DNA of 64,000 nt from a virus (IMGVR_UViG_3300031992_000005:288001-352000), one strand, 5' to 3'; numbered from the stretch's first letter, positions 1-64,000 are shown. The notes: generated by a model not told the origin, from the sequence alone. Translations and numbers: made by a program.

Positions 1-70
1 TGATATTAATATTAGCATGAAATTCGAACATTACACAAGAGAGTTTAAGAATCTTTAATTTACAGGGTTT

Positions 71-95
71 GGGGTTAATGATTACAATTAACCCC
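71..95 (+). terminator. Stem-loop GGGGTTAAT(7-nt loop)ATTAACCCC, 22 nt upstream of the first gene
   Basis: Perfect 9-bp inverted repeat, 71-79 pairing with 87-95. No long T-run follows. Confidence 0.4.
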
Positions 96-117
96 TTACC
101 TCAATAAACTTAGAAAA

Positions 118-534
118 ATGATATTCAAACAAAAAACATATAGCCTTGGTGATAAGATTCACTTTACTAAATTTATTGGCATTTTAACTGGATTTAGCAA
201 TAAAGCTAAGAACTTACACTGGGCAGCCCCTGCTAAGAATATTCACACTTATCTGGATGACCTATATGGAATTATAAATGATTTTACAGATACTATAGCA
301 GAGGGGTACATGGGAATCCTAGGTAAAATGGGACCTAAGGATATAGTAGTCGTACCTTGTGAGGTAGGAGACGCTAGAACATTTATAGACGAACTCATAG
401 ACCAGACAAAAAAGTTTTATGAAGGTATCCCAGATTCAACTGAATTTAAGGGAATAACTAGTGAAACAGAAACCTTCATGCAGAACTGTCAAAAGTATCG
501 CTACTTGTTCAGCTTGTGCAGTAATGACTTCTAA
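118..534 (+). CDS. Dps/ferritin-like protein carrying N-terminal leader MIFKQKTYS
   Basis: 138-aa ORF. KAKNLHWAAPAKNIHTYLDDLYGIINDFTDTIAEGYMGILG parallels the Dps signature (..HW....nf..H..LD....DTMAE...LGG), including the His/His/Asp/Glu ferroxidase positions. Comparison made from memory of E. coli Dps. Confidence 0.55.
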   Translation: MIFKQKTYSLGDKIHFTKFIGILTGFSNKAKNLHWAAPAKNIHTYLDDLYGIINDFTDTIAEGYMGILGKMGPKDIVVVPCEVGDARTFIDELIDQTKKFYEGIPDSTEFKGITSETETFMQNCQKYRYLFSLCSNDF

Positions 535-540
535 GATAAA

Positions 541-1470
541 ATGATAATACTTAGACAAAAAGAGTTTTCCATTCTTCCCACATTAGATCTAGAGTATCAA
601 AGGTTTAGAAATAACCAGGCAATAAAAAAAGCCTATAAATCAAGGGATATAGATTGGGATAAAGAAACTTTAAAAAAACTTAAGGATCGAATTAAAAGAA
701 CTACCCCTATAAAAGAAAGTCCAGATCCTAATGCGCAAACTCAATTTGGAGGACCCTATTACACCAATAAATTTATCTTCGGTAAACTTAAAAGGGAAGA
801 TGTCATCCCTGGCCGTCAAACTCATTTAGGTGAAATCTTGGTTAATAAAGCTGACAAGGATAACCTAAGTGCAATATCACATGAATACGGGCATGCATTA
901 GATTATGCATCTACAGGAGGTAAAGATCGGTTCGTTGAAGGTATTTTATCAGGAGATGGGGTTGGTAATAAAAATTTCTTTGAAAGACCTTATAAGCAGC
1001 GCCTAAAATGTGAAAAACTTAATATAAAATCGGAAGGAACTGCTACAAAAAACGGGTTAAAAATTTTAAAGAAAATAGGTGCCAAACCAAAAGATATGGT
1101 TGAAGCTAGAAGAGCAGGAAAAGCTGCATTAGAATCTCATTTTAGAGCTAAGGAATTTGATCTAGCTAATAAGGCTATAGAAGACGGTTTAACTAACAAA
1201 GAGTATTTAAAACAATTACTTACTGATAGAAGACGACTCAGAAGAGATTATAGAAAAGCCGTTAGAGGCATTGAAATTTCCGGTAGAACAGGTGCAGAAA
1301 GACTTTACGATGCTTCTAAAATGTCTAAGGCTAGAAAAATGGGAAGAGCAGTAAAAGCAAATCTTCTAAAGAATGATACCCTCAGACATGCAGTAATAAA
1401 AGCAAATCGAACGGGAGAAAGAGCTAAAAAGAAAATAATAAAAAAAGCATTTAAACAACTAATTAAATAA
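541..1470 (+). CDS. Leader-bearing protein with HExxH zinc-metallopeptidase motif and strongly basic C-terminal third
   Basis: 309-aa ORF starting MIILRQKEFS. Contains AISHEYGHALDY (HExxH). The C-terminus is rich in K/R (RRRLRRDYRKAVRG...ERAKKKIIKKAFKQLIK). Confidence 0.55.
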   Translation: MIILRQKEFSILPTLDLEYQRFRNNQAIKKAYKSRDIDWDKETLKKLKDRIKRTTPIKESPDPNAQTQFGGPYYTNKFIFGKLKREDVIPGRQTHLGEILVNKADKDNLSAISHEYGHALDYASTGGKDRFVEGILSGDGVGNKNFFERPYKQRLKCEKLNIKSEGTATKNGLKILKKIGAKPKDMVEARRAGKAALESHFRAKEFDLANKAIEDGLTNKEYLKQLLTDRRRLRRDYRKAVRGIEISGRTGAERLYDASKMSKARKMGRAVKANLLKNDTLRHAVIKANRTGERAKKKIIKKAFKQLIK

Positions 1471-1874
1471 TGATAATTAGACAAAAAGAGTTCGGAAAAA
1501 AGACTGCGCGACTAACCAATAGGGATAAAAACTTTATTAAGAGTCTTGCTGAGGAAAAAGACCATAATAAAGTTTATAATAAACAGTCCTATAGAGCACT
1601 CCAGGGTTTTGGCGCTTTAACAGGTGGCGTAGGTGCAGCAGCTTTAATCAAAAAGCTAAGTAAAAGTAAAAAAGCCGGACTAATTGGTGGTGGAATCGCT
1701 AGCATTGGTACAGGTATTGCGCTAAATAAGCCTATTAAAGCTGCTATAGATAGAGCGAATTACAAGGAAGACGTTAAATACGTAAAGCGAAGAGGCGGTT
1801 TTATTTTCAGAGATCGTATCGATCGAGACCGTCTAATAGACAAACGTGAAAAAGAATTAAATCATCAAATATAG
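1470..1874 (+). CDS. Leader-bearing small protein with glycine-zipper hydrophobic segments
   Basis: 134-aa ORF starting MIIRQKEFG. TAATG overlap with the upstream stop. Contains GFGALTGGVGAAALI and GLIGGGIASIGTGIAL. Confidence 0.7.
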   Translation: MIIRQKEFGKKTARLTNRDKNFIKSLAEEKDHNKVYNKQSYRALQGFGALTGGVGAAALIKKLSKSKKAGLIGGGIASIGTGIALNKPIKAAIDRANYKEDVKYVKRRGGFIFRDRIDRDRLIDKREKELNHQI

Positions 1875-2116
1875 TTAGAGAAGCGAGGAAGGGGCTCACA
1901 AAGTAGGACTTAAAGGGGAAAAGCCGGATCGTTTGTGGTGTCAGTTGCCCGCATCAGTAAGTATCATAAAGTAAAAAATTTAGAAAAAAAATCACATTTT
2001 TAAATGAGATTTCTTTAAATAAAATTAGAACTAATTCTTACTTTAAAAAAAATGTCAAAGGAAAGTACGAATTAGAATTAAACATAACACAAATCCTTTG
2101 ACTCATTTAATGAAAT

Positions 2117-2629
2117 ATGTTGATTAAAAGAAGAGTTTATTTTTCGGCAATAGATGAAGAAACCGGAGAAGAAAGATTATTTAGTACTAACACTATTATG
2201 TCAGAAGAAGACTACCTTAAGACATTTTCTGATACATTAGAACAAAGAGAGTATGGTTTGAAATCTAAGGCACTAGCACTGGTTGCTCCTGGTGCTTATC
2301 AGGCAAAAGAAGCTGCTAAGTATGGATACGACGATGAAAATGAGTATAAGAAGGTAAGAGGCAAGTATGCATTAAAGGGTGCTTTTGCTCCTGGCGTTTC
2401 TACTTATATGAAGAAAGCGGCAGAAAAGATGCACAAAGAGGGTAAGTCTACAGAAGAGATTCGCGAATTTCTAGAAAATAAGGGCAAATACCATAACAAT
2501 GCTCGAGTAGCTGCAGGTATAGGTGAAGCACTTACTGGTAGTATGGGTGGAATTGGTCATGCTGCTGCTACGGCTGTAGGTGCATACGATGCACTGGAGA
2601 AGAGTAGAAAGAAATTCAATAAAGATTAA
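2117..2629 (+). CDS. Leader-bearing protein with Gly/Ala-rich C-terminal segment
   Basis: 170-aa ORF starting MLIKRRVYFS. C-terminal AAGIGEALTGSMGGIGHAAATAVGAY. Confidence 0.7.
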   Translation: MLIKRRVYFSAIDEETGEERLFSTNTIMSEEDYLKTFSDTLEQREYGLKSKALALVAPGAYQAKEAAKYGYDDENEYKKVRGKYALKGAFAPGVSTYMKKAAEKMHKEGKSTEEIREFLENKGKYHNNARVAAGIGEALTGSMGGIGHAAATAVGAYDALEKSRKKFNKD

Positions 2630-2704
2630 AATTGAATTAACCTAAGAATTACCCTTCTAGCTGAGTAATATATAGAATAACAGATCAATATTTAGTTTCA
2701 TTGG

Positions 2705-2741
2705 GGGAATTAGGGTACATGTAAGTTATATCCTAATTCCC
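2705..2741 (+). terminator. Stem-loop GGGAATTAGG(17-nt loop)CCTAATTCCC followed by TTT
   Basis: Perfect 10-bp inverted repeat, 2705-2714 pairing with 2732-2741. It lies between the 2117 gene and the 2757 gene. Confidence 0.5.
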
Positions 2742-2756
2742 TTTCACGAACAAAAA

Positions 2757-3143
2757 ATGGTAATATTAAGAAATAAATTTATTCATCTTCCTTGGACAAA
2801 AAATAATATTAATCTCTTTAAAAGAAAGGACAATCTTCTTTGTCATGCGAGAATAGGGAAGGACATTGATGGGGTTATTCTTACAAAGAATAATTTACTT
2901 GTTGGATATATTGCCTGGTCAAAAGAGTATATTATAGCTCTAGAAGTAATGCCTGAGTGGAGAAAACAAGGAATTGCAACATACTTAATTTCCTTATCTC
3001 CTGTTCAGAGACTTACCGTAAATAAAAATAACAATGAGGCTATAAAACTTTACCTAGATCTTGGATTCAGAGTAATTAAAGAAGATAATAGAATTCTCTA
3101 TATGGAAAACATTAACGCAGATAAAAAATGCGGAAAAAATTAA
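2757..3143 (+). CDS. GNAT-family N-acetyltransferase with leader-like N-terminus MVILRNKFIH
   Basis: 128-aa ORF. Acetyl-CoA motif A is WRKQGIATYLI (Q/R-x-x-G-x-A). Followed by NNEAIKLYLDLGFRVI, typical of the GNAT C-terminal strand-helix. Confidence 0.7.
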   Translation: MVILRNKFIHLPWTKNNINLFKRKDNLLCHARIGKDIDGVILTKNNLLVGYIAWSKEYIIALEVMPEWRKQGIATYLISLSPVQRLTVNKNNNEAIKLYLDLGFRVIKEDNRILYMENINADKKCGKN

Positions 3144-3254
3144 TAAAAACAGATAAATATATGGGCTTCTCAGATTGGGAAGACTCGGAAAAATATCATG
3201 TTACTTATGCGTGGTGTATTGTTCCAGGAACTACATGGAGAGATGACATAAAGA

Positions 3255-3437
3255 ATGGATTTATATATAAAAACGATGGAAGTAAATGATGGTTTTTCTA
3301 ACGGATTAGGGGGAGATACCTTAATAGAATCGTTCTATAATAAAATAAAATTAACTATGGGGGACTGGGAATTCCCACTAAAAAATAGCAAAGATTTAAA
3401 AGGAGTTGATAATTCCTCGAAAGAAAATAGGGAATAA
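3255..3437 (+). CDS. Small hypothetical protein, uncertain gene
   Basis: 60-aa ORF with no recognisable motif and no leader. It overlaps an alternative 43-codon ORF at 3161-3292. Confidence 0.3.
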   Translation: MDLYIKTMEVNDGFSNGLGGDTLIESFYNKIKLTMGDWEFPLKNSKDLKGVDNSSKENRE

Positions 3438-3501
3438 ATTACTCTAATACACTAAATACCAGATATAAATCTGGCAAAAAATATTAATAAAACAATTCAG
3501 G

Positions 3502-4488
3502 ATGTCATTAATAGTTAGATTGAAAAGAAAGATGTTTGCTTGGAATGACAATAAAGCAAACACTTATGAGTATTGCCTAAGAAATCCAGATAAGGATGAA
3601 AATGCCCAAAGAATAAAGGGGATGGAAGAAAAATATCCTGAAGAGACCGCTAGATTAAAAGAAAAATTGAAAGATCCTAACTTCACTACAAATAATACAA
3701 AAGCTAATAATAGTCAGAGGAATTCCTATTATGAAAATTATAAAGCGACAACTCCAGAAGGAATAAAGGTAGATAAGGATCTTAAAAGTGGTTTAGATAG
3801 TCTTAATAAACAGGCAAGAAAAGAAAATAAACAACTACTAAAAGCTATTCAAAGAAAAAAGAAAATAGCTAATATTGCAGGTATTGGAGGAGGAATTGCT
3901 GCAGCAGCAGGTTTAGGATATGGCCTAAAGAAAGCTCATGATAATAAAAAAGCTTGGGAAGAAGAGAAAAAGAATATTAAAGTAACTGATCCTTCTGGGA
4001 AAAAATTGACCCAAGAAGAACAAGACTATTTCAGAGGCAAGGAAACAAATAGTCAAAAAAATAGCCGCAAAGGTACTTCAAGTAGAATTCTTGGAGCTAC
4101 GGGAGCCGCAGGAAGCATGCTCGGAGTTGTTAGAGGCAAGAAAATAATAGATGGAGCTAATGATACAATACTTAGGCACATGGACCGTATTAGTAAAGAA
4201 CAAAACCTAGTTAATAGTGTTAAAGGTAAAATCAATGCTGATGTTGCTGCAGTCCAAAATAAATATATGCAAAAAATAGCTAATAAATCTATCAGCAAAC
4301 GAGCAGCTGCTGAACGTTTACAAAAAAGAGTTTTGAAAAAGGTAAATAAAAGTATGATAGGCGGTGTTTCTGCAGGATTATTAGGCGGTGCAGCATTAGC
4401 AGCTATGTATAATACTAATAAAAAGATTAAGAACGAGCGTCTTAATTCTAAAAGAAGATTGGCAGCTTTACAGAAAAGTGAAGCATAA
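3502..4488 (+). CDS. Leader-bearing glycine-zipper protein, paralog 1
   Basis: 328-aa ORF starting MSLIVRLKRKMFA. Contains IAGIGGGIAAAAGLGYGLKKAHDNKKAWEEEKK and a second Gly-rich segment near the C-terminus. Paralogous to 4504-5346. Confidence 0.8.
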   Translation: MSLIVRLKRKMFAWNDNKANTYEYCLRNPDKDENAQRIKGMEEKYPEETARLKEKLKDPNFTTNNTKANNSQRNSYYENYKATTPEGIKVDKDLKSGLDSLNKQARKENKQLLKAIQRKKKIANIAGIGGGIAAAAGLGYGLKKAHDNKKAWEEEKKNIKVTDPSGKKLTQEEQDYFRGKETNSQKNSRKGTSSRILGATGAAGSMLGVVRGKKIIDGANDTILRHMDRISKEQNLVNSVKGKINADVAAVQNKYMQKIANKSISKRAAAERLQKRVLKKVNKSMIGGVSAGLLGGAALAAMYNTNKKIKNERLNSKRRLAALQKSEA

Positions 4489-4503
4489 AAGAAAATTAAC
4501 ATT

Positions 4504-5346
4504 ATGTCATTAATAGTTAGATTGAAAAGAAAGTTGTTTGCTGCTTGGAATGAAAATCTCAGAACCGTATACGAACATGCATTAGATAACCAGGATAAAG
4601 AAGCTGAAAGAGAATATAGGTCATTGTTAGAGGAGAGATTCCCTAAACAAACATCTGGTATAAAAGATACGAGGAGATTCGTTAAAGACGTAAAAGACTC
4701 TTTTAGAGACATAGATAAGGCAGCAAGAAAAAAGAATAAGCGACTACTCAAAGTGGCTAAAGCAGCTAAAATTGCAGGTATTGGAGGAGGAATTGCAGCT
4801 GGAGCGGGATTAGCATATGGCTTAAAGAAAGCTCATGATAATAAAAAAGCTTGGGAAGAAGAGAAAAAAGGAATAACGGATCCCAATAAAATAAATTCAC
4901 TGAAAGAGAGCAAAGATCAGAAAAAAAATAGACAACTGGGTGAAGGGGCTATTGTAACTGCAGGAACACTTGGTGGTGCATTAACAGGTGCAGCTATCGT
5001 AGGTAGACAAAAAGCTAGAGCAGATAAGCTATATGATAGAAAATTCGATATCTACGGAAAGAAGATGCTCGAACGACATAAAAAATTTGATAGTTATGCA
5101 AGATCTTCACCATATGGCGTTGATAGGATAATAGATGCTGACAGCAAATTTGTGAATAAGCTATCTCAAGATTGGCGAAGTAAAGGTCTAGCTCTTGATC
5201 GACTAAATAGAAAGATAGGTAAAAAAGCTCCTGGTAAAGTACTAAAAGCTGCAGGATTAGGTTTAGCTGGAGGTGCTGCATTGGCTACTATGTATGGTAT
5301 TAATCAAAAAGTTGCCAATGAAAAGAAAAACTCCACGAACAAATAA
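4504..5346 (+). CDS. Leader-bearing glycine-zipper protein, paralog 2
   Basis: 280-aa ORF starting MSLIVRLKRKLFA. Contains IAGIGGGIAAGAGLAYGLKKAHDNKKAWEEEKK. Shares near-identical nucleotide blocks with 3502-4488. Confidence 0.8.
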   Translation: MSLIVRLKRKLFAAWNENLRTVYEHALDNQDKEAEREYRSLLEERFPKQTSGIKDTRRFVKDVKDSFRDIDKAARKKNKRLLKVAKAAKIAGIGGGIAAGAGLAYGLKKAHDNKKAWEEEKKGITDPNKINSLKESKDQKKNRQLGEGAIVTAGTLGGALTGAAIVGRQKARADKLYDRKFDIYGKKMLERHKKFDSYARSSPYGVDRIIDADSKFVNKLSQDWRSKGLALDRLNRKIGKKAPGKVLKAAGLGLAGGAALATMYGINQKVANEKKNSTNK

Positions 5347-5384
5347 AAAATTGTACAAAAAATAAACAATAAATACACTAAATT

Positions 5385-5798
5385 ATGATTATACTAAGAA
5401 CTAAAACTTATTCACGATTAGAAGATGAAGATTATCGTGATAAAATGTATGAAAAGAAGAGAGGCGTTAAGCACGCAAAGGCAACCGGTGCACTGGTAGG
5501 AGCCGGATTTGGAGCAAGTCTAGGTGGAACACTTGGTAGTGCAGCAGGTGGTAGAGGTGCACTAATTGGTGCCGGTATAGGAGGAGTTGCCGGAGGTGTA
5601 GGTGGTTATCATCTAGGCAGGAAAGAAAAAGATAGAGTTGAAAAAGAAGTTGCCAGAAAGCTAGATCGTTATGAAAATGCTAACGAAAAGGATAGAGCTT
5701 ATTTGAGAAGAAAAGAGGAAAAGGATGAAGAGATGGCACTTCGTAAACAGCAGGTAGCTGCTCAGACTCAAATGGCGATGAATTCTTATAGATGGTAA
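5385..5798 (+). CDS. Leader-bearing glycine-zipper protein
   Basis: 137-aa ORF starting MIILRTKTYS. Contains GALVGAGFGASLGGTLGSAAGGRGALIGAGIGGVAGGVGGY followed by a charged coiled-coil-like tail. Confidence 0.75.
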   Translation: MIILRTKTYSRLEDEDYRDKMYEKKRGVKHAKATGALVGAGFGASLGGTLGSAAGGRGALIGAGIGGVAGGVGGYHLGRKEKDRVEKEVARKLDRYENANEKDRAYLRRKEEKDEEMALRKQQVAAQTQMAMNSYRW

Positions 5799-5835
5799 AT
5801 TTAAAACAAACTAATTAAGAAAAATTAAAGGTAAA

Positions 5836-5867
5836 GTAAGAGTAGGCGTCTAAAGTACCCTACTCTT
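5836..5867 (+). terminator. Stem-loop TAAGAGTAGG(12-nt loop)CCTACTCTTA
   Basis: Perfect 10-bp inverted repeat in the 101-nt gap after the 5385 gene. No T-run follows. Confidence 0.45.
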
Positions 5868-5899
5868 ATCCCAAACAAAATTAATCAAAATTAACGAAA

Positions 5900-6655
5900 A
5901 TGAATATAGATGTTTCATTGTTACCTAGCGGAGGCATTGGGTATAATTTTCCCAGTGTGGTAATTAAGCCTCTCAATTTCTTAGAGATTACGCAATACTT
6001 ATCTAACCTACCAGGGGAGGATGATCCGTTAGGACGTTACCTATTCGATATGAACATGCTGAGGGATGATGATCCTAATATAGAAAATTGTTATATTATG
6101 GATATAGACTTTCTCATCTTCTATAAAAAGTTATGTACTGTCAGTGAAGACTTATCTTATCAAATTGAAGTTAGTTGTCCACATTGCGGTGCTACAATAA
6201 AGAAGACCATTTCCTTTGATAAGGATGTTCATTTCAAACAGATTGACCCTAATATTATGAATGGGGCCAAGATAGAACTAAATGGTCATCATTACGATAC
6301 TATTGTTCCTACATACAAAGACTTTATGAAAGTTTTTTCACTTTATCTTAGGTATAGAAAAATACAAGATCTAAAGATGATTAAAACGATTGCTCTTATT
6401 AAAGACTTTGATGTACAGGGAAATCAGATCGAAGATGACGTATTACACGCAAAGCATAACGACATTACCCTTCTTATGGCTCTAAGAGACCTCTATTATG
6501 ATAGAGTGGAACCAGTAGAGTTATTTTGTCCTAAATGCGATAAGCCCGAAGAAAGGAGGAGTGTGACAGTGAGTCTTGAAGGTCTCATTGTCGATTTCTT
6601 TCGAGAGCTCTATGTCAATAGCCCAATTGATGGAACTAAAATTCTTTTTAAATAA
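5900..6655 (+). CDS. Putative tail assembly chaperone-position protein with Cys4 zinc-ribbon
   Basis: 251-aa ORF two genes upstream of the tape measure. Has CPHCG ... CPKCD cysteine pairs. The functional call rests on gene position only. Confidence 0.4.
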   Translation: MNIDVSLLPSGGIGYNFPSVVIKPLNFLEITQYLSNLPGEDDPLGRYLFDMNMLRDDDPNIENCYIMDIDFLIFYKKLCTVSEDLSYQIEVSCPHCGATIKKTISFDKDVHFKQIDPNIMNGAKIELNGHHYDTIVPTYKDFMKVFSLYLRYRKIQDLKMIKTIALIKDFDVQGNQIEDDVLHAKHNDITLLMALRDLYYDRVEPVELFCPKCDKPEERRSVTVSLEGLIVDFFRELYVNSPIDGTKILFK

Positions 6656-6656
6656 A

Positions 6657-6893
6657 ATGTTAAAAGCGGATAATATAGAATATTATACGTTAGATGCATT
6701 AATTAAACTTAGAAAAGTCTATGACGAATTCTTAAGCAACAGTGATGGTGTAGATCCAGATTTTCCACTCATGAAGTTTGGAAATGGTGAAAAGAAAATC
6801 GCAGGTGTTAATAAGGCAAAGATAGAATTAGAGAACCAAGAACGTGGAATAGAGGAGCCACTGGGCATGAATAATTTCCTCAATAAACGATAA
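6657..6893 (+). CDS. Small protein immediately upstream of the tape measure, possible second chaperone ORF
   Basis: The ORF frame is open from 6576. The most plausible independent start is the ATG at 6657, 1 nt after the upstream TAA (6653-6655). The stop lies 2 nt before the tape-measure ATG. Confidence 0.5.
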   Translation: MLKADNIEYYTLDALIKLRKVYDEFLSNSDGVDPDFPLMKFGNGEKKIAGVNKAKIELENQERGIEEPLGMNNFLNKR

Positions 6894-6895
6894 AT

Positions 6896-9800
6896 ATGGC
6901 TAATAACAATCAAAATCAGCCAAAGAAAGACGAATCCTACGCTAACTATCAACAGGCAGGTCAGCAATTGCTTCAAATGAATGCTGAAAGACAGAAGAAC
7001 ATAGCTCTTCAGAGACAGGCTAATGCCAATCAGCAAGGGACTACTGAATTACTGTCACAAGCGGGCGCAATGGCAACTATGGGAGGAGGTGGTGCAGCAA
7101 TAAATCCACAGACTCAAGCTATGTTAAGGAAATATGGCTATGGTCAGCCTAAGGTACAAAGGGCTCAAGGTAGAGAAGTAAAAATTGTTCCGAATAATAT
7201 TGTTATTAATAACAACTATAACACAGTATCCAATAACAATGTTATTCCTCAACAAGGTGGTGGGAATGACGCTGCTAATAGTCAGAGTAGATTCAAGACT
7301 TGGATTAGTGGGATTTTTGCTAGACAGAAAGAGGAAACTGCTAAGAGAGACCGAGAATATCAAAAGCAAGAGTGGGCTATCGGTAAGAGCACTAATAGAA
7401 TGCTCAGACAGATGACTGATGCTGGCCGTAATGTAGCAAATGCAATAAATCCTAGAAATTTAGGTTCTTCTTTAGGTGGTCAAATAAAAACACTGCTCTT
7501 CCTATTTGGTATGAGATTTTTGTCTAAGAACTGGACTAAAATCTTGGATATAACTACTACCATAACTGGATATATAAAAGAAGGATTGGCCTTTTTTGGT
7601 ATAGGTGATGAAACTAGAGTAAAAGCCCTAGCAGCACAAGGTAAGGATTTTCGAGGCAGATTTATTTCATTTTTCACTGAACCTGCTAGAGCCAGGGATG
7701 GAAAAACTACAGTAATCAGTCTCATGAGGGAAATGATACAAAGCTTTGGAGATTACATTAAGACTTTCATTGAAGGTCAGATGGAACTTCGAGGTATCGC
7801 CATGAGAAGTATCAAATTCCCAAAAATAGACTTTAAACCTGCAGATTCGTCTGGTTGGAATCCATTAGCTAGTGCTATAAATAGTGCAATATCTAGTTTA
7901 GGTGATTCGTTGACAAATGCTCTTTCTGGCATGGGAACCTACATTGGTGATATATTTACTGCCTTTGTAAATCCTAAAGCTGGTGCAAGAAGAGCAATTG
8001 TTTCTAATGTTAGAAACTTAGGTACAGAAAATTCAAGAAAAAATCAGGAATACTATAGAAATGTAAATAGATTTACTGCAGTCAATGTATGGGATGGCGA
8101 TAAAGCAAATGGTTGGGCAGTAAATGCTGGAGACGCAGCGAATGAATTAGTAGGAGAAGATTATTATGATGCAGCGAATCATAGATACTTAAAGGGTAGT
8201 AGAAGATACGCACTCTTGGAGAATGCTCTAGAAGGTAATAGGTTAAGAAATACAGCTGGTTCTCAAATTAGCCAAGGTCGAGACTTGTTAGGTGCTATTA
8301 ATAATGCGAAAACACATGGTAGAATAGATACTGCTAGATTTGCAAGTGGTGTATCTAGACTCTATGAAGCAGCTAAGGAAAATGAAAATGGCGTAGTAGT
8401 TGACCAGGAATTTGTAAATACACTGATTGGAGAGAAACTAAAGAGAGATCTTACCTCAACTAGGGACTTAGTACCTGTTAAGATGAAGTATGTCGTAGCT
8501 GACCTAGATGCTTCAGAATACGGAAATCGAGGTTCAGAGTTATATAAGGAGGCTGCTGGAACTTCAGATGACTTGTTAGTTGGAAAAGTTCCATTATTAG
8601 GTTGGGGATTAAATGTAGCTACCGCAGGTATACAAAAATTAGGGAATTCACTTGCTACTCACCTTAATTCTAAAAAACTAATATTAGTTCCTGAATCAGA
8701 TCCTAGACCTGCAGTTACTAAGATTAAGGATGTTTGGGGTGCTAATACAACTGGTGATGTAAAAGACCTAGGAAAACCTGTCAGTACTTATTACCGATTG
8801 ACTCCAACTGCCATAGAGAAGATAATGCAACACCGCATTAGTAAGGACGCAGATATAGATAACTATGAAACATTCTTACCAGGTGTTGATAAGTTCTTAG
8901 TTCGTGCAGGTGGTGGAGAAGCAGCAGTTAATAAAAAATGGAGTGAAAGCCAGAAGAAAAACCTTCAGTTTACTCAAGAGCGTTTTGGAGGTAATCAGCG
9001 AGATTATGATATTACAAGCGGTTTTAATGAAATAAGACGTATTGAACTTGCTGAACAAAAATTACGATCTAAGATGGAGAATCATCCATTTATGGGTTAT
9101 GTTAATCGTGCTGTTAATAATGCAGAAAAACTGGTTAATAAAGGAGTTGAAGGTGTTAATAACGTTGTAAGGTGGTTTGGTACAACAGATCTTGGTAGAA
9201 ATCTTGCAACTGAGAGAGTTACTAATAAAACTGTTAGAGCTAATGCCCAAAGAATAATGGATTTCCTCATTAATGAGGGTGGATTTACTCCAGATCAAGC
9301 GATAGGAATTCTTGGAAACTTGTATATAGAATCAGGCAGATCCCTCAGTCCACGAGCAATAAATCCCAACGATAGTGGAAAAAGGTCTGTAGGCCTAGCT
9401 CAATGGAGAGACGATCGTGATAAGGCTCTTCAACAATTTGCTTCCAGTCGAGGAAAATCTTGGGATGATTTCGATACTCAGCTAGAGTTTCTTCTATGGG
9501 AACTTGGGAACAAAGAAAGAGCTGCAAACAATGCCGTTAGAAAATCGAATAATTTCCAGGAAGCTGCATATGCTTGGAGACTTTTTGAGAGATATGATGG
9601 CTGGGATACTGGCGGAAGAACTACGGGCTTGCATAAAGAACGACAGAAGGCCGCTTGGTCTATGTATAATATGCTCAAGAACGATGGATACTTTGAAGGA
9701 AAGAGATTAAGTGTTAATGGTTCTACAAGTAATGACGGCAGTGATCTAATGAATTCAAATATACCAGAAGGCTCTATCTTCATATCTACTGCACGCCCTG

Positions 9801-12490
9801 GAGCAAATACTTCGGGCGGATACAATTATTATAATTCACCTGGATCGTTCTCTATGCCTTCTACAGCAGCTGCTCCAAGCAATAATGGCTATTACTTACC
9901 ATTACAGAATAACTCTATGGTTATAACTTCACCTTTTGGTAATCGTGCAGATCCCGTTAATAAAGGTAAAGTACAATTTCATAAAGGTATCGATATTCGA
10001 GCTAATAATGAGAATATTTACGCCACAGAGAACGGAGGTAGAGTTGTTAAGGTAAACAATAATGCTGGCTCTGGTGGTGGAAAGTCTGTAACAGTAGAGT
10101 ATGATCGTGGTAACGGTAATAAAATACAAACCACCTATAGACACTTATCTAGCATTGGTGTACGAGAAGGTGAAGGTGTTCAGGCAGGTCAACAATTAGG
10201 TGTATCAGGAAATACTGGTCGTAGATCAACAGCACCACACTTACATTTCGAAGTTAGTACTATAGATAGTAACGGCAATTCACAAAAGGTAGATCCTACT
10301 GCATATCTTGCAGATATAAGTCAGGCAGGAGGATTATCTTTGAATATGTCTTATAAAAACGGAAGTGGAGGTATAGTAGTAAATGGTAGTTCTGAATCTA
10401 TTTTCGAAAATGATACTATTGAACGCCCTTTCGGTAAAGAAGATATCAAAACTGAAAAAGAACTAAAGCAACAAGAGGTAAAATCAGCCGTTGCTAGAGA
10501 AGCAATGAGGGTTTGGGAAAAATATCCGGAACTAAAAGAAGCTTTTGATGATTATGATCATTTCGAAAATTATTGGATTACAAAAGGTCCTAGTAAAAGA
10601 AAAAAGCTAATGAAAGGCTATATGGCTTATCATAATCATAAAAAAGCCATTGATGCAGACCCGAACCTATCTAAGTTAGGCGTACATCATTTTGCTGAAA
10701 TATGGGCTAGTAAATCAACAGAACCTTGGGAAGTGATAAACAGAGCTGAACAAGGTCGACAGTTTGAAAAGATAGAAGAAGGTGCTGATGCTTTTGCAAA
10801 GAAAATAGAAGAACAATCGAAAGACACTCTTTGGATAAGAAATGATTATAAGAGAGGTTCGGACAAAAAATGGAAAGATGAAGTAGATGCTATAGGAGAA
10901 AGCGGGGCCTACAAGAGACTTTATAAGGATATTCTAGAGGGAAGAAAAGGCTCTGGTTATGATGATAAGATAGCAGCATCTATTCTATTTGGAGATGATT
11001 ATAATAAATTACGAGAAGAGCTAAACGATACTAACACAGCTATTACTAATGCAAAGTACAGAGGCATTAATCACGACAAGGAAATTACGAAGAAAGACTT
11101 CCTGCAAAAAAAGTTAAGAAATTTTGAACAATCTGCATATAACTATACAACGCTAGCAAATAATGAAAGTAAATCTAAGAGAAAACAACTCTTTTCACAA
11201 AATCAAAAAATAGCCCAAATAAAAAATCAAATTTTAAGTTATGAGGAGGAGAGAAAAGCTATTACTGCAAAAGCTGAAAGACAACTACTTAATTGGCCTA
11301 ACATGACTGCAGAAGAGATTAATGAGCTAGAATTAAATACTGTAGCAGATATTGCTTGGATCAATGATAAGCAGGATAGTCTCCGACAACAACTATATAA
11401 GATAATGGATGGGCTAGGTGAAGATCAAGAGGAGTTTAAAATCAAGCTAGAGCAAGAAATTAAATTACAAACAAAGACAGGAGAAGAACTTTGGGGTGAA
11501 TTTAATAATATTATGGATAGCGGTAAATCTCAGATAGAGGCATTAGGTGAAATGATGCGTGAGTATGGAAAAGAAGTTCTTGAAAAAATGAGGAATGAAT
11601 TAGCAAAAACTATAACATTCTTCCAAGATCATGAACTTACTGAAAACATGTTCGATCCTAATTATAATCCTACTGCACAATTAACCGCCCTTGAAAAAAT
11701 ACAAGAACAGAAGAAAGCTTTAGTCGAAGAATATGGATCTTGGACAAAAGTTCTAGACGATAAAAGAATTCCACTTGAACTTGCGGAAAAAAATATAAAA
11801 CAAAACGCTGCAAATGTTCAAGTTACTATTCAAGGTAATCAAGCTCTATCTGAAAATGGATTGGCTGAACCTATAAAAAATGCAGATGAACTCAATACAA
11901 AAGCACAGGGAGTAATTAATAAAGTTGATAAGCTCTCTAATAGAAAAACCACTATGGAAATACTTCCAAAAGGTTGGGGAGGAACTGGGTATGATGAAAA
12001 TTATACAAGTAATAAGCCAGATGAAAAACCAGTCTTTACGTCTAAATATTATAATTCCGGATACATTGATGAGAAAACTGGTAAGATAAATGGTCCTCTG
12101 ACAGATTCCTCAGGATTTAATAAAAAGAGAAAAACGCCAGTCAAACTATCTAGTGGTAAAACTGTAGGAGGCTATACTGAACCGGGTAATCCACTAACCC
12201 CTTCTGGATATGTCCTTCACAAAGATGAGTTTGTAGTTAATTCTAAGTCTCTGAAAAACCCATTGATTAGTGATATTGTCCGAGCAATTGATGTTTATCA
12301 GGGAACTAATAAGGACTCAGTTAAGACACCAATCTCTAAAGAATCGATATTAACTGCAGAATCTTCAAAAATTACTGCAATTAACACCGCAGAAACAAAT
12401 GCTAGATTAGAGCAGTTAACTCAAGCTGTATTAAATTTAGGAAGAAGTGGAGGAACACCAAAAACTAAAGTTCCTTCTTATACACCATGA
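6896..12490 (+). CDS. Tail tape-measure-like protein with phage-tail-lysozyme-like and M23 peptidase domains
   Basis: 1864-aa ORF. Lysozyme-like domain at about 9241-9680: GILGNLYIESG...VGLAQWRDDR...QLEFLLWEL. M23 motifs at about 9924-10310: FHKGIDI ... TYRHL ... GNTGRRSTAPHLHFEV. The C-terminal half is long and coiled-coil-like, rich in E/K/Q. Positioned directly upstream of the baseplate genes. Confidence 0.75.
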   Translation: MANNNQNQPKKDESYANYQQAGQQLLQMNAERQKNIALQRQANANQQGTTELLSQAGAMATMGGGGAAINPQTQAMLRKYGYGQPKVQRAQGREVKIVPNNIVINNNYNTVSNNNVIPQQGGGNDAANSQSRFKTWISGIFARQKEETAKRDREYQKQEWAIGKSTNRMLRQMTDAGRNVANAINPRNLGSSLGGQIKTLLFLFGMRFLSKNWTKILDITTTITGYIKEGLAFFGIGDETRVKALAAQGKDFRGRFISFFTEPARARDGKTTVISLMREMIQSFGDYIKTFIEGQMELRGIAMRSIKFPKIDFKPADSSGWNPLASAINSAISSLGDSLTNALSGMGTYIGDIFTAFVNPKAGARRAIVSNVRNLGTENSRKNQEYYRNVNRFTAVNVWDGDKANGWAVNAGDAANELVGEDYYDAANHRYLKGSRRYALLENALEGNRLRNTAGSQISQGRDLLGAINNAKTHGRIDTARFASGVSRLYEAAKENENGVVVDQEFVNTLIGEKLKRDLTSTRDLVPVKMKYVVADLDASEYGNRGSELYKEAAGTSDDLLVGKVPLLGWGLNVATAGIQKLGNSLATHLNSKKLILVPESDPRPAVTKIKDVWGANTTGDVKDLGKPVSTYYRLTPTAIEKIMQHRISKDADIDNYETFLPGVDKFLVRAGGGEAAVNKKWSESQKKNLQFTQERFGGNQRDYDITSGFNEIRRIELAEQKLRSKMENHPFMGYVNRAVNNAEKLVNKGVEGVNNVVRWFGTTDLGRNLATERVTNKTVRANAQRIMDFLINEGGFTPDQAIGILGNLYIESGRSLSPRAINPNDSGKRSVGLAQWRDDRDKALQQFASSRGKSWDDFDTQLEFLLWELGNKERAANNAVRKSNNFQEAAYAWRLFERYDGWDTGGRTTGLHKERQKAAWSMYNMLKNDGYFEGKRLSVNGSTSNDGSDLMNSNIPEGSIFISTARPGANTSGGYNYYNSPGSFSMPSTAAAPSNNGYYLPLQNNSMVITSPFGNRADPVNKGKVQFHKGIDIRANNENIYATENGGRVVKVNNNAGSGGGKSVTVEYDRGNGNKIQTTYRHLSSIGVREGEGVQAGQQLGVSGNTGRRSTAPHLHFEVSTIDSNGNSQKVDPTAYLADISQAGGLSLNMSYKNGSGGIVVNGSSESIFENDTIERPFGKEDIKTEKELKQQEVKSAVAREAMRVWEKYPELKEAFDDYDHFENYWITKGPSKRKKLMKGYMAYHNHKKAIDADPNLSKLGVHHFAEIWASKSTEPWEVINRAEQGRQFEKIEEGADAFAKKIEEQSKDTLWIRNDYKRGSDKKWKDEVDAIGESGAYKRLYKDILEGRKGSGYDDKIAASILFGDDYNKLREELNDTNTAITNAKYRGINHDKEITKKDFLQKKLRNFEQSAYNYTTLANNESKSKRKQLFSQNQKIAQIKNQILSYEEERKAITAKAERQLLNWPNMTAEEINELELNTVADIAWINDKQDSLRQQLYKIMDGLGEDQEEFKIKLEQEIKLQTKTGEELWGEFNNIMDSGKSQIEALGEMMREYGKEVLEKMRNELAKTITFFQDHELTENMFDPNYNPTAQLTALEKIQEQKKALVEEYGSWTKVLDDKRIPLELAEKNIKQNAANVQVTIQGNQALSENGLAEPIKNADELNTKAQGVINKVDKLSNRKTTMEILPKGWGGTGYDENYTSNKPDEKPVFTSKYYNSGYIDEKTGKINGPLTDSSGFNKKRKTPVKLSSGKTVGGYTEPGNPLTPSGYVLHKDEFVVNSKSLKNPLISDIVRAIDVYQGTNKDSVKTPISKESILTAESSKITAINTAETNARLEQLTQAVLNLGRSGGTPKTKVPSYTP

Positions 12491-13710
12491 CAAGTAAAGA
12501 AATTAACTATAGCAATGGAGCTGACTTAGGCGATGGAGTTTCTGGTTTCTATTATGATAGCCAGTTGAATCTTGAAACTATGTCAGCTTCTCTTCACCCA
12601 AATTCCATCCTAGACAAAGATGGAATAAAATGGATATCTATACCAACAGATGAACAGGAATCTACGGATAATCAAATATACAGTGACACTAGAGTAACAA
12701 CCAAAACAGAGGAACAATACCCATATAGAGAGAAGCCTATTTGTAAAGCCATAATAAATGAAGAATTTCAAGTATCAATTGCCAATACTTATACGGGTTT
12801 TGGTGAAGATTTTATAGGCGGACTCTGGAGTAACCTAAAACCACTTGCACCATATGCCGGCGAAGCTGCAAAGTTCCTTGCAGATATAGCCAATCAAACG
12901 GAAAATTACTTTGCCGACAAAGTAGGTGAAGGCAAAAATATGAGCGAAAATGGAAATAAAGCCCTAAGTGCCTTTCTTAGTGTTATGAGGAATGCCTCAA
13001 ATTTTGCTGGTCAGGCTGGGGATTATTTAAACAGATCATTGGTAGTTCAAGGTAGTAGATTTTCTTATTACAATGGTACTGGTATTGATTTTGGTAATCT
13101 GGTTATGAAATTTACAGTATTCTCGGGATTTCATACTGTGGATGAATATGATGGGGAGAATCACAAGGTTATCAAAAAGGTTATTGAGTATAATAGTGTA
13201 TATAATCAAATTGCTGAAATTCTTCCATATGTAATAGGTGAATTTGTTCCTATAACGGACATAACGAAGAATTCTTCAGAGGAGGTAAAGCAGTTTGTCA
13301 GTGAATTCGCATCCTGGCAAATGCCGCCTGGTGGATATGTACCTTACTACAAGGACGTAGATACTGTTCACCCAGGAACGCTAAAACTTAGACTAGGCCC
13401 TTACTTTTCAGTAGAAAATCTTGTTATTAAATCCGCTCAGTTTACTTACTCTAAGGCTATGTCAAAAAATCCTACATATAGGGGTGATTCAAAAATATCT
13501 AAGGATACTCAAAATTATCTAGTACCATTATCCTGTGAGGTATTATTAAATCTAAGCCCTATTACTAAGCACTCAAGACAATCTCTTGAAAGATATATAA
13601 AGGGAACTTCCTCTAGAGGTACTAAGAAAATTTTAGAGGGAAAAATGGAAGATAGTCTTAGTAAAATAGAAGAAAGAACAAACGACATATCTAAGATTAG
13701 TAGAATTTAA
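12487..13710 (+). CDS. Tail/baseplate protein in the gpU / Mu gp43 position, function unknown
   Basis: 407-aa ORF. ATGA overlap with the tape-measure stop. Called by synteny only. Confidence 0.4.
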   Translation: MTSKEINYSNGADLGDGVSGFYYDSQLNLETMSASLHPNSILDKDGIKWISIPTDEQESTDNQIYSDTRVTTKTEEQYPYREKPICKAIINEEFQVSIANTYTGFGEDFIGGLWSNLKPLAPYAGEAAKFLADIANQTENYFADKVGEGKNMSENGNKALSAFLSVMRNASNFAGQAGDYLNRSLVVQGSRFSYYNGTGIDFGNLVMKFTVFSGFHTVDEYDGENHKVIKKVIEYNSVYNQIAEILPYVIGEFVPITDITKNSSEEVKQFVSEFASWQMPPGGYVPYYKDVDTVHPGTLKLRLGPYFSVENLVIKSAQFTYSKAMSKNPTYRGDSKISKDTQNYLVPLSCEVLLNLSPITKHSRQSLERYIKGTSSRGTKKILEGKMEDSLSKIEERTNDISKISRI

Positions 13711-14018
13711 TGTTTACCAAGTCATCTAAAATAAATTCTAGTAGAACAGATTTTTCAAACTATATTGAAGGATTTGATGTATATAATGCGAGGGTCTTTG
13801 ACTTAATGAAAGAATATGATGACCAGCGTGTTCTCTACAAGATTACAACAAAAAGCTACAGACCTGATCTCATAGCAAAAGATATTTATGGAAGTACTGA
13901 TTATCTTCCATTTCTTCTGATTGCATGTGCATCAGGTCTTAGTTATTATACAAAAGGAAATACTATCAGTATTTTCCCAAAAGATATTATTGATAAAGTT
14001 ATTGCCAGGTTAGCATGA
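13710..14018 (+). CDS. Tail protein X-like (LysM-like) protein
   Basis: 102-aa ORF. YRPDLIAKDIYGSTDYLPFLLIACASGLSYYTKGNTISIFP resembles the LysM/P2 gpX pattern (GDTLDAI..RYYG......L..N.GL.....G..V.LP). Sits between the U-position and D-like genes, as in R-type pyocin clusters. Confidence 0.45.
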   Translation: MFTKSSKINSSRTDFSNYIEGFDVYNARVFDLMKEYDDQRVLYKITTKSYRPDLIAKDIYGSTDYLPFLLIACASGLSYYTKGNTISIFPKDIIDKVIARLA

Positions 14019-15157
14019 GGATAGAAACGTCACATAAAATTTCAGTATTCTTTAGTCCTTGGTTTGGTGAAACTCCAGATGATGCTGGCGATTTTAGTTT
14101 TACAAAACTACATCTATATGAAGAATTAGGTGGTAGTATTGCCTATGGAGACATAGACCTAGTATCTCTAGGTACTGACAGAGCAAACGAGCTCCTACAA
14201 AAACAAAGAACTGGAGTAATACAAATTGAACAAGAGGAAAGAGTTTCTTATAATATTCCAGTCTGTATTACAAAAGTATCTATGTATAGTAATTTAATTT
14301 CGTTAGGTTTTGTTTGTTGTAAATCAAAAGATTTCTTCTCTAAGAGAAAAACAGATACCTTAGAAATGGATATCTCAAGTGCTATACAGAATCTCTATTC
14401 TGGGAATAGTGATATTAGGTGTGAATCTGATGTTCAAGGAAGTTTGAAATTTTATCAACAAATGGAAACTGACTTAAGTCTTTTGACTAGGTTATGTTAT
14501 TCCTATAAAAAAGATTCTATCTTTGGCCTGGGTTGGAATGGATTAGTTATAAAAGAAACTTTTGGCGAGAAGAATAGTAAAGGGAATAAAGAACCTGATG
14601 AAAATATGATTCTCCCATTAGATGCAGAAGTTTTCCAAAAAGAGGAAAGAACTGAAACTTATTATCCACAAAACTATAAACCCCCAGTTAATGTTTGGGA
14701 AGACACTGAAGGAAAAATAGCCACACAGGATTATACTCAGGATGAGCCTATTAATCCAAGGGTCATAATGAAGCAGACAGAAAATGGTATGCAAACTTTA
14801 ATGATGCATAAGGATTATTACCAAATGCACGAGAATTATACATACAATACTAATTTTATGGCCACTAAGATGTACTCTTCTATAAAAGTTGTTGATCCGA
14901 TTGCTATTCCTAAATATATGCTAGGAGATGTAGTAGAAGTAGATAAACAAAGTCTTAAGGCTGATAATCTAAATTGGCCTGTTAAGTACTACTTAGTTAA
15001 ATCAAATGAATTCTTCATATCAATAGACGGTTCTCAGTTTGTTGATGAGAATGGTGCTAATTTCTCATGGACATCAACTCTCTTAGGACTAGAGGAAATT
15101 GATGGTACGGTTGCTATTGGTAGTGAAGAAGATCCAAGGGATAAAGAAGAAAAATGA
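14015..15157 (+). CDS. Baseplate hub protein, P2 gpD / Mu gp44-like by position and size
   Basis: 380-aa ORF (P2 gpD is of similar size). ATGA-type overlaps on both sides. Called by synteny only. Confidence 0.45.
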   Translation: MRIETSHKISVFFSPWFGETPDDAGDFSFTKLHLYEELGGSIAYGDIDLVSLGTDRANELLQKQRTGVIQIEQEERVSYNIPVCITKVSMYSNLISLGFVCCKSKDFFSKRKTDTLEMDISSAIQNLYSGNSDIRCESDVQGSLKFYQQMETDLSLLTRLCYSYKKDSIFGLGWNGLVIKETFGEKNSKGNKEPDENMILPLDAEVFQKEERTETYYPQNYKPPVNVWEDTEGKIATQDYTQDEPINPRVIMKQTENGMQTLMMHKDYYQMHENYTYNTNFMATKMYSSIKVVDPIAIPKYMLGDVVEVDKQSLKADNLNWPVKYYLVKSNEFFISIDGSQFVDENGANFSWTSTLLGLEEIDGTVAIGSEEDPRDKEEK

Positions 15158-15849
15158 AAAAGAATTTTGGAGTAATAAAAAAAGTGATCGACCCGGATTT
15201 ATTTACAGTTGAGGTAGACATTCCGGGCGAAAATGAAGCGCTTAGAGCTTTTCCAAAAAGAGGAGAAGTGGATGAACCTAGGGTGGGCGATGTCGTTTGG
15301 TTAGAGGAAGTTGACCCACTCTATCATTCATACTACCTTTATGAGAAATTGAAGGAAAATAACTTCATCGGAATAAGAGCTCGTGGAAAAGTACTTAGAC
15401 TTAGTTCAGATGAGATATCAGTTGGCATTTTCGATCCATCTGACGAGTCATGGTATGATAAGCAAGACGGGGCCGATCCAACACCAGAGCCAACATCATG
15501 GATCAAGCTAGACAAGGACGGTAACATTGATATTAATGGGGAGAAAAATACTACCATTAATATAAAAGGTAATGTTACTATCAACGTAGATGGAGATGCA
15601 AAGATCGACGTAAAAGGTAATGCTGAAACTAACGTAGGTGGAGATTCAAAATTAACTGTTTCAGGGGACACTGAAATTAAATCACCTAATGTGAAGATTA
15701 ATAGTTCTTCTCAAGTTCAGATTACTGGAGGTGGATCATTTAACATGAGAGGTACTGCATCACCTAGTGTGAATGGACCAATGAATTGTCTTAAAATGTG
15801 CGTTTTTAGTGGAGCCGTACATGGCTCAGATACTTGTACAGGAATTTAA
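15154..15849 (+). CDS. Baseplate central spike, gpV / Mu gp45-like
   Basis: 231-aa ORF. N-terminal OB-like segment (RVGDVVWLEEVDP). Followed by beta-helix-type repeats NIKGNVTINVDGDAKIDVKGNAETNVGGDSKLTVSGDTEIKSPNVKINS. The tip is Cys/His-rich (CLKMCVFSGAVHGSDTCTG). Confidence 0.7.
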   Translation: MKKNFGVIKKVIDPDLFTVEVDIPGENEALRAFPKRGEVDEPRVGDVVWLEEVDPLYHSYYLYEKLKENNFIGIRARGKVLRLSSDEISVGIFDPSDESWYDKQDGADPTPEPTSWIKLDKDGNIDINGEKNTTINIKGNVTINVDGDAKIDVKGNAETNVGGDSKLTVSGDTEIKSPNVKINSSSQVQITGGGSFNMRGTASPSVNGPMNCLKMCVFSGAVHGSDTCTGI

Positions 15850-15859
15850 AATATAGATT

Positions 15860-16849
15860 ATGCTATTAAATAATATAGAAGTAAAAATACTATCTACTGC
15901 CAAATTAATAGATGTATATAACAATAATTTTCCTGAGGATTTTTTAATGAAAAACGTCATTTACTGTATACATAATGAAGTAAATGGAAAAAATTATATA
16001 GGGCAAACTATAAAAGTTAAAGATAGATTTAGTAGAACTTATGTCGGTCACTTTAAGGACTATGATAGGTTTATTAATGGAGAAATTAATGAAACTCGAG
16101 CTCTATATAGGGCTTGGAAAAAATACGGACTAGAATCGTTCACTGTTTTTGTTATTGATGTAGGTTCTAACAGAGAGGAATTAAATAAAAAGGAAATTTA
16201 CTGGATAAAAACACTACATACTTGCGTTAAAGATTCAGAATGTTTTGGATATAACTTAACATGGGGTGCTGATGATATGAGCGTTACTTGTAGGGAATCT
16301 ATTCAAAGATCTCTGGAGACAAGGAAGAATATGTATGGAGATTATTTTCCCAAATGCCACACTCAAGAAGCCTATAAAAAAGGAGACGAGACTAAAAAAG
16401 ATAGGTATGGTTATACTGGATTTATCAATGCATTTACGCCAGAAGCTAATTCAAAAAGAAAGCAAACTAATCTAGAAAGATATGGAACTTTACATGGGCC
16501 TAATATGTCTAAAGAGGCTATCAATAAGATGGTAGAAAAGAAAATAGATAAATATGGAGACCCTATGGGAGTTTGCAATACTCCAGAGAATCGAGAAAAA
16601 GCAAAAAAGAATTCAAGAATTACAAGAATATTTAATTCAATCTCTCGGAACTTAAATCTTCTTAAAGAAAAAGGTATCGACATTCAAAGTTGGGAACAGT
16701 ATAGCTCGTATATGATCCATAGATATCATAGTGTCAATCGTACAAACCTTCATCTAGAAAAGATAATGGAAAATATTACAGATCTTAGGTCAGATAGAAG
16801 GTGGTCAACTACTTATGAAAAGATATTTGTAGAATCTATAAACAAGTAA
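15860..16849 (+). CDS. GIY-YIG homing endonuclease, free-standing mobile gene
   Basis: 329-aa ORF. VIYCIHNEVNGKNYIGQT...RFS...H...LYRAWKKYGLESF...NKKEIYWIKTL matches the GIY-(10)-YIG / R / E core. The C-terminal half has repeated x-R/K-YG modules (KDRYGYTG, LERYGTLHG, IDKYGDPMG). Confidence 0.85.
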   Translation: MLLNNIEVKILSTAKLIDVYNNNFPEDFLMKNVIYCIHNEVNGKNYIGQTIKVKDRFSRTYVGHFKDYDRFINGEINETRALYRAWKKYGLESFTVFVIDVGSNREELNKKEIYWIKTLHTCVKDSECFGYNLTWGADDMSVTCRESIQRSLETRKNMYGDYFPKCHTQEAYKKGDETKKDRYGYTGFINAFTPEANSKRKQTNLERYGTLHGPNMSKEAINKMVEKKIDKYGDPMGVCNTPENREKAKKNSRITRIFNSISRNLNLLKEKGIDIQSWEQYSSYMIHRYHSVNRTNLHLEKIMENITDLRSDRRWSTTYEKIFVESINK

Positions 16850-16863
16850 AAAATTACAGAACA

Positions 16864-17367
16864 ATGATGACTATAAGTTCAATGGCAGACCACATAATCA
16901 GTAGTATAAATAAAACAACTGACCCTGCCACTGCAAATAATAGCTTTTATAGTGCCCTTTGTAGTTACGTAGAAGCAAATGCAGAAGTATATTATTCCTG
17001 GAAAGCAGCACTTACTAGTCCACCCTATTCGGTAGACCCAGTAGTAGTTATAAAACCCACTATTAAGACGAGTGGTACTTTAACTCCATCTGGGGCAACA
17101 GATCCTGGGGAGGCCATGAGTATATTTACACAGACATTAAATGCTAATATAGCAACATGGACAATGGTTTGGCCACCGGGTTTTACATTAACTCCTTGTT
17201 TTATACTGCCGTCGGTTACAATAACTCCATCTGGTGCCACTGATCAGAAATCTGCAATGGAGGCTGTCTGTGCACAAATTATAGCAGGGATATTATTAGC
17301 GACCCCTGCAGCTACTGGATCACATGCATCTTTTGTAGGGGCTGCCACTTTTACAAGCATATCTTAA
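16864..17367 (+). CDS. Baseplate-module protein with internal TPSGATD repeat, function unknown
   Basis: 167-aa ORF. Repeats are TLTPSGATDPGEAMSIFTQ and TITPSGATDQKSAMEAVCAQ. Lies between the spike and gp25-like genes. Confidence 0.6.
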   Translation: MMTISSMADHIISSINKTTDPATANNSFYSALCSYVEANAEVYYSWKAALTSPPYSVDPVVVIKPTIKTSGTLTPSGATDPGEAMSIFTQTLNANIATWTMVWPPGFTLTPCFILPSVTITPSGATDQKSAMEAVCAQIIAGILLATPAATGSHASFVGAATFTSIS

Positions 17368-17368
17368 T

Positions 17369-17695
17369 ATGAAATACTTACTCAGTACTGGAAGAAGTAC
17401 TACAAAAATAGAAAAATACATCCTAGACTTAATTAGACTACACATGAGTATTCAGCCAGGAGATATTCCTTTTTCTGATGCAGGTTTCAATTTTATTCTA
17501 ACCGACGTTAAGAAAGATCAAGCTGCCAGAGAAATTAAGTCTAGGATAACTAGTCTCATTGAAAGAATAGGCTCTAGATTCAAGGGAATTAGTATTAATT
17601 TAACCAACTTAGCCATAGTGGATGAGACTAGGGCTGAAGTTACAATAAGTATTGATGATTACAGTGATACTTATTCAATTAACTTATATGATTAA
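17369..17695 (+). CDS. Baseplate wedge protein, gpW / T4 gp25-like
   Basis: 108-aa ORF of the size typical for the family. IEKYILDLIRLHMSIQPGDIPFSDAGFNF fits the gp25-like N-terminal pattern. Followed by a J-like gene with a TAATG overlap. Confidence 0.6.
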   Translation: MKYLLSTGRSTTKIEKYILDLIRLHMSIQPGDIPFSDAGFNFILTDVKKDQAAREIKSRITSLIERIGSRFKGISINLTNLAIVDETRAEVTISIDDYSDTYSINLYD

Positions 17696-19389
17696 TGAAA
17701 ACAATTCAAGATTACATAGACCGTTATAGCACTGTAGCAAAAAACCTTGGATATAAAGGAGATGGAGTAGATGTATTAATACAGTTATTGGCAAATGCAT
17801 CTTATATCAGTGAAGTAGAAAATATATCCTATGTAACGGAAGCTTCATTGGAGAAAGCCACTCTCCTTAATTCAAAGATTCAGCATTGTGTAGATAACAT
17901 GTATTCCGTATTTAGAGGTTCTTGTCCGAGAGTGGTTCTGAACATTAAGCCTACTAAATATATAGCCTTAAATCCATACGATCTCATCATTTCCTCTAAT
18001 AACTTCAATGTATATTATCTTGGTTATTTTACTGAAAAGCCAGATGAAGATAAAGAAGAAACTCCTGGACAAGGTGAAGAGACGGATAAAGGAGTTATCA
18101 ACGAAATTACAGATACGAGTGGAAATGTCATTGATATAACTAATGGAACTGAGACTACTCCAGATGAAGGAGAGGATGAGGAAGGAGATGATAGCAGTAC
18201 TACTTCAGATATCTCTGGTGTTTGGGTTTATAATAGAACATTCTACTGCGATCCTGCACTAACAGATAAAGATACTCAGGTTATTATAGGTTTTATAGCT
18301 CCAAAAAGAACAGGAGAGAACTTAACAATAGATACAACAATAGGTGAAACAAATACCTATTATGTAGATTGTCCTGTAAATAACCTAAGTGATGATATGT
18401 ATATTAAAATAGGTAATGAGATAGTACCTAGGACAAGAATTTTTGCAGAACATATTCTAAATACTGGTGGAAAGAAAAGAATTTTTGATCTAACTCTACC
18501 ATCATTTGGTTCAAGATTATATCTTGCAAATTTCTACAAAGATGCTCAAGGAAGAGATAGTAGAGCAGTAGAAGGTATTGATACGAATACAAAAGTATTT
18601 GCTCAATACTTTGGATATTCTACTCTGGATGAATATAATGAACCAGAACTGAAAAGAATTCAATTACGTGGTGCAGAATTAATGCCATTCAGTGAGGAAT
18701 TCTTGAGAGCAAATTGTTTAACTCAATTAAATACTGGAATTTGTTATATAGATGCTACTCCAAGAGATGGATTAAACACTATTCATTACAAGGCTAACAG
18801 AGATAGATATGTAAGTAGCATTATTAGAAGTAACTCTGATATTGGTGTTGTCCTAGAAGAATGCTACCCAGAAATTGTAAGAACAGGAGGTACAAATTAT
18901 CTATTTGTTGCTAGTAGTGCAGAATCTAGAAATAGCTCAGTTACTATATTTTATATACCAAAGGTTGATGAAATATACTTAACTTCTGATCAAATTAGAA
19001 AATTTGCTGAAGATTACAGAGCATACTACATTATCACTAGTACTATTACAGTAACACCTGGAGAGAAATACTATGCCTATTTCAATATAGACCTAGAACT
19101 ATTCCAATCACTAAGTTCTGATAATTTTGATCAAACTATTGGAGAAGATATCTTAAAAGTTTCTTACGGAGAGAAATTTAATGTTAAGTTCGATGAAAGT
19201 ACTTTAAAAGAGATAGAGTCTTTAATCAGTAAACTATCTAATGTTAAAAAAATATCTAGCCTATCTGTTACATTTACTGATAGTAGTGGTAGAACAGCAG
19301 ATGTGTCCAGTCTTGATCCAGGTAGAATATATTATATTATAAAATATTCGATCAGAACCACTGTATCTCAAACTATAAATAATATATGA
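17695..19389 (+). CDS. Baseplate wedge protein, gpJ / T4 gp6-like by position, with acidic insert
   Basis: 564-aa ORF immediately after the gp25-like gene. Has an acidic low-complexity insert (PDEDKEETPGQGEETD...EGEDEEGDD). Confidence 0.5.
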   Translation: MKTIQDYIDRYSTVAKNLGYKGDGVDVLIQLLANASYISEVENISYVTEASLEKATLLNSKIQHCVDNMYSVFRGSCPRVVLNIKPTKYIALNPYDLIISSNNFNVYYLGYFTEKPDEDKEETPGQGEETDKGVINEITDTSGNVIDITNGTETTPDEGEDEEGDDSSTTSDISGVWVYNRTFYCDPALTDKDTQVIIGFIAPKRTGENLTIDTTIGETNTYYVDCPVNNLSDDMYIKIGNEIVPRTRIFAEHILNTGGKKRIFDLTLPSFGSRLYLANFYKDAQGRDSRAVEGIDTNTKVFAQYFGYSTLDEYNEPELKRIQLRGAELMPFSEEFLRANCLTQLNTGICYIDATPRDGLNTIHYKANRDRYVSSIIRSNSDIGVVLEECYPEIVRTGGTNYLFVASSAESRNSSVTIFYIPKVDEIYLTSDQIRKFAEDYRAYYIITSTITVTPGEKYYAYFNIDLELFQSLSSDNFDQTIGEDILKVSYGEKFNVKFDESTLKEIESLISKLSNVKKISSLSVTFTDSSGRTADVSSLDPGRIYYIIKYSIRTTVSQTINNI

Positions 19390-20012
19390 ACATATTTATC
19401 CCGAAATATTTAAGAGAGCGAGTAAAAATAATAGACCAGCTCTATAATATGATTAGGGCATATTATGAAGAATATTCTCAAACAAAAGAGGAAGATAGTT
19501 TTGATCAATTTAGATTCAGTCGAAGAAATGACTACGTAGTTAGATTTCTGGATTATGTAATTCCAACAAAATACATAACAACTGAAGTTAATGGAGAAAC
19601 TATAACAGTAGAAGATAAGACTACTAGAGAAACAGCTCTAAATTATCTCAGCAAGTTATTTTATAGTGTAAAGGGAACTTATAAAGTATTAGATTATCTT
19701 ATTGACTATAATATCTTAAATGCTGATGAAAATTGGTGGAATCTGAATAGCCTCAATAACAATAAAGTAGATATTTCCTATACGGCCAGAAGTATTGACA
19801 TTAAAGTCGATAAATTACCTGACGGATTAGATAGAGAATTATACTGTGATTACTTAGAGAAATTCTTATGTGCTCTCTTATATTTTGAATTTCTAACGAT
19901 AAACATTGGCAAGATGAGTACCTCCATGTCAGAAAAAACAGAAGTTTATCTTAATAGAGGACAATCATTTTATCAAGCCTTTGAAATAAATGCAGAGGAG
20001 GTAGAATTATGA
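19386..20012 (+). CDS. Baseplate protein, gpI / Mu gp48 position
   Basis: 208-aa ORF. ATGA overlaps on both sides. Called by size and position only. Confidence 0.4.
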   Translation: MNIFIPKYLRERVKIIDQLYNMIRAYYEEYSQTKEEDSFDQFRFSRRNDYVVRFLDYVIPTKYITTEVNGETITVEDKTTRETALNYLSKLFYSVKGTYKVLDYLIDYNILNADENWWNLNSLNNNKVDISYTARSIDIKVDKLPDGLDRELYCDYLEKFLCALLYFEFLTINIGKMSTSMSEKTEVYLNRGQSFYQAFEINAEEVEL

Positions 20013-21856
20013 GAATAACCTATCCAGGAGCAACAAATAATATTCCTCGATTTACTACGTTAGATAAAGTAATTCTATCTGGAGGAGAAGGCTTAGATAA
20101 CTTAACTTTATACTACGGAAGTGATACTAGCCTCTTAGACTTAGATGACTTCAATGAATATGGTTGGGAATTCTTAGTAAAGAAATATAGATATAACTCT
20201 TTCTGTCCACTAGGTCTTTTAACTACTCATGACAAAAAAGAGGTCGTAGGTTATAAGTCAACCGATATAGAAAACGTTAGTAAATGCTTTTTCCCATCTT
20301 TAGTAGAAGAGGAAGATACAACAGAGGGGGATCTTATTCAGTATTTTGGAACATTATCAGTGGGAAGACAAAAACTCACTATGATAAGAATTCCTCCAGG
20401 ATACTCTAATGCTGACATTCAGGATACAACTGATGAAAATCCTAGTAAGATAAACATTGAGTTTGAGGATAATGAGATCAAGTATTATAAAATAATCTGG
20501 TTTATCCTGACCCCAGGTGAAAAAAATAGATTAGTTGATATTAACCTATCCTATATCTCCTGGGAAATTAGCAATAATCCTTTCAGAAATCAAGATAAGT
20601 ATCTTCTTAGAGAAGAAGACAAGTTTGATATTGTTCATAACATAGATGTTGTAGAGAATATTGGAACAGTTTCTAACCCTCATTGGTTAGACCAAAGCTC
20701 AGGTACTATAATAGGTAACAGAAATACCAGCTCTCACCCACTTTTAGATTTAATTTGTAATTATTATAGGAATAATACTGATTGGGACGAGAACGTTTCT
20801 TATAAACGAGGCCAAGTTTGTTCGTATAACAATAATACCTGGATATCCTTAGAAAACAATAATAGGGGAAATAATCCCATCTTCAGTAACTTATGGTCAT
20901 TAGAGAGCTTATTCTCCAAGGATTTTACAATATCTAGAGCAGTAGTTACTACTAGACTGGAAGTGGATAATGAAACCGTTGATTATGGAGAAGTTACACC
21001 TACTATCCTAATTGCTACAACTTCTATAGAAGAGTATGAGCTGACTATATACTGTAGAAATGGATACGTGCCCTCTACTATAGAGAACGATCAAACAAAG
21101 GAGGTGATTGATCTCACTGGAGGTGATCCTGATGGTACCTCTATGTATTATTGGGATGCTTATACATCAGGGAATGGATTTTGTAAAGTTATTATTCCTA
21201 CATCTTTTGTTGAACATGCAGAGGAAATTATAATAACTTATAAACAATTTGTAGCTGAATGTTTATCCTTCTATGAGAATACCAATACCAACACTACTAC
21301 AGTTAGAGGATATGATATTTTCCATATTGGGGACATAGTCACTTTAAATTTCAACCTGGATTCTGGGAAAATTATAAAGGATATCCTAGTTGAGTGTACG
21401 GTAAATCAGAATGTAATAAAAACAGAAGTATTGCCAGTACCCGATGAATCCTCTGATGAACCAAATAAATATACCTTAACAGACTTTGAGATTAAATATC
21501 CAGCAATTTATCGCATTACTTGTAGATATATTGAGTCTGAATATTATACATTTAAGGTTCTTGAACATGAGGGATTCTTTGTAGATAGTATGACAAAGAA
21601 GACGCCTATTAATAATGTAGAAGTAGTTACGTTTAGTTTCTATCCAGAGGATGGTAGGTTTAGTAACTTTACTATAAACATTAAAGAGGGAGATACGCCT
21701 TATGTTAATTGGCCAGTCGACAATGAACCTAATCCTGGTAGTGTACTCATTGATGACACAATTTCTCTGAAATATATAAAAGATAAATGTTTCCAATTAA
21801 TCTTTGGAGAACCGTCAAATAATTATACTATAACATTCAATAAAAATGATAATTAA
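20009..21856 (+). CDS. Tail fibre/baseplate-periphery protein with CBM5/12-like carbohydrate-binding motif
   Basis: 615-aa ORF. WDENVSYKRGQVCSYNNNTWISLENNNRGNNPIFSNLW resembles the W..Y..GD.V.Y.G..Y......G..P....W motif. Confidence 0.5.
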   Translation: MRITYPGATNNIPRFTTLDKVILSGGEGLDNLTLYYGSDTSLLDLDDFNEYGWEFLVKKYRYNSFCPLGLLTTHDKKEVVGYKSTDIENVSKCFFPSLVEEEDTTEGDLIQYFGTLSVGRQKLTMIRIPPGYSNADIQDTTDENPSKINIEFEDNEIKYYKIIWFILTPGEKNRLVDINLSYISWEISNNPFRNQDKYLLREEDKFDIVHNIDVVENIGTVSNPHWLDQSSGTIIGNRNTSSHPLLDLICNYYRNNTDWDENVSYKRGQVCSYNNNTWISLENNNRGNNPIFSNLWSLESLFSKDFTISRAVVTTRLEVDNETVDYGEVTPTILIATTSIEEYELTIYCRNGYVPSTIENDQTKEVIDLTGGDPDGTSMYYWDAYTSGNGFCKVIIPTSFVEHAEEIIITYKQFVAECLSFYENTNTNTTTVRGYDIFHIGDIVTLNFNLDSGKIIKDILVECTVNQNVIKTEVLPVPDESSDEPNKYTLTDFEIKYPAIYRITCRYIESEYYTFKVLEHEGFFVDSMTKKTPINNVEVVTFSFYPEDGRFSNFTINIKEGDTPYVNWPVDNEPNPGSVLIDDTISLKYIKDKCFQLIFGEPSNNYTITFNKNDN

Positions 21857-23624
21857 TGACAAGAGTAATAAGGGATTTTACCTTTACTCTGATGAAGTAC
21901 AATTTGAGAAAGGAGATTTTGTAGTATATGATGGGATTATATACATGCCCAAAGCTAATGTGATGGGAAAAAATCCTGTTGACTACAATGAACTCTATGA
22001 TATATACTTAGGAGAGAACATAGCTGACTTAGAAGGAAAAGACTTTGCATCCTATATAAAAGGTGCAGGTCCAGATAAATTAGTAACAGCATACTCCGTC
22101 GGTAAGATATTAAATTCCTTTATAACAGGTTTTGATGAAAAAGGAATCATAAATAATGAAATTACTGCAGATTCAGTTACTCACCTAAGAGATTATTTCG
22201 GAGAAGAGACCACTTTGCTGGCAAGAACTAATCCACTGGATGCTGTAATGGCTGCCCCAGAACTAAATAACTGCATCTTTAAAGTAGATAGACGTGTAGT
22301 TCAAGATTTGTTTGGGACATCACAATTACAATTCACTAGTAGCTATATTCTTCTTAAGCAGTACACTTACATGGATAGAGAAGCTTCTCCTACTGGTCCC
22401 GCCGAATATATCCGAGTACAAGAACTAGTAGATGAGGAAACAGGTCTTACTAAATGGAGATATTCAACAAGTTCGAATAACTACGATTCAAGTATAGACT
22501 GGAACAGTGTTAATGCTAATGAGAAAGTCCTAGAGACAATCGATGAAATTATTAACTATTATCGTAATAAGCTAATCTCTTTTGAGAAGGAAAAAGCTGC
22601 AATGAAGAGTAATTTCAGATTTGTGGAAGTTCCTTTTGAATATGATAATGCTAATGGTATACTTAATGTTGATCATAAAGCTTTTCCAGGACTATACAAT
22701 AAAACTTTTACTGGAATTGCAGAAAATTACCCAATAACCATTGCAGTCAGTTGTTCTGTTCGAGAGTCTGCAGTAAGAGAAATGGCATCACTTACTGTTA
22801 ACCTTGGGAGAATTATTCAGATGGGAATAGAAAGTACTGAGACCTATAAATTAACTAATACTTGTAGTTTAAGAATTACCTATAAGAGTTCAGTTATTGA
22901 ATTTGCTTCAATTGGAGATTGTAGAGTTGAAAATATATATGCTAGAGGCTATGTAGAAAGTTCTTTAAATGCTACGAATAGTAATTCAATACAGATCAAC
23001 TTAACTTGCTACGACACTGAAGAGGGTCAAAATACCTCTAACAGTTTAATGGGGCATACCTTTTTAATCCCTCTAGACTATGGTTCACTAGGTTTGGATG
23101 AAGATATCATAAGAAGTGGTACTTTGATATTCAAAGGAAGATTAAAGTATTTTAATGATTACTTTAATGATACCGGTTGGGGTGGAGTGGTTCAAACTTT
23201 CCAACTGTCAATACCAATATCTGATATATTTAGAGTCCCAGACGAGGCTACTTCGAATAGCCCATATATTCCAAACTCCGCCGATGGTAGTTTATCTGAT
23301 GGAAATATGACTTGGGTATCTATGATAAATGGAGGTAATAGATTTAATGCTATGGTATTTATTAGTAAAAGCCATGAAGATTCTAGATACGACCAATACT
23401 TAAAGGATGATGATACTGAATATATTTGTATAATACCTACTAAGTATAATCCATATGAACCTACTGATATAACTACTGCAGGTGATTATAGAGTTATACC
23501 AGGAGGATTTCAGATACCTGCAAATGCTAGTGACGTTAATTTGGCGCTAGAACGTGCAAATACAGAAAGAAGAACCATGACTTGTGAAATAAGTACAGAT
23601 CAAGTATATTGTTTACTATCATGA
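21846..23624 (+). CDS. Tail fibre/structural protein with N-terminal CBM5/12-like motif
   Basis: 592-aa ORF with FEKGDFVVYDGIIYMPKANVMGKNPVDYNELY near the N-terminus. Confidence 0.45.
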   Translation: MIINDKSNKGFYLYSDEVQFEKGDFVVYDGIIYMPKANVMGKNPVDYNELYDIYLGENIADLEGKDFASYIKGAGPDKLVTAYSVGKILNSFITGFDEKGIINNEITADSVTHLRDYFGEETTLLARTNPLDAVMAAPELNNCIFKVDRRVVQDLFGTSQLQFTSSYILLKQYTYMDREASPTGPAEYIRVQELVDEETGLTKWRYSTSSNNYDSSIDWNSVNANEKVLETIDEIINYYRNKLISFEKEKAAMKSNFRFVEVPFEYDNANGILNVDHKAFPGLYNKTFTGIAENYPITIAVSCSVRESAVREMASLTVNLGRIIQMGIESTETYKLTNTCSLRITYKSSVIEFASIGDCRVENIYARGYVESSLNATNSNSIQINLTCYDTEEGQNTSNSLMGHTFLIPLDYGSLGLDEDIIRSGTLIFKGRLKYFNDYFNDTGWGGVVQTFQLSIPISDIFRVPDEATSNSPYIPNSADGSLSDGNMTWVSMINGGNRFNAMVFISKSHEDSRYDQYLKDDDTEYICIIPTKYNPYEPTDITTAGDYRVIPGGFQIPANASDVNLALERANTERRTMTCEISTDQVYCLLS

Positions 23625-24475
23625 CAAAAAGACTTACAATAATATCTCAGGGCAAGAAGGATAGTGGCTTATACATTAATAATGGAAATATTTCTTATAT
23701 TTCAGATAATAAAGTAGTTACCCTCAATAACTACCCAAGTAATGAAAAGCCACTCTTCTTATCCGAACTTTCTAAGAGACTAAAATATAGAAATTGGTGT
23801 ATGCCAGAAACAAAGGCTGTAGGTCGAATCTTATCTCCGGCCACAAATGGAGGTGGAGGAAACGGAAGACGTCCATTTATGAAAATTACCTATGTATTAT
23901 CTATAATAAAAAATGGACTTTCTTACAATAAACTGGACACTACCAATAATGTAAAGAACCTCTCTTGGAACGAAGAGGAAGAGGAAATATTGAAAACACC
24001 AATAACAGACCTCTCAGAAGAATTTAGCTCAGGTGAAGAGCTAAAAAAATTATTAGAACTACAAAAAACTGTTCAGGAAATGAAAGAAACTGATGGTAAA
24101 ACCTTCTATAATTCCTCTAAGATTATAGTAGACTTTCTTAGTAAATCCATTTCTATTGACCTGATGACAGACGATTCATATACAAATACAGTAAGCCTAG
24201 TCCCTATTATAGAATACCAAAAGACTCCAGGTCTTACTGCAAAGGCAGATCTTAGCATAAAATACTCAAAGGGAAATGAAACATGTGCTAGTGACCTGAC
24301 ATTTGAGGCATTTAGATATATTGGCTCAACACTTAGTACAAAAAATTATGTTAGAGATATAAACTCTGAAGTACTGGTTGAGTATTTAGATGGAGTAATT
24401 AGGGTTATTCCAAAGTCCTCACAAATAAATGAATGTATTATTAGTAACTGTGTTGTAACATATGGCTGTCTCTAA
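23621..24475 (+). CDS. Structural-module protein, function unknown
   Basis: The ORF is open from 23609. The ATG at 23621 forms an ATGA overlap with the upstream stop (23622-23624) and is preferred. Confidence 0.6.
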   Translation: MTKRLTIISQGKKDSGLYINNGNISYISDNKVVTLNNYPSNEKPLFLSELSKRLKYRNWCMPETKAVGRILSPATNGGGGNGRRPFMKITYVLSIIKNGLSYNKLDTTNNVKNLSWNEEEEEILKTPITDLSEEFSSGEELKKLLELQKTVQEMKETDGKTFYNSSKIIVDFLSKSISIDLMTDDSYTNTVSLVPIIEYQKTPGLTAKADLSIKYSKGNETCASDLTFEAFRYIGSTLSTKNYVRDINSEVLVEYLDGVIRVIPKSSQINECIISNCVVTYGCL

Positions 24476-26393
24476 AGTAACTGAACTTCTAGGTACTAAG
24501 AGTCTCAGTAGTAGCGATAGGCTTTTTGTCTATAATTCAAAGGCATTTACTAATGAAGCTATCGTAGCTGCACTTGGTTTTAGTGAGAGTATAGGAAAAT
24601 TACTTTCCGAGGCTCCTACAACTAGTACAATAGATGACTTCTATGTTCTTCTAGAAGCTACTGGTGCATTTGAGACTCTAGAAAAAGAAGAAACTCCTGA
24701 AGGAGATTCTACAACTCCATCTCCCCTGTCATTTATATATAGAAATAATCCTCTTAGTGTAGTCAGTGGCTACGGATTTGATACTATTATCTACTTAAGA
24801 GGTCAACAAATTATTGGATTTACAGTTCTCCTAAACCCTGTTGGAGCAACTATAACAACTAAAGGACAATCTTATTACTCACTTAGTAAAGATTACACCA
24901 TAGATGAGGTTCATATAACAATATCTACTGATAAAAACAATGATATTGTAGAAATTGACTCTGAAAAACTTGTATTATATCATAAAGTAGAAAGCCAGGC
25001 TAGAATAACTAAACCCACTGGTTATGTTACTGACCCAACGTACGAAACTAGGAGAAGTAATTATAGAATTGGAGTAAATTCACTACTGAAAAGTACTTCG
25101 CCCCTAGAAGTATTTACTGATGCTAGTATGTTAAGGCATGATAAAAATGAATTTACTTTATCAAAACTAGAGATTATTCGTGGGATAACTCTAGATGAAA
25201 TGTATGAAGATTTTGTTAATAAGCAAGTTGGTTTATATAAAGGAGATATAGTATTGTATCTTTGGGAAAATAAAACTTCGACTAATAACAAAATAAACTA
25301 CACGATACTATCCCTTACTAAATCAATGGGGGAATTATCTGAAAATACTGCTTTAGATAATTCACCTATTACCTATACTTCTAGCCTAAAAGATCTGACC
25401 ACTGGAAAGTATGTATCTACCGACTGTATGTGTACTCTCCCTGAATTTGACTCCGAAGATCCTATCAAAAGATTAGTTGAATTCCAGGGACCTTATGCTA
25501 AAGTAGAATTAACCTCTGGAGAAACTAGGATTTTTGATATAACAAAACAAGGTTCTCCTAAGTATAGTGGTTTTAATTACGACAGAGGTTGGGTAATAAA
25601 AGAAAAAACTTTTACGGGTAGAATTATAACAGTTAGTTGGAATGATGTAGACAAAATCTGGGAAGATAGTAGTGATGCAGTAACTGGCAATTATTATGAA
25701 AATGTTGACTTAATTCCAGGTACAGCAACTTCTAGAATAAAAGAGTATAATGTAACTTTTTTAACAGACTTTGTCTTAGACAATAAAGGAAAGTTAATTA
25801 AAAACACTTCTTGGCAGTCAATGGATAAAGCAAGAGAAGATTTTCCTCAATTAACAAATTCCTATGCAGATCTAACAATCGCCTTAGGTAAGCACGAAGG
25901 TTCCAGGATCGTGCAAAGAATAGGCGATTGGATAAAAGTATATTTCTCTGATAATAAAACTTACCTATATACAAATATGAGAACTTGTGTTTTGGTTGGT
26001 AAGGAAGAAATAGAACCTATTGTCATCAATAGCAGTTCTTTAATGACTGTAGAGACATTAGATAGAGAAACTTATACATATACCCTTTGTAGAAATAAAG
26101 GAAATTTTATAACAAAAAACTTAGCAAAAAGATTATTCGGGTGGTCTAGTGAATCAAATATAACAATGAATAGTGACTTTATTCACGGCACCTGGGAAAT
26201 AATCAAACATGAAGACCTAATATTTACCATGAACACTGGTAATGTTTCAGATTCCCCATTTATCTTAGGGAAAGGGTTTTTAAATAGATATCGACGAAAC
26301 GTTATTCCAAGATCTCTAGAAAACTTAAAGATAATAGGAGCAGTTGAAGGTCTTATTTTTTATGAACAAGAAAATATAGTTAATCTCTTATGA
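24462..26393 (+). CDS. Structural-module protein, function unknown
   Basis: 643-aa ORF, overlap-coupled to both neighbours. Confidence 0.65.
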   Translation: MAVSKVTELLGTKSLSSSDRLFVYNSKAFTNEAIVAALGFSESIGKLLSEAPTTSTIDDFYVLLEATGAFETLEKEETPEGDSTTPSPLSFIYRNNPLSVVSGYGFDTIIYLRGQQIIGFTVLLNPVGATITTKGQSYYSLSKDYTIDEVHITISTDKNNDIVEIDSEKLVLYHKVESQARITKPTGYVTDPTYETRRSNYRIGVNSLLKSTSPLEVFTDASMLRHDKNEFTLSKLEIIRGITLDEMYEDFVNKQVGLYKGDIVLYLWENKTSTNNKINYTILSLTKSMGELSENTALDNSPITYTSSLKDLTTGKYVSTDCMCTLPEFDSEDPIKRLVEFQGPYAKVELTSGETRIFDITKQGSPKYSGFNYDRGWVIKEKTFTGRIITVSWNDVDKIWEDSSDAVTGNYYENVDLIPGTATSRIKEYNVTFLTDFVLDNKGKLIKNTSWQSMDKAREDFPQLTNSYADLTIALGKHEGSRIVQRIGDWIKVYFSDNKTYLYTNMRTCVLVGKEEIEPIVINSSSLMTVETLDRETYTYTLCRNKGNFITKNLAKRLFGWSSESNITMNSDFIHGTWEIIKHEDLIFTMNTGNVSDSPFILGKGFLNRYRRNVIPRSLENLKIIGAVEGLIFYEQENIVNLL

Positions 26394-29300
26394 TAGTAGA
26401 ATTTGAGAATAAATTTAAAGTTGAATTAAAAACACCCGGAAATTCTTTTAAGCTCTGTACTTATCGTCTAGGGTCTGGTAATGACATCTCTAACTATTTT
26501 CAGTTTGAGTCCTTATGGGATCCAGATACTAGGATTCTGAATATGGCTCTAGACTTAAGTTTCCTCAGAAAAGATTTAGTTACTGATATTGATAGAACCT
26601 CCGACCTAACTATAGCCGAAAGCTGTACATACATTGATGTCTATTATTCTGATTTAAATGATAATATCATTGGCCTAGCCTTTAAGTTAAAAGGGGATAA
26701 TGAGAATGATCCACTAAACTTATGCTCATTTGAAGCAGGAAGAGAAATAACTGACCCTACTTTCTGGAGGAACATGAACTATATTAACCTAAGACTTCCA
26801 AAGGATACTAAGGCTAATATAGAGACCCTTGAGATTAATGAGAATACTGATTTTCTGGAACAATTAACGTCAACTGAAGGAATCAATACCTTCCTCGTAG
26901 AAGGAAATAAAGAGAATGATACTATATTAACTAAGAACTCTTTTGCCAAACATGTTAGAAACACTATATCTAAAAATAACTTCTCCCCAATGTATTTAGA
27001 CTATTTCGGAGAAAAAGTTCTAGATATAGAAACATTCAAATACTATAAAAAGATAGTAATTACATGTGTAGGTCCAGCAAAAGTAGAAACTCTTGAAAAC
27101 GGTACAGTAACTTGTAGTGTTAATAATAGATCTTCTGTTGCAATTAAGGGTTACTGTTTATTCGATAAGTACCAAGTCATCAATGATGAATATACTCTGA
27201 TTGAAGAAAACTTGAGAGAAGATCTTAGTAAAACAACATTAGTTAGGTTAATCGGTGGAATAGAAACATCTGACAATGTTGGAATAGAAATAGATCAATC
27301 GGGGAAACAGATAAACATTGATGATGTAGATGGAGTTAATTCCGAGATAAATATTGCAGCAAAACTTACCTTCACCAATAAGTTAGGGGAAGAGAAAGAG
27401 GAGATTACTATAGTTTCAAACATAGTACAGATTAATCTATTCTTCTCTTGGTATATCGAATATTTTACTTCATATACTCAAAAGGATGATTCAGGAACAA
27501 GTCATCCAGTAATACTGTTCGACACCACAAAAGAAAATGCTGGCTGGACAGAAGGATATAGAAGTGACGCAGATGAAGAAAATACTCCAGGTACGATCTT
27601 AGTTTATTCTAGTAAAAGAATTCCAGAAACTGGCATTAACGTCACTGCGGATGAGGGTGGTAGCAAACAAGGTATATTCGAGAGTTACTTCAGTGTAGAA
27701 ATCGAAGATAGAGGTTTTAGTGAAGAAGCCGACAAGTTCATCTATGCAATAAAAATAAAAACTAAGCTAGAGAATACGGAGGATATTTGGTGCCCAATTG
27801 ACCCATCAACTAAAGAGTCTACTCTAATCTTAATGAATATCAATATTGGTGAGTCAATACAGGAAGGTGAAGTTTCTGCACAGTTCTATTGCGTTCAAAG
27901 AGTAATCTCTCCATTAACAATAGGTAGAGCTGAGGTTAAGATAAAAGAACAAGACAACAGTAGATCTTATACCTGGATAGAGAATGGAGTTACTGAACTA
28001 ACTTTCGAGAGTGGTCTTGGCTTAACTTCACTGGATGGTTTATTTGTTTGTAACCCTAAGATAGGATATGAGCTTTGGGAAGTTATTTTAGACGATGAAG
28101 CCACTAAGAATCTAATATCTTATAACGTAAAGAATAATATTGAGACCTTTGGTGCAACACCTAAGGAAGATAACGAAATATTCTTCTATTCAAGAAGAAA
28201 CTCCGAGCTTATTGAAAGAACATTAGGAACCATAACCTTTAAGAGAATTAATAACGAAACTAAAAGTTATGACAATAGCTATTGGCAGGATAGGATATAC
28301 GGAGATGAATCTAACTGCGCAACGATAACTTTAAAAAGAGACGCACTAGATTCTGACAGTCTTTGGAATGTTAGAAGTAGTACACCATACTCTTACTCTG
28401 ATCCATTAGAAGGAGTTTCCAGACGACTATATATTTTAAGTGATCAAGAAACTCAAAGTTTTACTATTGAGAGCTCTCAGAGTTTGCTCAATCACCTCAG
28501 TGTTACCCTATGTAATTATGTAGAAACTCCTCCTGAAGGTTCTGGAATATATGCGGAAACATCTGAAGAACGAGAGGGGTTAGTAACAGAATTTAATAAA
28601 TACTTTAGAGTAGGAGAAGCTAATAGTAATAACGGTAATGTAGGTATTAAATATTCTGCTGATACATTATCTGCCACTATTACATTAAAAGCTATTAACC
28701 AAGATGAATACGATTGGCAACCTAAATGTAATAATGGAAAACCAATCCGAGTAAAAATATCCTACGGTTCAGAAGATGAATCTGATCCTCTTCTCGGAAG
28801 AGCTGAAACTTTCTATGCTATCGTTAGACCATCTTTTGCAGGAACAGATATAACATTCAGAGATACTAATTGGACTGATGAAGAGTATCCTATAATGGAA
28901 GAGTATACTTTCCCAGAAACTGGAGGAAATTTGCCAACCTATGTAGTAGCTCCAGTGGAAAGTGGAAGCGTCGGCGTATTTGATCATTGGATCGTTCTAA
29001 AGAAGGATCCCGAAATAACAGTCAAGTTCCAAGGAAAACCAGATGAAGGATCTGTTAACTACTCTTGCCTTCTTATAACAAAAGCACAACAGTCAATTTG
29101 GCCAGCACTTGGTTTACTAACAGAAATTTCAACTAAATCTAAGTCAGAGGATTCACTTTCTAGAGATTTTGATGACTTAGTTATCAGAAGAGCTGCAGGT
29201 GATTATGATAACATAGTTGAGTTTTATAGTGATTGGTTAAATCAAGTTTGTGATCATAGTAGCTCAAGACTCAAGTTAAGCCTTGGAGGAGCCGCTGAAA

Positions 29301-32300
29301 GTAAAACAGTAAAAGTATCCTATGAATGCGGAGGAGAAGACAATGAATCTATAGAAATGCATAATGATTCATTATTACCTCTCAGAGAAATTGGTATTTA
29401 TCGTCTTAGAATTAAGTGTGAGCATCCATTCCGCGTTACCTTAGTAGATAACAATGAAGAGAGAAGTAGTATAGGCTTTTATGATTCAGCCAATGATATC
29501 ATAAAAAGATCTACTATGCTTGACATAAATACCTATGATAATTTCGTCGGTACAGAAGTTGACCTCCTATTCCTAGGTCATGAAAACGACGAAGATAGTT
29601 TCTCTAAAAGTAATCCTACCCTAGAACTAAAAACTAGAATACAAGTAACAAACCTATATGATAATACGTCTGTTAGTTTTGGTTTAGAAAGAACTTACTA
29701 TAAAGTAGTAAGTGAAGAGAATTTTGAAGGATGGAAGGAAGTATTATATTCAAAAATCACTGCAATTGATCCAAGAACCTATAATATTTTCCTACCAGTA
29801 AATTCAAATGATGCTCTTCTTAAGTATACGTCAGCCATAGAAACTTTGAGAACTGTAGCCGGTCATAATGGAATTACTTGGACAAGAACTATAAAAGATA
29901 AGCCCAATTTTTCTAAGGACTTATATTACAGAAATCTTAGTTATGTAAATAGTCAAAATGCTGAAACTAATATTCCTGGACATGGATATAAGTATAATAG
30001 CTTAGATGTATCTGTGGGTCTTATTTCAAATATCGGAAATAGTTATCCAATTAAATGTTTTGGTGAGATTGAGCTAAGATACCAAGGAGACTATCTCGGA
30101 GAATACAAAACATATTACTTTTATAAACTCTTAGATGTTCCTACTGCAACTATAAAAACTACTTCAGAAGATACTTCTATTCCAGGTTTAGTTATTCCTT
30201 ACAATAGGTCAAGTGCAACCGTAGAAATAGAGCTACCTAATAATGGTAATTATAGGCTATTTTTCCAAAGAGCAGAAACGGCAGTAGAAACTGAGATAGC
30301 TAAGGATGATGATACCCTAGTTCCTATTACTGGCTCAACTACGTTAGACTTCTTTCCTATATCCGGAAGAAATAATGCATTCTCTGTATCTATTCAGGAT
30401 ATTAATAATACTGCAATAACTTTTTTAGGAACATTATATGCTAAAACGTTTGTAGATAAAAATAGTTTTGCGATAGATCAAAATGGAGAACCTCTAGTAT
30501 TTTCTGAACAAGAGGAAGTAAATAGAATAGCTGGAGTAAGTACATCTAATATTGTTAGTGTATATTGGGGAAATGGTGAAGGCGTAGCTGATTATATTAG
30601 TGGCAATTACTCATTACTATCCAGACAAGGAGAAACCAGAACCTTTATAATTCATAGAGCGGATGGAAGAATTAGTCAAAGTGAAATTGAAACCATAATG
30701 ACTAATTATAAAAGTATCTTAGGATCATTCTACTTTAATGGACAAGTATATGAAGGCTATAATATAGAGTGGAAAAGATTACTAGATCAAGCTCTCCAAT
30801 GTGGTAATGGAGTAAATCAGATATATACCTATTCAAATAATAATTATATTAAGCTATCAGATAGTATCTATTATGACTTTGATATAAATATTCGAAGAAA
30901 TCCATCTTCGTTTGCAAAGTTTAAATACTTACAAGAATTAAGAGGAAATTATAATCCTGGTGGAGATTCTATTGGACTTAATAAAACAATCATAATCGAT
31001 AACGATAATGATTTAAAGATTCCAATCGCACAGGAATGTTGGGAAAAAGGTATTGTTGCTAGAAGATTGGATGCTAATCGTCAGACTTTTACTTACCTTA
31101 AAAACGATACCACAATCACCACAGGAAGATACTTATACTTGGGAGAACAAAATAAGACTGTTAATATACTAGCTGGTGCTACGGACAAACATGTATACCT
31201 AGAAATATATTCCGTCCAACTCCCTGCAAAAAATATAGATACTACTTACGATGTAGTAGATGTAACAGCAGGAGATGAAGAAGGAAGACTTCTCCGAAGT
31301 ATCTTAAGTGAATACGGAGACGGATTGACAATAGAGTATGATGAGTATATGGGTATTGAAGTTGAAAAGTCTGTTTCTGCATTTACTGAAGTAAGTGATA
31401 ATGATTATAGAATATACTTAGATATCACTCTTCCTGAAAATAACTCTTTCTATAATTATGGTGATGATGAAAGTGAGTATGAAACTATTACTGACAGCTC
31501 CTATGGACCCTACGAGATAAGAGTGACTGATGGAGATTATAATAGTGTAACTTACTATATCTACGTCAGCCCTAGGAAAGAACTTAGCTTAGACTTATAT
31601 CAAGGACTCGCAGAGTATGATGATGTAGATAATTACTATATTGGACCTAATGACATAAAGGTTAAAACAGTCTTACTCAGTTCAAACGGAGATTTGTTCA
31701 GTATTATAGGTGAAAATATCAAGAATCATGAAATTAAGTTATTTTCCCAAGATTACTTCTATGCAGTTACTAATGCCACTGACGATATGATCAGGCGGGG
31801 ATTTTCAGTAAAATGTGATGAGCTAAGGGATGATGAATCATCTCCTTTCTGGAAATCACCTTATCCTGGTGAATATAAGTTCAAATATAATGTAACCATA
31901 CCTACTGAACAAAGTGTCACAGACCCATATGACCCAAATACTTTCTACGCTTACGACGAAAATGTTAGTGGTAATCTAAAGGAGAAAAAGATATCATATA
32001 CTCTTTTCCCTAACAGAGGCGTAAATGTAGACTTAAATAATAGGTTTGAATATGAATTCGTAAGTGAATATACAGTAGGTAGTGATAGAAAAAGAATTTA
32101 TAAAATAAAGTCAGTCAATCTTGGAGTTAGTAAAATATGGTCTCCATATAAAGAAGACTTATACTCTTCTATAGAAGTTCCGAAAGTAGATAGTAATGGC
32201 ATTATTGCTGCAAGACGTACTGGTACAGCTCCTGACTATACCTACAACAATGAGGTAGAAATAGTTGATGGAAATCCAACAAATAAGAAAGAAGAATTTC

Positions 32301-33559
32301 TTACTGGAATAATTGGTACAACAATAAGAATCCAAAAACAAGGAAGTGGAACATACATGCCAGTGACAAATGGAATTTATAGAATGAAATTAACCCTATC
32401 AATCGGAAATGCCAGAAAATCTAAGGGAGTGAGCCTTTGGGGTTATCATGGACACTGTAATATTCGACTTTCTACTCCAAGATCTCCATTCTTAAGTGTG
32501 AAACTCTATTCAGATACAATGTCTGCTCCTGGAATATATAACCTACTACCTAGTCCAATAACGGAGAAGTATGTATTATATGAACATGGATTAGATACTA
32601 ATAGTTCTTATAATGGGGTTCCACTAGGAGATCCAAGCGAATTTAAAAACTTCTATCAACCTGATTTTGAAACAGTATTATCTGCGAATTCTGACATATA
32701 CACAGACACTCGTAATGGAACGGAAGTATATTGTATAGATATGGATAATACTATTACTATTAACTATACTGCAAGTAGTACTTTCAAAAACCGAATCTTC
32801 TCTAAATATGGATTCCTGGGTGGATTCTTAATAAACAAGGTGACAAGAATTGAGTTCATTCATTATAGTGGTAGTAACACAGGTAGTTTCAATCTCTACA
32901 ATAACTCTACATTATTCTACGGAGATACGCATATAGAAGAGCGTATTCACTATGTTCAGGGAAATTCTAAAACTGGATTAGTACTAACCCCACTTAGCCC
33001 TACTACTGGATTAAGCGAAAGATATACATTATATCACACGGGGGATGATCCTACAACAGTAGTAAGAAGCCTTCCTGCAGGTGAGTTGTTCTTTGCGATG
33101 ACTAAGAAAATTTACCGAGATCACCTAGAAAATACAACCTTAAGGAGGAGAGTTAGAAGTGATAATCCTTGTACCATTAATTTCCTTAAGTGTTTCAAAT
33201 CATATGATCCAGGGATAGTTGTTATAAATGACGCAAATCCTACAAGTCCATCAGATAATTTTGAAGAAACCTATACCTCGGCCATAATTAATGGTAGAAA
33301 TGGTGACTCTGAATATGGAACAATCTACATTAGAGACATTATCACTGAGAAGAATGTAGGTACTAAGGTCTATGATGAATTAGGTCGTCCAGGAATTTTC
33401 TTAGATATTCCTAAATCAAAGTTTACTAACATAGGTAATAATATCTACGAATACGTAACAGATGAAATATATCTTAGTGATTTTATAACATTCAATAATG
33501 GTGATACATATAGTACACCTAAATCTCCAATAAGAATAAAAATACGAATTAAACTATAA
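26390..33559 (+). CDS. Giant structural protein (2389 aa), function unknown
   Basis: Uninterrupted 7.2-kb ORF in the structural operon with an ATGA overlap to the upstream gene. I recognise no catalytic motif. Confidence 0.7.
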   Translation: MIVEFENKFKVELKTPGNSFKLCTYRLGSGNDISNYFQFESLWDPDTRILNMALDLSFLRKDLVTDIDRTSDLTIAESCTYIDVYYSDLNDNIIGLAFKLKGDNENDPLNLCSFEAGREITDPTFWRNMNYINLRLPKDTKANIETLEINENTDFLEQLTSTEGINTFLVEGNKENDTILTKNSFAKHVRNTISKNNFSPMYLDYFGEKVLDIETFKYYKKIVITCVGPAKVETLENGTVTCSVNNRSSVAIKGYCLFDKYQVINDEYTLIEENLREDLSKTTLVRLIGGIETSDNVGIEIDQSGKQINIDDVDGVNSEINIAAKLTFTNKLGEEKEEITIVSNIVQINLFFSWYIEYFTSYTQKDDSGTSHPVILFDTTKENAGWTEGYRSDADEENTPGTILVYSSKRIPETGINVTADEGGSKQGIFESYFSVEIEDRGFSEEADKFIYAIKIKTKLENTEDIWCPIDPSTKESTLILMNINIGESIQEGEVSAQFYCVQRVISPLTIGRAEVKIKEQDNSRSYTWIENGVTELTFESGLGLTSLDGLFVCNPKIGYELWEVILDDEATKNLISYNVKNNIETFGATPKEDNEIFFYSRRNSELIERTLGTITFKRINNETKSYDNSYWQDRIYGDESNCATITLKRDALDSDSLWNVRSSTPYSYSDPLEGVSRRLYILSDQETQSFTIESSQSLLNHLSVTLCNYVETPPEGSGIYAETSEEREGLVTEFNKYFRVGEANSNNGNVGIKYSADTLSATITLKAINQDEYDWQPKCNNGKPIRVKISYGSEDESDPLLGRAETFYAIVRPSFAGTDITFRDTNWTDEEYPIMEEYTFPETGGNLPTYVVAPVESGSVGVFDHWIVLKKDPEITVKFQGKPDEGSVNYSCLLITKAQQSIWPALGLLTEISTKSKSEDSLSRDFDDLVIRRAAGDYDNIVEFYSDWLNQVCDHSSSRLKLSLGGAAESKTVKVSYECGGEDNESIEMHNDSLLPLREIGIYRLRIKCEHPFRVTLVDNNEERSSIGFYDSANDIIKRSTMLDINTYDNFVGTEVDLLFLGHENDEDSFSKSNPTLELKTRIQVTNLYDNTSVSFGLERTYYKVVSEENFEGWKEVLYSKITAIDPRTYNIFLPVNSNDALLKYTSAIETLRTVAGHNGITWTRTIKDKPNFSKDLYYRNLSYVNSQNAETNIPGHGYKYNSLDVSVGLISNIGNSYPIKCFGEIELRYQGDYLGEYKTYYFYKLLDVPTATIKTTSEDTSIPGLVIPYNRSSATVEIELPNNGNYRLFFQRAETAVETEIAKDDDTLVPITGSTTLDFFPISGRNNAFSVSIQDINNTAITFLGTLYAKTFVDKNSFAIDQNGEPLVFSEQEEVNRIAGVSTSNIVSVYWGNGEGVADYISGNYSLLSRQGETRTFIIHRADGRISQSEIETIMTNYKSILGSFYFNGQVYEGYNIEWKRLLDQALQCGNGVNQIYTYSNNNYIKLSDSIYYDFDINIRRNPSSFAKFKYLQELRGNYNPGGDSIGLNKTIIIDNDNDLKIPIAQECWEKGIVARRLDANRQTFTYLKNDTTITTGRYLYLGEQNKTVNILAGATDKHVYLEIYSVQLPAKNIDTTYDVVDVTAGDEEGRLLRSILSEYGDGLTIEYDEYMGIEVEKSVSAFTEVSDNDYRIYLDITLPENNSFYNYGDDESEYETITDSSYGPYEIRVTDGDYNSVTYYIYVSPRKELSLDLYQGLAEYDDVDNYYIGPNDIKVKTVLLSSNGDLFSIIGENIKNHEIKLFSQDYFYAVTNATDDMIRRGFSVKCDELRDDESSPFWKSPYPGEYKFKYNVTIPTEQSVTDPYDPNTFYAYDENVSGNLKEKKISYTLFPNRGVNVDLNNRFEYEFVSEYTVGSDRKRIYKIKSVNLGVSKIWSPYKEDLYSSIEVPKVDSNGIIAARRTGTAPDYTYNNEVEIVDGNPTNKKEEFLTGIIGTTIRIQKQGSGTYMPVTNGIYRMKLTLSIGNARKSKGVSLWGYHGHCNIRLSTPRSPFLSVKLYSDTMSAPGIYNLLPSPITEKYVLYEHGLDTNSSYNGVPLGDPSEFKNFYQPDFETVLSANSDIYTDTRNGTEVYCIDMDNTITINYTASSTFKNRIFSKYGFLGGFLINKVTRIEFIHYSGSNTGSFNLYNNSTLFYGDTHIEERIHYVQGNSKTGLVLTPLSPTTGLSERYTLYHTGDDPTTVVRSLPAGELFFAMTKKIYRDHLENTTLRRRVRSDNPCTINFLKCFKSYDPGIVVINDANPTSPSDNFEETYTSAIINGRNGDSEYGTIYIRDIITEKNVGTKVYDELGRPGIFLDIPKSKFTNIGNNIYEYVTDEIYLSDFITFNNGDTYSTPKSPIRIKIRIKL

Positions 33560-34273
33560 ATGTTCGATACAATATTTAATAGATTCAAGGACATCTGCAA
33601 TACGATAGTTACAGTTGAGCAGAAGATTGGATTTAGAAGCTTCAGACGTTACGTTATAATCCTTGTAGCAGCAGTTGTAGTATTGAAGTTCTCAACTTTT
33701 ACTAAGTCAACGGTTGAGTTCTTCGTTAATATGGTTGAAGAGTTACATGGAGAAAAAATGAGAATTCGTGACGAACTCATGTCTGAACTTAGACCAATCT
33801 TAACTGAGTTCCGTGCTACAACAGAAGCTGACCGAATCCTATATTTTGAATATCATAATTCAGAAGATAATCTTGATGGAATTCCTTTCAAGTTCTTTGA
33901 CCTTATGATGGGAAATAGTAGATTTGGTATTCCTGAAGTTCCCGGGCCAGTTTATAAAGATGTAGGGTCCTCTTTATACACAAATCTCTTTGATGATATA
34001 GGGGAAGGTAAAATCTTACACTGTTCAGGGGCAAAAGATATAGAATTTAGACAAACTTATGGTGGTGTCTTTGAATTTATAAATGAGACCGACTACTCTA
34101 GGCAACAGGTAATATTTAGTATTCCTGGGGTAAGAACACCAATAGGATTCATAATTCTAGAATGGATGTCTGACACAATTGATATTAACCTCAGGGAGGA
34201 AATATATCCTGCAGTTAATGTATATATACCTAGAATAAATGCTCTCTTAACATCAGCTAAAAATAAACTGTAA
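33560..34273 (+). CDS. N-terminally membrane-anchored protein, function unknown
   Basis: 237-aa ORF starting 1 nt after the giant ORF stop. Hydrophobic segment YVIILVAAVVVLKFSTF near the N-terminus. Followed by a strong terminator. Confidence 0.6.
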   Translation: MFDTIFNRFKDICNTIVTVEQKIGFRSFRRYVIILVAAVVVLKFSTFTKSTVEFFVNMVEELHGEKMRIRDELMSELRPILTEFRATTEADRILYFEYHNSEDNLDGIPFKFFDLMMGNSRFGIPEVPGPVYKDVGSSLYTNLFDDIGEGKILHCSGAKDIEFRQTYGGVFEFINETDYSRQQVIFSIPGVRTPIGFIILEWMSDTIDINLREEIYPAVNVYIPRINALLTSAKNKL

Positions 34274-34307
34274 AAACTCTGTTGGGAGAACTTAAAACTC
34301 TTATTAG

Positions 34308-34349
34308 GGAAAGAATAGATTGAATGATAACGTCTATTCTTTCCTTTTT
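34308..34349 (+). terminator. Rho-independent terminator
   Basis: Perfect 12-bp stem GGAAAGAATAGA (34308-34319) pairing with TCTATTCTTTCC (34333-34344), a 13-nt loop, then TTTTT (34345-34349). Confidence 0.8.
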
Positions 34350-34365
34350 ATTCTAAAAATATAAT

Positions 34366-36045
34366 ATGAAAACTGAAAGAAGAATACAGATTTCAAGAAG
34401 TAAGTATATAGAAGAATCCAGAGCAACTGCTATCCTACGCCTGAATAGATATGAATTTAGGAAAGGAGAACTTGTTACTGTCATCTATAAGAAACCTGAA
34501 GATTTCATGTCCCGCTTCAATAATCAAATTGATGGGGTGACTATCGTTGGTAATCTGGAGTATGGTAGTAATCCAGGGCTTGGGGCTCTCATAGCCGTTG
34601 GTATAGCTAATGGAAAGGGAGAGAAATACTATAGACTTATTAGCGGAGGAGGCGTAGTTAAAGTTAGAGGTGTACTTGAATATCTTGCTGATGTAGCCCT
34701 CCTAACAAATGCTATTAACCTAGATGTAGGAGAGGTTTATGTTTGTAAGAGTGATGGAGACGGAAAATGGTATTACGTATACAAGCCAAAAGACTCTGAC
34801 GAGCGTGTCCTAGAACCTATCACAGGCGGACCTTATATCTTCCTTGATACAGGAACGGGTTATAGATGGTTTTACAGTGGAGACTTCAATGAAGGTACAC
34901 AAGACTGTAAACGAGAAGATGATTTCTTAGCAGGAGCAAAGACTCAAAAAATCCTAGAGACGCTCCTAACAAGTAATCTAAAACTAAACTTAGAATCTCT
35001 TAGTGGTGATACTATTAATCCTGGAGATGAAGGGAATCCACTAATATTCAAAGCCTCTGCTTCAGATGAAACAAGCGGAGAAAATCTAACGGAAAAATGC
35101 AAATTCTACATTATTGTAGATGGACAAGAAAGAGAAATTACTCTTGATAGTGACGGAAGATTTACTATTCCAGGGAATTTCTTAGGAGAAGATGATACTG
35201 ATAAAACAATAACTGTTATTGCTAAATATGGTATCGTCGATGATTATTATACTGAAATAAAAAATACATACACTATCTTCAAGGGATTTGAAGTATATTT
35301 CTTCAAAGTAGAGAAAGATGAATTACCACCAGGCAATGCGTCTTCTTACGAAATAGTTAACAAACTACAGGGAATTGAACCAGTTATTAGGAAAAAAGAA
35401 AATATAAGTTGGGATGATATCATTCTGAATTACCAAAGAACTGGTGTTGCATTCCCTTCTATTTTTGGAAATATAAGTCATATCTATGATGATAATGGAC
35501 TAGATTATATTAGAACCTACACAGCCTATTCAATAACTCTGAATGGAGAAGATTATACTGTATTCATTAAAGATGACCCAGTTCAGATAGATTCATTCTA
35601 TCAGGAATATAGTTTTGATAGAGCCTCTCAGGATGAAAATGAAGAAGAGCTTAATGTAAACACCTTAAAAGAACTTCTCAATTCATGGAACAGTAGAAAT
35701 GGAGCACAGGGTCTTCTGATGCTGAATAATTATGGCAGAATTCCCGAAAGAATCTTTGATAATATTAGCATTGAGCAAGCTTTTCCTGTCATAAGGGGAT
35801 TTGTAGAAGAAGCTCCTACCAGTGGAATGGTAACCGGAGATGTTTATTACCTAACGGGACAGAAAAAGCTCTTTACTGCTACTAGCCCATCTAATGGGGT
35901 ATTATCAGACCTATCAACAAAAACAATATACTATTATAATGGAAAATTATATATTGTTAATAAATCAGGAGGATTAGGCCCAATTAGTAGTGAATCAGAT
36001 AATATGACTTCTAGAGTAATTAATAGTATTGTAGATATATTTTAA
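34366..36045 (+). CDS. Fibre-module protein sharing a C-terminal domain with 49672 and 51353 products
   Basis: 559-aa ORF. The C-terminal segment NYQRTGVAFPSIFGNISHIYDDNGLDYIRTYTAYSITLNGEDYTVFIK aligns with NYQKVCAAFPAYLGDVESIKDANGFEYIDSYTKTTLDIGGITYNVYVL of the 51353 product. Confidence 0.6.
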   Translation: MKTERRIQISRSKYIEESRATAILRLNRYEFRKGELVTVIYKKPEDFMSRFNNQIDGVTIVGNLEYGSNPGLGALIAVGIANGKGEKYYRLISGGGVVKVRGVLEYLADVALLTNAINLDVGEVYVCKSDGDGKWYYVYKPKDSDERVLEPITGGPYIFLDTGTGYRWFYSGDFNEGTQDCKREDDFLAGAKTQKILETLLTSNLKLNLESLSGDTINPGDEGNPLIFKASASDETSGENLTEKCKFYIIVDGQEREITLDSDGRFTIPGNFLGEDDTDKTITVIAKYGIVDDYYTEIKNTYTIFKGFEVYFFKVEKDELPPGNASSYEIVNKLQGIEPVIRKKENISWDDIILNYQRTGVAFPSIFGNISHIYDDNGLDYIRTYTAYSITLNGEDYTVFIKDDPVQIDSFYQEYSFDRASQDENEEELNVNTLKELLNSWNSRNGAQGLLMLNNYGRIPERIFDNISIEQAFPVIRGFVEEAPTSGMVTGDVYYLTGQKKLFTATSPSNGVLSDLSTKTIYYYNGKLYIVNKSGGLGPISSESDNMTSRVINSIVDIF

Positions 36046-36048
36046 ATT

Positions 36049-39000
36049 ATGGCAGAGGATACAAAATTACAAGGAACGAACATTGCCTCAAGAATTGTAC
36101 CATTCGATTCTCAGGATACCTTTCCTACCCACGAAGCCTTCTATGGTAGAGGTGGTTATAGAACAGTAGAGGACATTGCAAGCCGAGATGCCATTCCAGA
36201 ACAACGACTGGAAGAGGGTATGCTTGTGTACTGTAAAAATGACCCTACTGGCGTTCATACTTATAGATATATGGGTATGAAAGAAGGAACTAATACACGT
36301 ATTTGGAAAGAATTGAAGCTAGAGGGAACTGGAGTGCCTATCTATACTAATGCCAACGTCGAGGAGATGAGAGAAGCTGGTGTTAACGTAGATGAAATGG
36401 ATTACATAACTATTCCAGACGACGATGATATTGAGGGTGAGGTAACAAATAAAACTTATGAAACCACACAAAATGGTACTTATGTTGACATTCTATTCAA
36501 GGCACTTAGAGCATTACAATCCGAGGTTGCAAAACTTAAAAACTCGTTCCTTTATGGTATTGAGTCTTATAGCGGAACTGATACAGCAATGGCGGCTATA
36601 AGTGAAGAACTTGAAGAAGCCATAGCAGAAGAACCTCTTTGGGCAGTAGAAGAAGATGGACTTAGCAGCGTGTATGATTTGTTTGAAGCAGCCCCAGAAG
36701 CAATTCCAGCTGAATTTGAAGCAAGAGAGTCTAGTACTGTAGTTGCAACAGAAGATCATACCGGCGGACGATACTACGTTACAATCGACAGCCCTATAAA
36801 TATTCCAGTCACATGGAATGCGATCGAAAGAAGTGAGATAGGTAAAATAACCGATAGTAAACTATTTCTCTATCTAACTACTACTGGAGAGAATAATGCG
36901 GGGCTAAAATACGTTGTACATATTCAAGAGGACAGATTAGATGGAACCTCTAGAGAAATAGACTTCGACCTAAGACCATTAATAACTAGTGGTAGTATTA
37001 CATCTAGTAGTAAGGTATACAATACTTTAATTGTTATCAGTAGAAAACAAAAAGTAGCTACTTCTGCCAAAACAGATGAGGAGGGAAATATTTTACCACC
37101 TACTACCGAATATTATGGAAGTAATTTCATTTGGATAAGTGTATCAGACCCAGTTACAAATTCAACCATAAAGGAGGGATATTGGAAAGATAATACCATT
37201 TACGATGATCTTACCCAAGTCGATGAAGATACAGTATTTTACGATGGCATCCTTTCCTTAAGATCCGTTGATTTTTATAGTACTGTAATCTCTAAATTTC
37301 ACCTCTACTCCAAGTATCAAGATTTCACTAAAGGCGTAATACCTAGTAAACCATCAGATGATACTTGGAAATTTAAAGCTGCCCATATTACTATTAGGTC
37401 AGTTGATACTTTTGAAACATTAAAAGAGCTCAAAGATAAATTATTAAATAATGAATTAATATTAGTAGAGAGCTCATATACATTATATATAAAAATAGAT
37501 AATAAACTTGTTGCTATCGGCAGTCAATCTTCTCCAGGTGGAGGAGGGTCTAGCGAAGACGGAGGTAGTAGCGAAGATGAAGATACTGGTATGACAAAAA
37601 CAGAAATTATTCAATGGCTAAGTGAAAACGGAATAGTCGTTACAGAAAATGGAGGAGATCTTGTTCTTAATGATGTTGCGGACATAACATTTAAGCATGA
37701 GGGTACTGGGAAAACCTTCAAATTTACCGTTAATGAAAACGGTGAACTTGAAAGTCAGGAAATCCCCGATAAAACAATAAGCGAAGATTTAAAAGATTAT
37801 ACTCTCAAGGGAGACATGAATCTTCGAGGTTTTATTGCACAATATAGACTAAGAAGTAATGTCAATCAGACAGGTAATGCTAAACTAAAGAGTGATAGAT
37901 TAAAAATTGGTTCATTCTATGCACCTCTTAGTGGAGATGTTGTTCATGGATGTACTCACTCATTTATTGAGTTAGAAAATACTTCGGATATAGATATTCC
38001 ATTGAAAGGAATTTATCTACATGTAACTAAACCCGCGATTAATTCCTCAGGTGACGTAGTCCAAAACATATATAGTCTAGAATTAACAGGTATTATTCCA
38101 TCTGGAGGAACTTATTTAATAAGAGGCGCAAGACATGCAGAAGATGATGATGCTAATGCTTTTATAAAAGTAAAAACTTACGATCAAGAGTGGTATGTAG
38201 ACAGCCCTACTGATAGTGATAAGAAAGAATTACTTTCTCTAGAGATATTAGAAGATATTAATTACGGAGCTTCAGGAAATCCATATGGTCACGGTATTTG
38301 TCTAACTTATGGAAACTCTGGTTTTACTGGAGGAGATGGTGATAAAGTAGGACCTAGAACACAATTAGTTCGCGGAACTATAGCAAACGAAAAGTTTGAC
38401 AGTGTTACAATCATTGAATCCGGTGCATTGAAAAACAAAGAGGACTACCCTTATTGCTATCATAAAAACTTCATAGATGGTATATGTTACTATTTTGCAG
38501 TAAAATCAGGTAACTCTCCATATTGGGCAACTAATGCTATCGGTAAAAATGACGACAAGAGGACAATGTCTAATGTTATGTATAGAAATATGTTCGAACT
38601 TGATCCAGCTAATCAAGCCTATCAAGCATTGAATTCAAAAGATAGTTCAAGAAGAAGATGGGATAAGAACGGAACCGATGTTCAATTACTGGACTTATCT
38701 AAAGAATATATTTCTTTCCCAAAAACAGAAGACATCTACCCTTTATCTAAGTTTACTCCAAAAGCTTCTTGGGAACATCGCAATGTATGTACAGATAAAT
38801 CTAAGCTTGATCCTAACAAACCAAATATGGTAACTTGCTCCTTTGGTATTAATATCTATACCACTAGATGCTTTAACTGGATCTCCTTAGGATATTTTGA
38901 TGAATACATTTGGATAAAGAAAACGAAGGTTGGAAATAATTCTGTTAATGAGTCATGGAAAAGATTTGAATCTTACAAGGAAATAAGTGAGGAAACAGCT

Positions 39001-40995
39001 AACGCCAGCACTTATCCACGTAGAAAGGAATTTAACGTGACTGTAAACAATGCTATATATGCCAGAATAACTGGAAGATTTCCTGCTGACAATAGTTTCT
39101 ATACCGCACATAAGGTTATCATTGATATTACAGAAAATCCAGTTAGTACCAACCCAGAGGAGTATACCTATATAGTAGGTAGAGCAGATAAGAACGGTAA
39201 CCCTGATCCAGAACATACTTCTAGAGAACAAACCTTTACTTTATACCCAACTAGTTATACAACCAAGATCTATCAGATTACTGACCAACAGGGATTTCAC
39301 TGGATAGAGTATCAAGTCTGGGCAGCAGCTGCAGATAAGCTCAATGAAGTAATAGCAAGCGAAGTAGCAAGTTCCAATATAATACCTATTCTTGTTAATA
39401 CTGGTGATATGACTCAGAATGGTACTCGTATTAACGAATGGTTCGATTATTATCAGGCTGGTAGAAATCTATTCGATCACCTAGAACAAATGAACTGTGT
39501 GGGTAATAATGACTTATGTAACACTGATATAAATGCGCTAGGTACTGGAGATGATGAAGGTAAATCTAACTCCTACTATTTTCATGTATTCTATTGCTAT
39601 GAAGTAGATGTTACTAATAATATTCCCGTTCCACTATGTTCAGGTAGGAATGATGAATTCGATCCTAAATATATACCATCCCTATATTACTTTGATTCAA
39701 CTACTGATAGATTTTTAGTTATAAATAGTGAACTTACATCAGCCACTTCAAAGAACTGGTTTAAATTGATTCCTGACAATAATAGTAATACTAAATACAT
39801 CAATATTTATACAGGTTGGGAATTTGATACTAGTAATCCAGTAGTTCAGCATTACTATGGAGATGATTTTGTCCCTGTGTATAAAATAGTCTGGAATATA
39901 TTAAATGATGCAAGAACTAAAGGAAAAAAGACTATAGCAATCTGTCATGAAATGCCATTTACAGTTATTACCCATGCATCACTTGCCACAGGATCTGGTA
40001 ATGAATTAGTAGATAGATCAATTAGCTCTTCTAAACTTGTAGGCAGTCACTTAAACCAGATACATGCAAAAGAGTTAAGTAGCTCAGAGGGTAATGGTTA
40101 TACAATGAAGGGTACTTACTGGTTCAGTAGACTATTAGAATACTTTGACGTTAAATTAGTTATAGGTGGTCATAAGCATACATATGCATGTACTTATCCT
40201 ATTAGAGAAAACTATAATTACCTAGTAGATGGTAATATGGTAAATAGTTTAACCAATAAGATGGTAATGACGGAAGATACTCTAAAAGAGGATCCAATGA
40301 TCGTATTCGATGGCCAAACATCATCAAGTATAAAAAGAAATTTAACTAGATTCCCATATATAAAGAAAGATGATTTCGTAAGTCCTACGAATGATTCTAA
40401 TCACTTCTTCCCTTCTACTAATCTATACTCAGTAGGCGGAGGAGTAGCTTATGTAGAGGACCTTAACGTAAATTCAAATAATTTTGTTGGAGGAAATTTC
40501 TATAAGATAGTTCAGGGTCAATTCGTTGCAGCAGACACCTTTACGCAGGGTACAACTTATTACAAAAAGTTGACTGATTTTGATACTTTTGATGGTATTG
40601 TATATTTCATGTGTCAAGCTACTGGATATAAACTAAAGTCTAATAAAGAATTGCCATCAATTTTCCAAACCTTCTCAAAAATAATTCCAAAGACAGATAA
40701 TGCAGCTGGAGGAGATTCACCTAATAATAATCAATTACGTCCAATGTTTGCTAAGATAACGGTACAAAATGGTTCTTACAGTATAACCCTTTGTAGACTA
40801 GAAAACATTATGACTGAAAGAGAAGATCAAGGTTATAAATTTACTCAGACTGCATATGGAAAATCAGCTATCAAAATTAGTAATCTAGTAGTTAATTCTA
40901 CAAATAATTATGGAGATTGGATAGACGAAGACAATACTGATTATTCTACTCCAGAAAGTAGAGTTCTATTTAATAATAGTTATTTTACTGATTAA
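36049..40995 (+). CDS. Giant fibre-like protein (1648 aa) with lamin-tail-like (LTD) and metallophosphoesterase-like modules
   Basis: N-terminal fibre motif VEDIASRDAIPEQRLEEGMLVYCKND...WKEL. Gly/Ser/acidic linker SSPGGGGSSEDGGSSEDED. LTD-like segment at about 37890-38140: HSFIELENTSDIDIPLKGIYLHV...IPSGGTYLIRGA. Phosphoesterase-like motifs at about 39260-40210: GDMTQNG, VGNNDL, CHEMPF, GGHKHTY. Confidence 0.55.
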   Translation: MAEDTKLQGTNIASRIVPFDSQDTFPTHEAFYGRGGYRTVEDIASRDAIPEQRLEEGMLVYCKNDPTGVHTYRYMGMKEGTNTRIWKELKLEGTGVPIYTNANVEEMREAGVNVDEMDYITIPDDDDIEGEVTNKTYETTQNGTYVDILFKALRALQSEVAKLKNSFLYGIESYSGTDTAMAAISEELEEAIAEEPLWAVEEDGLSSVYDLFEAAPEAIPAEFEARESSTVVATEDHTGGRYYVTIDSPINIPVTWNAIERSEIGKITDSKLFLYLTTTGENNAGLKYVVHIQEDRLDGTSREIDFDLRPLITSGSITSSSKVYNTLIVISRKQKVATSAKTDEEGNILPPTTEYYGSNFIWISVSDPVTNSTIKEGYWKDNTIYDDLTQVDEDTVFYDGILSLRSVDFYSTVISKFHLYSKYQDFTKGVIPSKPSDDTWKFKAAHITIRSVDTFETLKELKDKLLNNELILVESSYTLYIKIDNKLVAIGSQSSPGGGGSSEDGGSSEDEDTGMTKTEIIQWLSENGIVVTENGGDLVLNDVADITFKHEGTGKTFKFTVNENGELESQEIPDKTISEDLKDYTLKGDMNLRGFIAQYRLRSNVNQTGNAKLKSDRLKIGSFYAPLSGDVVHGCTHSFIELENTSDIDIPLKGIYLHVTKPAINSSGDVVQNIYSLELTGIIPSGGTYLIRGARHAEDDDANAFIKVKTYDQEWYVDSPTDSDKKELLSLEILEDINYGASGNPYGHGICLTYGNSGFTGGDGDKVGPRTQLVRGTIANEKFDSVTIIESGALKNKEDYPYCYHKNFIDGICYYFAVKSGNSPYWATNAIGKNDDKRTMSNVMYRNMFELDPANQAYQALNSKDSSRRRWDKNGTDVQLLDLSKEYISFPKTEDIYPLSKFTPKASWEHRNVCTDKSKLDPNKPNMVTCSFGINIYTTRCFNWISLGYFDEYIWIKKTKVGNNSVNESWKRFESYKEISEETANASTYPRRKEFNVTVNNAIYARITGRFPADNSFYTAHKVIIDITENPVSTNPEEYTYIVGRADKNGNPDPEHTSREQTFTLYPTSYTTKIYQITDQQGFHWIEYQVWAAAADKLNEVIASEVASSNIIPILVNTGDMTQNGTRINEWFDYYQAGRNLFDHLEQMNCVGNNDLCNTDINALGTGDDEGKSNSYYFHVFYCYEVDVTNNIPVPLCSGRNDEFDPKYIPSLYYFDSTTDRFLVINSELTSATSKNWFKLIPDNNSNTKYINIYTGWEFDTSNPVVQHYYGDDFVPVYKIVWNILNDARTKGKKTIAICHEMPFTVITHASLATGSGNELVDRSISSSKLVGSHLNQIHAKELSSSEGNGYTMKGTYWFSRLLEYFDVKLVIGGHKHTYACTYPIRENYNYLVDGNMVNSLTNKMVMTEDTLKEDPMIVFDGQTSSSIKRNLTRFPYIKKDDFVSPTNDSNHFFPSTNLYSVGGGVAYVEDLNVNSNNFVGGNFYKIVQGQFVAADTFTQGTTYYKKLTDFDTFDGIVYFMCQATGYKLKSNKELPSIFQTFSKIIPKTDNAAGGDSPNNNQLRPMFAKITVQNGSYSITLCRLENIMTEREDQGYKFTQTAYGKSAIKISNLVVNSTNNYGDWIDEDNTDYSTPESRVLFNNSYFTD

Positions 40996-41000
40996 ATTTT

Positions 41001-44000
41001 ATGAAAAGACCTAATAAAAATAGTGCCACAAATGGTAATATCGTTTTCGACGACGATATTACCATGACTGGTACGAATAAAGCGTTTGGGAAAGATCTCC
41101 ATAGCGCGATGGAGAACCTTTGGTCAAGAACAGCTAAATTAGAAAATTACCTAAAATGGATCTATAAATACGGCGGCGTAGGTGGAACCGGCGGTGGAGG
41201 AGAGACTGCTACATCATATACAGTCTATGCAGAACTTAATCATAGGAAAGTTGTAGAAGATCCTACTGCATTTATCAACCTAGGTTCATCAGGTACTTTT
41301 CCACTTTTAATAAAAATTTCAAAACCAGGTGGAGCATCTTATAAAGTAAACTGTACTTTTACAGATAATACTGGATCTATTATAAACACTATTAATGAAA
41401 CATTAAACCTGGATAATAGTTATACGTTAGAAAGAGTTGTAAATATTTCTAAAAATGGTGTACTAAATATAAAAGTTACTGATAGTATCTATAATGAAAC
41501 TACACCACTCTCCACTAGATATATTACTGACCCATACAGATTTACGGGAGATTTAATAAATAATAGTGGTCGTGCATACTCAAATGAAATTTTTACGTCA
41601 GATATATTATCCAATGGACTATATCTAAGACTAAATTACCAGATATCAGTAGCGACTGAAGTATCCTATAAATTAAAAGTAACAACTCCTAAGTTAACTT
41701 TTAATAGCGAAGGCTTCACTGCGATGGAAGACTTAATAGTATCCAATACAGAGGAGGGTGATTATATAATTGATATTATACAGTTTCTGAGAAAATTTGA
41801 TTACGGCCTTACCGAGTCTAACTCAGGTAATTATAGTATTTCTGTCGAACTTCAAACAAAGATAGTTGGAGATCTAGAAACAAATTCTTATACTCCACTA
41901 AAGACGCCAATCTCTTTTACTATCGTTCCAAAAACACTATACCTACTAGTACAGTCTACTTCAGGTACACTATATCAAGTAGAACAAGAACCTGACTCAG
42001 TATCTACTGACGATCTATTCTCACCTGGTAGTATAACTTTTAAAGTTAAACCTTATTTTGAAAACGTTATAGGAAAAAGCTGTACTATCGACTATAAATT
42101 AGGAGATGAATTCGAATGGCAAACTATTTCAACTAACCTAAGAGATACCCAACAAATAACTATATATTCTACCAGACCTGGAGAGAATAGTATATCATTT
42201 GTTCTGAAATACGATAATAAAAAATATCCTACCCAAGAGCAATCCAATGTTGGTGAAGGTACCTACTATTTTTATATAAAAAATTCTACCTTTGACGGAG
42301 GCTGGTGGCATCAATTTGAGAAAAATACAGATAGACCTTTCTACGATGACCTAAACCATTACTTCAAAGTAACAGAGTGGTCACCAGAATTTAACCCGTT
42401 TAATGCTACGTTCGGTAGAAATCCAATAAAACAAACAGTAAATAAATCTCCTGTAACTTTAACGAATTTAACCTGTCCTACTGGATCTGACGGTTTTAAT
42501 ACGATAGTTAATATTGGTATTGAGTATAATACTATAAATGAAGATGGTGCACCAATACTAAAAATAACTGCATATGACGATACTGAATTAACACTTTATC
42601 AAAACAGAATTACCCTTGGGGCAAATTCCATTGAAGACGATAGATTATTCATTCCAAAAACAGACTACAGCTCTTTTACTGGATTAAATAATACAGAGGA
42701 CTATCACTTAATTTCTATTGTAAGTAGGCAAGTAAAGAAGTTAGGAAATACTGATAATCGTGGTAGAGAAGTAATTATTTACATAGATGGAGTCATTGAG
42801 GCTTGTTTTAAAACATTCCTTTATAGTCCAGGAACCCCATCAAATAACTTAACCGTAAAGGATATAAGTCTATATAGCGTCAACGCAAATTTCAACTTAT
42901 TTGATATAGCATACTTCAGTCCAATCGAGTCTAAGGTAAGTACGGAATATTATATTCCAGAAGATGTTACAATTTATCAATATTACTTGAAATATAAGGA
43001 AACACTCTTAAGCAAAACACTTACTGAAGAGGAAATTAACTTGCTGACTTACTACGACAATATTGATTTTAATCCAGAAAACGGAGACATTTTCTGTTCT
43101 GAGGATGCTATGAATAATATAGCGAGAAACCTCAATGTCCCTGTAATGGCTATTCTAGTAGATGATAATAAAAACGGTAATTATAAAGATTTATTAGGTG
43201 GCTATTATCTAGAGTCGAGTACAGAAGAACTTGAAACAAAAGCTACTTTAAAGTGGAGTGGATTAAAGGGAAAAACTTCGTTAACTGATATAAGCTTTCC
43301 AAATAGAACCATAAGTAACACAGGTAGTTATATAGACTGGACAAGTAATATCCATTTTTATGTAAAAATACAGGGTTCATCTACAAAGGGATATCATATT
43401 AAGAATTACACGCTTACCTTAAAAGATGATGAAAACCTATATATTCCGTTGTTTTCACCAAACTTTAAAAATAACGACACAACTACATTTCTCCCTGAAC
43501 ACTCATTTACTCTAAAAGCCGACGTAGTAGATTCCAGTCACTCTAATAATACTTCTATTGGAAATTTTGTTAATGACATCACTACTAAATTCAAAACAAG
43601 CCCTACTTCAGTGGATGATGCCTTCTCTGGATACATAAAAAACTGTTTGACAGGTTTTCCTTTTCTAATTTTCATGAAATTCATCGACCCAAACAAGTCG
43701 CCTGATGCTCAAGATGAAAATTACTACTATCATGGAGTATATAATTTTAACTTAGGTAGAGAATCCGAGTATAACCTGGGCTATAAAGATTACAATGTCT
43801 TCTGTGATAGTAACGGAAAAAGTATACTAGAAGATGCACCAGATTCTGGTGGATTTTCATTTCACATGGTCACTAAGTCCAGTAGTGTTGTAAAAAATGG
43901 AGTAATTACTGCAGAAATTCAAGGAAACAGCTCATTTCTAGACTTTTCACAATTTGATGAATCATTATTGTTCCAGAATGACAGTGTCTCTGACGAAAAC

Positions 44001-47000
44001 GTAACTACCATGTTCGGTAAAATTACAGATGAAAATCCGGACGTATCCTATATCAGAGGAGAAAACCTACAAAATCAAGATGCAAGAAATATCTTACAAA
44101 GATTTGTAGAAAAAGTAACCTATGCGGGTGGTTATGTCTTCACTCAGCTAAAGAAAACCTTTAGTGACGATGGGAGTGCAGGAGTCTTATATGGTTACGG
44201 ATCTAAGCCCCCACAAGGTTATAAAGCAGTTGGTAAGATAAAAGTTTGGAATGAAGATTTAGGTGAAATAGAAGAAAAAACCCTTCCATTAAACCAAGTC
44301 CCTAACTATCGACACCAATTTATTAGAACAGTCAGTGGAATTACGCCAAAAGCTGGTTTAACCAGACCAGGTACACTAAATGACCTCATGGATTTGGTTA
44401 GAAAAGACGAAAATGATCCTGATGCTGGAATTCCTTTACTAGACTTTGACAGCGTAAGTGAATATTATACTATCTGTATGGCATTTGGTTTGATAGACTC
44501 TGTCCAAAAGAATCTTACATTAAAAACATGGACCGCAGATAAGGAGAGCGGACTTGGTACTTTTTATGTAGCATTCTACGACATGGATACTTGCTTAGGA
44601 ATTGATAATGCTGGAAAGAAAGTGAACTACACTGCATTCTCTGATTATTGGACAAAGAATGAATCAGAATCAGATGGAACAAGTACTAGTGAAACAACCT
44701 CAAGTGGAACCGTAAGTTATAAAACAATTACACCAATTTCAGCTACAGTCTACAGAGACTATTCCCCTTCTGGAGGAGAATACTTCGACGTTGCTAGTTC
44801 CTACCTATTTGCGATACCTAAATACGCAACTTATATTGCAGGAAAACTTAATCTTAATGCAAGCGATAGTGCGTTTACAGAAAAAATTACAAACTGGCCA
44901 AGGCAACTCTGGGAAAAGTGGAGATCGAGAAGAAATCCGTCGGATCATAAAATAGGTTGTCTAGAATCCGCTGACTATTTTATAAAGACTTATTTCTCTA
45001 ATAACTTAGGATCAGTTGGCATTCCATTGATTAATGCAAATTACAGAGCAAAATATTTAGTTCAATTGTACTATTCAGGTGATACTACAAATTCTAAAGA
45101 TGAACTTGGTAAGTTTAATGGAACACGCATCGCTAGAGTAAAAGAGTGGTTAAATAATCGTCTTCACCTCCTAGATGCATATTTTAACATAGCAAGAGGT
45201 GTAAATAATCCTATAATGTTCTATAGAGAATGTAATGAGGAAATAGATGGAGAAATGCAGACATTCTATAAGTATACTTCTACGGAAGAAGATACTAGCG
45301 CAGACCATTATATGTCAGAACCTACTATTTCAGAATACACGTCCGCTACTAACCCAGATGTTTATATAAACTCGGATATTTTTGATAAGCTTTCTCTACA
45401 ATCAAGTATACCTTTTGTCGTTACTGTACGTGCTAAAGAAAACTCACCTCTTATTATAACATGTGCAAACTGGACGAAGAGATATCTTATTGGTGGTAAT
45501 AATTATTATCAAATCCCAGTCCCTGTATCAGGAACCCAGGCATATAGATTATTAGGTTCAAAAAACTGGACCTATATGGACAGTATTAATGGATTTCACT
45601 TAGATGGTACATTTTATATAAACACTCAATATATAGATCAACTTGTGGGAGATGATAATTCATCAGAGGCGAAAGAACTGACCTTTGATAATAGCGCTAC
45701 CGATAATATCCTTATGCCTTCATTGAAGACAATCAGTTTAACTAGTCCTAAATATAAAGGTACACTTAAATTAGTTGGTACAAACTATACTAACTTAGGT
45801 ACAATTGATTTAAGTAATTCTAGAATAGGTTTAAACATGCAAAACACTACTTGTACGGAACTTAATCTATCTAACGTAAATGGGTCAAATAATCAGTATA
45901 ATATAGTGGATTGTCTAAATCTTTCAAAAATTACAATCGTGAGTGCCTATATGTCCTCGCTAATAATAAAGCCTATCCATCCAGATATTATTACTAAAAA
46001 CTGTGAAACAAGCTTTGGTAAGGTAACTAGTAGTAATGTAATTAACCTAGCAAATATTACACCTACTACTTCCAATAATCAAAACACTCCTTTTGGAAAA
46101 ACAGGCTCTGGATTTTATCTAAAAAATACTCATATTCGTGAAATAAATATATCGAATACTAAAATTAATGAAGATAGATCCAGAATAGAGATTGATGGAG
46201 ACGACACCTTGTATAGCATAACGATTGCAGGATTTTCGGTGGTTGTGATAAAGAATTGTCAGAATCTTAATAAGATAAACATATCCGACCCTGAAGCAGG
46301 TATTGGTGGCGATAAGCTGAGAAGACTATGTATTCAAAATTGTGGTAATGCTGGTACAGACTTAACTATAAATTCTACAGAAAGAGGACATCTGAATTTA
46401 ACGGATTTCTCTGACCTAAACTTTGTGAATTTTAGAGAATGTACCAACATAACTAGCATTGAGTTTAGCAATACAGGGGTTTATCTGGACTATGACGCTT
46501 TCTATTCCGACAGTAATCTAAGTACCATTGATGGAAAAGCCTATATAATAGGTACTACTACCACTGGAACAAGGATCAGACCTACCTTCTATCTTTGTAA
46601 AAACTTTAAACTAACGAAAAGTAATGGAACTACTTGCTGTGATTTATTTGTCATAGAACAAGCAGTATCTCTTAATAGTACATTCTCTATTGGAAATAGT
46701 ATTTCAAAAGAAGGCGAAGGAAAAATAACACGAACTTTGGCTAAAACATTTATAGAAAGAATCCCAACAAATAACAACATTACCGATATAACCAACATGT
46801 TTTGTGGAAATAGAATTGAGTATAATGAAACACTATTAGTTAGTGACATAAAATCTACGAAAAACTACATAGACATGTCGGTTTTTAAGAAAGTAACAAA
46901 CGTAAGTGGGGCTTTTAACTATAATTTGATTAGTGCTTGGCATCCTAAATGGTTCTCATTCGGAGCAGACGTCGATACCATTAATTCCTTTGAAAACTAC

Positions 47001-49652
47001 ATGGGTAGAGAGACTTCTACTACAGTTACCACAGTAATGAATGTTTTCTATGATATTATAGAAAAAATTAGAACAATAGGAGCAAATAACGCCAATACCT
47101 CTGGATACCAGTATGTTAGATTAAAGATAATCTCGGATAATAAAAGCAATCCTACAGTCATAGACCATTTTAAAGCATCTGACTTCTTCTTCCCAAGTAA
47201 AGAAGAAACAACACGTTACCCTACTAAGGTAGAGACCCTACAGCTCATTAGTTTTAGTGGTGATGCTATAGTAGATTTTAGTGGTTTGTTTAGTTACGGA
47301 CATTGGAATAGTCTAAATACGATCTATAGATTTGAATTTGAAACTACCAATACAAGCGGAAATAGTATTAGAGTAAATAATATTATGGGCTTAGACGGTC
47401 TATTCAATCTTGGATATCTTGAAGTAACCTTGCCTCCTTTAGAAGGAGGTATTTTGGACTCTTTTAGAGTAGATTTCGATTCTCCGTTAACAATTACCAG
47501 TAGATTGGATGGTTTAACTTATACAGGACAAACTTTTATTGATCTATATGGTTTTGTAGCTTGGGAAAATTACAGAGGCAAGACTGTAGATTTCTTTAGA
47601 AGAGAATATACTTCAAGTGGATACTCAGATTGGGATGAGGGTAACTTCACAATAAGAAAGTACATATCCTACGATAACTTTAAAAGTCTGTGTGGAATAC
47701 TATTTAACAGTAATTGTAATTGGACCGGATTTAGTAACCTATTTAGAAATTGTACAGTCGTGGCTAGTCCAGATCAGCACGTTGTTATAGAACTTACTGA
47801 TAAAGATACTAGTGAAGATGATAGTTTAAGCATGACGGGGGTTAAGTCAATTAATTCAATGTTTGATAATTTCCGTATCATCAGAAAACAACCTGGCTAC
47901 ACTATTACAAAGGAAGATTTAGTTGATAGCAATTATTTAGAAAGTGAATACGTAGAATTTAACTATGATAGACTATTAGGTATCTTTCCAAGCCTGACAA
48001 GTGCTGCTTTTGCGTTTAGAAACGTGAAATTTAAAAGAGCATTGCCAATTGATTTTTGGAGGAAAAGGAAAAAAACAACTGAAGACGTTTATATAAAAAT
48101 AGATGATAGTGGGTTGGATATATATCAAAGTCCTGATGAAAACTATTTTAATAATGAAGTTTTAGGAAGATATTTTAAAAAAGCCACGCTATACACGTAT
48201 AGTTATAACCTAGATTTAGAAAACCTACAGAGCTGTTTTTATAATACTAAGTGGTTTTATGGAATAGAAAATGGAGAGACTATTCAGGCTAAAAACTTTA
48301 ATCCAGAACAACTAAGTGATGTTCCTAAAAACTCAATAGTTATTGATTCTACTGGAGAAGTTATAGATGAGGTTGGCTACTACTATTATAAGTTGGCAAG
48401 TGGAAGTAACAATGCCGAAATTGGCGGCACTATTACAAAAATCTATTATTGGACACTTACAAAGCAAGTAAATGGTCTGGAATCATCTACGGAATTCTCT
48501 GACATAGCAGAATTAACTCCAGAATCTAATCCTGAGGGTATAGGAGAATATGTAGAAGAGTGTACAATAAACGGATCGGGAGACACTATTAAGAACTACT
48601 CAGTATCAAATACTGCTAACGCCATTAGTAGATCCTTCATTGCACCAGATATCCTTTATCCAATAAAACCTAACTGTTCACTTAGAAACACGTTCTATTC
48701 AGATGGTTCAGATTCAATGGAGGGATTGATTCCTAAAAATCTATTAAAAAATTCAACTTCACCTAATATTAACGGATTATTGACTAACCAATCCATTATT
48801 CCTAGGAAAATAGGCGTTCTTGAACAGACTGACTCGTCAAATCCTCCTAAAGTGGAAAGAGTTAGCTATTATACATTCGTTCCCGAGAACTTTACTCGAA
48901 TAACATCATTAGAGGGCGCATTTAAGTTTAAAATACTATTACCTAATAGTAGCACAGAAAGTGGTGATACTATTTCATACAGTAAATACTACATATTGCT
49001 GAATACTTCTTTTAAGAATAATAGGTCAAGTATTACAGCTTTCAGAAATCCTTTCCCAGAATACTGCATAGATGGTGACAATACAACGGTGGGACTCTGG
49101 AGAACTAGTACGAATGGATGGTATAACACTGCGAATACTTCATATGATAAAGTCCTCTACTACGGTTTAATGTATAACCCAGAATACGATACTAATGGTG
49201 TTTTGGTAGGAGGTTCGGAAGGTATTGATATTTCAACCAGTGGATTTAGAAATGCAACCTTCGACAATATGTTAACAGCTGGAGGAACGAGTAATAAAGG
49301 TAAAGGTACTGTAATAATGAGATACTTAACAGGTTATTTATTTAGTTATAATACAACACTAAACCAAATCAAGAGAGCTGCAACCAGTTCTTCTAGTTCG
49401 ACTCTTAATCCTATATTTGGTACTTTCTATCATTATCAGTATCAAAATTGTGAAAACTTTACTAACAAAGCACTAATTCTTCCAGGAATAACGGGACAGC
49501 CAGGAGCATTTAATAATAGTAACTTTATAGCATTCAGTTATGACTTTTTAGTACATAAATCACAATTACCTCAAGGAAATAAGAATAATTATGACGAGTT
49601 TATAAAAAGTTCTGACCCTAATGCAAAAGTCGTACTATATCCTCGAGATTAA
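41001..49652 (+). CDS. Giant tail protein (2883 aa) with CotH-like and leucine-rich-repeat-like regions
   Basis: CotH-like region at about 43240-45190: VKIQGSSTKGYHIKNYTLTLK...FTLKADVVDSSHSNN...FYVAFYDMDTCLGIDN...RIARVKEWLNNRLHLLDAYF. LRR-like region at about 45680-46560: LNLSNVNGSNNQYNIVDCLNLSKITI..., NCQNLNKINISD..., FRECTNITSIEFSNTGVYLDYDAFYSDSNLSTIDG. Confidence 0.5.
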   Translation: MKRPNKNSATNGNIVFDDDITMTGTNKAFGKDLHSAMENLWSRTAKLENYLKWIYKYGGVGGTGGGGETATSYTVYAELNHRKVVEDPTAFINLGSSGTFPLLIKISKPGGASYKVNCTFTDNTGSIINTINETLNLDNSYTLERVVNISKNGVLNIKVTDSIYNETTPLSTRYITDPYRFTGDLINNSGRAYSNEIFTSDILSNGLYLRLNYQISVATEVSYKLKVTTPKLTFNSEGFTAMEDLIVSNTEEGDYIIDIIQFLRKFDYGLTESNSGNYSISVELQTKIVGDLETNSYTPLKTPISFTIVPKTLYLLVQSTSGTLYQVEQEPDSVSTDDLFSPGSITFKVKPYFENVIGKSCTIDYKLGDEFEWQTISTNLRDTQQITIYSTRPGENSISFVLKYDNKKYPTQEQSNVGEGTYYFYIKNSTFDGGWWHQFEKNTDRPFYDDLNHYFKVTEWSPEFNPFNATFGRNPIKQTVNKSPVTLTNLTCPTGSDGFNTIVNIGIEYNTINEDGAPILKITAYDDTELTLYQNRITLGANSIEDDRLFIPKTDYSSFTGLNNTEDYHLISIVSRQVKKLGNTDNRGREVIIYIDGVIEACFKTFLYSPGTPSNNLTVKDISLYSVNANFNLFDIAYFSPIESKVSTEYYIPEDVTIYQYYLKYKETLLSKTLTEEEINLLTYYDNIDFNPENGDIFCSEDAMNNIARNLNVPVMAILVDDNKNGNYKDLLGGYYLESSTEELETKATLKWSGLKGKTSLTDISFPNRTISNTGSYIDWTSNIHFYVKIQGSSTKGYHIKNYTLTLKDDENLYIPLFSPNFKNNDTTTFLPEHSFTLKADVVDSSHSNNTSIGNFVNDITTKFKTSPTSVDDAFSGYIKNCLTGFPFLIFMKFIDPNKSPDAQDENYYYHGVYNFNLGRESEYNLGYKDYNVFCDSNGKSILEDAPDSGGFSFHMVTKSSSVVKNGVITAEIQGNSSFLDFSQFDESLLFQNDSVSDENVTTMFGKITDENPDVSYIRGENLQNQDARNILQRFVEKVTYAGGYVFTQLKKTFSDDGSAGVLYGYGSKPPQGYKAVGKIKVWNEDLGEIEEKTLPLNQVPNYRHQFIRTVSGITPKAGLTRPGTLNDLMDLVRKDENDPDAGIPLLDFDSVSEYYTICMAFGLIDSVQKNLTLKTWTADKESGLGTFYVAFYDMDTCLGIDNAGKKVNYTAFSDYWTKNESESDGTSTSETTSSGTVSYKTITPISATVYRDYSPSGGEYFDVASSYLFAIPKYATYIAGKLNLNASDSAFTEKITNWPRQLWEKWRSRRNPSDHKIGCLESADYFIKTYFSNNLGSVGIPLINANYRAKYLVQLYYSGDTTNSKDELGKFNGTRIARVKEWLNNRLHLLDAYFNIARGVNNPIMFYRECNEEIDGEMQTFYKYTSTEEDTSADHYMSEPTISEYTSATNPDVYINSDIFDKLSLQSSIPFVVTVRAKENSPLIITCANWTKRYLIGGNNYYQIPVPVSGTQAYRLLGSKNWTYMDSINGFHLDGTFYINTQYIDQLVGDDNSSEAKELTFDNSATDNILMPSLKTISLTSPKYKGTLKLVGTNYTNLGTIDLSNSRIGLNMQNTTCTELNLSNVNGSNNQYNIVDCLNLSKITIVSAYMSSLIIKPIHPDIITKNCETSFGKVTSSNVINLANITPTTSNNQNTPFGKTGSGFYLKNTHIREINISNTKINEDRSRIEIDGDDTLYSITIAGFSVVVIKNCQNLNKINISDPEAGIGGDKLRRLCIQNCGNAGTDLTINSTERGHLNLTDFSDLNFVNFRECTNITSIEFSNTGVYLDYDAFYSDSNLSTIDGKAYIIGTTTTGTRIRPTFYLCKNFKLTKSNGTTCCDLFVIEQAVSLNSTFSIGNSISKEGEGKITRTLAKTFIERIPTNNNITDITNMFCGNRIEYNETLLVSDIKSTKNYIDMSVFKKVTNVSGAFNYNLISAWHPKWFSFGADVDTINSFENYMGRETSTTVTTVMNVFYDIIEKIRTIGANNANTSGYQYVRLKIISDNKSNPTVIDHFKASDFFFPSKEETTRYPTKVETLQLISFSGDAIVDFSGLFSYGHWNSLNTIYRFEFETTNTSGNSIRVNNIMGLDGLFNLGYLEVTLPPLEGGILDSFRVDFDSPLTITSRLDGLTYTGQTFIDLYGFVAWENYRGKTVDFFRREYTSSGYSDWDEGNFTIRKYISYDNFKSLCGILFNSNCNWTGFSNLFRNCTVVASPDQHVVIELTDKDTSEDDSLSMTGVKSINSMFDNFRIIRKQPGYTITKEDLVDSNYLESEYVEFNYDRLLGIFPSLTSAAFAFRNVKFKRALPIDFWRKRKKTTEDVYIKIDDSGLDIYQSPDENYFNNEVLGRYFKKATLYTYSYNLDLENLQSCFYNTKWFYGIENGETIQAKNFNPEQLSDVPKNSIVIDSTGEVIDEVGYYYYKLASGSNNAEIGGTITKIYYWTLTKQVNGLESSTEFSDIAELTPESNPEGIGEYVEECTINGSGDTIKNYSVSNTANAISRSFIAPDILYPIKPNCSLRNTFYSDGSDSMEGLIPKNLLKNSTSPNINGLLTNQSIIPRKIGVLEQTDSSNPPKVERVSYYTFVPENFTRITSLEGAFKFKILLPNSSTESGDTISYSKYYILLNTSFKNNRSSITAFRNPFPEYCIDGDNTTVGLWRTSTNGWYNTANTSYDKVLYYGLMYNPEYDTNGVLVGGSEGIDISTSGFRNATFDNMLTAGGTSNKGKGTVIMRYLTGYLFSYNTTLNQIKRAATSSSSSTLNPIFGTFYHYQYQNCENFTNKALILPGITGQPGAFNNSNFIAFSYDFLVHKSQLPQGNKNNYDEFIKSSDPNAKVVLYPRD

Positions 49653-49671
49653 TCTAACTAAACATTAAGCA

Positions 49672-50763
49672 ATGCCAAGTTATATAGGAACAAATTTCGC
49701 ATATGATGCCAAAGACTTCCTAGATGACCGTATATCAAAGGCTCGCAGTAAGGCAGACTTGAAGAACTGGGACACTGATGTTCCAGAGGGATTTGAGATC
49801 TGTCTCTGCGAGTCCCCTGATACGGGAGGAGTCTGGTATTATTATGATTCAACAAAGAGCTTGGAAGAAACTGGGCATTGGATTCCTAGGGTATCTAGTA
49901 GCAGTGAGAATTACGTAAGTGATAATCAAGCTGCTAGTATTTCCCTAGTCCAATCCGTAGTTGATTCAAGTCTCTCAGATTTTAAAAGTAAACCAACGAT
50001 AAAGGATATTAAGGTTATTGGTACTAATCCAGTGGAAGTAGGAAGTACTGGGCCACAACAGAAATTACAATGGGCAATCGAATATTCTAAGCTAACCTGG
50101 AGTGCAGATACGTCTGGTACTGTTAGGTGGAAATTAGAGAAAGACGAAAGCTCTGATATACAGCCACAGTCTATTACAATTACAGAAAATGGAGTTGTTG
50201 CCGCTACCTTAGCAGAAAATAGTACTAGTTTCGCAACCACTACTTCTCCAAATTATTGGATAAATAATTTTAATCTTAATGGGAGTAGTACGTTAAAAAC
50301 AGGAGAAGTAAAAAGTTTCACCTATAACGTAAGTTATGTAATAAAAGACCTAGGTATTACACTATCTGGAGGAGCAACTTATTATGTAAGACTTAGAAGA
50401 TATCGTGGATTAGCTAAGGGAGATAGTTTAAGAGGTATAGTAGTAGGAAATACTTATGATTATTACAGTAGTAATGGCCCTTTTGTATATAACGTAAGCA
50501 AAAGCAGTGACCTTAATGAAGGATATAGCTCCTGGAATGTAACCTTTAATTGTAATGGTGGATATCACCCTTACTTTCTTATTCCTGTAGCTAATTATGG
50601 CAGTGTCATTCCAGAAAATACAAAAATGAATGTTGGTGGTTTTGACATGACTGATTTTACAGTAAAGAGCATCAATATAATTAATCAGCATGGAGTGACT
50701 GAGCCTTATTACCTACTATATCTAAACAACGAACAGAACGGTACTTTAACAATAAAATATTAA
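49672..50763 (+). CDS. Tail-fibre-like protein with shared N- and C-terminal modules
   Basis: 363-aa ORF. N-terminal FLDDRISKARSKADLKNWDTDVPEGFEICLCES..GGVWYYYDS...GHW. The C-terminal PYFLIPVANYGSVIPE...GGFDMTDFTVKSINIINQHGVTEPYYLLYL resembles the C-termini of the 34366 and 51353 products. Confidence 0.55.
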   Translation: MPSYIGTNFAYDAKDFLDDRISKARSKADLKNWDTDVPEGFEICLCESPDTGGVWYYYDSTKSLEETGHWIPRVSSSSENYVSDNQAASISLVQSVVDSSLSDFKSKPTIKDIKVIGTNPVEVGSTGPQQKLQWAIEYSKLTWSADTSGTVRWKLEKDESSDIQPQSITITENGVVAATLAENSTSFATTTSPNYWINNFNLNGSSTLKTGEVKSFTYNVSYVIKDLGITLSGGATYYVRLRRYRGLAKGDSLRGIVVGNTYDYYSSNGPFVYNVSKSSDLNEGYSSWNVTFNCNGGYHPYFLIPVANYGSVIPENTKMNVGGFDMTDFTVKSINIINQHGVTEPYYLLYLNNEQNGTLTIKY

Positions 50764-50766
50764 TTT

Positions 50767-51360
50767 ATGTTAGTAATTTTAGATCCAGCGCACGGAAGCA
50801 ATGTATCTGGTAAATGTAGTCCAGATAAGAAATTAAGAGAATATCTTTGGTCCAGAGAAATGCTGGGGAGAATAGAGAAGAGATTAAAAGCTGTTGGAAT
50901 TGATTCTGTCTGGGATTGGACAGGAACAACTGAACCTGGCCTGACAAAGAGATGTACCTTAGCTAATGCTATCGCTAAGAATCACTCGGGTAAATCAATC
51001 TTTATCTCTTTTCACGTTAATGCAGCAGGAAGTGATGGAAAATGGCATACAGGCAAAGGATGGGAAATTTATGTTTCCAATAATGCCAGCTCATCTTCCA
51101 AAAAGCTTGCTTCATATATAGCAAATGCTGCCAAAGCAACAGGTCTTAAGATAAGAACAGAAGATCCTGGCCGCTTATATAAAGTTGCTAGGTTTACTGT
51201 TCTGCAGAAAACTTCCATGCCAGCTGTTTTGGTTGAAAACTTATTCCAGGATAATAAGGAAGAAGTTGATTACCTATTAAGTGAAAAAGGAAAAAATACT
51301 CTAACAGAAATTGTAATTAAAGGAGTATGTGATTACTTTGGAGTAGAATATCATGAGTAA
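50767..51360 (+). CDS. N-acetylmuramoyl-L-alanine amidase (Amidase_3 family), endolysin candidate
   Basis: 197-aa ORF. LVILDPAHGSNVSGK, ISFHVNAAG and AVLVENLFQDNKEE match the Zn-ligand and fold motifs of MurNAc-LAA amidases. Confidence 0.8.
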   Translation: MLVILDPAHGSNVSGKCSPDKKLREYLWSREMLGRIEKRLKAVGIDSVWDWTGTTEPGLTKRCTLANAIAKNHSGKSIFISFHVNAAGSDGKWHTGKGWEIYVSNNASSSSKKLASYIANAAKATGLKIRTEDPGRLYKVARFTVLQKTSMPAVLVENLFQDNKEEVDYLLSEKGKNTLTEIVIKGVCDYFGVEYHE

Positions 51361-52282
51361 AACAATACAAGTTATAAGTCAAGGAGGAGTAGATATTTTT
51401 CCTGCTACGGTAGTTGATGGAGTTGGATTTGAGCCCGCTAGATGTTCATTATCCAAACTCCTCGACACCTATAATGTTTCAACTCTTTGGCCATTGGAGG
51501 AAGGTTATTATACAATAGGAACCGCAGTAACAGTTCTAGAGGATAACCTAGAATCTTCTCAAAAGATTCCTGGAACTAAAGTGGGATTCCTAAACTCTAA
51601 TGGCTCTTATGAAGAGTGGGAATATTTCGGCGGCAACTTTGCATTTACAAATACTAGTGGATGGAAACGAGTAGATTCTATGGTACTACAGGATCTCCTA
51701 GATACCGTGTATCCCTTAGAATCTACTATATCAGCATCAATTGACCTCGTTGGAGTAGGGGAATCTTTACAAGGAAGACTCTCTTGGTCTGTTAGTAGAG
51801 GAGGAGCTGATGTAAGTGGAGCCGCAGTGAAGAAATTAAATGGTGCCGTAGTAGATGAAACAGATGGAAAAAATTTAACACTCTTCTCTAATACTAATAA
51901 GACTGATGCATATACATTTTCTGCCACATATCAGGGAGTTGAAAGTACTAGTACAGTAGAAATAGCTTATGTACACAAAAGCTACGTAGGTTTAATTAAT
52001 GCAGATATTGAAGAGCCTACCGAAAACCAAGTAACAGGACTAGACAGCTATACTATAAAAGAAACAAACTTCTCAAGAACATTCCCTAACCTAAATTATC
52101 AGAAAGTATGTGCAGCATTTCCCGCATACCTAGGAGATGTAGAGTCTATAAAAGATGCCAATGGATTTGAGTACATTGACTCCTATACTAAAACAACTCT
52201 AGACATAGGCGGAATAACTTATAATGTCTATGTCCTAACTAATGCAACGACAATTACAAACTTTACACAAGTATGGCTCTAA
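51353..52282 (+). CDS. Fibre-module protein with shared C-terminal domain
   Basis: 309-aa ORF, overlap-coupled to its neighbours. Its C-terminal domain is paralogous to that of 34366-36045. Confidence 0.6.
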   Translation: MSKTIQVISQGGVDIFPATVVDGVGFEPARCSLSKLLDTYNVSTLWPLEEGYYTIGTAVTVLEDNLESSQKIPGTKVGFLNSNGSYEEWEYFGGNFAFTNTSGWKRVDSMVLQDLLDTVYPLESTISASIDLVGVGESLQGRLSWSVSRGGADVSGAAVKKLNGAVVDETDGKNLTLFSNTNKTDAYTFSATYQGVESTSTVEIAYVHKSYVGLINADIEEPTENQVTGLDSYTIKETNFSRTFPNLNYQKVCAAFPAYLGDVESIKDANGFEYIDSYTKTTLDIGGITYNVYVLTNATTITNFTQVWL

Positions 52283-53613
52283 AAATAGGTGATAATATAA
52301 GTTATCAAGGTAAACAACCCAATTTTTCCAGGGATACATTTACAGAGCTTCAAGAAATGGTAAGATTTCCTGAAACCTCCCTAGATGAAGGCCATATTTC
52401 TTTGTGCCTAGAAACTGGAAAACGTTATATCTTCTATTCCACGAATACGATAGATCCTGTTCTTGGAAGATGGAGATTAGTTGTTGACACTGCATTGGAC
52501 GCCACCTCTGAAAATCCTGTACAAAATAAAGTTATATATCAAAAATTTCAAGACCTAGAAACAAATACCAGCGATTCTCATACTGAGCTAGAGCAAAGGG
52601 TTATTGATAATGAATTAGTAAACTCTGCCAGCTTAAATGACCTAAATGATAGGCTGAATGATACCGAAGAAGTCTTAACTACTGCAATAAATGAAATTAA
52701 GTCGGACTTAGATACAGAATATACGATAAACGGTCATCCCCTGAATGAAAAATCTATAAATCTTACTGCAGAAGATATAGGACTTGGTAATTATGCTGAC
52801 TATACAAATCCCCTTGACTTACCTATTTCGAGAGCTACACAAGAGGCTCTTACTACAAAAGTTGATAAGGTAGAAGGAAGTAGATTAATTACAGAAACAG
52901 AAGCTACTCAACTTGCTAATCACCTAGAAGATAATAATAACCCTCACCAAGTTACAAAAAGTCAACTAGGTCTTGGCAGCTATCCAGAGAATCCACTAGA
53001 CCTTCCTATCTCAACTGCTACACAAAATGCTCTTAATGATAAACTTCCTAAGACTGCAAAAGTAAATGGTCACACTTTCTCCACCGATTCAATACCAGAG
53101 ATTACACTAAGTAAAGCTGATGTTGGCCTAGGTAGTGTTAATAATACCGCAGACCTAAATAAACCAGTGTCACTTGATACTCTGGCTGCTCTTGATAAAA
53201 AAGTTGATAAGGTAGAAGGTAGTAGATTATTAACCAGTGAAGAAGCTGAAATAATTGCTGGAATAGAAGATAACGAAAAAGTTACTGCTGCAGCATTAAT
53301 CGACTTAGAAAATAGGAAAGTTGATAAGGTAGATGGAGGTAGATTAATCAATGAAGAAGAAATAGCTAAGATAGCAGGTTTAGCTAAGAAAGAGAAAGTA
53401 ATTGCTGCCGCTTTGGTTGACCTAGAAGAGAAAAAAGTCGATAAAGTTGAGGGAAGTAGACTTATTAATGAAGACGAAATAGAAGAAATCGCCGGAATTA
53501 AGGATACTGAAAAAGTTGTAGCAAATGCAATCCTAGACCTTAATGAAAGACTAGTTGCTCAGGAAAGAATTCTACCCATTACACACGAAATGATAGATTA
53601 TATGATGCTATGA
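52273..53613 (+). CDS. Tail fibre protein with phage-tail-fibre repeats
   Basis: 446-aa ORF. Three GLG..(N)..DL.KP(I/V)S..T..AL motifs: IGLGNYADYTNPLDLPISRATQEAL, LGLGSYPENPLDLPISTATQNAL, VGLGSVNNTADLNKPVSLDTLAAL. Four KVDKVEGSRLI motifs. Confidence 0.8.
   Translation: MALKIGDNISYQGKQPNFSRDTFTELQEMVRFPETSLDEGHISLCLETGKRYIFYSTNTIDPVLGRWRLVVDTALDATSENPVQNKVIYQKFQDLETNTSDSHTELEQRVIDNELVNSASLNDLNDRLNDTEEVLTTAINEIKSDLDTEYTINGHPLNEKSINLTAEDIGLGNYADYTNPLDLPISRATQEALTTKVDKVEGSRLITETEATQLANHLEDNNNPHQVTKSQLGLGSYPENPLDLPISTATQNALNDKLPKTAKVNGHTFSTDSIPEITLSKADVGLGSVNNTADLNKPVSLDTLAALDKKVDKVEGSRLLTSEEAEIIAGIEDNEKVTAAALIDLENRKVDKVDGGRLINEEEIAKIAGLAKKEKVIAAALVDLEEKKVDKVEGSRLINEDEIEEIAGIKDTEKVVANAILDLNERLVAQERILPITHEMIDYMML
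53200..53553 (+). repeat. Three tandem 117-bp (39-aa) coding repeats inside the tail fibre gene
   Basis: The GTTGATAAGGTAGA-type unit starts at 53203, 53320 and 53437, exactly 117 nt apart. A more distant copy lies at 52861. Confidence 0.85.
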
Positions 53614-54065
53614 AACTAATAGGCGCTGGTTTAAAAGTAACAAGTCCCGCTGGATTATGGGAATATCCACAATTAATTGGGGCTTCTGTTAAGATTGCAA
53701 GTAAGTCTGTAAGTAGTGGATTCTTTGCTGTAGATTCAGAGGATATCTATACAATAAAAGAAATTGGTTTTAGAATATCTAAGTATGGTAAATCCTATAC
53801 AGTGGTTACATTAAATGAACTACCTGGAAAAGAATTTGCTTGGAAAGACTTAGAAATAATAGGTCTCCCATTCTGTATATACTGTCCCGCCATTTGTGGA
53901 GGATTTTGCTGTGGAGGAGCTATCTGTGGCTATAACATAGGTAACATCCCAGGAGAACACGAAATTAATGTTGCCGATTATGACAACTTTGAGAGAGTTA
54001 ATGAAGGTGGATATATGTATAGAATCTATGGATATGGAGACAGCGGTGTAAAAAATAAAGAATAA
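53610..54065 (+). CDS. Cys-cluster protein downstream of the fibre gene, possible fibre chaperone/accessory
   Basis: 151-aa ORF with an ATGA overlap to the fibre stop. Contains CIYCPAICGGFCCGGAICGY. The functional suggestion rests on position only. Confidence 0.5.
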   Translation: MKLIGAGLKVTSPAGLWEYPQLIGASVKIASKSVSSGFFAVDSEDIYTIKEIGFRISKYGKSYTVVTLNELPGKEFAWKDLEIIGLPFCIYCPAICGGFCCGGAICGYNIGNIPGEHEINVADYDNFERVNEGGYMYRIYGYGDSGVKNKE

Positions 54066-54067
54066 AT

Positions 54068-54098
54068 AGGTGTATCTCCAATAAAAGGGGATACACCT
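54068..54098 (+). terminator. Stem-loop AGGTGTATC(13-nt loop)GATACACCT
   Basis: 9-bp inverted repeat directly after the 53610 gene stop and 20 nt before the next ATG. No T-run follows. Confidence 0.4.
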
Positions 54099-54117
54099 CT
54101 CCTAAGAAATATTAAAC

Positions 54118-54387
54118 ATGAAGACTTATCAGAAAACAAAGTGGGTGGATAATAAGACACCAGTTAATGCTAAGAACCTAAATAAAATAGAAGATGCTAT
54201 TAGTGACCTATATGACTCTATGGGTAACGGAAATGCCGTACAGTCACAGACAGTAAAGAAACTAGAATGGGTTACAGGAACAGTAGAAGAACCTGAAGAT
54301 AATGTCCTCTATTTTATTTTATCAGAAGAAACAGGAAAACTATCTTCAATCCAAATCGGATCGAACACAATATATACGGTTGAATAA
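54118..54387 (+). CDS. Small fibre-module protein
   Basis: 89-aa ORF. The N-terminus KWVDNKTPVNAKNLNKIEDAISDL resembles the W.D..TP..A..LN.IE.GI motif common at N-termini of phage fibre/structural proteins. Confidence 0.55.
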   Translation: MKTYQKTKWVDNKTPVNAKNLNKIEDAISDLYDSMGNGNAVQSQTVKKLEWVTGTVEEPEDNVLYFILSEETGKLSSIQIGSNTIYTVE

Positions 54388-54815
54388 TGGCAAATACAGA
54401 ATACAGATTAGACTATGAAGGACTTTCCTACTTTTGGAATAAACTGAAAACTTATATCGGTGATCAGACTGGAGAACTAGAAGCTGCACTGGAGGATACT
54501 CTTGAAGCTATCAATACGTTAAAGTCTGGGGTAGAAACACATGAAAATACTGATACAGTAATTGCTTCTCTGACACCAAATGTTTTACATACCTGGGGAG
54601 AAATTACCTCATTAACAATACAAGCATTAGCTACTCCTACGGACAACACTAGATATAATGAATATATGATACAGTTTTCCAGTGGCTCTACCGCAACCGT
54701 TCTCGACTTTCCACCAACATTAACGTGGCTGGGAGGAGTACAACCTACTACGAGAGCAGGAAAAACATATCAAATTAGTATAGTAAATAACTTAGCCGTA
54801 ATGGGAGAATTTTAA
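54387..54815 (+). CDS. Fibre-module protein, function unknown
   Basis: 142-aa ORF with a TAATG overlap to the upstream gene. Confidence 0.6.
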   Translation: MANTEYRLDYEGLSYFWNKLKTYIGDQTGELEAALEDTLEAINTLKSGVETHENTDTVIASLTPNVLHTWGEITSLTIQALATPTDNTRYNEYMIQFSSGSTATVLDFPPTLTWLGGVQPTTRAGKTYQISIVNNLAVMGEF

Positions 54816-54841
54816 TTATGAAAAATTTTAACAGCTATAGA

Positions 54842-54851
54842 GGGGGGGGGG
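54842..54851. repeat. G10 homopolymer tract in an intergenic region
   Basis: Ten consecutive G in an otherwise AT-rich 82-nt spacer, 47 nt upstream of the ATG at 54898. Confidence 0.9.
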
Positions 54852-54897
54852 AAAATTTAAATCCCTATAATAGTCATTCCCTAGAAGGGAGGACTAT

Positions 54898-55122
54898 ATG
54901 AGCGAGTTTAGAAGAAGATTGTTAGCGGCAAATGCACCTTATAGGCTCATAGACTATATCGTTAATAGCAATCAGAGCTCACGAATAATTACTAACTGTG
55001 CGCCATTAGACGACAATAACTATAAGTTTGAAGTTGATTGTTATGTAGAAGCAAGAGATACAAGCAGAGAATGGGGTATAATTTTTGCCAATGCTGGTAC
55101 TGATACAGTAAATAAAAAGTGA
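54898..55122 (+). CDS. N-terminal part of a fibre-associated family protein, ends at an in-frame TGA
   Basis: 74 codons. YRLIDYIVNSNQSSRIITNCAPLDDNNYKFEVDCYV resembles the LEYIESTGTQYIDTG..P...T+VE.D family N-terminus. It is in the same frame as 55150-55497 with no other stop between them. Confidence 0.6.
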   Translation: MSEFRRRLLAANAPYRLIDYIVNSNQSSRIITNCAPLDDNNYKFEVDCYVEARDTSREWGIIFANAGTDTVNKK

Positions 55123-55149
55123 CGCGTAAATTTTAATAATAGTAATAAT

Positions 55150-55497
55150 ATGTTAAGAGCATTACTAAATTCAAATTCTAGTCAAAATGTATATATTAGT
55201 AATGGCACCAGTTATGTAGGAAAAAGACTGTTTATCACATTAACACCAACACAATTTAAGGTAAATAATCAAATAGCAAATGCATCTAGTAATAAAGGTG
55301 GAACTTGGATTGCAGATAATTTTATGCAAATAAATGAAGATACAACCAATGCTCCTATAATAAGATACTATGCTATAAATGCATATTATAACAATAATCT
55401 CATTCACCAATATAAACCTTGCATTACATCTAATGGTATATATACAATGGTTGATGTAATAAATAATTATATATGTGAAGTTAACGGTAATGCTTAG
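55150..55497 (+). CDS. C-terminal part of the same fibre-associated family protein
   Basis: 115 codons. IRYYAINAYYNNNLIHQYKPCITSNGIYTMVDVINNYICEVNGNA resembles the family C-terminus (K+Y...IY.NG.LV.DF.PC....G..G+YD.V...FY.N.G.G). Confidence 0.6.
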   Translation: MLRALLNSNSSQNVYISNGTSYVGKRLFITLTPTQFKVNNQIANASSNKGGTWIADNFMQINEDTTNAPIIRYYAINAYYNNNLIHQYKPCITSNGIYTMVDVINNYICEVNGNA

Positions 55498-55574
55498 AGC
55501 GGTAACTAAACTCATACACCCTCAATAGGCTTAACATTAATTAAAAGCGATTTATTATAAATAATAACAATAAA

Positions 55575-56294
55575 ATGATTGGAAATTATAAAATAGACTT
55601 ATCCAATGAACATCAGCCAGAGATACAATTAATAGGTACCTCAGGTAAATATAATACCTGGCGAATATACTTCTTAGTAGAAGAACTTGAGCCTAGAGTA
55701 GAGACAAAGACCGTCTATGAAGAGGTTCATACAGGTATACCGGAGCCAGAACCAAATGTTGATTCATCTTTTGACGGTTCAGAGGATAAAACAGTTGTAT
55801 CATCATCTTGGGACTTAGGAGAAACTCATACAGTATCAAGAGTTATTGAATATACTGTAAGAACATTTAAGGCTAAGTATGTTGATGTAGAAAAACACAT
55901 TAGCATAACAAATCCAGACCCAGTTGAACTCCTGAAGGAAGTCATGTTTGCCCAAATTGATGTATATGATAAGAGTGAAGAAGTAAATAGTTTCTTCCTA
56001 AATGGGGCTAAAGTTTGGCTAGATAAAGATACTAGGGTTGGTCTCATGAATAGTATTTCTATTCAGAAACAGATGGGAATGGAAAGTACCACACTTTGGC
56101 TTAATACAACGCCCTTCACATTAAATTGTGCCCTAGCATTACAATTACTAGGGGCCTTAGAAATATATGCTTGTGAATGTTTCAATAAAACCGCAGAGCA
56201 TAAACTAGGAGTACAACTATTAAGTACCTTGGATGAAGTTGCTTCTTATGATTTCAAACAAGGTTACCCAGAAAAATTAAACTTAACAGTATGA
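55575..56294 (+). CDS. Fibre-module protein with DUF4376-like C-terminal region, tentative
   Basis: 239-aa ORF. The C-terminal VWLDKDTRVGLMNSISIQKQ...LWLNTTPFTLNCALALQLLGALEIYACECFNKTAEHK...LSTLDEVASYDF resembles a domain frequently found in phage tail-fibre accessory proteins. Comparison made from memory. Confidence 0.4.
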   Translation: MIGNYKIDLSNEHQPEIQLIGTSGKYNTWRIYFLVEELEPRVETKTVYEEVHTGIPEPEPNVDSSFDGSEDKTVVSSSWDLGETHTVSRVIEYTVRTFKAKYVDVEKHISITNPDPVELLKEVMFAQIDVYDKSEEVNSFFLNGAKVWLDKDTRVGLMNSISIQKQMGMESTTLWLNTTPFTLNCALALQLLGALEIYACECFNKTAEHKLGVQLLSTLDEVASYDFKQGYPEKLNLTV

Positions 56295-56800
56295 TAACTA
56301 CAATAGCCTCCTTTATTATATTTATCCTATATATAATTTATATCTTATTGAAGGCTAAAGAAATTCCTATTTCAGTATCCAGAACATACTATTACTTAAC
56401 ATGGAAACCAGCTTTTACTCTCATAATATGGCTCGTTGGTCTATTACTCCTCCCAGAATTTATGGATGCAGCTAAAAATGCTCCCACACAGGTTATACCA
56501 TTTGCTACTATCTTTGGTGTGTTCTTAGTGGGTGCTTCTCCACAAATTCTAGAGGATAAGGCTGAAAAACAGGTACATATGATAGGAGCTGGCCTAGCAG
56601 GAATATTCTCCCAACTATGGGTTATGTTATATGGAAACCAATTATTTCTATTTGATTGGATATTACCTGGAGCGATACTATTCTGGACACTAGGGAAGAA
56701 AAAAACTAATAACCTAGAGGAAGAATTAGATAAATTTAAATTCACCTTCTGGGTTGAATTAATATGTTTCATTAATATTTACCTCAGCTTATTATGTTAA
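56291..56800 (+). CDS. Multi-pass membrane protein, holin or other membrane function
   Basis: 169-aa ORF with about 5 hydrophobic segments (IASFIIFILYIIYILL, FTLIIWLVGLLLL, IPFATIFGVFLVGA, IGAGLAGIFSQLWVML, WILPGAILFW, VELICFINIYLSLL). Confidence 0.6.
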   Translation: MITTIASFIIFILYIIYILLKAKEIPISVSRTYYYLTWKPAFTLIIWLVGLLLLPEFMDAAKNAPTQVIPFATIFGVFLVGASPQILEDKAEKQVHMIGAGLAGIFSQLWVMLYGNQLFLFDWILPGAILFWTLGKKKTNNLEEELDKFKFTFWVELICFINIYLSLLC

Positions 56801-57078
56801 ATAAAATATTAGATTTTCTTGGAACTATTCCACAGAGTAAAATTCTACATTTTACTGCAGGATTGATAATATTTCTCATTGTATATGGAATAGGAAATCT
56901 CTTGGGTTTTATAAATATAAACCACGCTAGGGTTATAGCCCTAGTATCAGTAGTTATAATAGGAACCTGGAAAGATTGGTACTATGATAAGAAATTTGGG
57001 AGAAAGTCAGATTGTTGTGAAATGACAGCTACCGATATAGGTGGTTTTGCTGGACTAATAATTAGCTATCTCTTATAA
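56794..57078 (+). CDS. Small membrane protein, holin candidate
   Basis: 94-aa ORF with three hydrophobic segments (FTAGLIIFLIVYGIGNLLGF, VIALVSVVIIG, IGGFAGLIISYLL). Confidence 0.55.
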   Translation: MLNKILDFLGTIPQSKILHFTAGLIIFLIVYGIGNLLGFININHARVIALVSVVIIGTWKDWYYDKKFGRKSDCCEMTATDIGGFAGLIISYLL

Positions 57079-57088
57079 AAATTACTTG

Positions 57089-57120
57089 GGTAATCCTAGG
57101 GAAATTACTCTGGGATTACC
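57089..57120 (+). terminator. Stem-loop GGTAATCC(16-nt loop)GGATTACC
   Basis: Perfect 8-bp inverted repeat immediately after the 56794 gene. Confidence 0.4.
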
Positions 57121-57158
57121 TTAATTCCTTACGTGTGTATTATAAAATTTCAAGAAAC

Positions 57159-57890
57159 ATGAAAACAGAAAAATTATTAATTGTACCAGATGTTCATGGA
57201 AGAACGTTTTGGAAAGAACCAGTTTACAAGTGGAATGGAGACATCGTATTTCTTGGCGATTATCTAGACCCTTATCCAGACGAAGATATTAGCTTCAATA
57301 CAGCTCTTCGCGGATTAAGAGATATAATTGAATTAAAAGAAGCAAATCCGAGTAGAATTACGCTTCTCTTAGGAAATCACGATATTCATTACATCTGGGA
57401 AGAAGCTCCAGTCAGCACAAGATTTTCGAGAATGTTCGAAGACGAAGTAGCTACTTTATTCAATGATTATCGTCCAGATTTTCAAGTAGCGAAGATGATT
57501 GAACAGGACGGCAAATTCTTTCTCCTTACTCATGCTGGTCTAGTCAAGGGCTGGTTTGATCAGAATGAATTGACTGTACCTGAGAAGACCGAGATAGAAG
57601 ATATGCTAAATAGGATGGCAGAGACTAGTAAGGGAAAAGCGATGCTCAGTCAAGTAGGTTATAGTAGATGGGGAGACTCTCCGTTTGGAGGACCAATGTG
57701 GGCAGATTTCTTTGAAGATCACCTGGATTATCCTATCATACCTGATATATATCAGATTGTAGGTCATACGGGTAGTGTTTATGGATATGACGAACAGGCT
57801 TGTATGAAAAAGAACATTGCCTGCATTGACAGGAGAAAAGCGTATATATTAGAAGGAGGAAAATTAAAAAATGCTACTGGAGAAAACTGA
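57159..57890 (+). CDS. Serine/threonine protein phosphatase-family metallophosphoesterase (lambda PP / ApaH-like)
   Basis: Contains LLIVPDVHGR (DxHG), VFLGDYLDPYPD (GDxxD), LLLGNHDIHY (GNHD), LTHAG and VGHTGS. The ORF track starts at GTG 57135. The ATG at 57159 (MKTEKLLIVPDVHG) is the more plausible start. Confidence 0.85.
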   Translation: MKTEKLLIVPDVHGRTFWKEPVYKWNGDIVFLGDYLDPYPDEDISFNTALRGLRDIIELKEANPSRITLLLGNHDIHYIWEEAPVSTRFSRMFEDEVATLFNDYRPDFQVAKMIEQDGKFFLLTHAGLVKGWFDQNELTVPEKTEIEDMLNRMAETSKGKAMLSQVGYSRWGDSPFGGPMWADFFEDHLDYPIIPDIYQIVGHTGSVYGYDEQACMKKNIACIDRRKAYILEGGKLKNATGEN

Positions 57891-58131
57891 AGGATGTGTA
57901 TGTTGGGGTAGGTATGTAGATGATAAATCCCTCGAAGAATTATCAGAAGAAGAGAAAAATAATTTACTTCAAGTCTTAAAAGATCAATTAACTTTAAGCG
58001 ACTTAAATGAAGTATTTGACTTAATCTTAGATAATCATTATACAGATTACGAATCCGACGACAAACCATGTGAATGCTGCGGAGATTACGTATGCACATG
58101 GAAACTTGAAATAAAAAACCTAGGGAATTAA
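57871..58131 (+). CDS. Small acidic protein with CxC / CxCCxxxxC cysteine clusters
   Basis: 86-aa ORF overlapping the phosphatase 3' end by 20 nt. Cysteine clusters are GCVCWG and PCECCGDYVC. Confidence 0.55.
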   Translation: MLLEKTEGCVCWGRYVDDKSLEELSEEEKNNLLQVLKDQLTLSDLNEVFDLILDNHYTDYESDDKPCECCGDYVCTWKLEIKNLGN

Positions 58132-58149
58132 TCCCTAGGTAATTTTTTT
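58118..58149. terminator. Bidirectional terminator hairpin between convergent genes
   Basis: ACCTAGGGA (58118-58126) pairs with TCCCTAGGT (58132-58140) around a 5-nt loop. Followed by AATTTTTTT on the plus strand, with an A-run upstream. Both convergent ORFs end inside or next to the hairpin. Confidence 0.7.
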
Positions 58150-58757
58150 AATCTTCCTTTAACATAAATAATCATTCCGTCATTTTCGGCTAAACTATCT
58201 CTCTTTTCAATAAATTTTGTAGGTAAATTAGAAATAGTTCCCAAGAACTTCGGACAATAGCACTGAAGAAATCTTATAAGTGGTGGAGTATACTCATTCA
58301 CTTCCCTACCCACATCATGAATATACATAGACAATACACAACCATTATATCTCGACATAGGGAATTGAAAATCTATATAAGGTAAATGCTCCTTACCACC
58401 AGTAACTTCACTTTTGTAATAAATCCTATCAGTACAACAACTAGTTATAGTATTTTCCGCAATATTAATAACAATTGGTTTCTCTATCGTACTATGGGGC
58501 ATGAAGAGCAATAATTCAAATTTAAGCTTATGAATAGAAACATAAAATTCTGAACTCTTATCATAGATTATAGTAGCGCCTAATTTAATTATTCTCATCA
58601 AGATATCATCAGTTGAAACTGCAATTCTATCTTCCGTAAGGAGAAACCAATCCATTGATTCTAGGAATTTCTCTAATCCTAATATATCATTGTCAGTTAA
58701 TTTACGGCTAACTACATATGTCTTTTCTATTTTAGCCAAGTTTACCCTACTTAACAT
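58128..58757 (-). CDS. Family-B paralog 1 (B1), function unknown
   Basis: The ORF is open to 58811. The ATG at 58757 gives MLSRVNLAKIEKTYVVS, which aligns with the N-termini of the other B members. Shared motif WFLLTEDRIAVSTDDI. Confidence 0.65.
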   Translation of the reverse strand: MLSRVNLAKIEKTYVVSRKLTDNDILGLEKFLESMDWFLLTEDRIAVSTDDILMRIIKLGATIIYDKSSEFYVSIHKLKFELLLFMPHSTIEKPIVINIAENTITSCCTDRIYYKSEVTGGKEHLPYIDFQFPMSRYNGCVLSMYIHDVGREVNEYTPPLIRFLQCYCPKFLGTISNLPTKFIEKRDSLAENDGMIIYVKGRLKKLPRD

Positions 58758-58794
58758 ATTCTTACACATATGTAGAGAATATGTAACACTAACC

Positions 58795-59406
58795 TTAAAT
58801 GACGAACTCATTGCAACCTCCTCTAAAATATATTCTAAACTGTTCTGGAATTATAGGAGAATGTGCTAGGATTACATTATAACACTTACTCTTCAAGAAA
58901 TTAGGACATACCTTATATAGCATACTAAGTATACCTAAACAGGTAAAACTATACTTTTCCCTTATTTGATTATAATCAGAGTAACCATCAACAAAATAAT
59001 ACTCTGCTTTTACACCACTATCAATTCCAGTATGATGTAAGAACCAATAATCACCAAAGCCGTCATCCTTAAAAAATACTCTGGGAAATTGTTCCTTATA
59101 TCCTTCAGTATCTAAATACCAGATATCTGAAAGTATATCATCTAAGAGACTAACTTCTGGAGTAACATAATATGTTTTTGTAGAAGTCAGGAATATAAAA
59201 TTCCCTGGCATCCAGTCAAGCCGATTAGCCTGACATAACCAATCATCCACATTTATTGCCACTTTATCATCCTTGTAGATAAACCACTTGATATCTTTAG
59301 ATGTTAAGTGCTCCGTTAACTTAAATATATCTTGGAACTCAGTATTATAAAATGCAGTAGTTACAAAATATACTTCCTGAATATCTGCCAAAAGTAATTC
59401 TATCAT
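58795..59406 (-). CDS. Family-B paralog 2 (B2), function unknown
   Basis: 203-aa ORF with EVYFVTTAFYN...KWFIYKDDKVAINVDDW. ATGA overlap with B3. Confidence 0.75.
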   Translation of the reverse strand: MIELLLADIQEVYFVTTAFYNTEFQDIFKLTEHLTSKDIKWFIYKDDKVAINVDDWLCQANRLDWMPGNFIFLTSTKTYYVTPEVSLLDDILSDIWYLDTEGYKEQFPRVFFKDDGFGDYWFLHHTGIDSGVKAEYYFVDGYSDYNQIREKYSFTCLGILSMLYKVCPNFLKSKCYNVILAHSPIIPEQFRIYFRGGCNEFVI

Positions 59407-60044
59407 AGTTCTATTTCTTCTCCATCAAATATCGCTTCTACATCCTTTGTGAAGATTTCTTGACTTAATCCAAACAAAGAGGCCGTCAACCTTGATGCTA
59501 TATAAGCATAATCATCTGGCAATTCATCTGAATTTAAGTCCTGGTGCCTACATATAACTTGTTTAGTATACCCATCACCTACTTCCATAAAAGATCGTAT
59601 CTTAAAATGTTCATCATTGAACAAAGAAACATTTCTTGATGGCACAGATACATAGGTCTTTTCCATCTTAGAAAAATCTGACATAACATGGATTTCTTCG
59701 ACACTGCTTTTAGGATCCTCTTTATGAATTAAATCATAAAGATTTTTCCAAATGTATTCACCCTGATAATATTTTCCACTAATCCCAATAACTAATTGAA
59801 TAGGTCCACAAATATCCCAAATATATCTGGACTTTTCAGAAAGTGAACTGATTAATTTATAGTTTCTTAACCGAGTAATATCACCTGCTGTAATAGCAAC
59901 TCTATCACTCTTACTCAAGAACCACCTAGCACCAACAAGATCAAGTGCATCACACCTGTAAGTTAATGCACCGTAATCTCTATACCTTTGAAGTAAGAAA
60001 TAAGTTTCTATCTCTTCTTTTGCTCTAAAGTTTATCATTATCAT
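59403..60044 (-). CDS. Family-B paralog 3 (B3), function unknown
   Basis: 213-aa ORF with ETYFLLQRYRD...RWFLSKSDRVAITAGDI. Confidence 0.75.
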   Translation of the reverse strand: MIMINFRAKEEIETYFLLQRYRDYGALTYRCDALDLVGARWFLSKSDRVAITAGDITRLRNYKLISSLSEKSRYIWDICGPIQLVIGISGKYYQGEYIWKNLYDLIHKEDPKSSVEEIHVMSDFSKMEKTYVSVPSRNVSLFNDEHFKIRSFMEVGDGYTKQVICRHQDLNSDELPDDYAYIASRLTASLFGLSQEIFTKDVEAIFDGEEIEL

Positions 60045-60561
60045 GATGTAATGGGTTTACTAAATCTAATAATTCAAAGAAATTAAAAATATTTAAAGGT
60101 AATGAACTGGCAGGAATCGTGATTAGAGGATACGATGATGTATAATCAGCTCTCACAGCAGTATCCGATATCCTATTCTCTAGGTATACTCGATACTCAT
60201 ATAATAACGAGATTTGACAACCAATATAATCCTGTTTCGCAAAAAAGTTATTTATATCAAGATTAGTATGAACTAACTTTTCCTCTCCATTAGTACTAAT
60301 TAGGATAAGGTGTCGTATATATACACTTTTAATTAGTAAACTTTGAATTATATCTGGGATTATTGCCTTCAACTGTATATAGTGAATCGCAGAAATCATG
60401 ATAACATCCGGATCATATTCAATTCCACCTGAATAAGGAATACCTAATTTCTCCAATTCCATGGCGAAATTAAACTGATGTTCATCCTTATCTTTGCCAT
60501 GAAATCTCATTTCAATAAACGAATTTCTTCTATGTTTATCTAAAATAATTTCTTCTTCCAT
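60025..60561 (-). CDS. Family-A paralog 1 (A1), function unknown
   Basis: 178-aa ORF with DKHRRNSFIEMRFHGKDKDEHQFNFAMELEKLGIPYSGGIEYDPDVIMISAIHYIQLK. Confidence 0.75.
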   Translation of the reverse strand: MEEEIILDKHRRNSFIEMRFHGKDKDEHQFNFAMELEKLGIPYSGGIEYDPDVIMISAIHYIQLKAIIPDIIQSLLIKSVYIRHLILISTNGEEKLVHTNLDINNFFAKQDYIGCQISLLYEYRVYLENRISDTAVRADYTSSYPLITIPASSLPLNIFNFFELLDLVNPLHHDNDKL

Positions 60562-61130
60562 AGTCTATACCCTTCTCGTCTTTTCATGTACGATTTATAA
60601 AACTCAGTGTCTAGTATACCTAATCTATACATACTTAAGAAAGCATAGACATCCATATTTGTCTCTACACTATTAAAGATCGTGTCTGGAGTTATGGCAG
60701 CCTTAAGTTCCTGACCAACCTCTCGATATATAACAGTTGCCTTGTTATTACTAATATCTACCCAATAAGAAGTTACTACATTTAGATCTACTATTATAAA
60801 CTTACCTGTTGCACGATATGCACTAATGAAAAAATCCCAATCTACAACTTCGCTTTCATCATCCTTCAAGTAAAAATGTTCAACTTTTACATCCAAAGGA
60901 ATTTTCTTATACTCTGGATATATACTACATAACTGTATATAATTAACCATAGATATAACTATAGCATCTGGATTATATACAATTCCGCCTGAATAAGAAA
61001 TTCCCAATTTCTCTAAGTCCTCTACCAGACCTAATTGCATGACATCTTTACTTTTTCCCGTAAATATAAATCTAATATAGTAAGGCCTTCTAAATTTATC
61101 TATAAGGATACTTCCTATAGATTCAGGCAT
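60540..61130 (-). CDS. Family-A paralog 2 (A2), function unknown
   Basis: The ORF is open to 61157. The ATG at 61130 forms a TAATG overlap with the A3 stop and gives MPESIGSILIDKFRRPYYIRFIF...LEKLGISYSGGIVYNPDAIVISMVNYIQL. Confidence 0.7.
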   Translation of the reverse strand: MPESIGSILIDKFRRPYYIRFIFTGKSKDVMQLGLVEDLEKLGISYSGGIVYNPDAIVISMVNYIQLCSIYPEYKKIPLDVKVEHFYLKDDESEVVDWDFFISAYRATGKFIIVDLNVVTSYWVDISNNKATVIYREVGQELKAAITPDTIFNSVETNMDVYAFLSMYRLGILDTEFYKSYMKRREGYRLWKKKLF

Positions 61131-61729
61131 TAATAAGTATTTTTCTGCTCTATCCATTCTTCACCTAAGATATCAAGGTTTAATAGATCTCGATAAACTT
61201 TCTCAAATGTTACTCTCATTGAGAATATACGTAAATTGTTGTGAACTTTAATTATCTCAGACTTACGAAAATCATCCTCGTAATACTTAATAATATATCT
61301 TCCTGCGCATGCTCCCCAAAGATAAACCCTAAACGTTACTCTAACAGTTTTATTATCCTTAGTTCCAAGTTTAATTGATTGACTAATTTCAATAAAACAT
61401 TCATCTGCAAAATAATTTCCCAGACTACATGAAAGTCTAAAAGGTATCTCAACATTGTTCACTAGGTCTATCTTACAGTAACTAATATCTACTGTTAAAG
61501 CAGGAGAGCTTAAGATCATTAATTTATATTTAGGTAACAGTTCTCTAAGTTGAATATAATTCACCGTAGATAACATAATAGTGTCTGGATCTTCATCAAT
61601 TCCATTTGAGTACCCAATTCCTAATTTCTCTAAGTCACCTACAAATGAAAGTTGAGCGGGATCTTTACACTCACCACTAAACTTTAGCTTAACATAAGAA
61701 TTTCTCCTACAACTATCTAATTGTACCAT
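61130..61729 (-). CDS. Family-A paralog 3 (A3), function unknown
   Basis: 199-aa ORF with SCRRNSYVKLKFSGECKDPAQLSFVGDLEKLGIGYSNGIDEDPDTIMLSTVNYIQLR. Confidence 0.75.
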   Translation of the reverse strand: MVQLDSCRRNSYVKLKFSGECKDPAQLSFVGDLEKLGIGYSNGIDEDPDTIMLSTVNYIQLRELLPKYKLMILSSPALTVDISYCKIDLVNNVEIPFRLSCSLGNYFADECFIEISQSIKLGTKDNKTVRVTFRVYLWGACAGRYIIKYYEDDFRKSEIIKVHNNLRIFSMRVTFEKVYRDLLNLDILGEEWIEQKNTY

Positions 61730-62298
61730 ACATATCTTTCATGTATTATTTCTGAAAATTTATCGCATAATACGTCAAATCTCAGAAGATCACTTAAAAT
61801 AGAAAAAGGCAACTCCTCAATATGTTCTGGTAAAATCTGATCAACATATTTTACACCTGTATCACCACCTTTTCTCAGAATATGCTTAGATTTACCCTTA
61901 CTTAAGTCAATCCAATATGAGTCTATCTCTCCTTCATCACAAATAATATAATTCTGCAATGCTTTGTAACGTCTTAATTTACTTTCCAACTTAAAAGGAA
62001 CCTCAACGTTATTGATATAATCGATAGAACAAAACCCTAATATTGAAAAATCACCCCACAACTTCGTACGATAGCATTGAACTAGCTCTCTTATCTGAAG
62101 ATAATGAACCGTAGATAACATAATAGTATTCGGATCGTAAACAATGCCCCCTGAATAGGGTATACTATACTTTTCCAGGACTCCAGCAAAGTATAGTTGA
62201 TTCTCCTCCTTCTTAAATTTCAACTTAATATAAGAATTTCTCTTAAACTGATCTATTAACACGTAATTATTATTCCCAACATTAATTGCAGCAGTCAT
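61717..62298 (-). CDS. Family-A paralog 4 (A4), function unknown
   Basis: 193-aa ORF with DQFKRNSYIKLKFKKEENQLYFAGVLEKYSIPYSGGIVYDPNTIMLSTVHYLQIR. Confidence 0.75.
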   Translation of the reverse strand: MTAAINVGNNNYVLIDQFKRNSYIKLKFKKEENQLYFAGVLEKYSIPYSGGIVYDPNTIMLSTVHYLQIRELVQCYRTKLWGDFSILGFCSIDYINNVEVPFKLESKLRRYKALQNYIICDEGEIDSYWIDLSKGKSKHILRKGGDTGVKYVDQILPEHIEELPFSILSDLLRFDVLCDKFSEIIHERYVWYN

Positions 62299-62920
62299 TG
62301 TAAACTATCTCGTAATTAAACTTAATGGGTATATCTCTTACACGTCCATTTAAATAATTAGACCCAAGTATATCTAGGTGAACCTTTGCCTGCTCGAACC
62401 CAAGCTTGTTATTTTCATTAGCATTAAATTCAGCCAACTTTCGTGTACTTCCTCCTTCATACGAAAAGAAAATATCGTCTGTCAAAGTTATAATAAAATT
62501 TTCTTTGATATATTTATAATTAATTATATCTCGAATACTATAATATTCAATTGATCTTATAGATTCATCAGGTAACGATAAATTACGAGTTAGATCTAAA
62601 GATAGCTTACCTTTTTGTTGATTTGCTATAACACGTAATAGTCCCTCCTCCGCAGAAGGATAACTTAGGTAACCCTTACCTCTAAAATCTATCAATAACT
62701 CCCTATTACACAGGGGTAATGGTAAATTTCCCCAAAGATAAGGATCACTTATGTATTTATGTGTAGGTATTAATATATACTTTTCATCCCTCGATAAACT
62801 CCAGGGGAACTGATAAATATCAAACTCTTCTGTAATTGCTATTAACCGAGGATAATTATTTTTAGTTTCAATTGCAAAAAATGACTCTAAAATTTCTTCT
62901 CGTTTTAATTCTACTACCAT
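62282..62920 (-). CDS. Family-B paralog 4 (B4, most divergent), first gene of the minus-strand operon
   Basis: 212-aa ORF with ESFFAIETKNN...PWSLSRDEKYILIPTHKYI, aligning with the B-family N-terminal pattern. Confidence 0.65.
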   Translation of the reverse strand: MVVELKREEILESFFAIETKNNYPRLIAITEEFDIYQFPWSLSRDEKYILIPTHKYISDPYLWGNLPLPLCNRELLIDFRGKGYLSYPSAEEGLLRVIANQQKGKLSLDLTRNLSLPDESIRSIEYYSIRDIINYKYIKENFIITLTDDIFFSYEGGSTRKLAEFNANENNKLGFEQAKVHLDILGSNYLNGRVRDIPIKFNYEIVYNDCCN

Positions 62921-62952
62921 AAATATTATAAATAATTAACATAAATAAGGGA

Positions 62953-63987
62953 ATGAAACCCTTACTACTGTACTATAAATTTCAAGCTATTATGTTAAAA
63001 TCTACAGAACCAAAGTATTCCTATGGCGATATTTTTATTAAGCCAGCAGTACTCAGTGACGTCAAGCATAGAATTGATTGTCACGCTTACACTAGTGAAG
63101 GATCTCTCCCTATTTTTACAGCACCTATGGATACTGTAGTTGGGAAGAACTCCTTTAACATTTGGAAAGAAAATAAGATTATTCCCATTTATCCAAGAAC
63201 TATTTCTTATTCTGAAAGAATTCGCTTTATGGAAAATGGTGACTGGACTAGTTTTGGGTTAGATGAATTTGTACAACTAACCACGAGCTATAATAAAGAA
63301 CTGAAAGGAAAGATTCTAATTGAAATGGCTAATGGTCACCTGGAAGATCTTTATAAAATTGCAGGTGAAGCAAAAGAAAAGTTTCCTAACCTAACTTTAA
63401 TGGTAGGAAATATAGGAAATGCTGAAACTTACAACATAGCCTGTGATTGTGAGATTGATTATATCAGACTTGGTATTGGCGGTGGATCTGGATGTATTAC
63501 TGCGACACAAACTGGTATACATTATCCAATGGCAAGCTTAATACATGAAGCAGCAAGTAGAAAAATGATGAGGTTACAAGGTTTTCGTACAAAAATCATA
63601 GCCGACGGAGGAATTAGGAGCTATAAAGATATCTGCGTAGCTCTTGCCTTAGGTGCGGATTATGTAATGATTGGCGGATTATTATGCGGATTAAAAGAAT
63701 CTGAAGCACCAATCATTGAAAACGAAGATGGATCCCTCTCAAAGAAATTCTATGGCATGGCATCTAGAGAAGGACAGACTGCTATGTATGGATCAAAAAT
63801 AAAAACAGTTGAAGGAAAATCTAAACTTGTACCTATAACAGGAACTATTCCTGGATGGGTTGAGAATGCTACTGATTACATTAGATCTATGATGTCTTAT
63901 ATTGGGGCAAAAAACTTAGAGGAAATATATGAAAAGGCAGAATGTATAATAGGATCACAGGATACGCTCAACCGAATTAATAAGTAA
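62953..63987 (+). CDS. GMP reductase / IMP dehydrogenase-family (TIM-barrel, no CBS insert) enzyme
   Basis: Contains IFTAPMDTVV, LGIGGGSGCITATQTG (catalytic Cys loop), IIADGGIRSYKDICVALALGADYVMIGG and FYGMAS. About 330-344 aa without a CBS subdomain, which fits GuaC-type enzymes. An alternative start at ATG 62992 (MLKSTEPKYSYGDIFIKP) aligns better with known N-termini. Confidence 0.7.
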   Translation: MKPLLLYYKFQAIMLKSTEPKYSYGDIFIKPAVLSDVKHRIDCHAYTSEGSLPIFTAPMDTVVGKNSFNIWKENKIIPIYPRTISYSERIRFMENGDWTSFGLDEFVQLTTSYNKELKGKILIEMANGHLEDLYKIAGEAKEKFPNLTLMVGNIGNAETYNIACDCEIDYIRLGIGGGSGCITATQTGIHYPMASLIHEAASRKMMRLQGFRTKIIADGGIRSYKDICVALALGADYVMIGGLLCGLKESEAPIIENEDGSLSKKFYGMASREGQTAMYGSKIKTVEGKSKLVPITGTIPGWVENATDYIRSMMSYIGAKNLEEIYEKAECIIGSQDTLNRINK

Positions 63988-64000
63988 CCTCTCAATGCCT

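Follow-up and report, generated by a model that had tools for sequence, protein, structure and literature searches.

What is the function of a compact block of eight small genes, all on the minus strand, in the genome of an uncultured phage (at least 185 kb)? The block lies at 58128-62920 in the window analysed here, a stretch of 64,000 nucleotides, and is 4.8 kb long. ORF calling on the window joined the eight ORFs through overlaps into one unit, and the coordinates proposed for them in an earlier note, made by inspection of the sequence, matched exactly; the protein lengths come out as 178-227 amino acids. The first gene of the operon, g8 (62282-62920, 212 amino acids), precedes four paralogues of one family, denoted A: g7 (61717-62298, 193 amino acids), g6 (61130-61729, 199 amino acids), g5 (60540-61157, 205 amino acids) and g4 (60025-60561, 178 amino acids). 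These are followed by g3 (59403-60044, 213 amino acids, or 211 from codon 3, the start used by gene callers on related contigs), g2 (58795-59406, 203 amino acids) and the last gene, g1 (58128-58811, 227 amino acids). The seven junctions overlap by 17, 13, 28, 22, 20, 4 and 17 nt, which agrees with the 4-28 nt claimed. The shortest is an ATGA shared by g3 and g2 (59403-59406), as had been noted, and the TAATG at 61130 is an alternative start of g5, at codon 10. The genes had also been described as running opposite to everything else. This is true of the window, in which no other credible minus-strand gene was found and the negative GC skew is confined to 58-62 kb. It does not extend to the whole genome: further minus-strand blocks lie just outside the window. 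Transmembrane segments are absent from all eight proteins (19-residue Kyte-Doolittle hydropathy peaks below 1.5), and seven of them have a pI of 4.7-6.4; the products appear soluble, in most cases mildly acidic, and about 200 amino acids long.

The absence of homologues beyond the clade and the AT-rich character of the region could be taken to indicate spurious ORFs or decaying, functionless duplicates. Selection analysis effectively refutes this: in three lineages the eight genes all have a dN/dS of 0.16-0.48 (0.31-0.35 for g8), indicating purifying selection, and frames, starts and order are all conserved. In addition, the GC skew agrees with the strand, and a 19-sequence alignment yielded an AlphaFold model of g6 of moderate confidence (pLDDT 72, pTM 0.71). 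The operon is genuine and selection acts on it, although in relaxed form compared with that on the IMPDH-like gene (dN/dS of 0.07-0.13) and Metallophos (0.07). Every gene has a 1:1 orthologue at the same position in each sampled relative, with 64-100% amino-acid identity (71-99% for g8), and all related contigs carry the same number of genes in the same order (B-A-A-A-A-B-B-B). The locus is a single polycistronic operon, inherited vertically. The lengths of the A-A overlaps differ between lineages, from 13 to 56, from 28 to 10 and from 22 to 14 nt.

The description of these genes as diversified paralogues, in the sense of an arms race, did not hold: every sampled lineage has the same copy number and gene order, and purifying selection acts throughout. 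A check over the related contigs found eight genes in each and no copy-number variation, and no segment of any of the eight genes has a dN/dS near 1. Gene sets engaged in an arms race often show both copy-number variation and positive selection, neither of which is seen in the operon. The sampled lineages are shallow (dS ≤ ~0.8), so the absence of either is weak evidence.

The overlapping ORFs and a bounding hairpin support the claim of a single compact operon with a terminator. At the downstream end, the bidirectional terminator that had been proposed (58118-58149) is present as an intrinsic terminator (58118-58150) with a conserved hairpin (58118-58140) and T-runs on both strands, at which termination is predicted. 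It has a 9 bp stem (ACCTAGGGA/TCCCTAGGT) with five GC pairs, a 5 nt loop and A/T-runs on each side, and the stop codons of g1 and its convergent neighbour orf86 both overlap it. The hairpin is unchanged in five lineages, despite an A-run indel that alters the reading frame of the g1 C-terminus. At the other end, the spacer (62921-62952) that separates g8 from the divergent IMPDH-like gene is as short as was claimed (32 nt) and contains a minus-strand TATAAT (62925-62930) 4 nt upstream of the g8 ATG. A conserved hairpin with an AAGGG-AATGAAA-CCCTT core (62944-62966) takes in both the ATG and the ribosome-binding site of the IMPDH-like gene; measured from the putative 5' end of the operon, it lies 20-42 nt upstream. 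The spacer region is 99% conserved across lineages from -100 to +60.

Three independent short contigs from three JGI samples begin at the identical base, 62924, and one of them stops 15 nt beyond the terminator hairpin. In the short-contig set mapping in the window, nine of ten ends coincide with a gene start or with the terminator, compared with none of nine ends for contigs labelled as metagenome. Position 62924 may be the transcription start, with the short contigs putatively of RNA origin. An assembly-graph break at this position is also possible, as the only two variable bases of the spacer fall in the TATAAT beside the contig start. The TATAAT lies at -6 to -1 from 62924, which is too close for a canonical sigma-70 start. 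We infer that transcription begins at the ATG of g8 or a little upstream of it, which would make the first gene near-leaderless; no Shine-Dalgarno sequence was found upstream of g8. The downstream genes would be translated through overlap coupling and the transcript would end at the bidirectional hairpin; g1, the last gene, has a strong Shine-Dalgarno sequence (AGAGGAGG).

The similarity proposed among g4-g7 (60025-62298) is far above chance by all three methods used: BLASTP gave E values of 1e-13 to 2e-23 for all six pairs (database size 1e8), Smith-Waterman alignment gave z = 25-40 against shuffles and hhalign gave P = 1e-17 to 4e-23. On these sequence comparisons the four are true paralogues. 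They share a well conserved α/β N-terminal module of ~75 amino acids with a near-invariant loop, LEKLGIPYSGGIxYDPD, followed by a β-rich body and then strongly diverged C-terminal helices. The C-region of g7 is a mosaic, with residues 87-118 resembling g6 and residues 111-145 resembling g5, and no similarity to the other A members was detected in the C-region of g4. A Foldseek search of the PDB and BFVD with the g6 model returned no match at E ≤ 1e-3.

The second proposed family, B (g1, g2, g3 and g8), stood in part: an N-terminal module is shared, solidly in g2 and g3 and marginally in g8, but the four do not form a full paralogue family. Similarity is restricted to ~55 amino acids with the pattern E-x-Y-F ... 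W-F-x-x-x-D-+-V-A-I, which in g1 follows an 18-residue extension, and none was detected when the C-terminal regions were compared with one another. The Smith-Waterman z scores against shuffles are 8.2 for g1-g2, 4.8 for g2-g3 and 4.7 for g3-g8, with weaker values of 3.3 for g1-g3, 2.1 for g2-g8 and -0.3 for g1-g8; the hhalign P values are 6e-4 (g1-g2), 4e-3 (g2-g3), 7e-3 (g1-g3) and 0.04 (g3-g8). Leave-one-group-out HMM searches of 385 window segments recovered the core members g3 (E = 1.5e-8) and g2 (E = 1.6e-5), with g1 at 0.056 and g8 at 0.51; g1 is joined to the group mainly via g2. Three or more adjacent, mutually similar genes are thus found in A, and in B for g1-g2-g3 only. A fifth B-module protein, p284, is encoded outside the window and is linked to g8 with z = 4.5. 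The AlphaFold model of g2 (pLDDT 37) was unusable and no B fold was obtained. In both groups the N-modules evolve about 2.5 times more slowly than the C-regions, with a pooled dN of 0.063 versus 0.172 for A and 0.048 versus 0.120 for B.

Slowly evolving N-modules of this kind look as if they were conserved as interfaces, and one explanation is that the A-type and B-type proteins are subunits of a single hetero-oligomer, in which each paralogue has its own position and the overlaps enforce coupled, near-equimolar synthesis. Seven successive overlapping junctions, the 4 + 4 composition, the strict conservation of number and order with 1:1 orthology and the purifying selection on every member would all fit. 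We nevertheless consider such an assembly unlikely: the C-regions are unrelated, which is unusual in pseudo-symmetric assemblies, the A-A overlap lengths vary by lineage and the B membership of g8 is marginal. Moreover, as p284 lies outside the operon, the 4:4 ratio may be a coincidence.

The earlier note recognized neither family, and the searches bear this out, with no match in Pfam, PHROGs, NCBIfam, PADLOC, PDB sequence profiles or GenBank phages (the last by tblastn with the operon proteins). An exhaustive hmmsearch of 1.84 billion representatives with the A profile retrieved five clade members and one fragment of a g7 orthologue, and word-indexed searches gave 15 clusters for A and 16 for B, every one from the same operon. 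As far as these searches reach, family A is restricted to one phage clade, and the B-module matches from the word-indexed searches all lie within the same clade, with none by tblastn in GenBank phages. None of the eight proteins matched a PADLOC model at E ≤ 0.1, and no anti-defence likeness of A emerged from Pfam, PHROGs, PDB sequence profiles or Foldseek against the PDB and BFVD. Membership of the Bro-N (PF02498) or KilA-N (PF04383) families was rejected, as hmmscan at E ≤ 10 listed neither for any of the 37 members (19 of A and 18 of B). A polymorphic-toxin immunity array (SUKH/SMI1_KNR4, Imm) was likewise rejected, with no match for A and a single one of 18 B members touching SMI1_KNR4 at E = 1.2; no toxin-like gene was found beside the operon. 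Nor did any member match PF12699, the profile of the phiKZ/SPN3US internal head families, or any other Pfam or PHROGs family. Nearly every protein of this phage lacks a family match, so the unrecognizability of the operon is not distinctive.

The neighbours of the operon include an IMPDH/GMP-reductase-like gene, a ClpB-like AAA+ protein and a protein of 702 amino acids that looks helicase-like from motifs identified by eye, and the operon and the block of tail, lysis and structural genes are on opposite strands, which supports the non-structural character claimed for the region. A tail-fibre-like gene (52273-53613) and an amidase are only 4.5 kb away, and two proteins (34366-36045 and 51353-52282) share a C-terminal domain. 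This closeness to tail-fibre and lysis genes would fit a virion-associated role too.

The role that we favour, tentatively, as the most likely is that of non-structural host-interaction proteins in which a common module is combined with a variable specificity region. The constant N-module might dock each protein on a common partner or on the other proteins of the set, the fast-diverging C-regions could confer distinct, non-redundant target specificities, and host takeover or counter-defence might be what the eight proteins serve. The reading of the paralogue set in the earlier note as a host-takeover, anti-defence or immunity system is plausible as a conjecture. A more elaborate form of this idea, which we regard as rather doubtful, is a modular effector platform: the A and B N-modules would be new docking or oligomerization folds that bring together the eight proteins, each with its own tip, as a hetero-oligomer or on a host hub, neutralizing several host functions or defences at once, with a near-leaderless transcript made perhaps from a non-canonical promoter tied to the conserved hairpin.

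It is possible, if somewhat less probable than the favoured role, that the proteins are packaged in the virion as internal head or ejection proteins, with the N-modules as capsid-targeting or scaffold-binding elements and the C-regions as injected, possibly anti-defence, cargo. Tandem paralogous head and ejection families of giant phages make this as well precedented as host takeover (PMC5694885), and soluble acidic proteins with a conserved N-terminus and a variable body, encoded near the tail-fibre-like gene and the amidase (4.5 kb away), would be in keeping with it. However, the genes form their own transcription unit, on the strand opposite to the structural block and flanked by metabolic and helicase-like genes, and all head-protein families, PF12699 included, went unmatched. 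The alignments contain no conserved protease-cleavage motif after the A or B N-modules; L/I-R-E occurs in g6 and g7 but is absent in g4 and g5. The SPN3US and phiKZ families also vary in copy number among relatives; in this operon the number is constant. The tail-fibre-like gene and the pair with the common C-terminal domain might instead suggest accessory factors for host range or assembly (for example chaperones or adaptors of tail fibres), with variable C-terminal regions suited to different fibres or receptors. This seems improbable, as strand and transcription unit are unlike those of tail genes, PHROGs and Pfam show no similarity to tail, fibre or chaperone families, and there are eight genes yet few candidate fibres.

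The A and B N-modules appear to be lineage-specific and match nothing known in sequence, nor, for the A model, in predicted fold. If they are docking domains for host-directed effectors, they would add two new protein folds to the counter-host repertoire of phages and a new organizational principle, interleaved modular paralogues in one coupled operon. Their value is limited in that the families do not extend beyond one phage clade, itself sampled narrowly, and the genome as a whole is equally opaque to annotation. Should the apparent near-leaderless transcript starts be confirmed, they would help to show how transcription is organized in this phage. As the locus is compact, cleanly bounded and conserved, with apparently soluble products, it should be easy to synthesize and test; phage and host are uncultured.

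Among known systems, the giant phage SPN3US has tandem paralogue families of head proteins of 18-33 kDa with unassigned function, of which family B has 20 members (gp138-154), and the inner-body proteins of phiKZ are also paralogues (PMC5694885). The operon resembles the SPN3US A and B families and the phiKZ proteins in encoding tandem, small (~20-30 kDa), soluble, lineage-restricted paralogues in a large phage. It differs in that it has no sequence match to them (PF12699 included), lies opposite to the structural strand, has a fixed rather than plastic copy number and interleaves two unrelated N-modules. The internal proteins of T4 (IPI, IPII and IPIII) carry an N-terminal capsid-targeting sequence (PMC5694885). 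Clustered genes and a shared N-terminal element before divergent bodies are common to both systems, but the T4 sequence is ~10 residues long and is cleaved at L/I-x-E, whereas the modules here are putative folded domains of 55-85 amino acids with no conserved cleavage motif. IPI of T4 has a known anti-restriction function.

Bacillus phage G has ~35 copies of a zinc ribbon that arose by lineage-specific expansion (PMC7824862). There too, a large phage has a multigene family specific to its clade, with a function judged from context only; the expanded domain, however, is a recognizable fold, while neither A nor B could be recognized. The B motif W-F-x-x-x-D-x-V-A is superficially similar to the Bro-N motif W-F-x-A-K-D-V, but there is no profile match and B is not a member. 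The Bro-N and KilA-N families themselves combine an N-domain with variable C-regions in several copies per genome. In Bacillus phage SPO1, the early takeover module packs small soluble proteins peculiar to the phage into one compact block, transcribed apart from the late genes. Known takeover modules have many individual promoters and, to our knowledge, are not assembled from paralogue families. The operon shares with the SPO1 module its compactness and its small, phage-specific soluble proteins, but is built from paralogues and arranged as one operon.

The eight consecutive minus-strand ORFs claimed in the earlier note lie exactly where it placed them. From the first gene to the last, these are g8 (62282-62920, 212 aa), g7 (61717-62298, 193 aa), g6 (61130-61729, 199 aa), g5 (60540-61157, 205 aa), g4 (60025-60561, 178 aa), g3 (59403-60044, 213 aa), g2 (58795-59406, 203 aa) and g1 (58128-58811, 227 aa), all on the minus strand. 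Successive genes overlap by 17, 13, 28, 22, 20, 4 and 17 nt. The proposed ATGA junction at 59403 is genuine; the TAATG at 61130 is present too, as an alternative g5 start at codon 10. The orientation is opposite to that of the surroundings, as had been said: all other credible genes of the window are on the plus strand, and the GC skew is negative only at 58-62 kb. Both proposed boundaries were also found. At the 3' end, a hairpin (58118-58140) with a 9-bp GC-rich stem and T-runs on both strands agrees with a bidirectional terminator and overlaps the stop codons of g1 and of a convergent 86-aa gene. At the 5' end, a divergent spacer of 32 nt (62921-62952) separates g8 from an IMPDH/GMP-reductase-like gene. 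The 86-aa gene (57871-58131, plus strand) encodes a Cys-rich protein with C-x-C and C-x-C-C-x4-C motifs, and its end falls within the loop of the terminator.

The paralogy of family A (g4-g7) is beyond doubt by BLASTP (E = 1e-13 to 2e-23 at a nominal database size of 1e8), Smith-Waterman alignment (z = 25-40 versus shuffles) and hhalign (P = 1e-17 to 4e-23). Conservation lies mostly in the first ~75-85 residues, and 22 columns are invariant among the four paralogs. Similarity between C-regions is detectable only for g5-g7 (z = 10) and g6-g7 (z = 9); the C-region of g4 matches that of no other A member. Since the likeness is kept only in these two pairs, g7 (61717-62298) looks mosaic, with residues 87-118 like g6 and residues 111-145 like g5, which hints that the A paralogs recombined or underwent gene conversion in the past. 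An AlphaFold2 model of g6 from a 19-sequence alignment is of moderate quality (pLDDT 72, pTM 0.71); in it, a beta-alpha-(conserved loop)-beta-alpha N-module is followed by a seven-stranded beta region and a pair of C-terminal helices. Foldseek of this model against the PDB and BFVD gave no match at E<=1e-3; the best partial alignments were to generic ferredoxin-like domains and covered the N-terminal ~75 residues only. As far as the tools used can tell, the A fold is new.

The second proposed paralog family, B (g1, g2, g3 and g8), held up in part. Its members have an N-terminal module of ~55 residues in common, but their C-regions are mutually unrelated and the links are much weaker than in A. 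Pairwise z values are 8.2 (g1-g2), 4.8 (g2-g3), 4.7 (g3-g8), 3.3 (g1-g3), 2.1 (g2-g8) and -0.3 (g1-g8); hhalign gives P values of 6e-4 (g1-g2), 4e-3 (g2-g3), 7e-3 (g1-g3) and 0.04 (g3-g8), with equivalent positions aligned throughout. Leave-one-group-out HMM searches of all 385 six-frame segments recovered g3 at 1.5e-8 and g2 at 1.6e-5, g1 at only 0.056 and g8 at only 0.51. A fifth protein with the module, p284 (284 aa), is encoded ~5 kb past the window end on the same strand (positions 122-976 of contig L015; also L002:1869-2723 and L019:14884-15738). In-register alignments link it to g3 (z = 4.8) and to g8 (z = 4.5), and its leave-out recovery is at 4.6e-4. The p284 gene shares a 22-nt overlap with a 241-aa gene and is part of a second same-strand cluster. 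Because the similarity is limited to the module, the C-regions are unrelated and p284 carries the module as well, the most fitting description of B is that of a common N-terminal module, which is solid in g2, g3 and p284, reached in g1 via g2 and only suggestive in g8. A structure prediction for g2 (18-sequence alignment) reached a pLDDT of only 37. A large-database search with the B N-module returned no matches, but only 22 candidates were collected, too few to be informative. Homology between A and B was rejected (hhalign probability <1%). A recurring weak match to the ORF at 49672-50763 as an extra paralog was spurious (0.8 bits, internal position), and no further A or B paralogs were found within the window.

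Neither family is recognisable, as the earlier note held. Scans of all eight proteins against Pfam, PHROGs, NCBIfam and PADLOC gave sub-threshold noise only, member-by-member Pfam scans at E<=10 gave no consistent weak match, and a search of PDB sequence profiles with both alignments, A and B, returned nothing below E = 0.1. Tests for membership of the Bro-N/KilA-N, PF12699, PADLOC and SUKH families were negative. GenBank phages gave no match to the operon or to 25 kb of the window by megablast, nor to g6, g3 or p284 by tblastn, and Rfam and tRNA scans of the region and the window found no RNA element. The absence of family matches is not exceptional, as the other proteins of this phage are, with few exceptions, just as unrecognisable: elsewhere in it, only a peptidase domain (in a 1864-aa protein), a tail-fibre-like domain, Amidase_3, two Metallophos domains and the IMPDH-like gene were recognised. 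Four giant plus-strand ORFs (6896-12490, 26390-33559, 36049-40995 and 41001-49652) encode proteins of 1864, 2389, 1648 and 2883 aa, in which only the lysin/peptidase domain of the first (residues ~1000-1150) and a weak Metallophos match in the 1648-aa protein are recognisable; Pfam matches nothing in the 2389-aa and 2883-aa proteins. In the structural region, adjacent plus-strand paralogs (3502-4488 and 4504-5346) are 36% identical over 329 aa (E = 7e-22), and neither matches any family. The plus-strand genes at 34366-36045 and 51353-52282 encode proteins with a C-terminal segment of ~84 aa in common (32% identity, E = 2e-10), which may be a tail-fibre or receptor-binding module.

The A profile found 15 clusters among 5.8 billion proteins in a word-indexed search; exhaustive HMMER against 1.84 billion representatives found only five clade members and one marginal match, P0033, which was rejected as an independent relative, being a mis-called fragment of a g7 ortholog. 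The B alignment found 16 clusters, each one orthologous. All contigs with any operon gene have the identical layout of IMPDH-like gene, g8 to g1, 86-aa gene and Metallophos gene, and an IMG/VR search for distant syntenic relatives anchored on the IMPDH-like and Metallophos genes returned the same contig only. One operon-bearing contig measures 185 kb and another belongs to the 0.2-1 Mb class, which makes this a large and possibly jumbo phage; at least one contig of that larger class, most likely from the same phage, has the identical IMPDH-like protein. Positional one-to-one orthologs are 64-100% identical in amino-acid sequence and paralogs 30-47%, which places the duplications before the sampled divergence. 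No gene gain or loss was seen among the sampled relatives, a shallow sample (dS <= ~0.8). A single hetero-oligomeric assembly of g1-g8 would account for the coupling and the fixed gene number, and we regard it as improbable. The dN/dS values are 0.16-0.48 for the eight genes, 0.07-0.13 for the IMPDH-like gene, 0.07 for the Metallophos gene and 0.18-0.19 for the 86-aa gene, and no segment of the eight genes is near 1. The eight are genuine genes that undergo purifying selection and change faster than the genes around them, and the idea that they are junk ORFs can be given almost no credence. Pooled dN is 0.063 (A) and 0.048 (B) in the N-modules and 0.172 (A) and 0.120 (B) in the C-regions, a pattern that suits a constant module with a region attached that is freer to change.

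The terminator hairpin is unchanged across five lineages. In the most divergent (L013 at ~1040 and L014 at ~1410), the upstream A-run is one A longer, which changes the g1 C-terminus from …RLKKLPRD to …RLKKIT while the hairpin DNA stays identical; selection therefore acts on the DNA or RNA element itself and not on the codons that overlap it. Conservation reaches 99% across the 160 nt that surround the divergent starts, and the only two variable positions both lie in a TATAAT placed 4 nt upstream of the g8 ATG. A Shine-Dalgarno sequence is recognisable in g1, g2, g4 and g5 and absent from g8. Sites in a sigma-70 promoter scan were no commoner than in shuffled sequence.

A set of short contigs (L004-L007, L012 and L016, from three JGI samples and three SRA runs) has ends at 62924, 62914, 58103, 57155, 56801 and 55573. 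All three JGI samples have contigs whose first base is 62924, and a Logan contig begins at 62914; one JGI contig stops 15 nt past the terminator hairpin, and other ends precede the Metallophos ATG by 4 nt (TAAAAT at -12 to -7) and the ATG at 55575 by 2 nt. In this set, nine of ten in-window ends fall at gene starts or just past the terminator, against none of nine for contigs labelled metagenome (all nine mid-gene); two more ends just outside the window are landmark-like too. A literature search with the sample accessions found no paper. The pattern suggests that these are RNA-derived assemblies, with the operon a discrete near-leaderless transcript, and that several units of this phage have near-leaderless starts, with leaders of 2-4 nt. 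An alternative is that the shared contig start is an assembly-graph break at the polymorphic TATAAT; for a transcript start at 62924 this element, at -6 to -1, is too near for a canonical sigma-70 start. A conserved hairpin at 62944-62966, which lies upstream of the putative 5' end of the operon at a distance of 20-42 nt, holds the ribosome-binding site of the IMPDH-like gene (AAGGGA) in its stem and the ATG of that gene in its loop; it might regulate translation or belong to an unusual promoter. A second inverted repeat (57088-57120, GGTAATCC...GGATTACC) precedes the apparent start of the Metallophos transcript by 35-67 nt.

Beyond the window, L019:11963-14071 encodes a 702-aa protein with helicase-like motifs by eye (VVDEFQ, SATP) and no match in Pfam or PHROGs, and L019:18136-21035 encodes a STIV_B116-like protein and an 889-aa ClpB-like AAA+ protein.

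None of the eight operon proteins has a transmembrane segment and seven have a pI of 4.7-6.4. The locus is a compact operon, conserved and under selection, whose eight soluble products are modular and rest on two N-modules specific to the clade. Because it forms a separate transcription unit on the opposite strand, has metabolic, helicase-like and ClpB-like genes as neighbours and evolves in a modular manner, we tentatively favour a non-structural role in host interaction, in which a shared docking module would be joined to a specificity region that has diverged; tail or host-range accessories seem very improbable. The main rival, that g1-g8 are packaged head or ejection proteins, is on balance unlikely and has precedents: the giant phages SPN3US and phiKZ have tandem paralog families of small virion proteins whose function is unknown, and the T4 internal proteins have an N-terminal targeting element in common (PMC5694885). 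The operon is clean and testable; it is also narrow in distribution, opaque in function and unexceptional in an almost entirely dark genome. On the searches made here its A and B modules are new in sequence; lineage-specific tandem multigene families in large phages are themselves of a well known kind (PMC5694885; PMC7824862).
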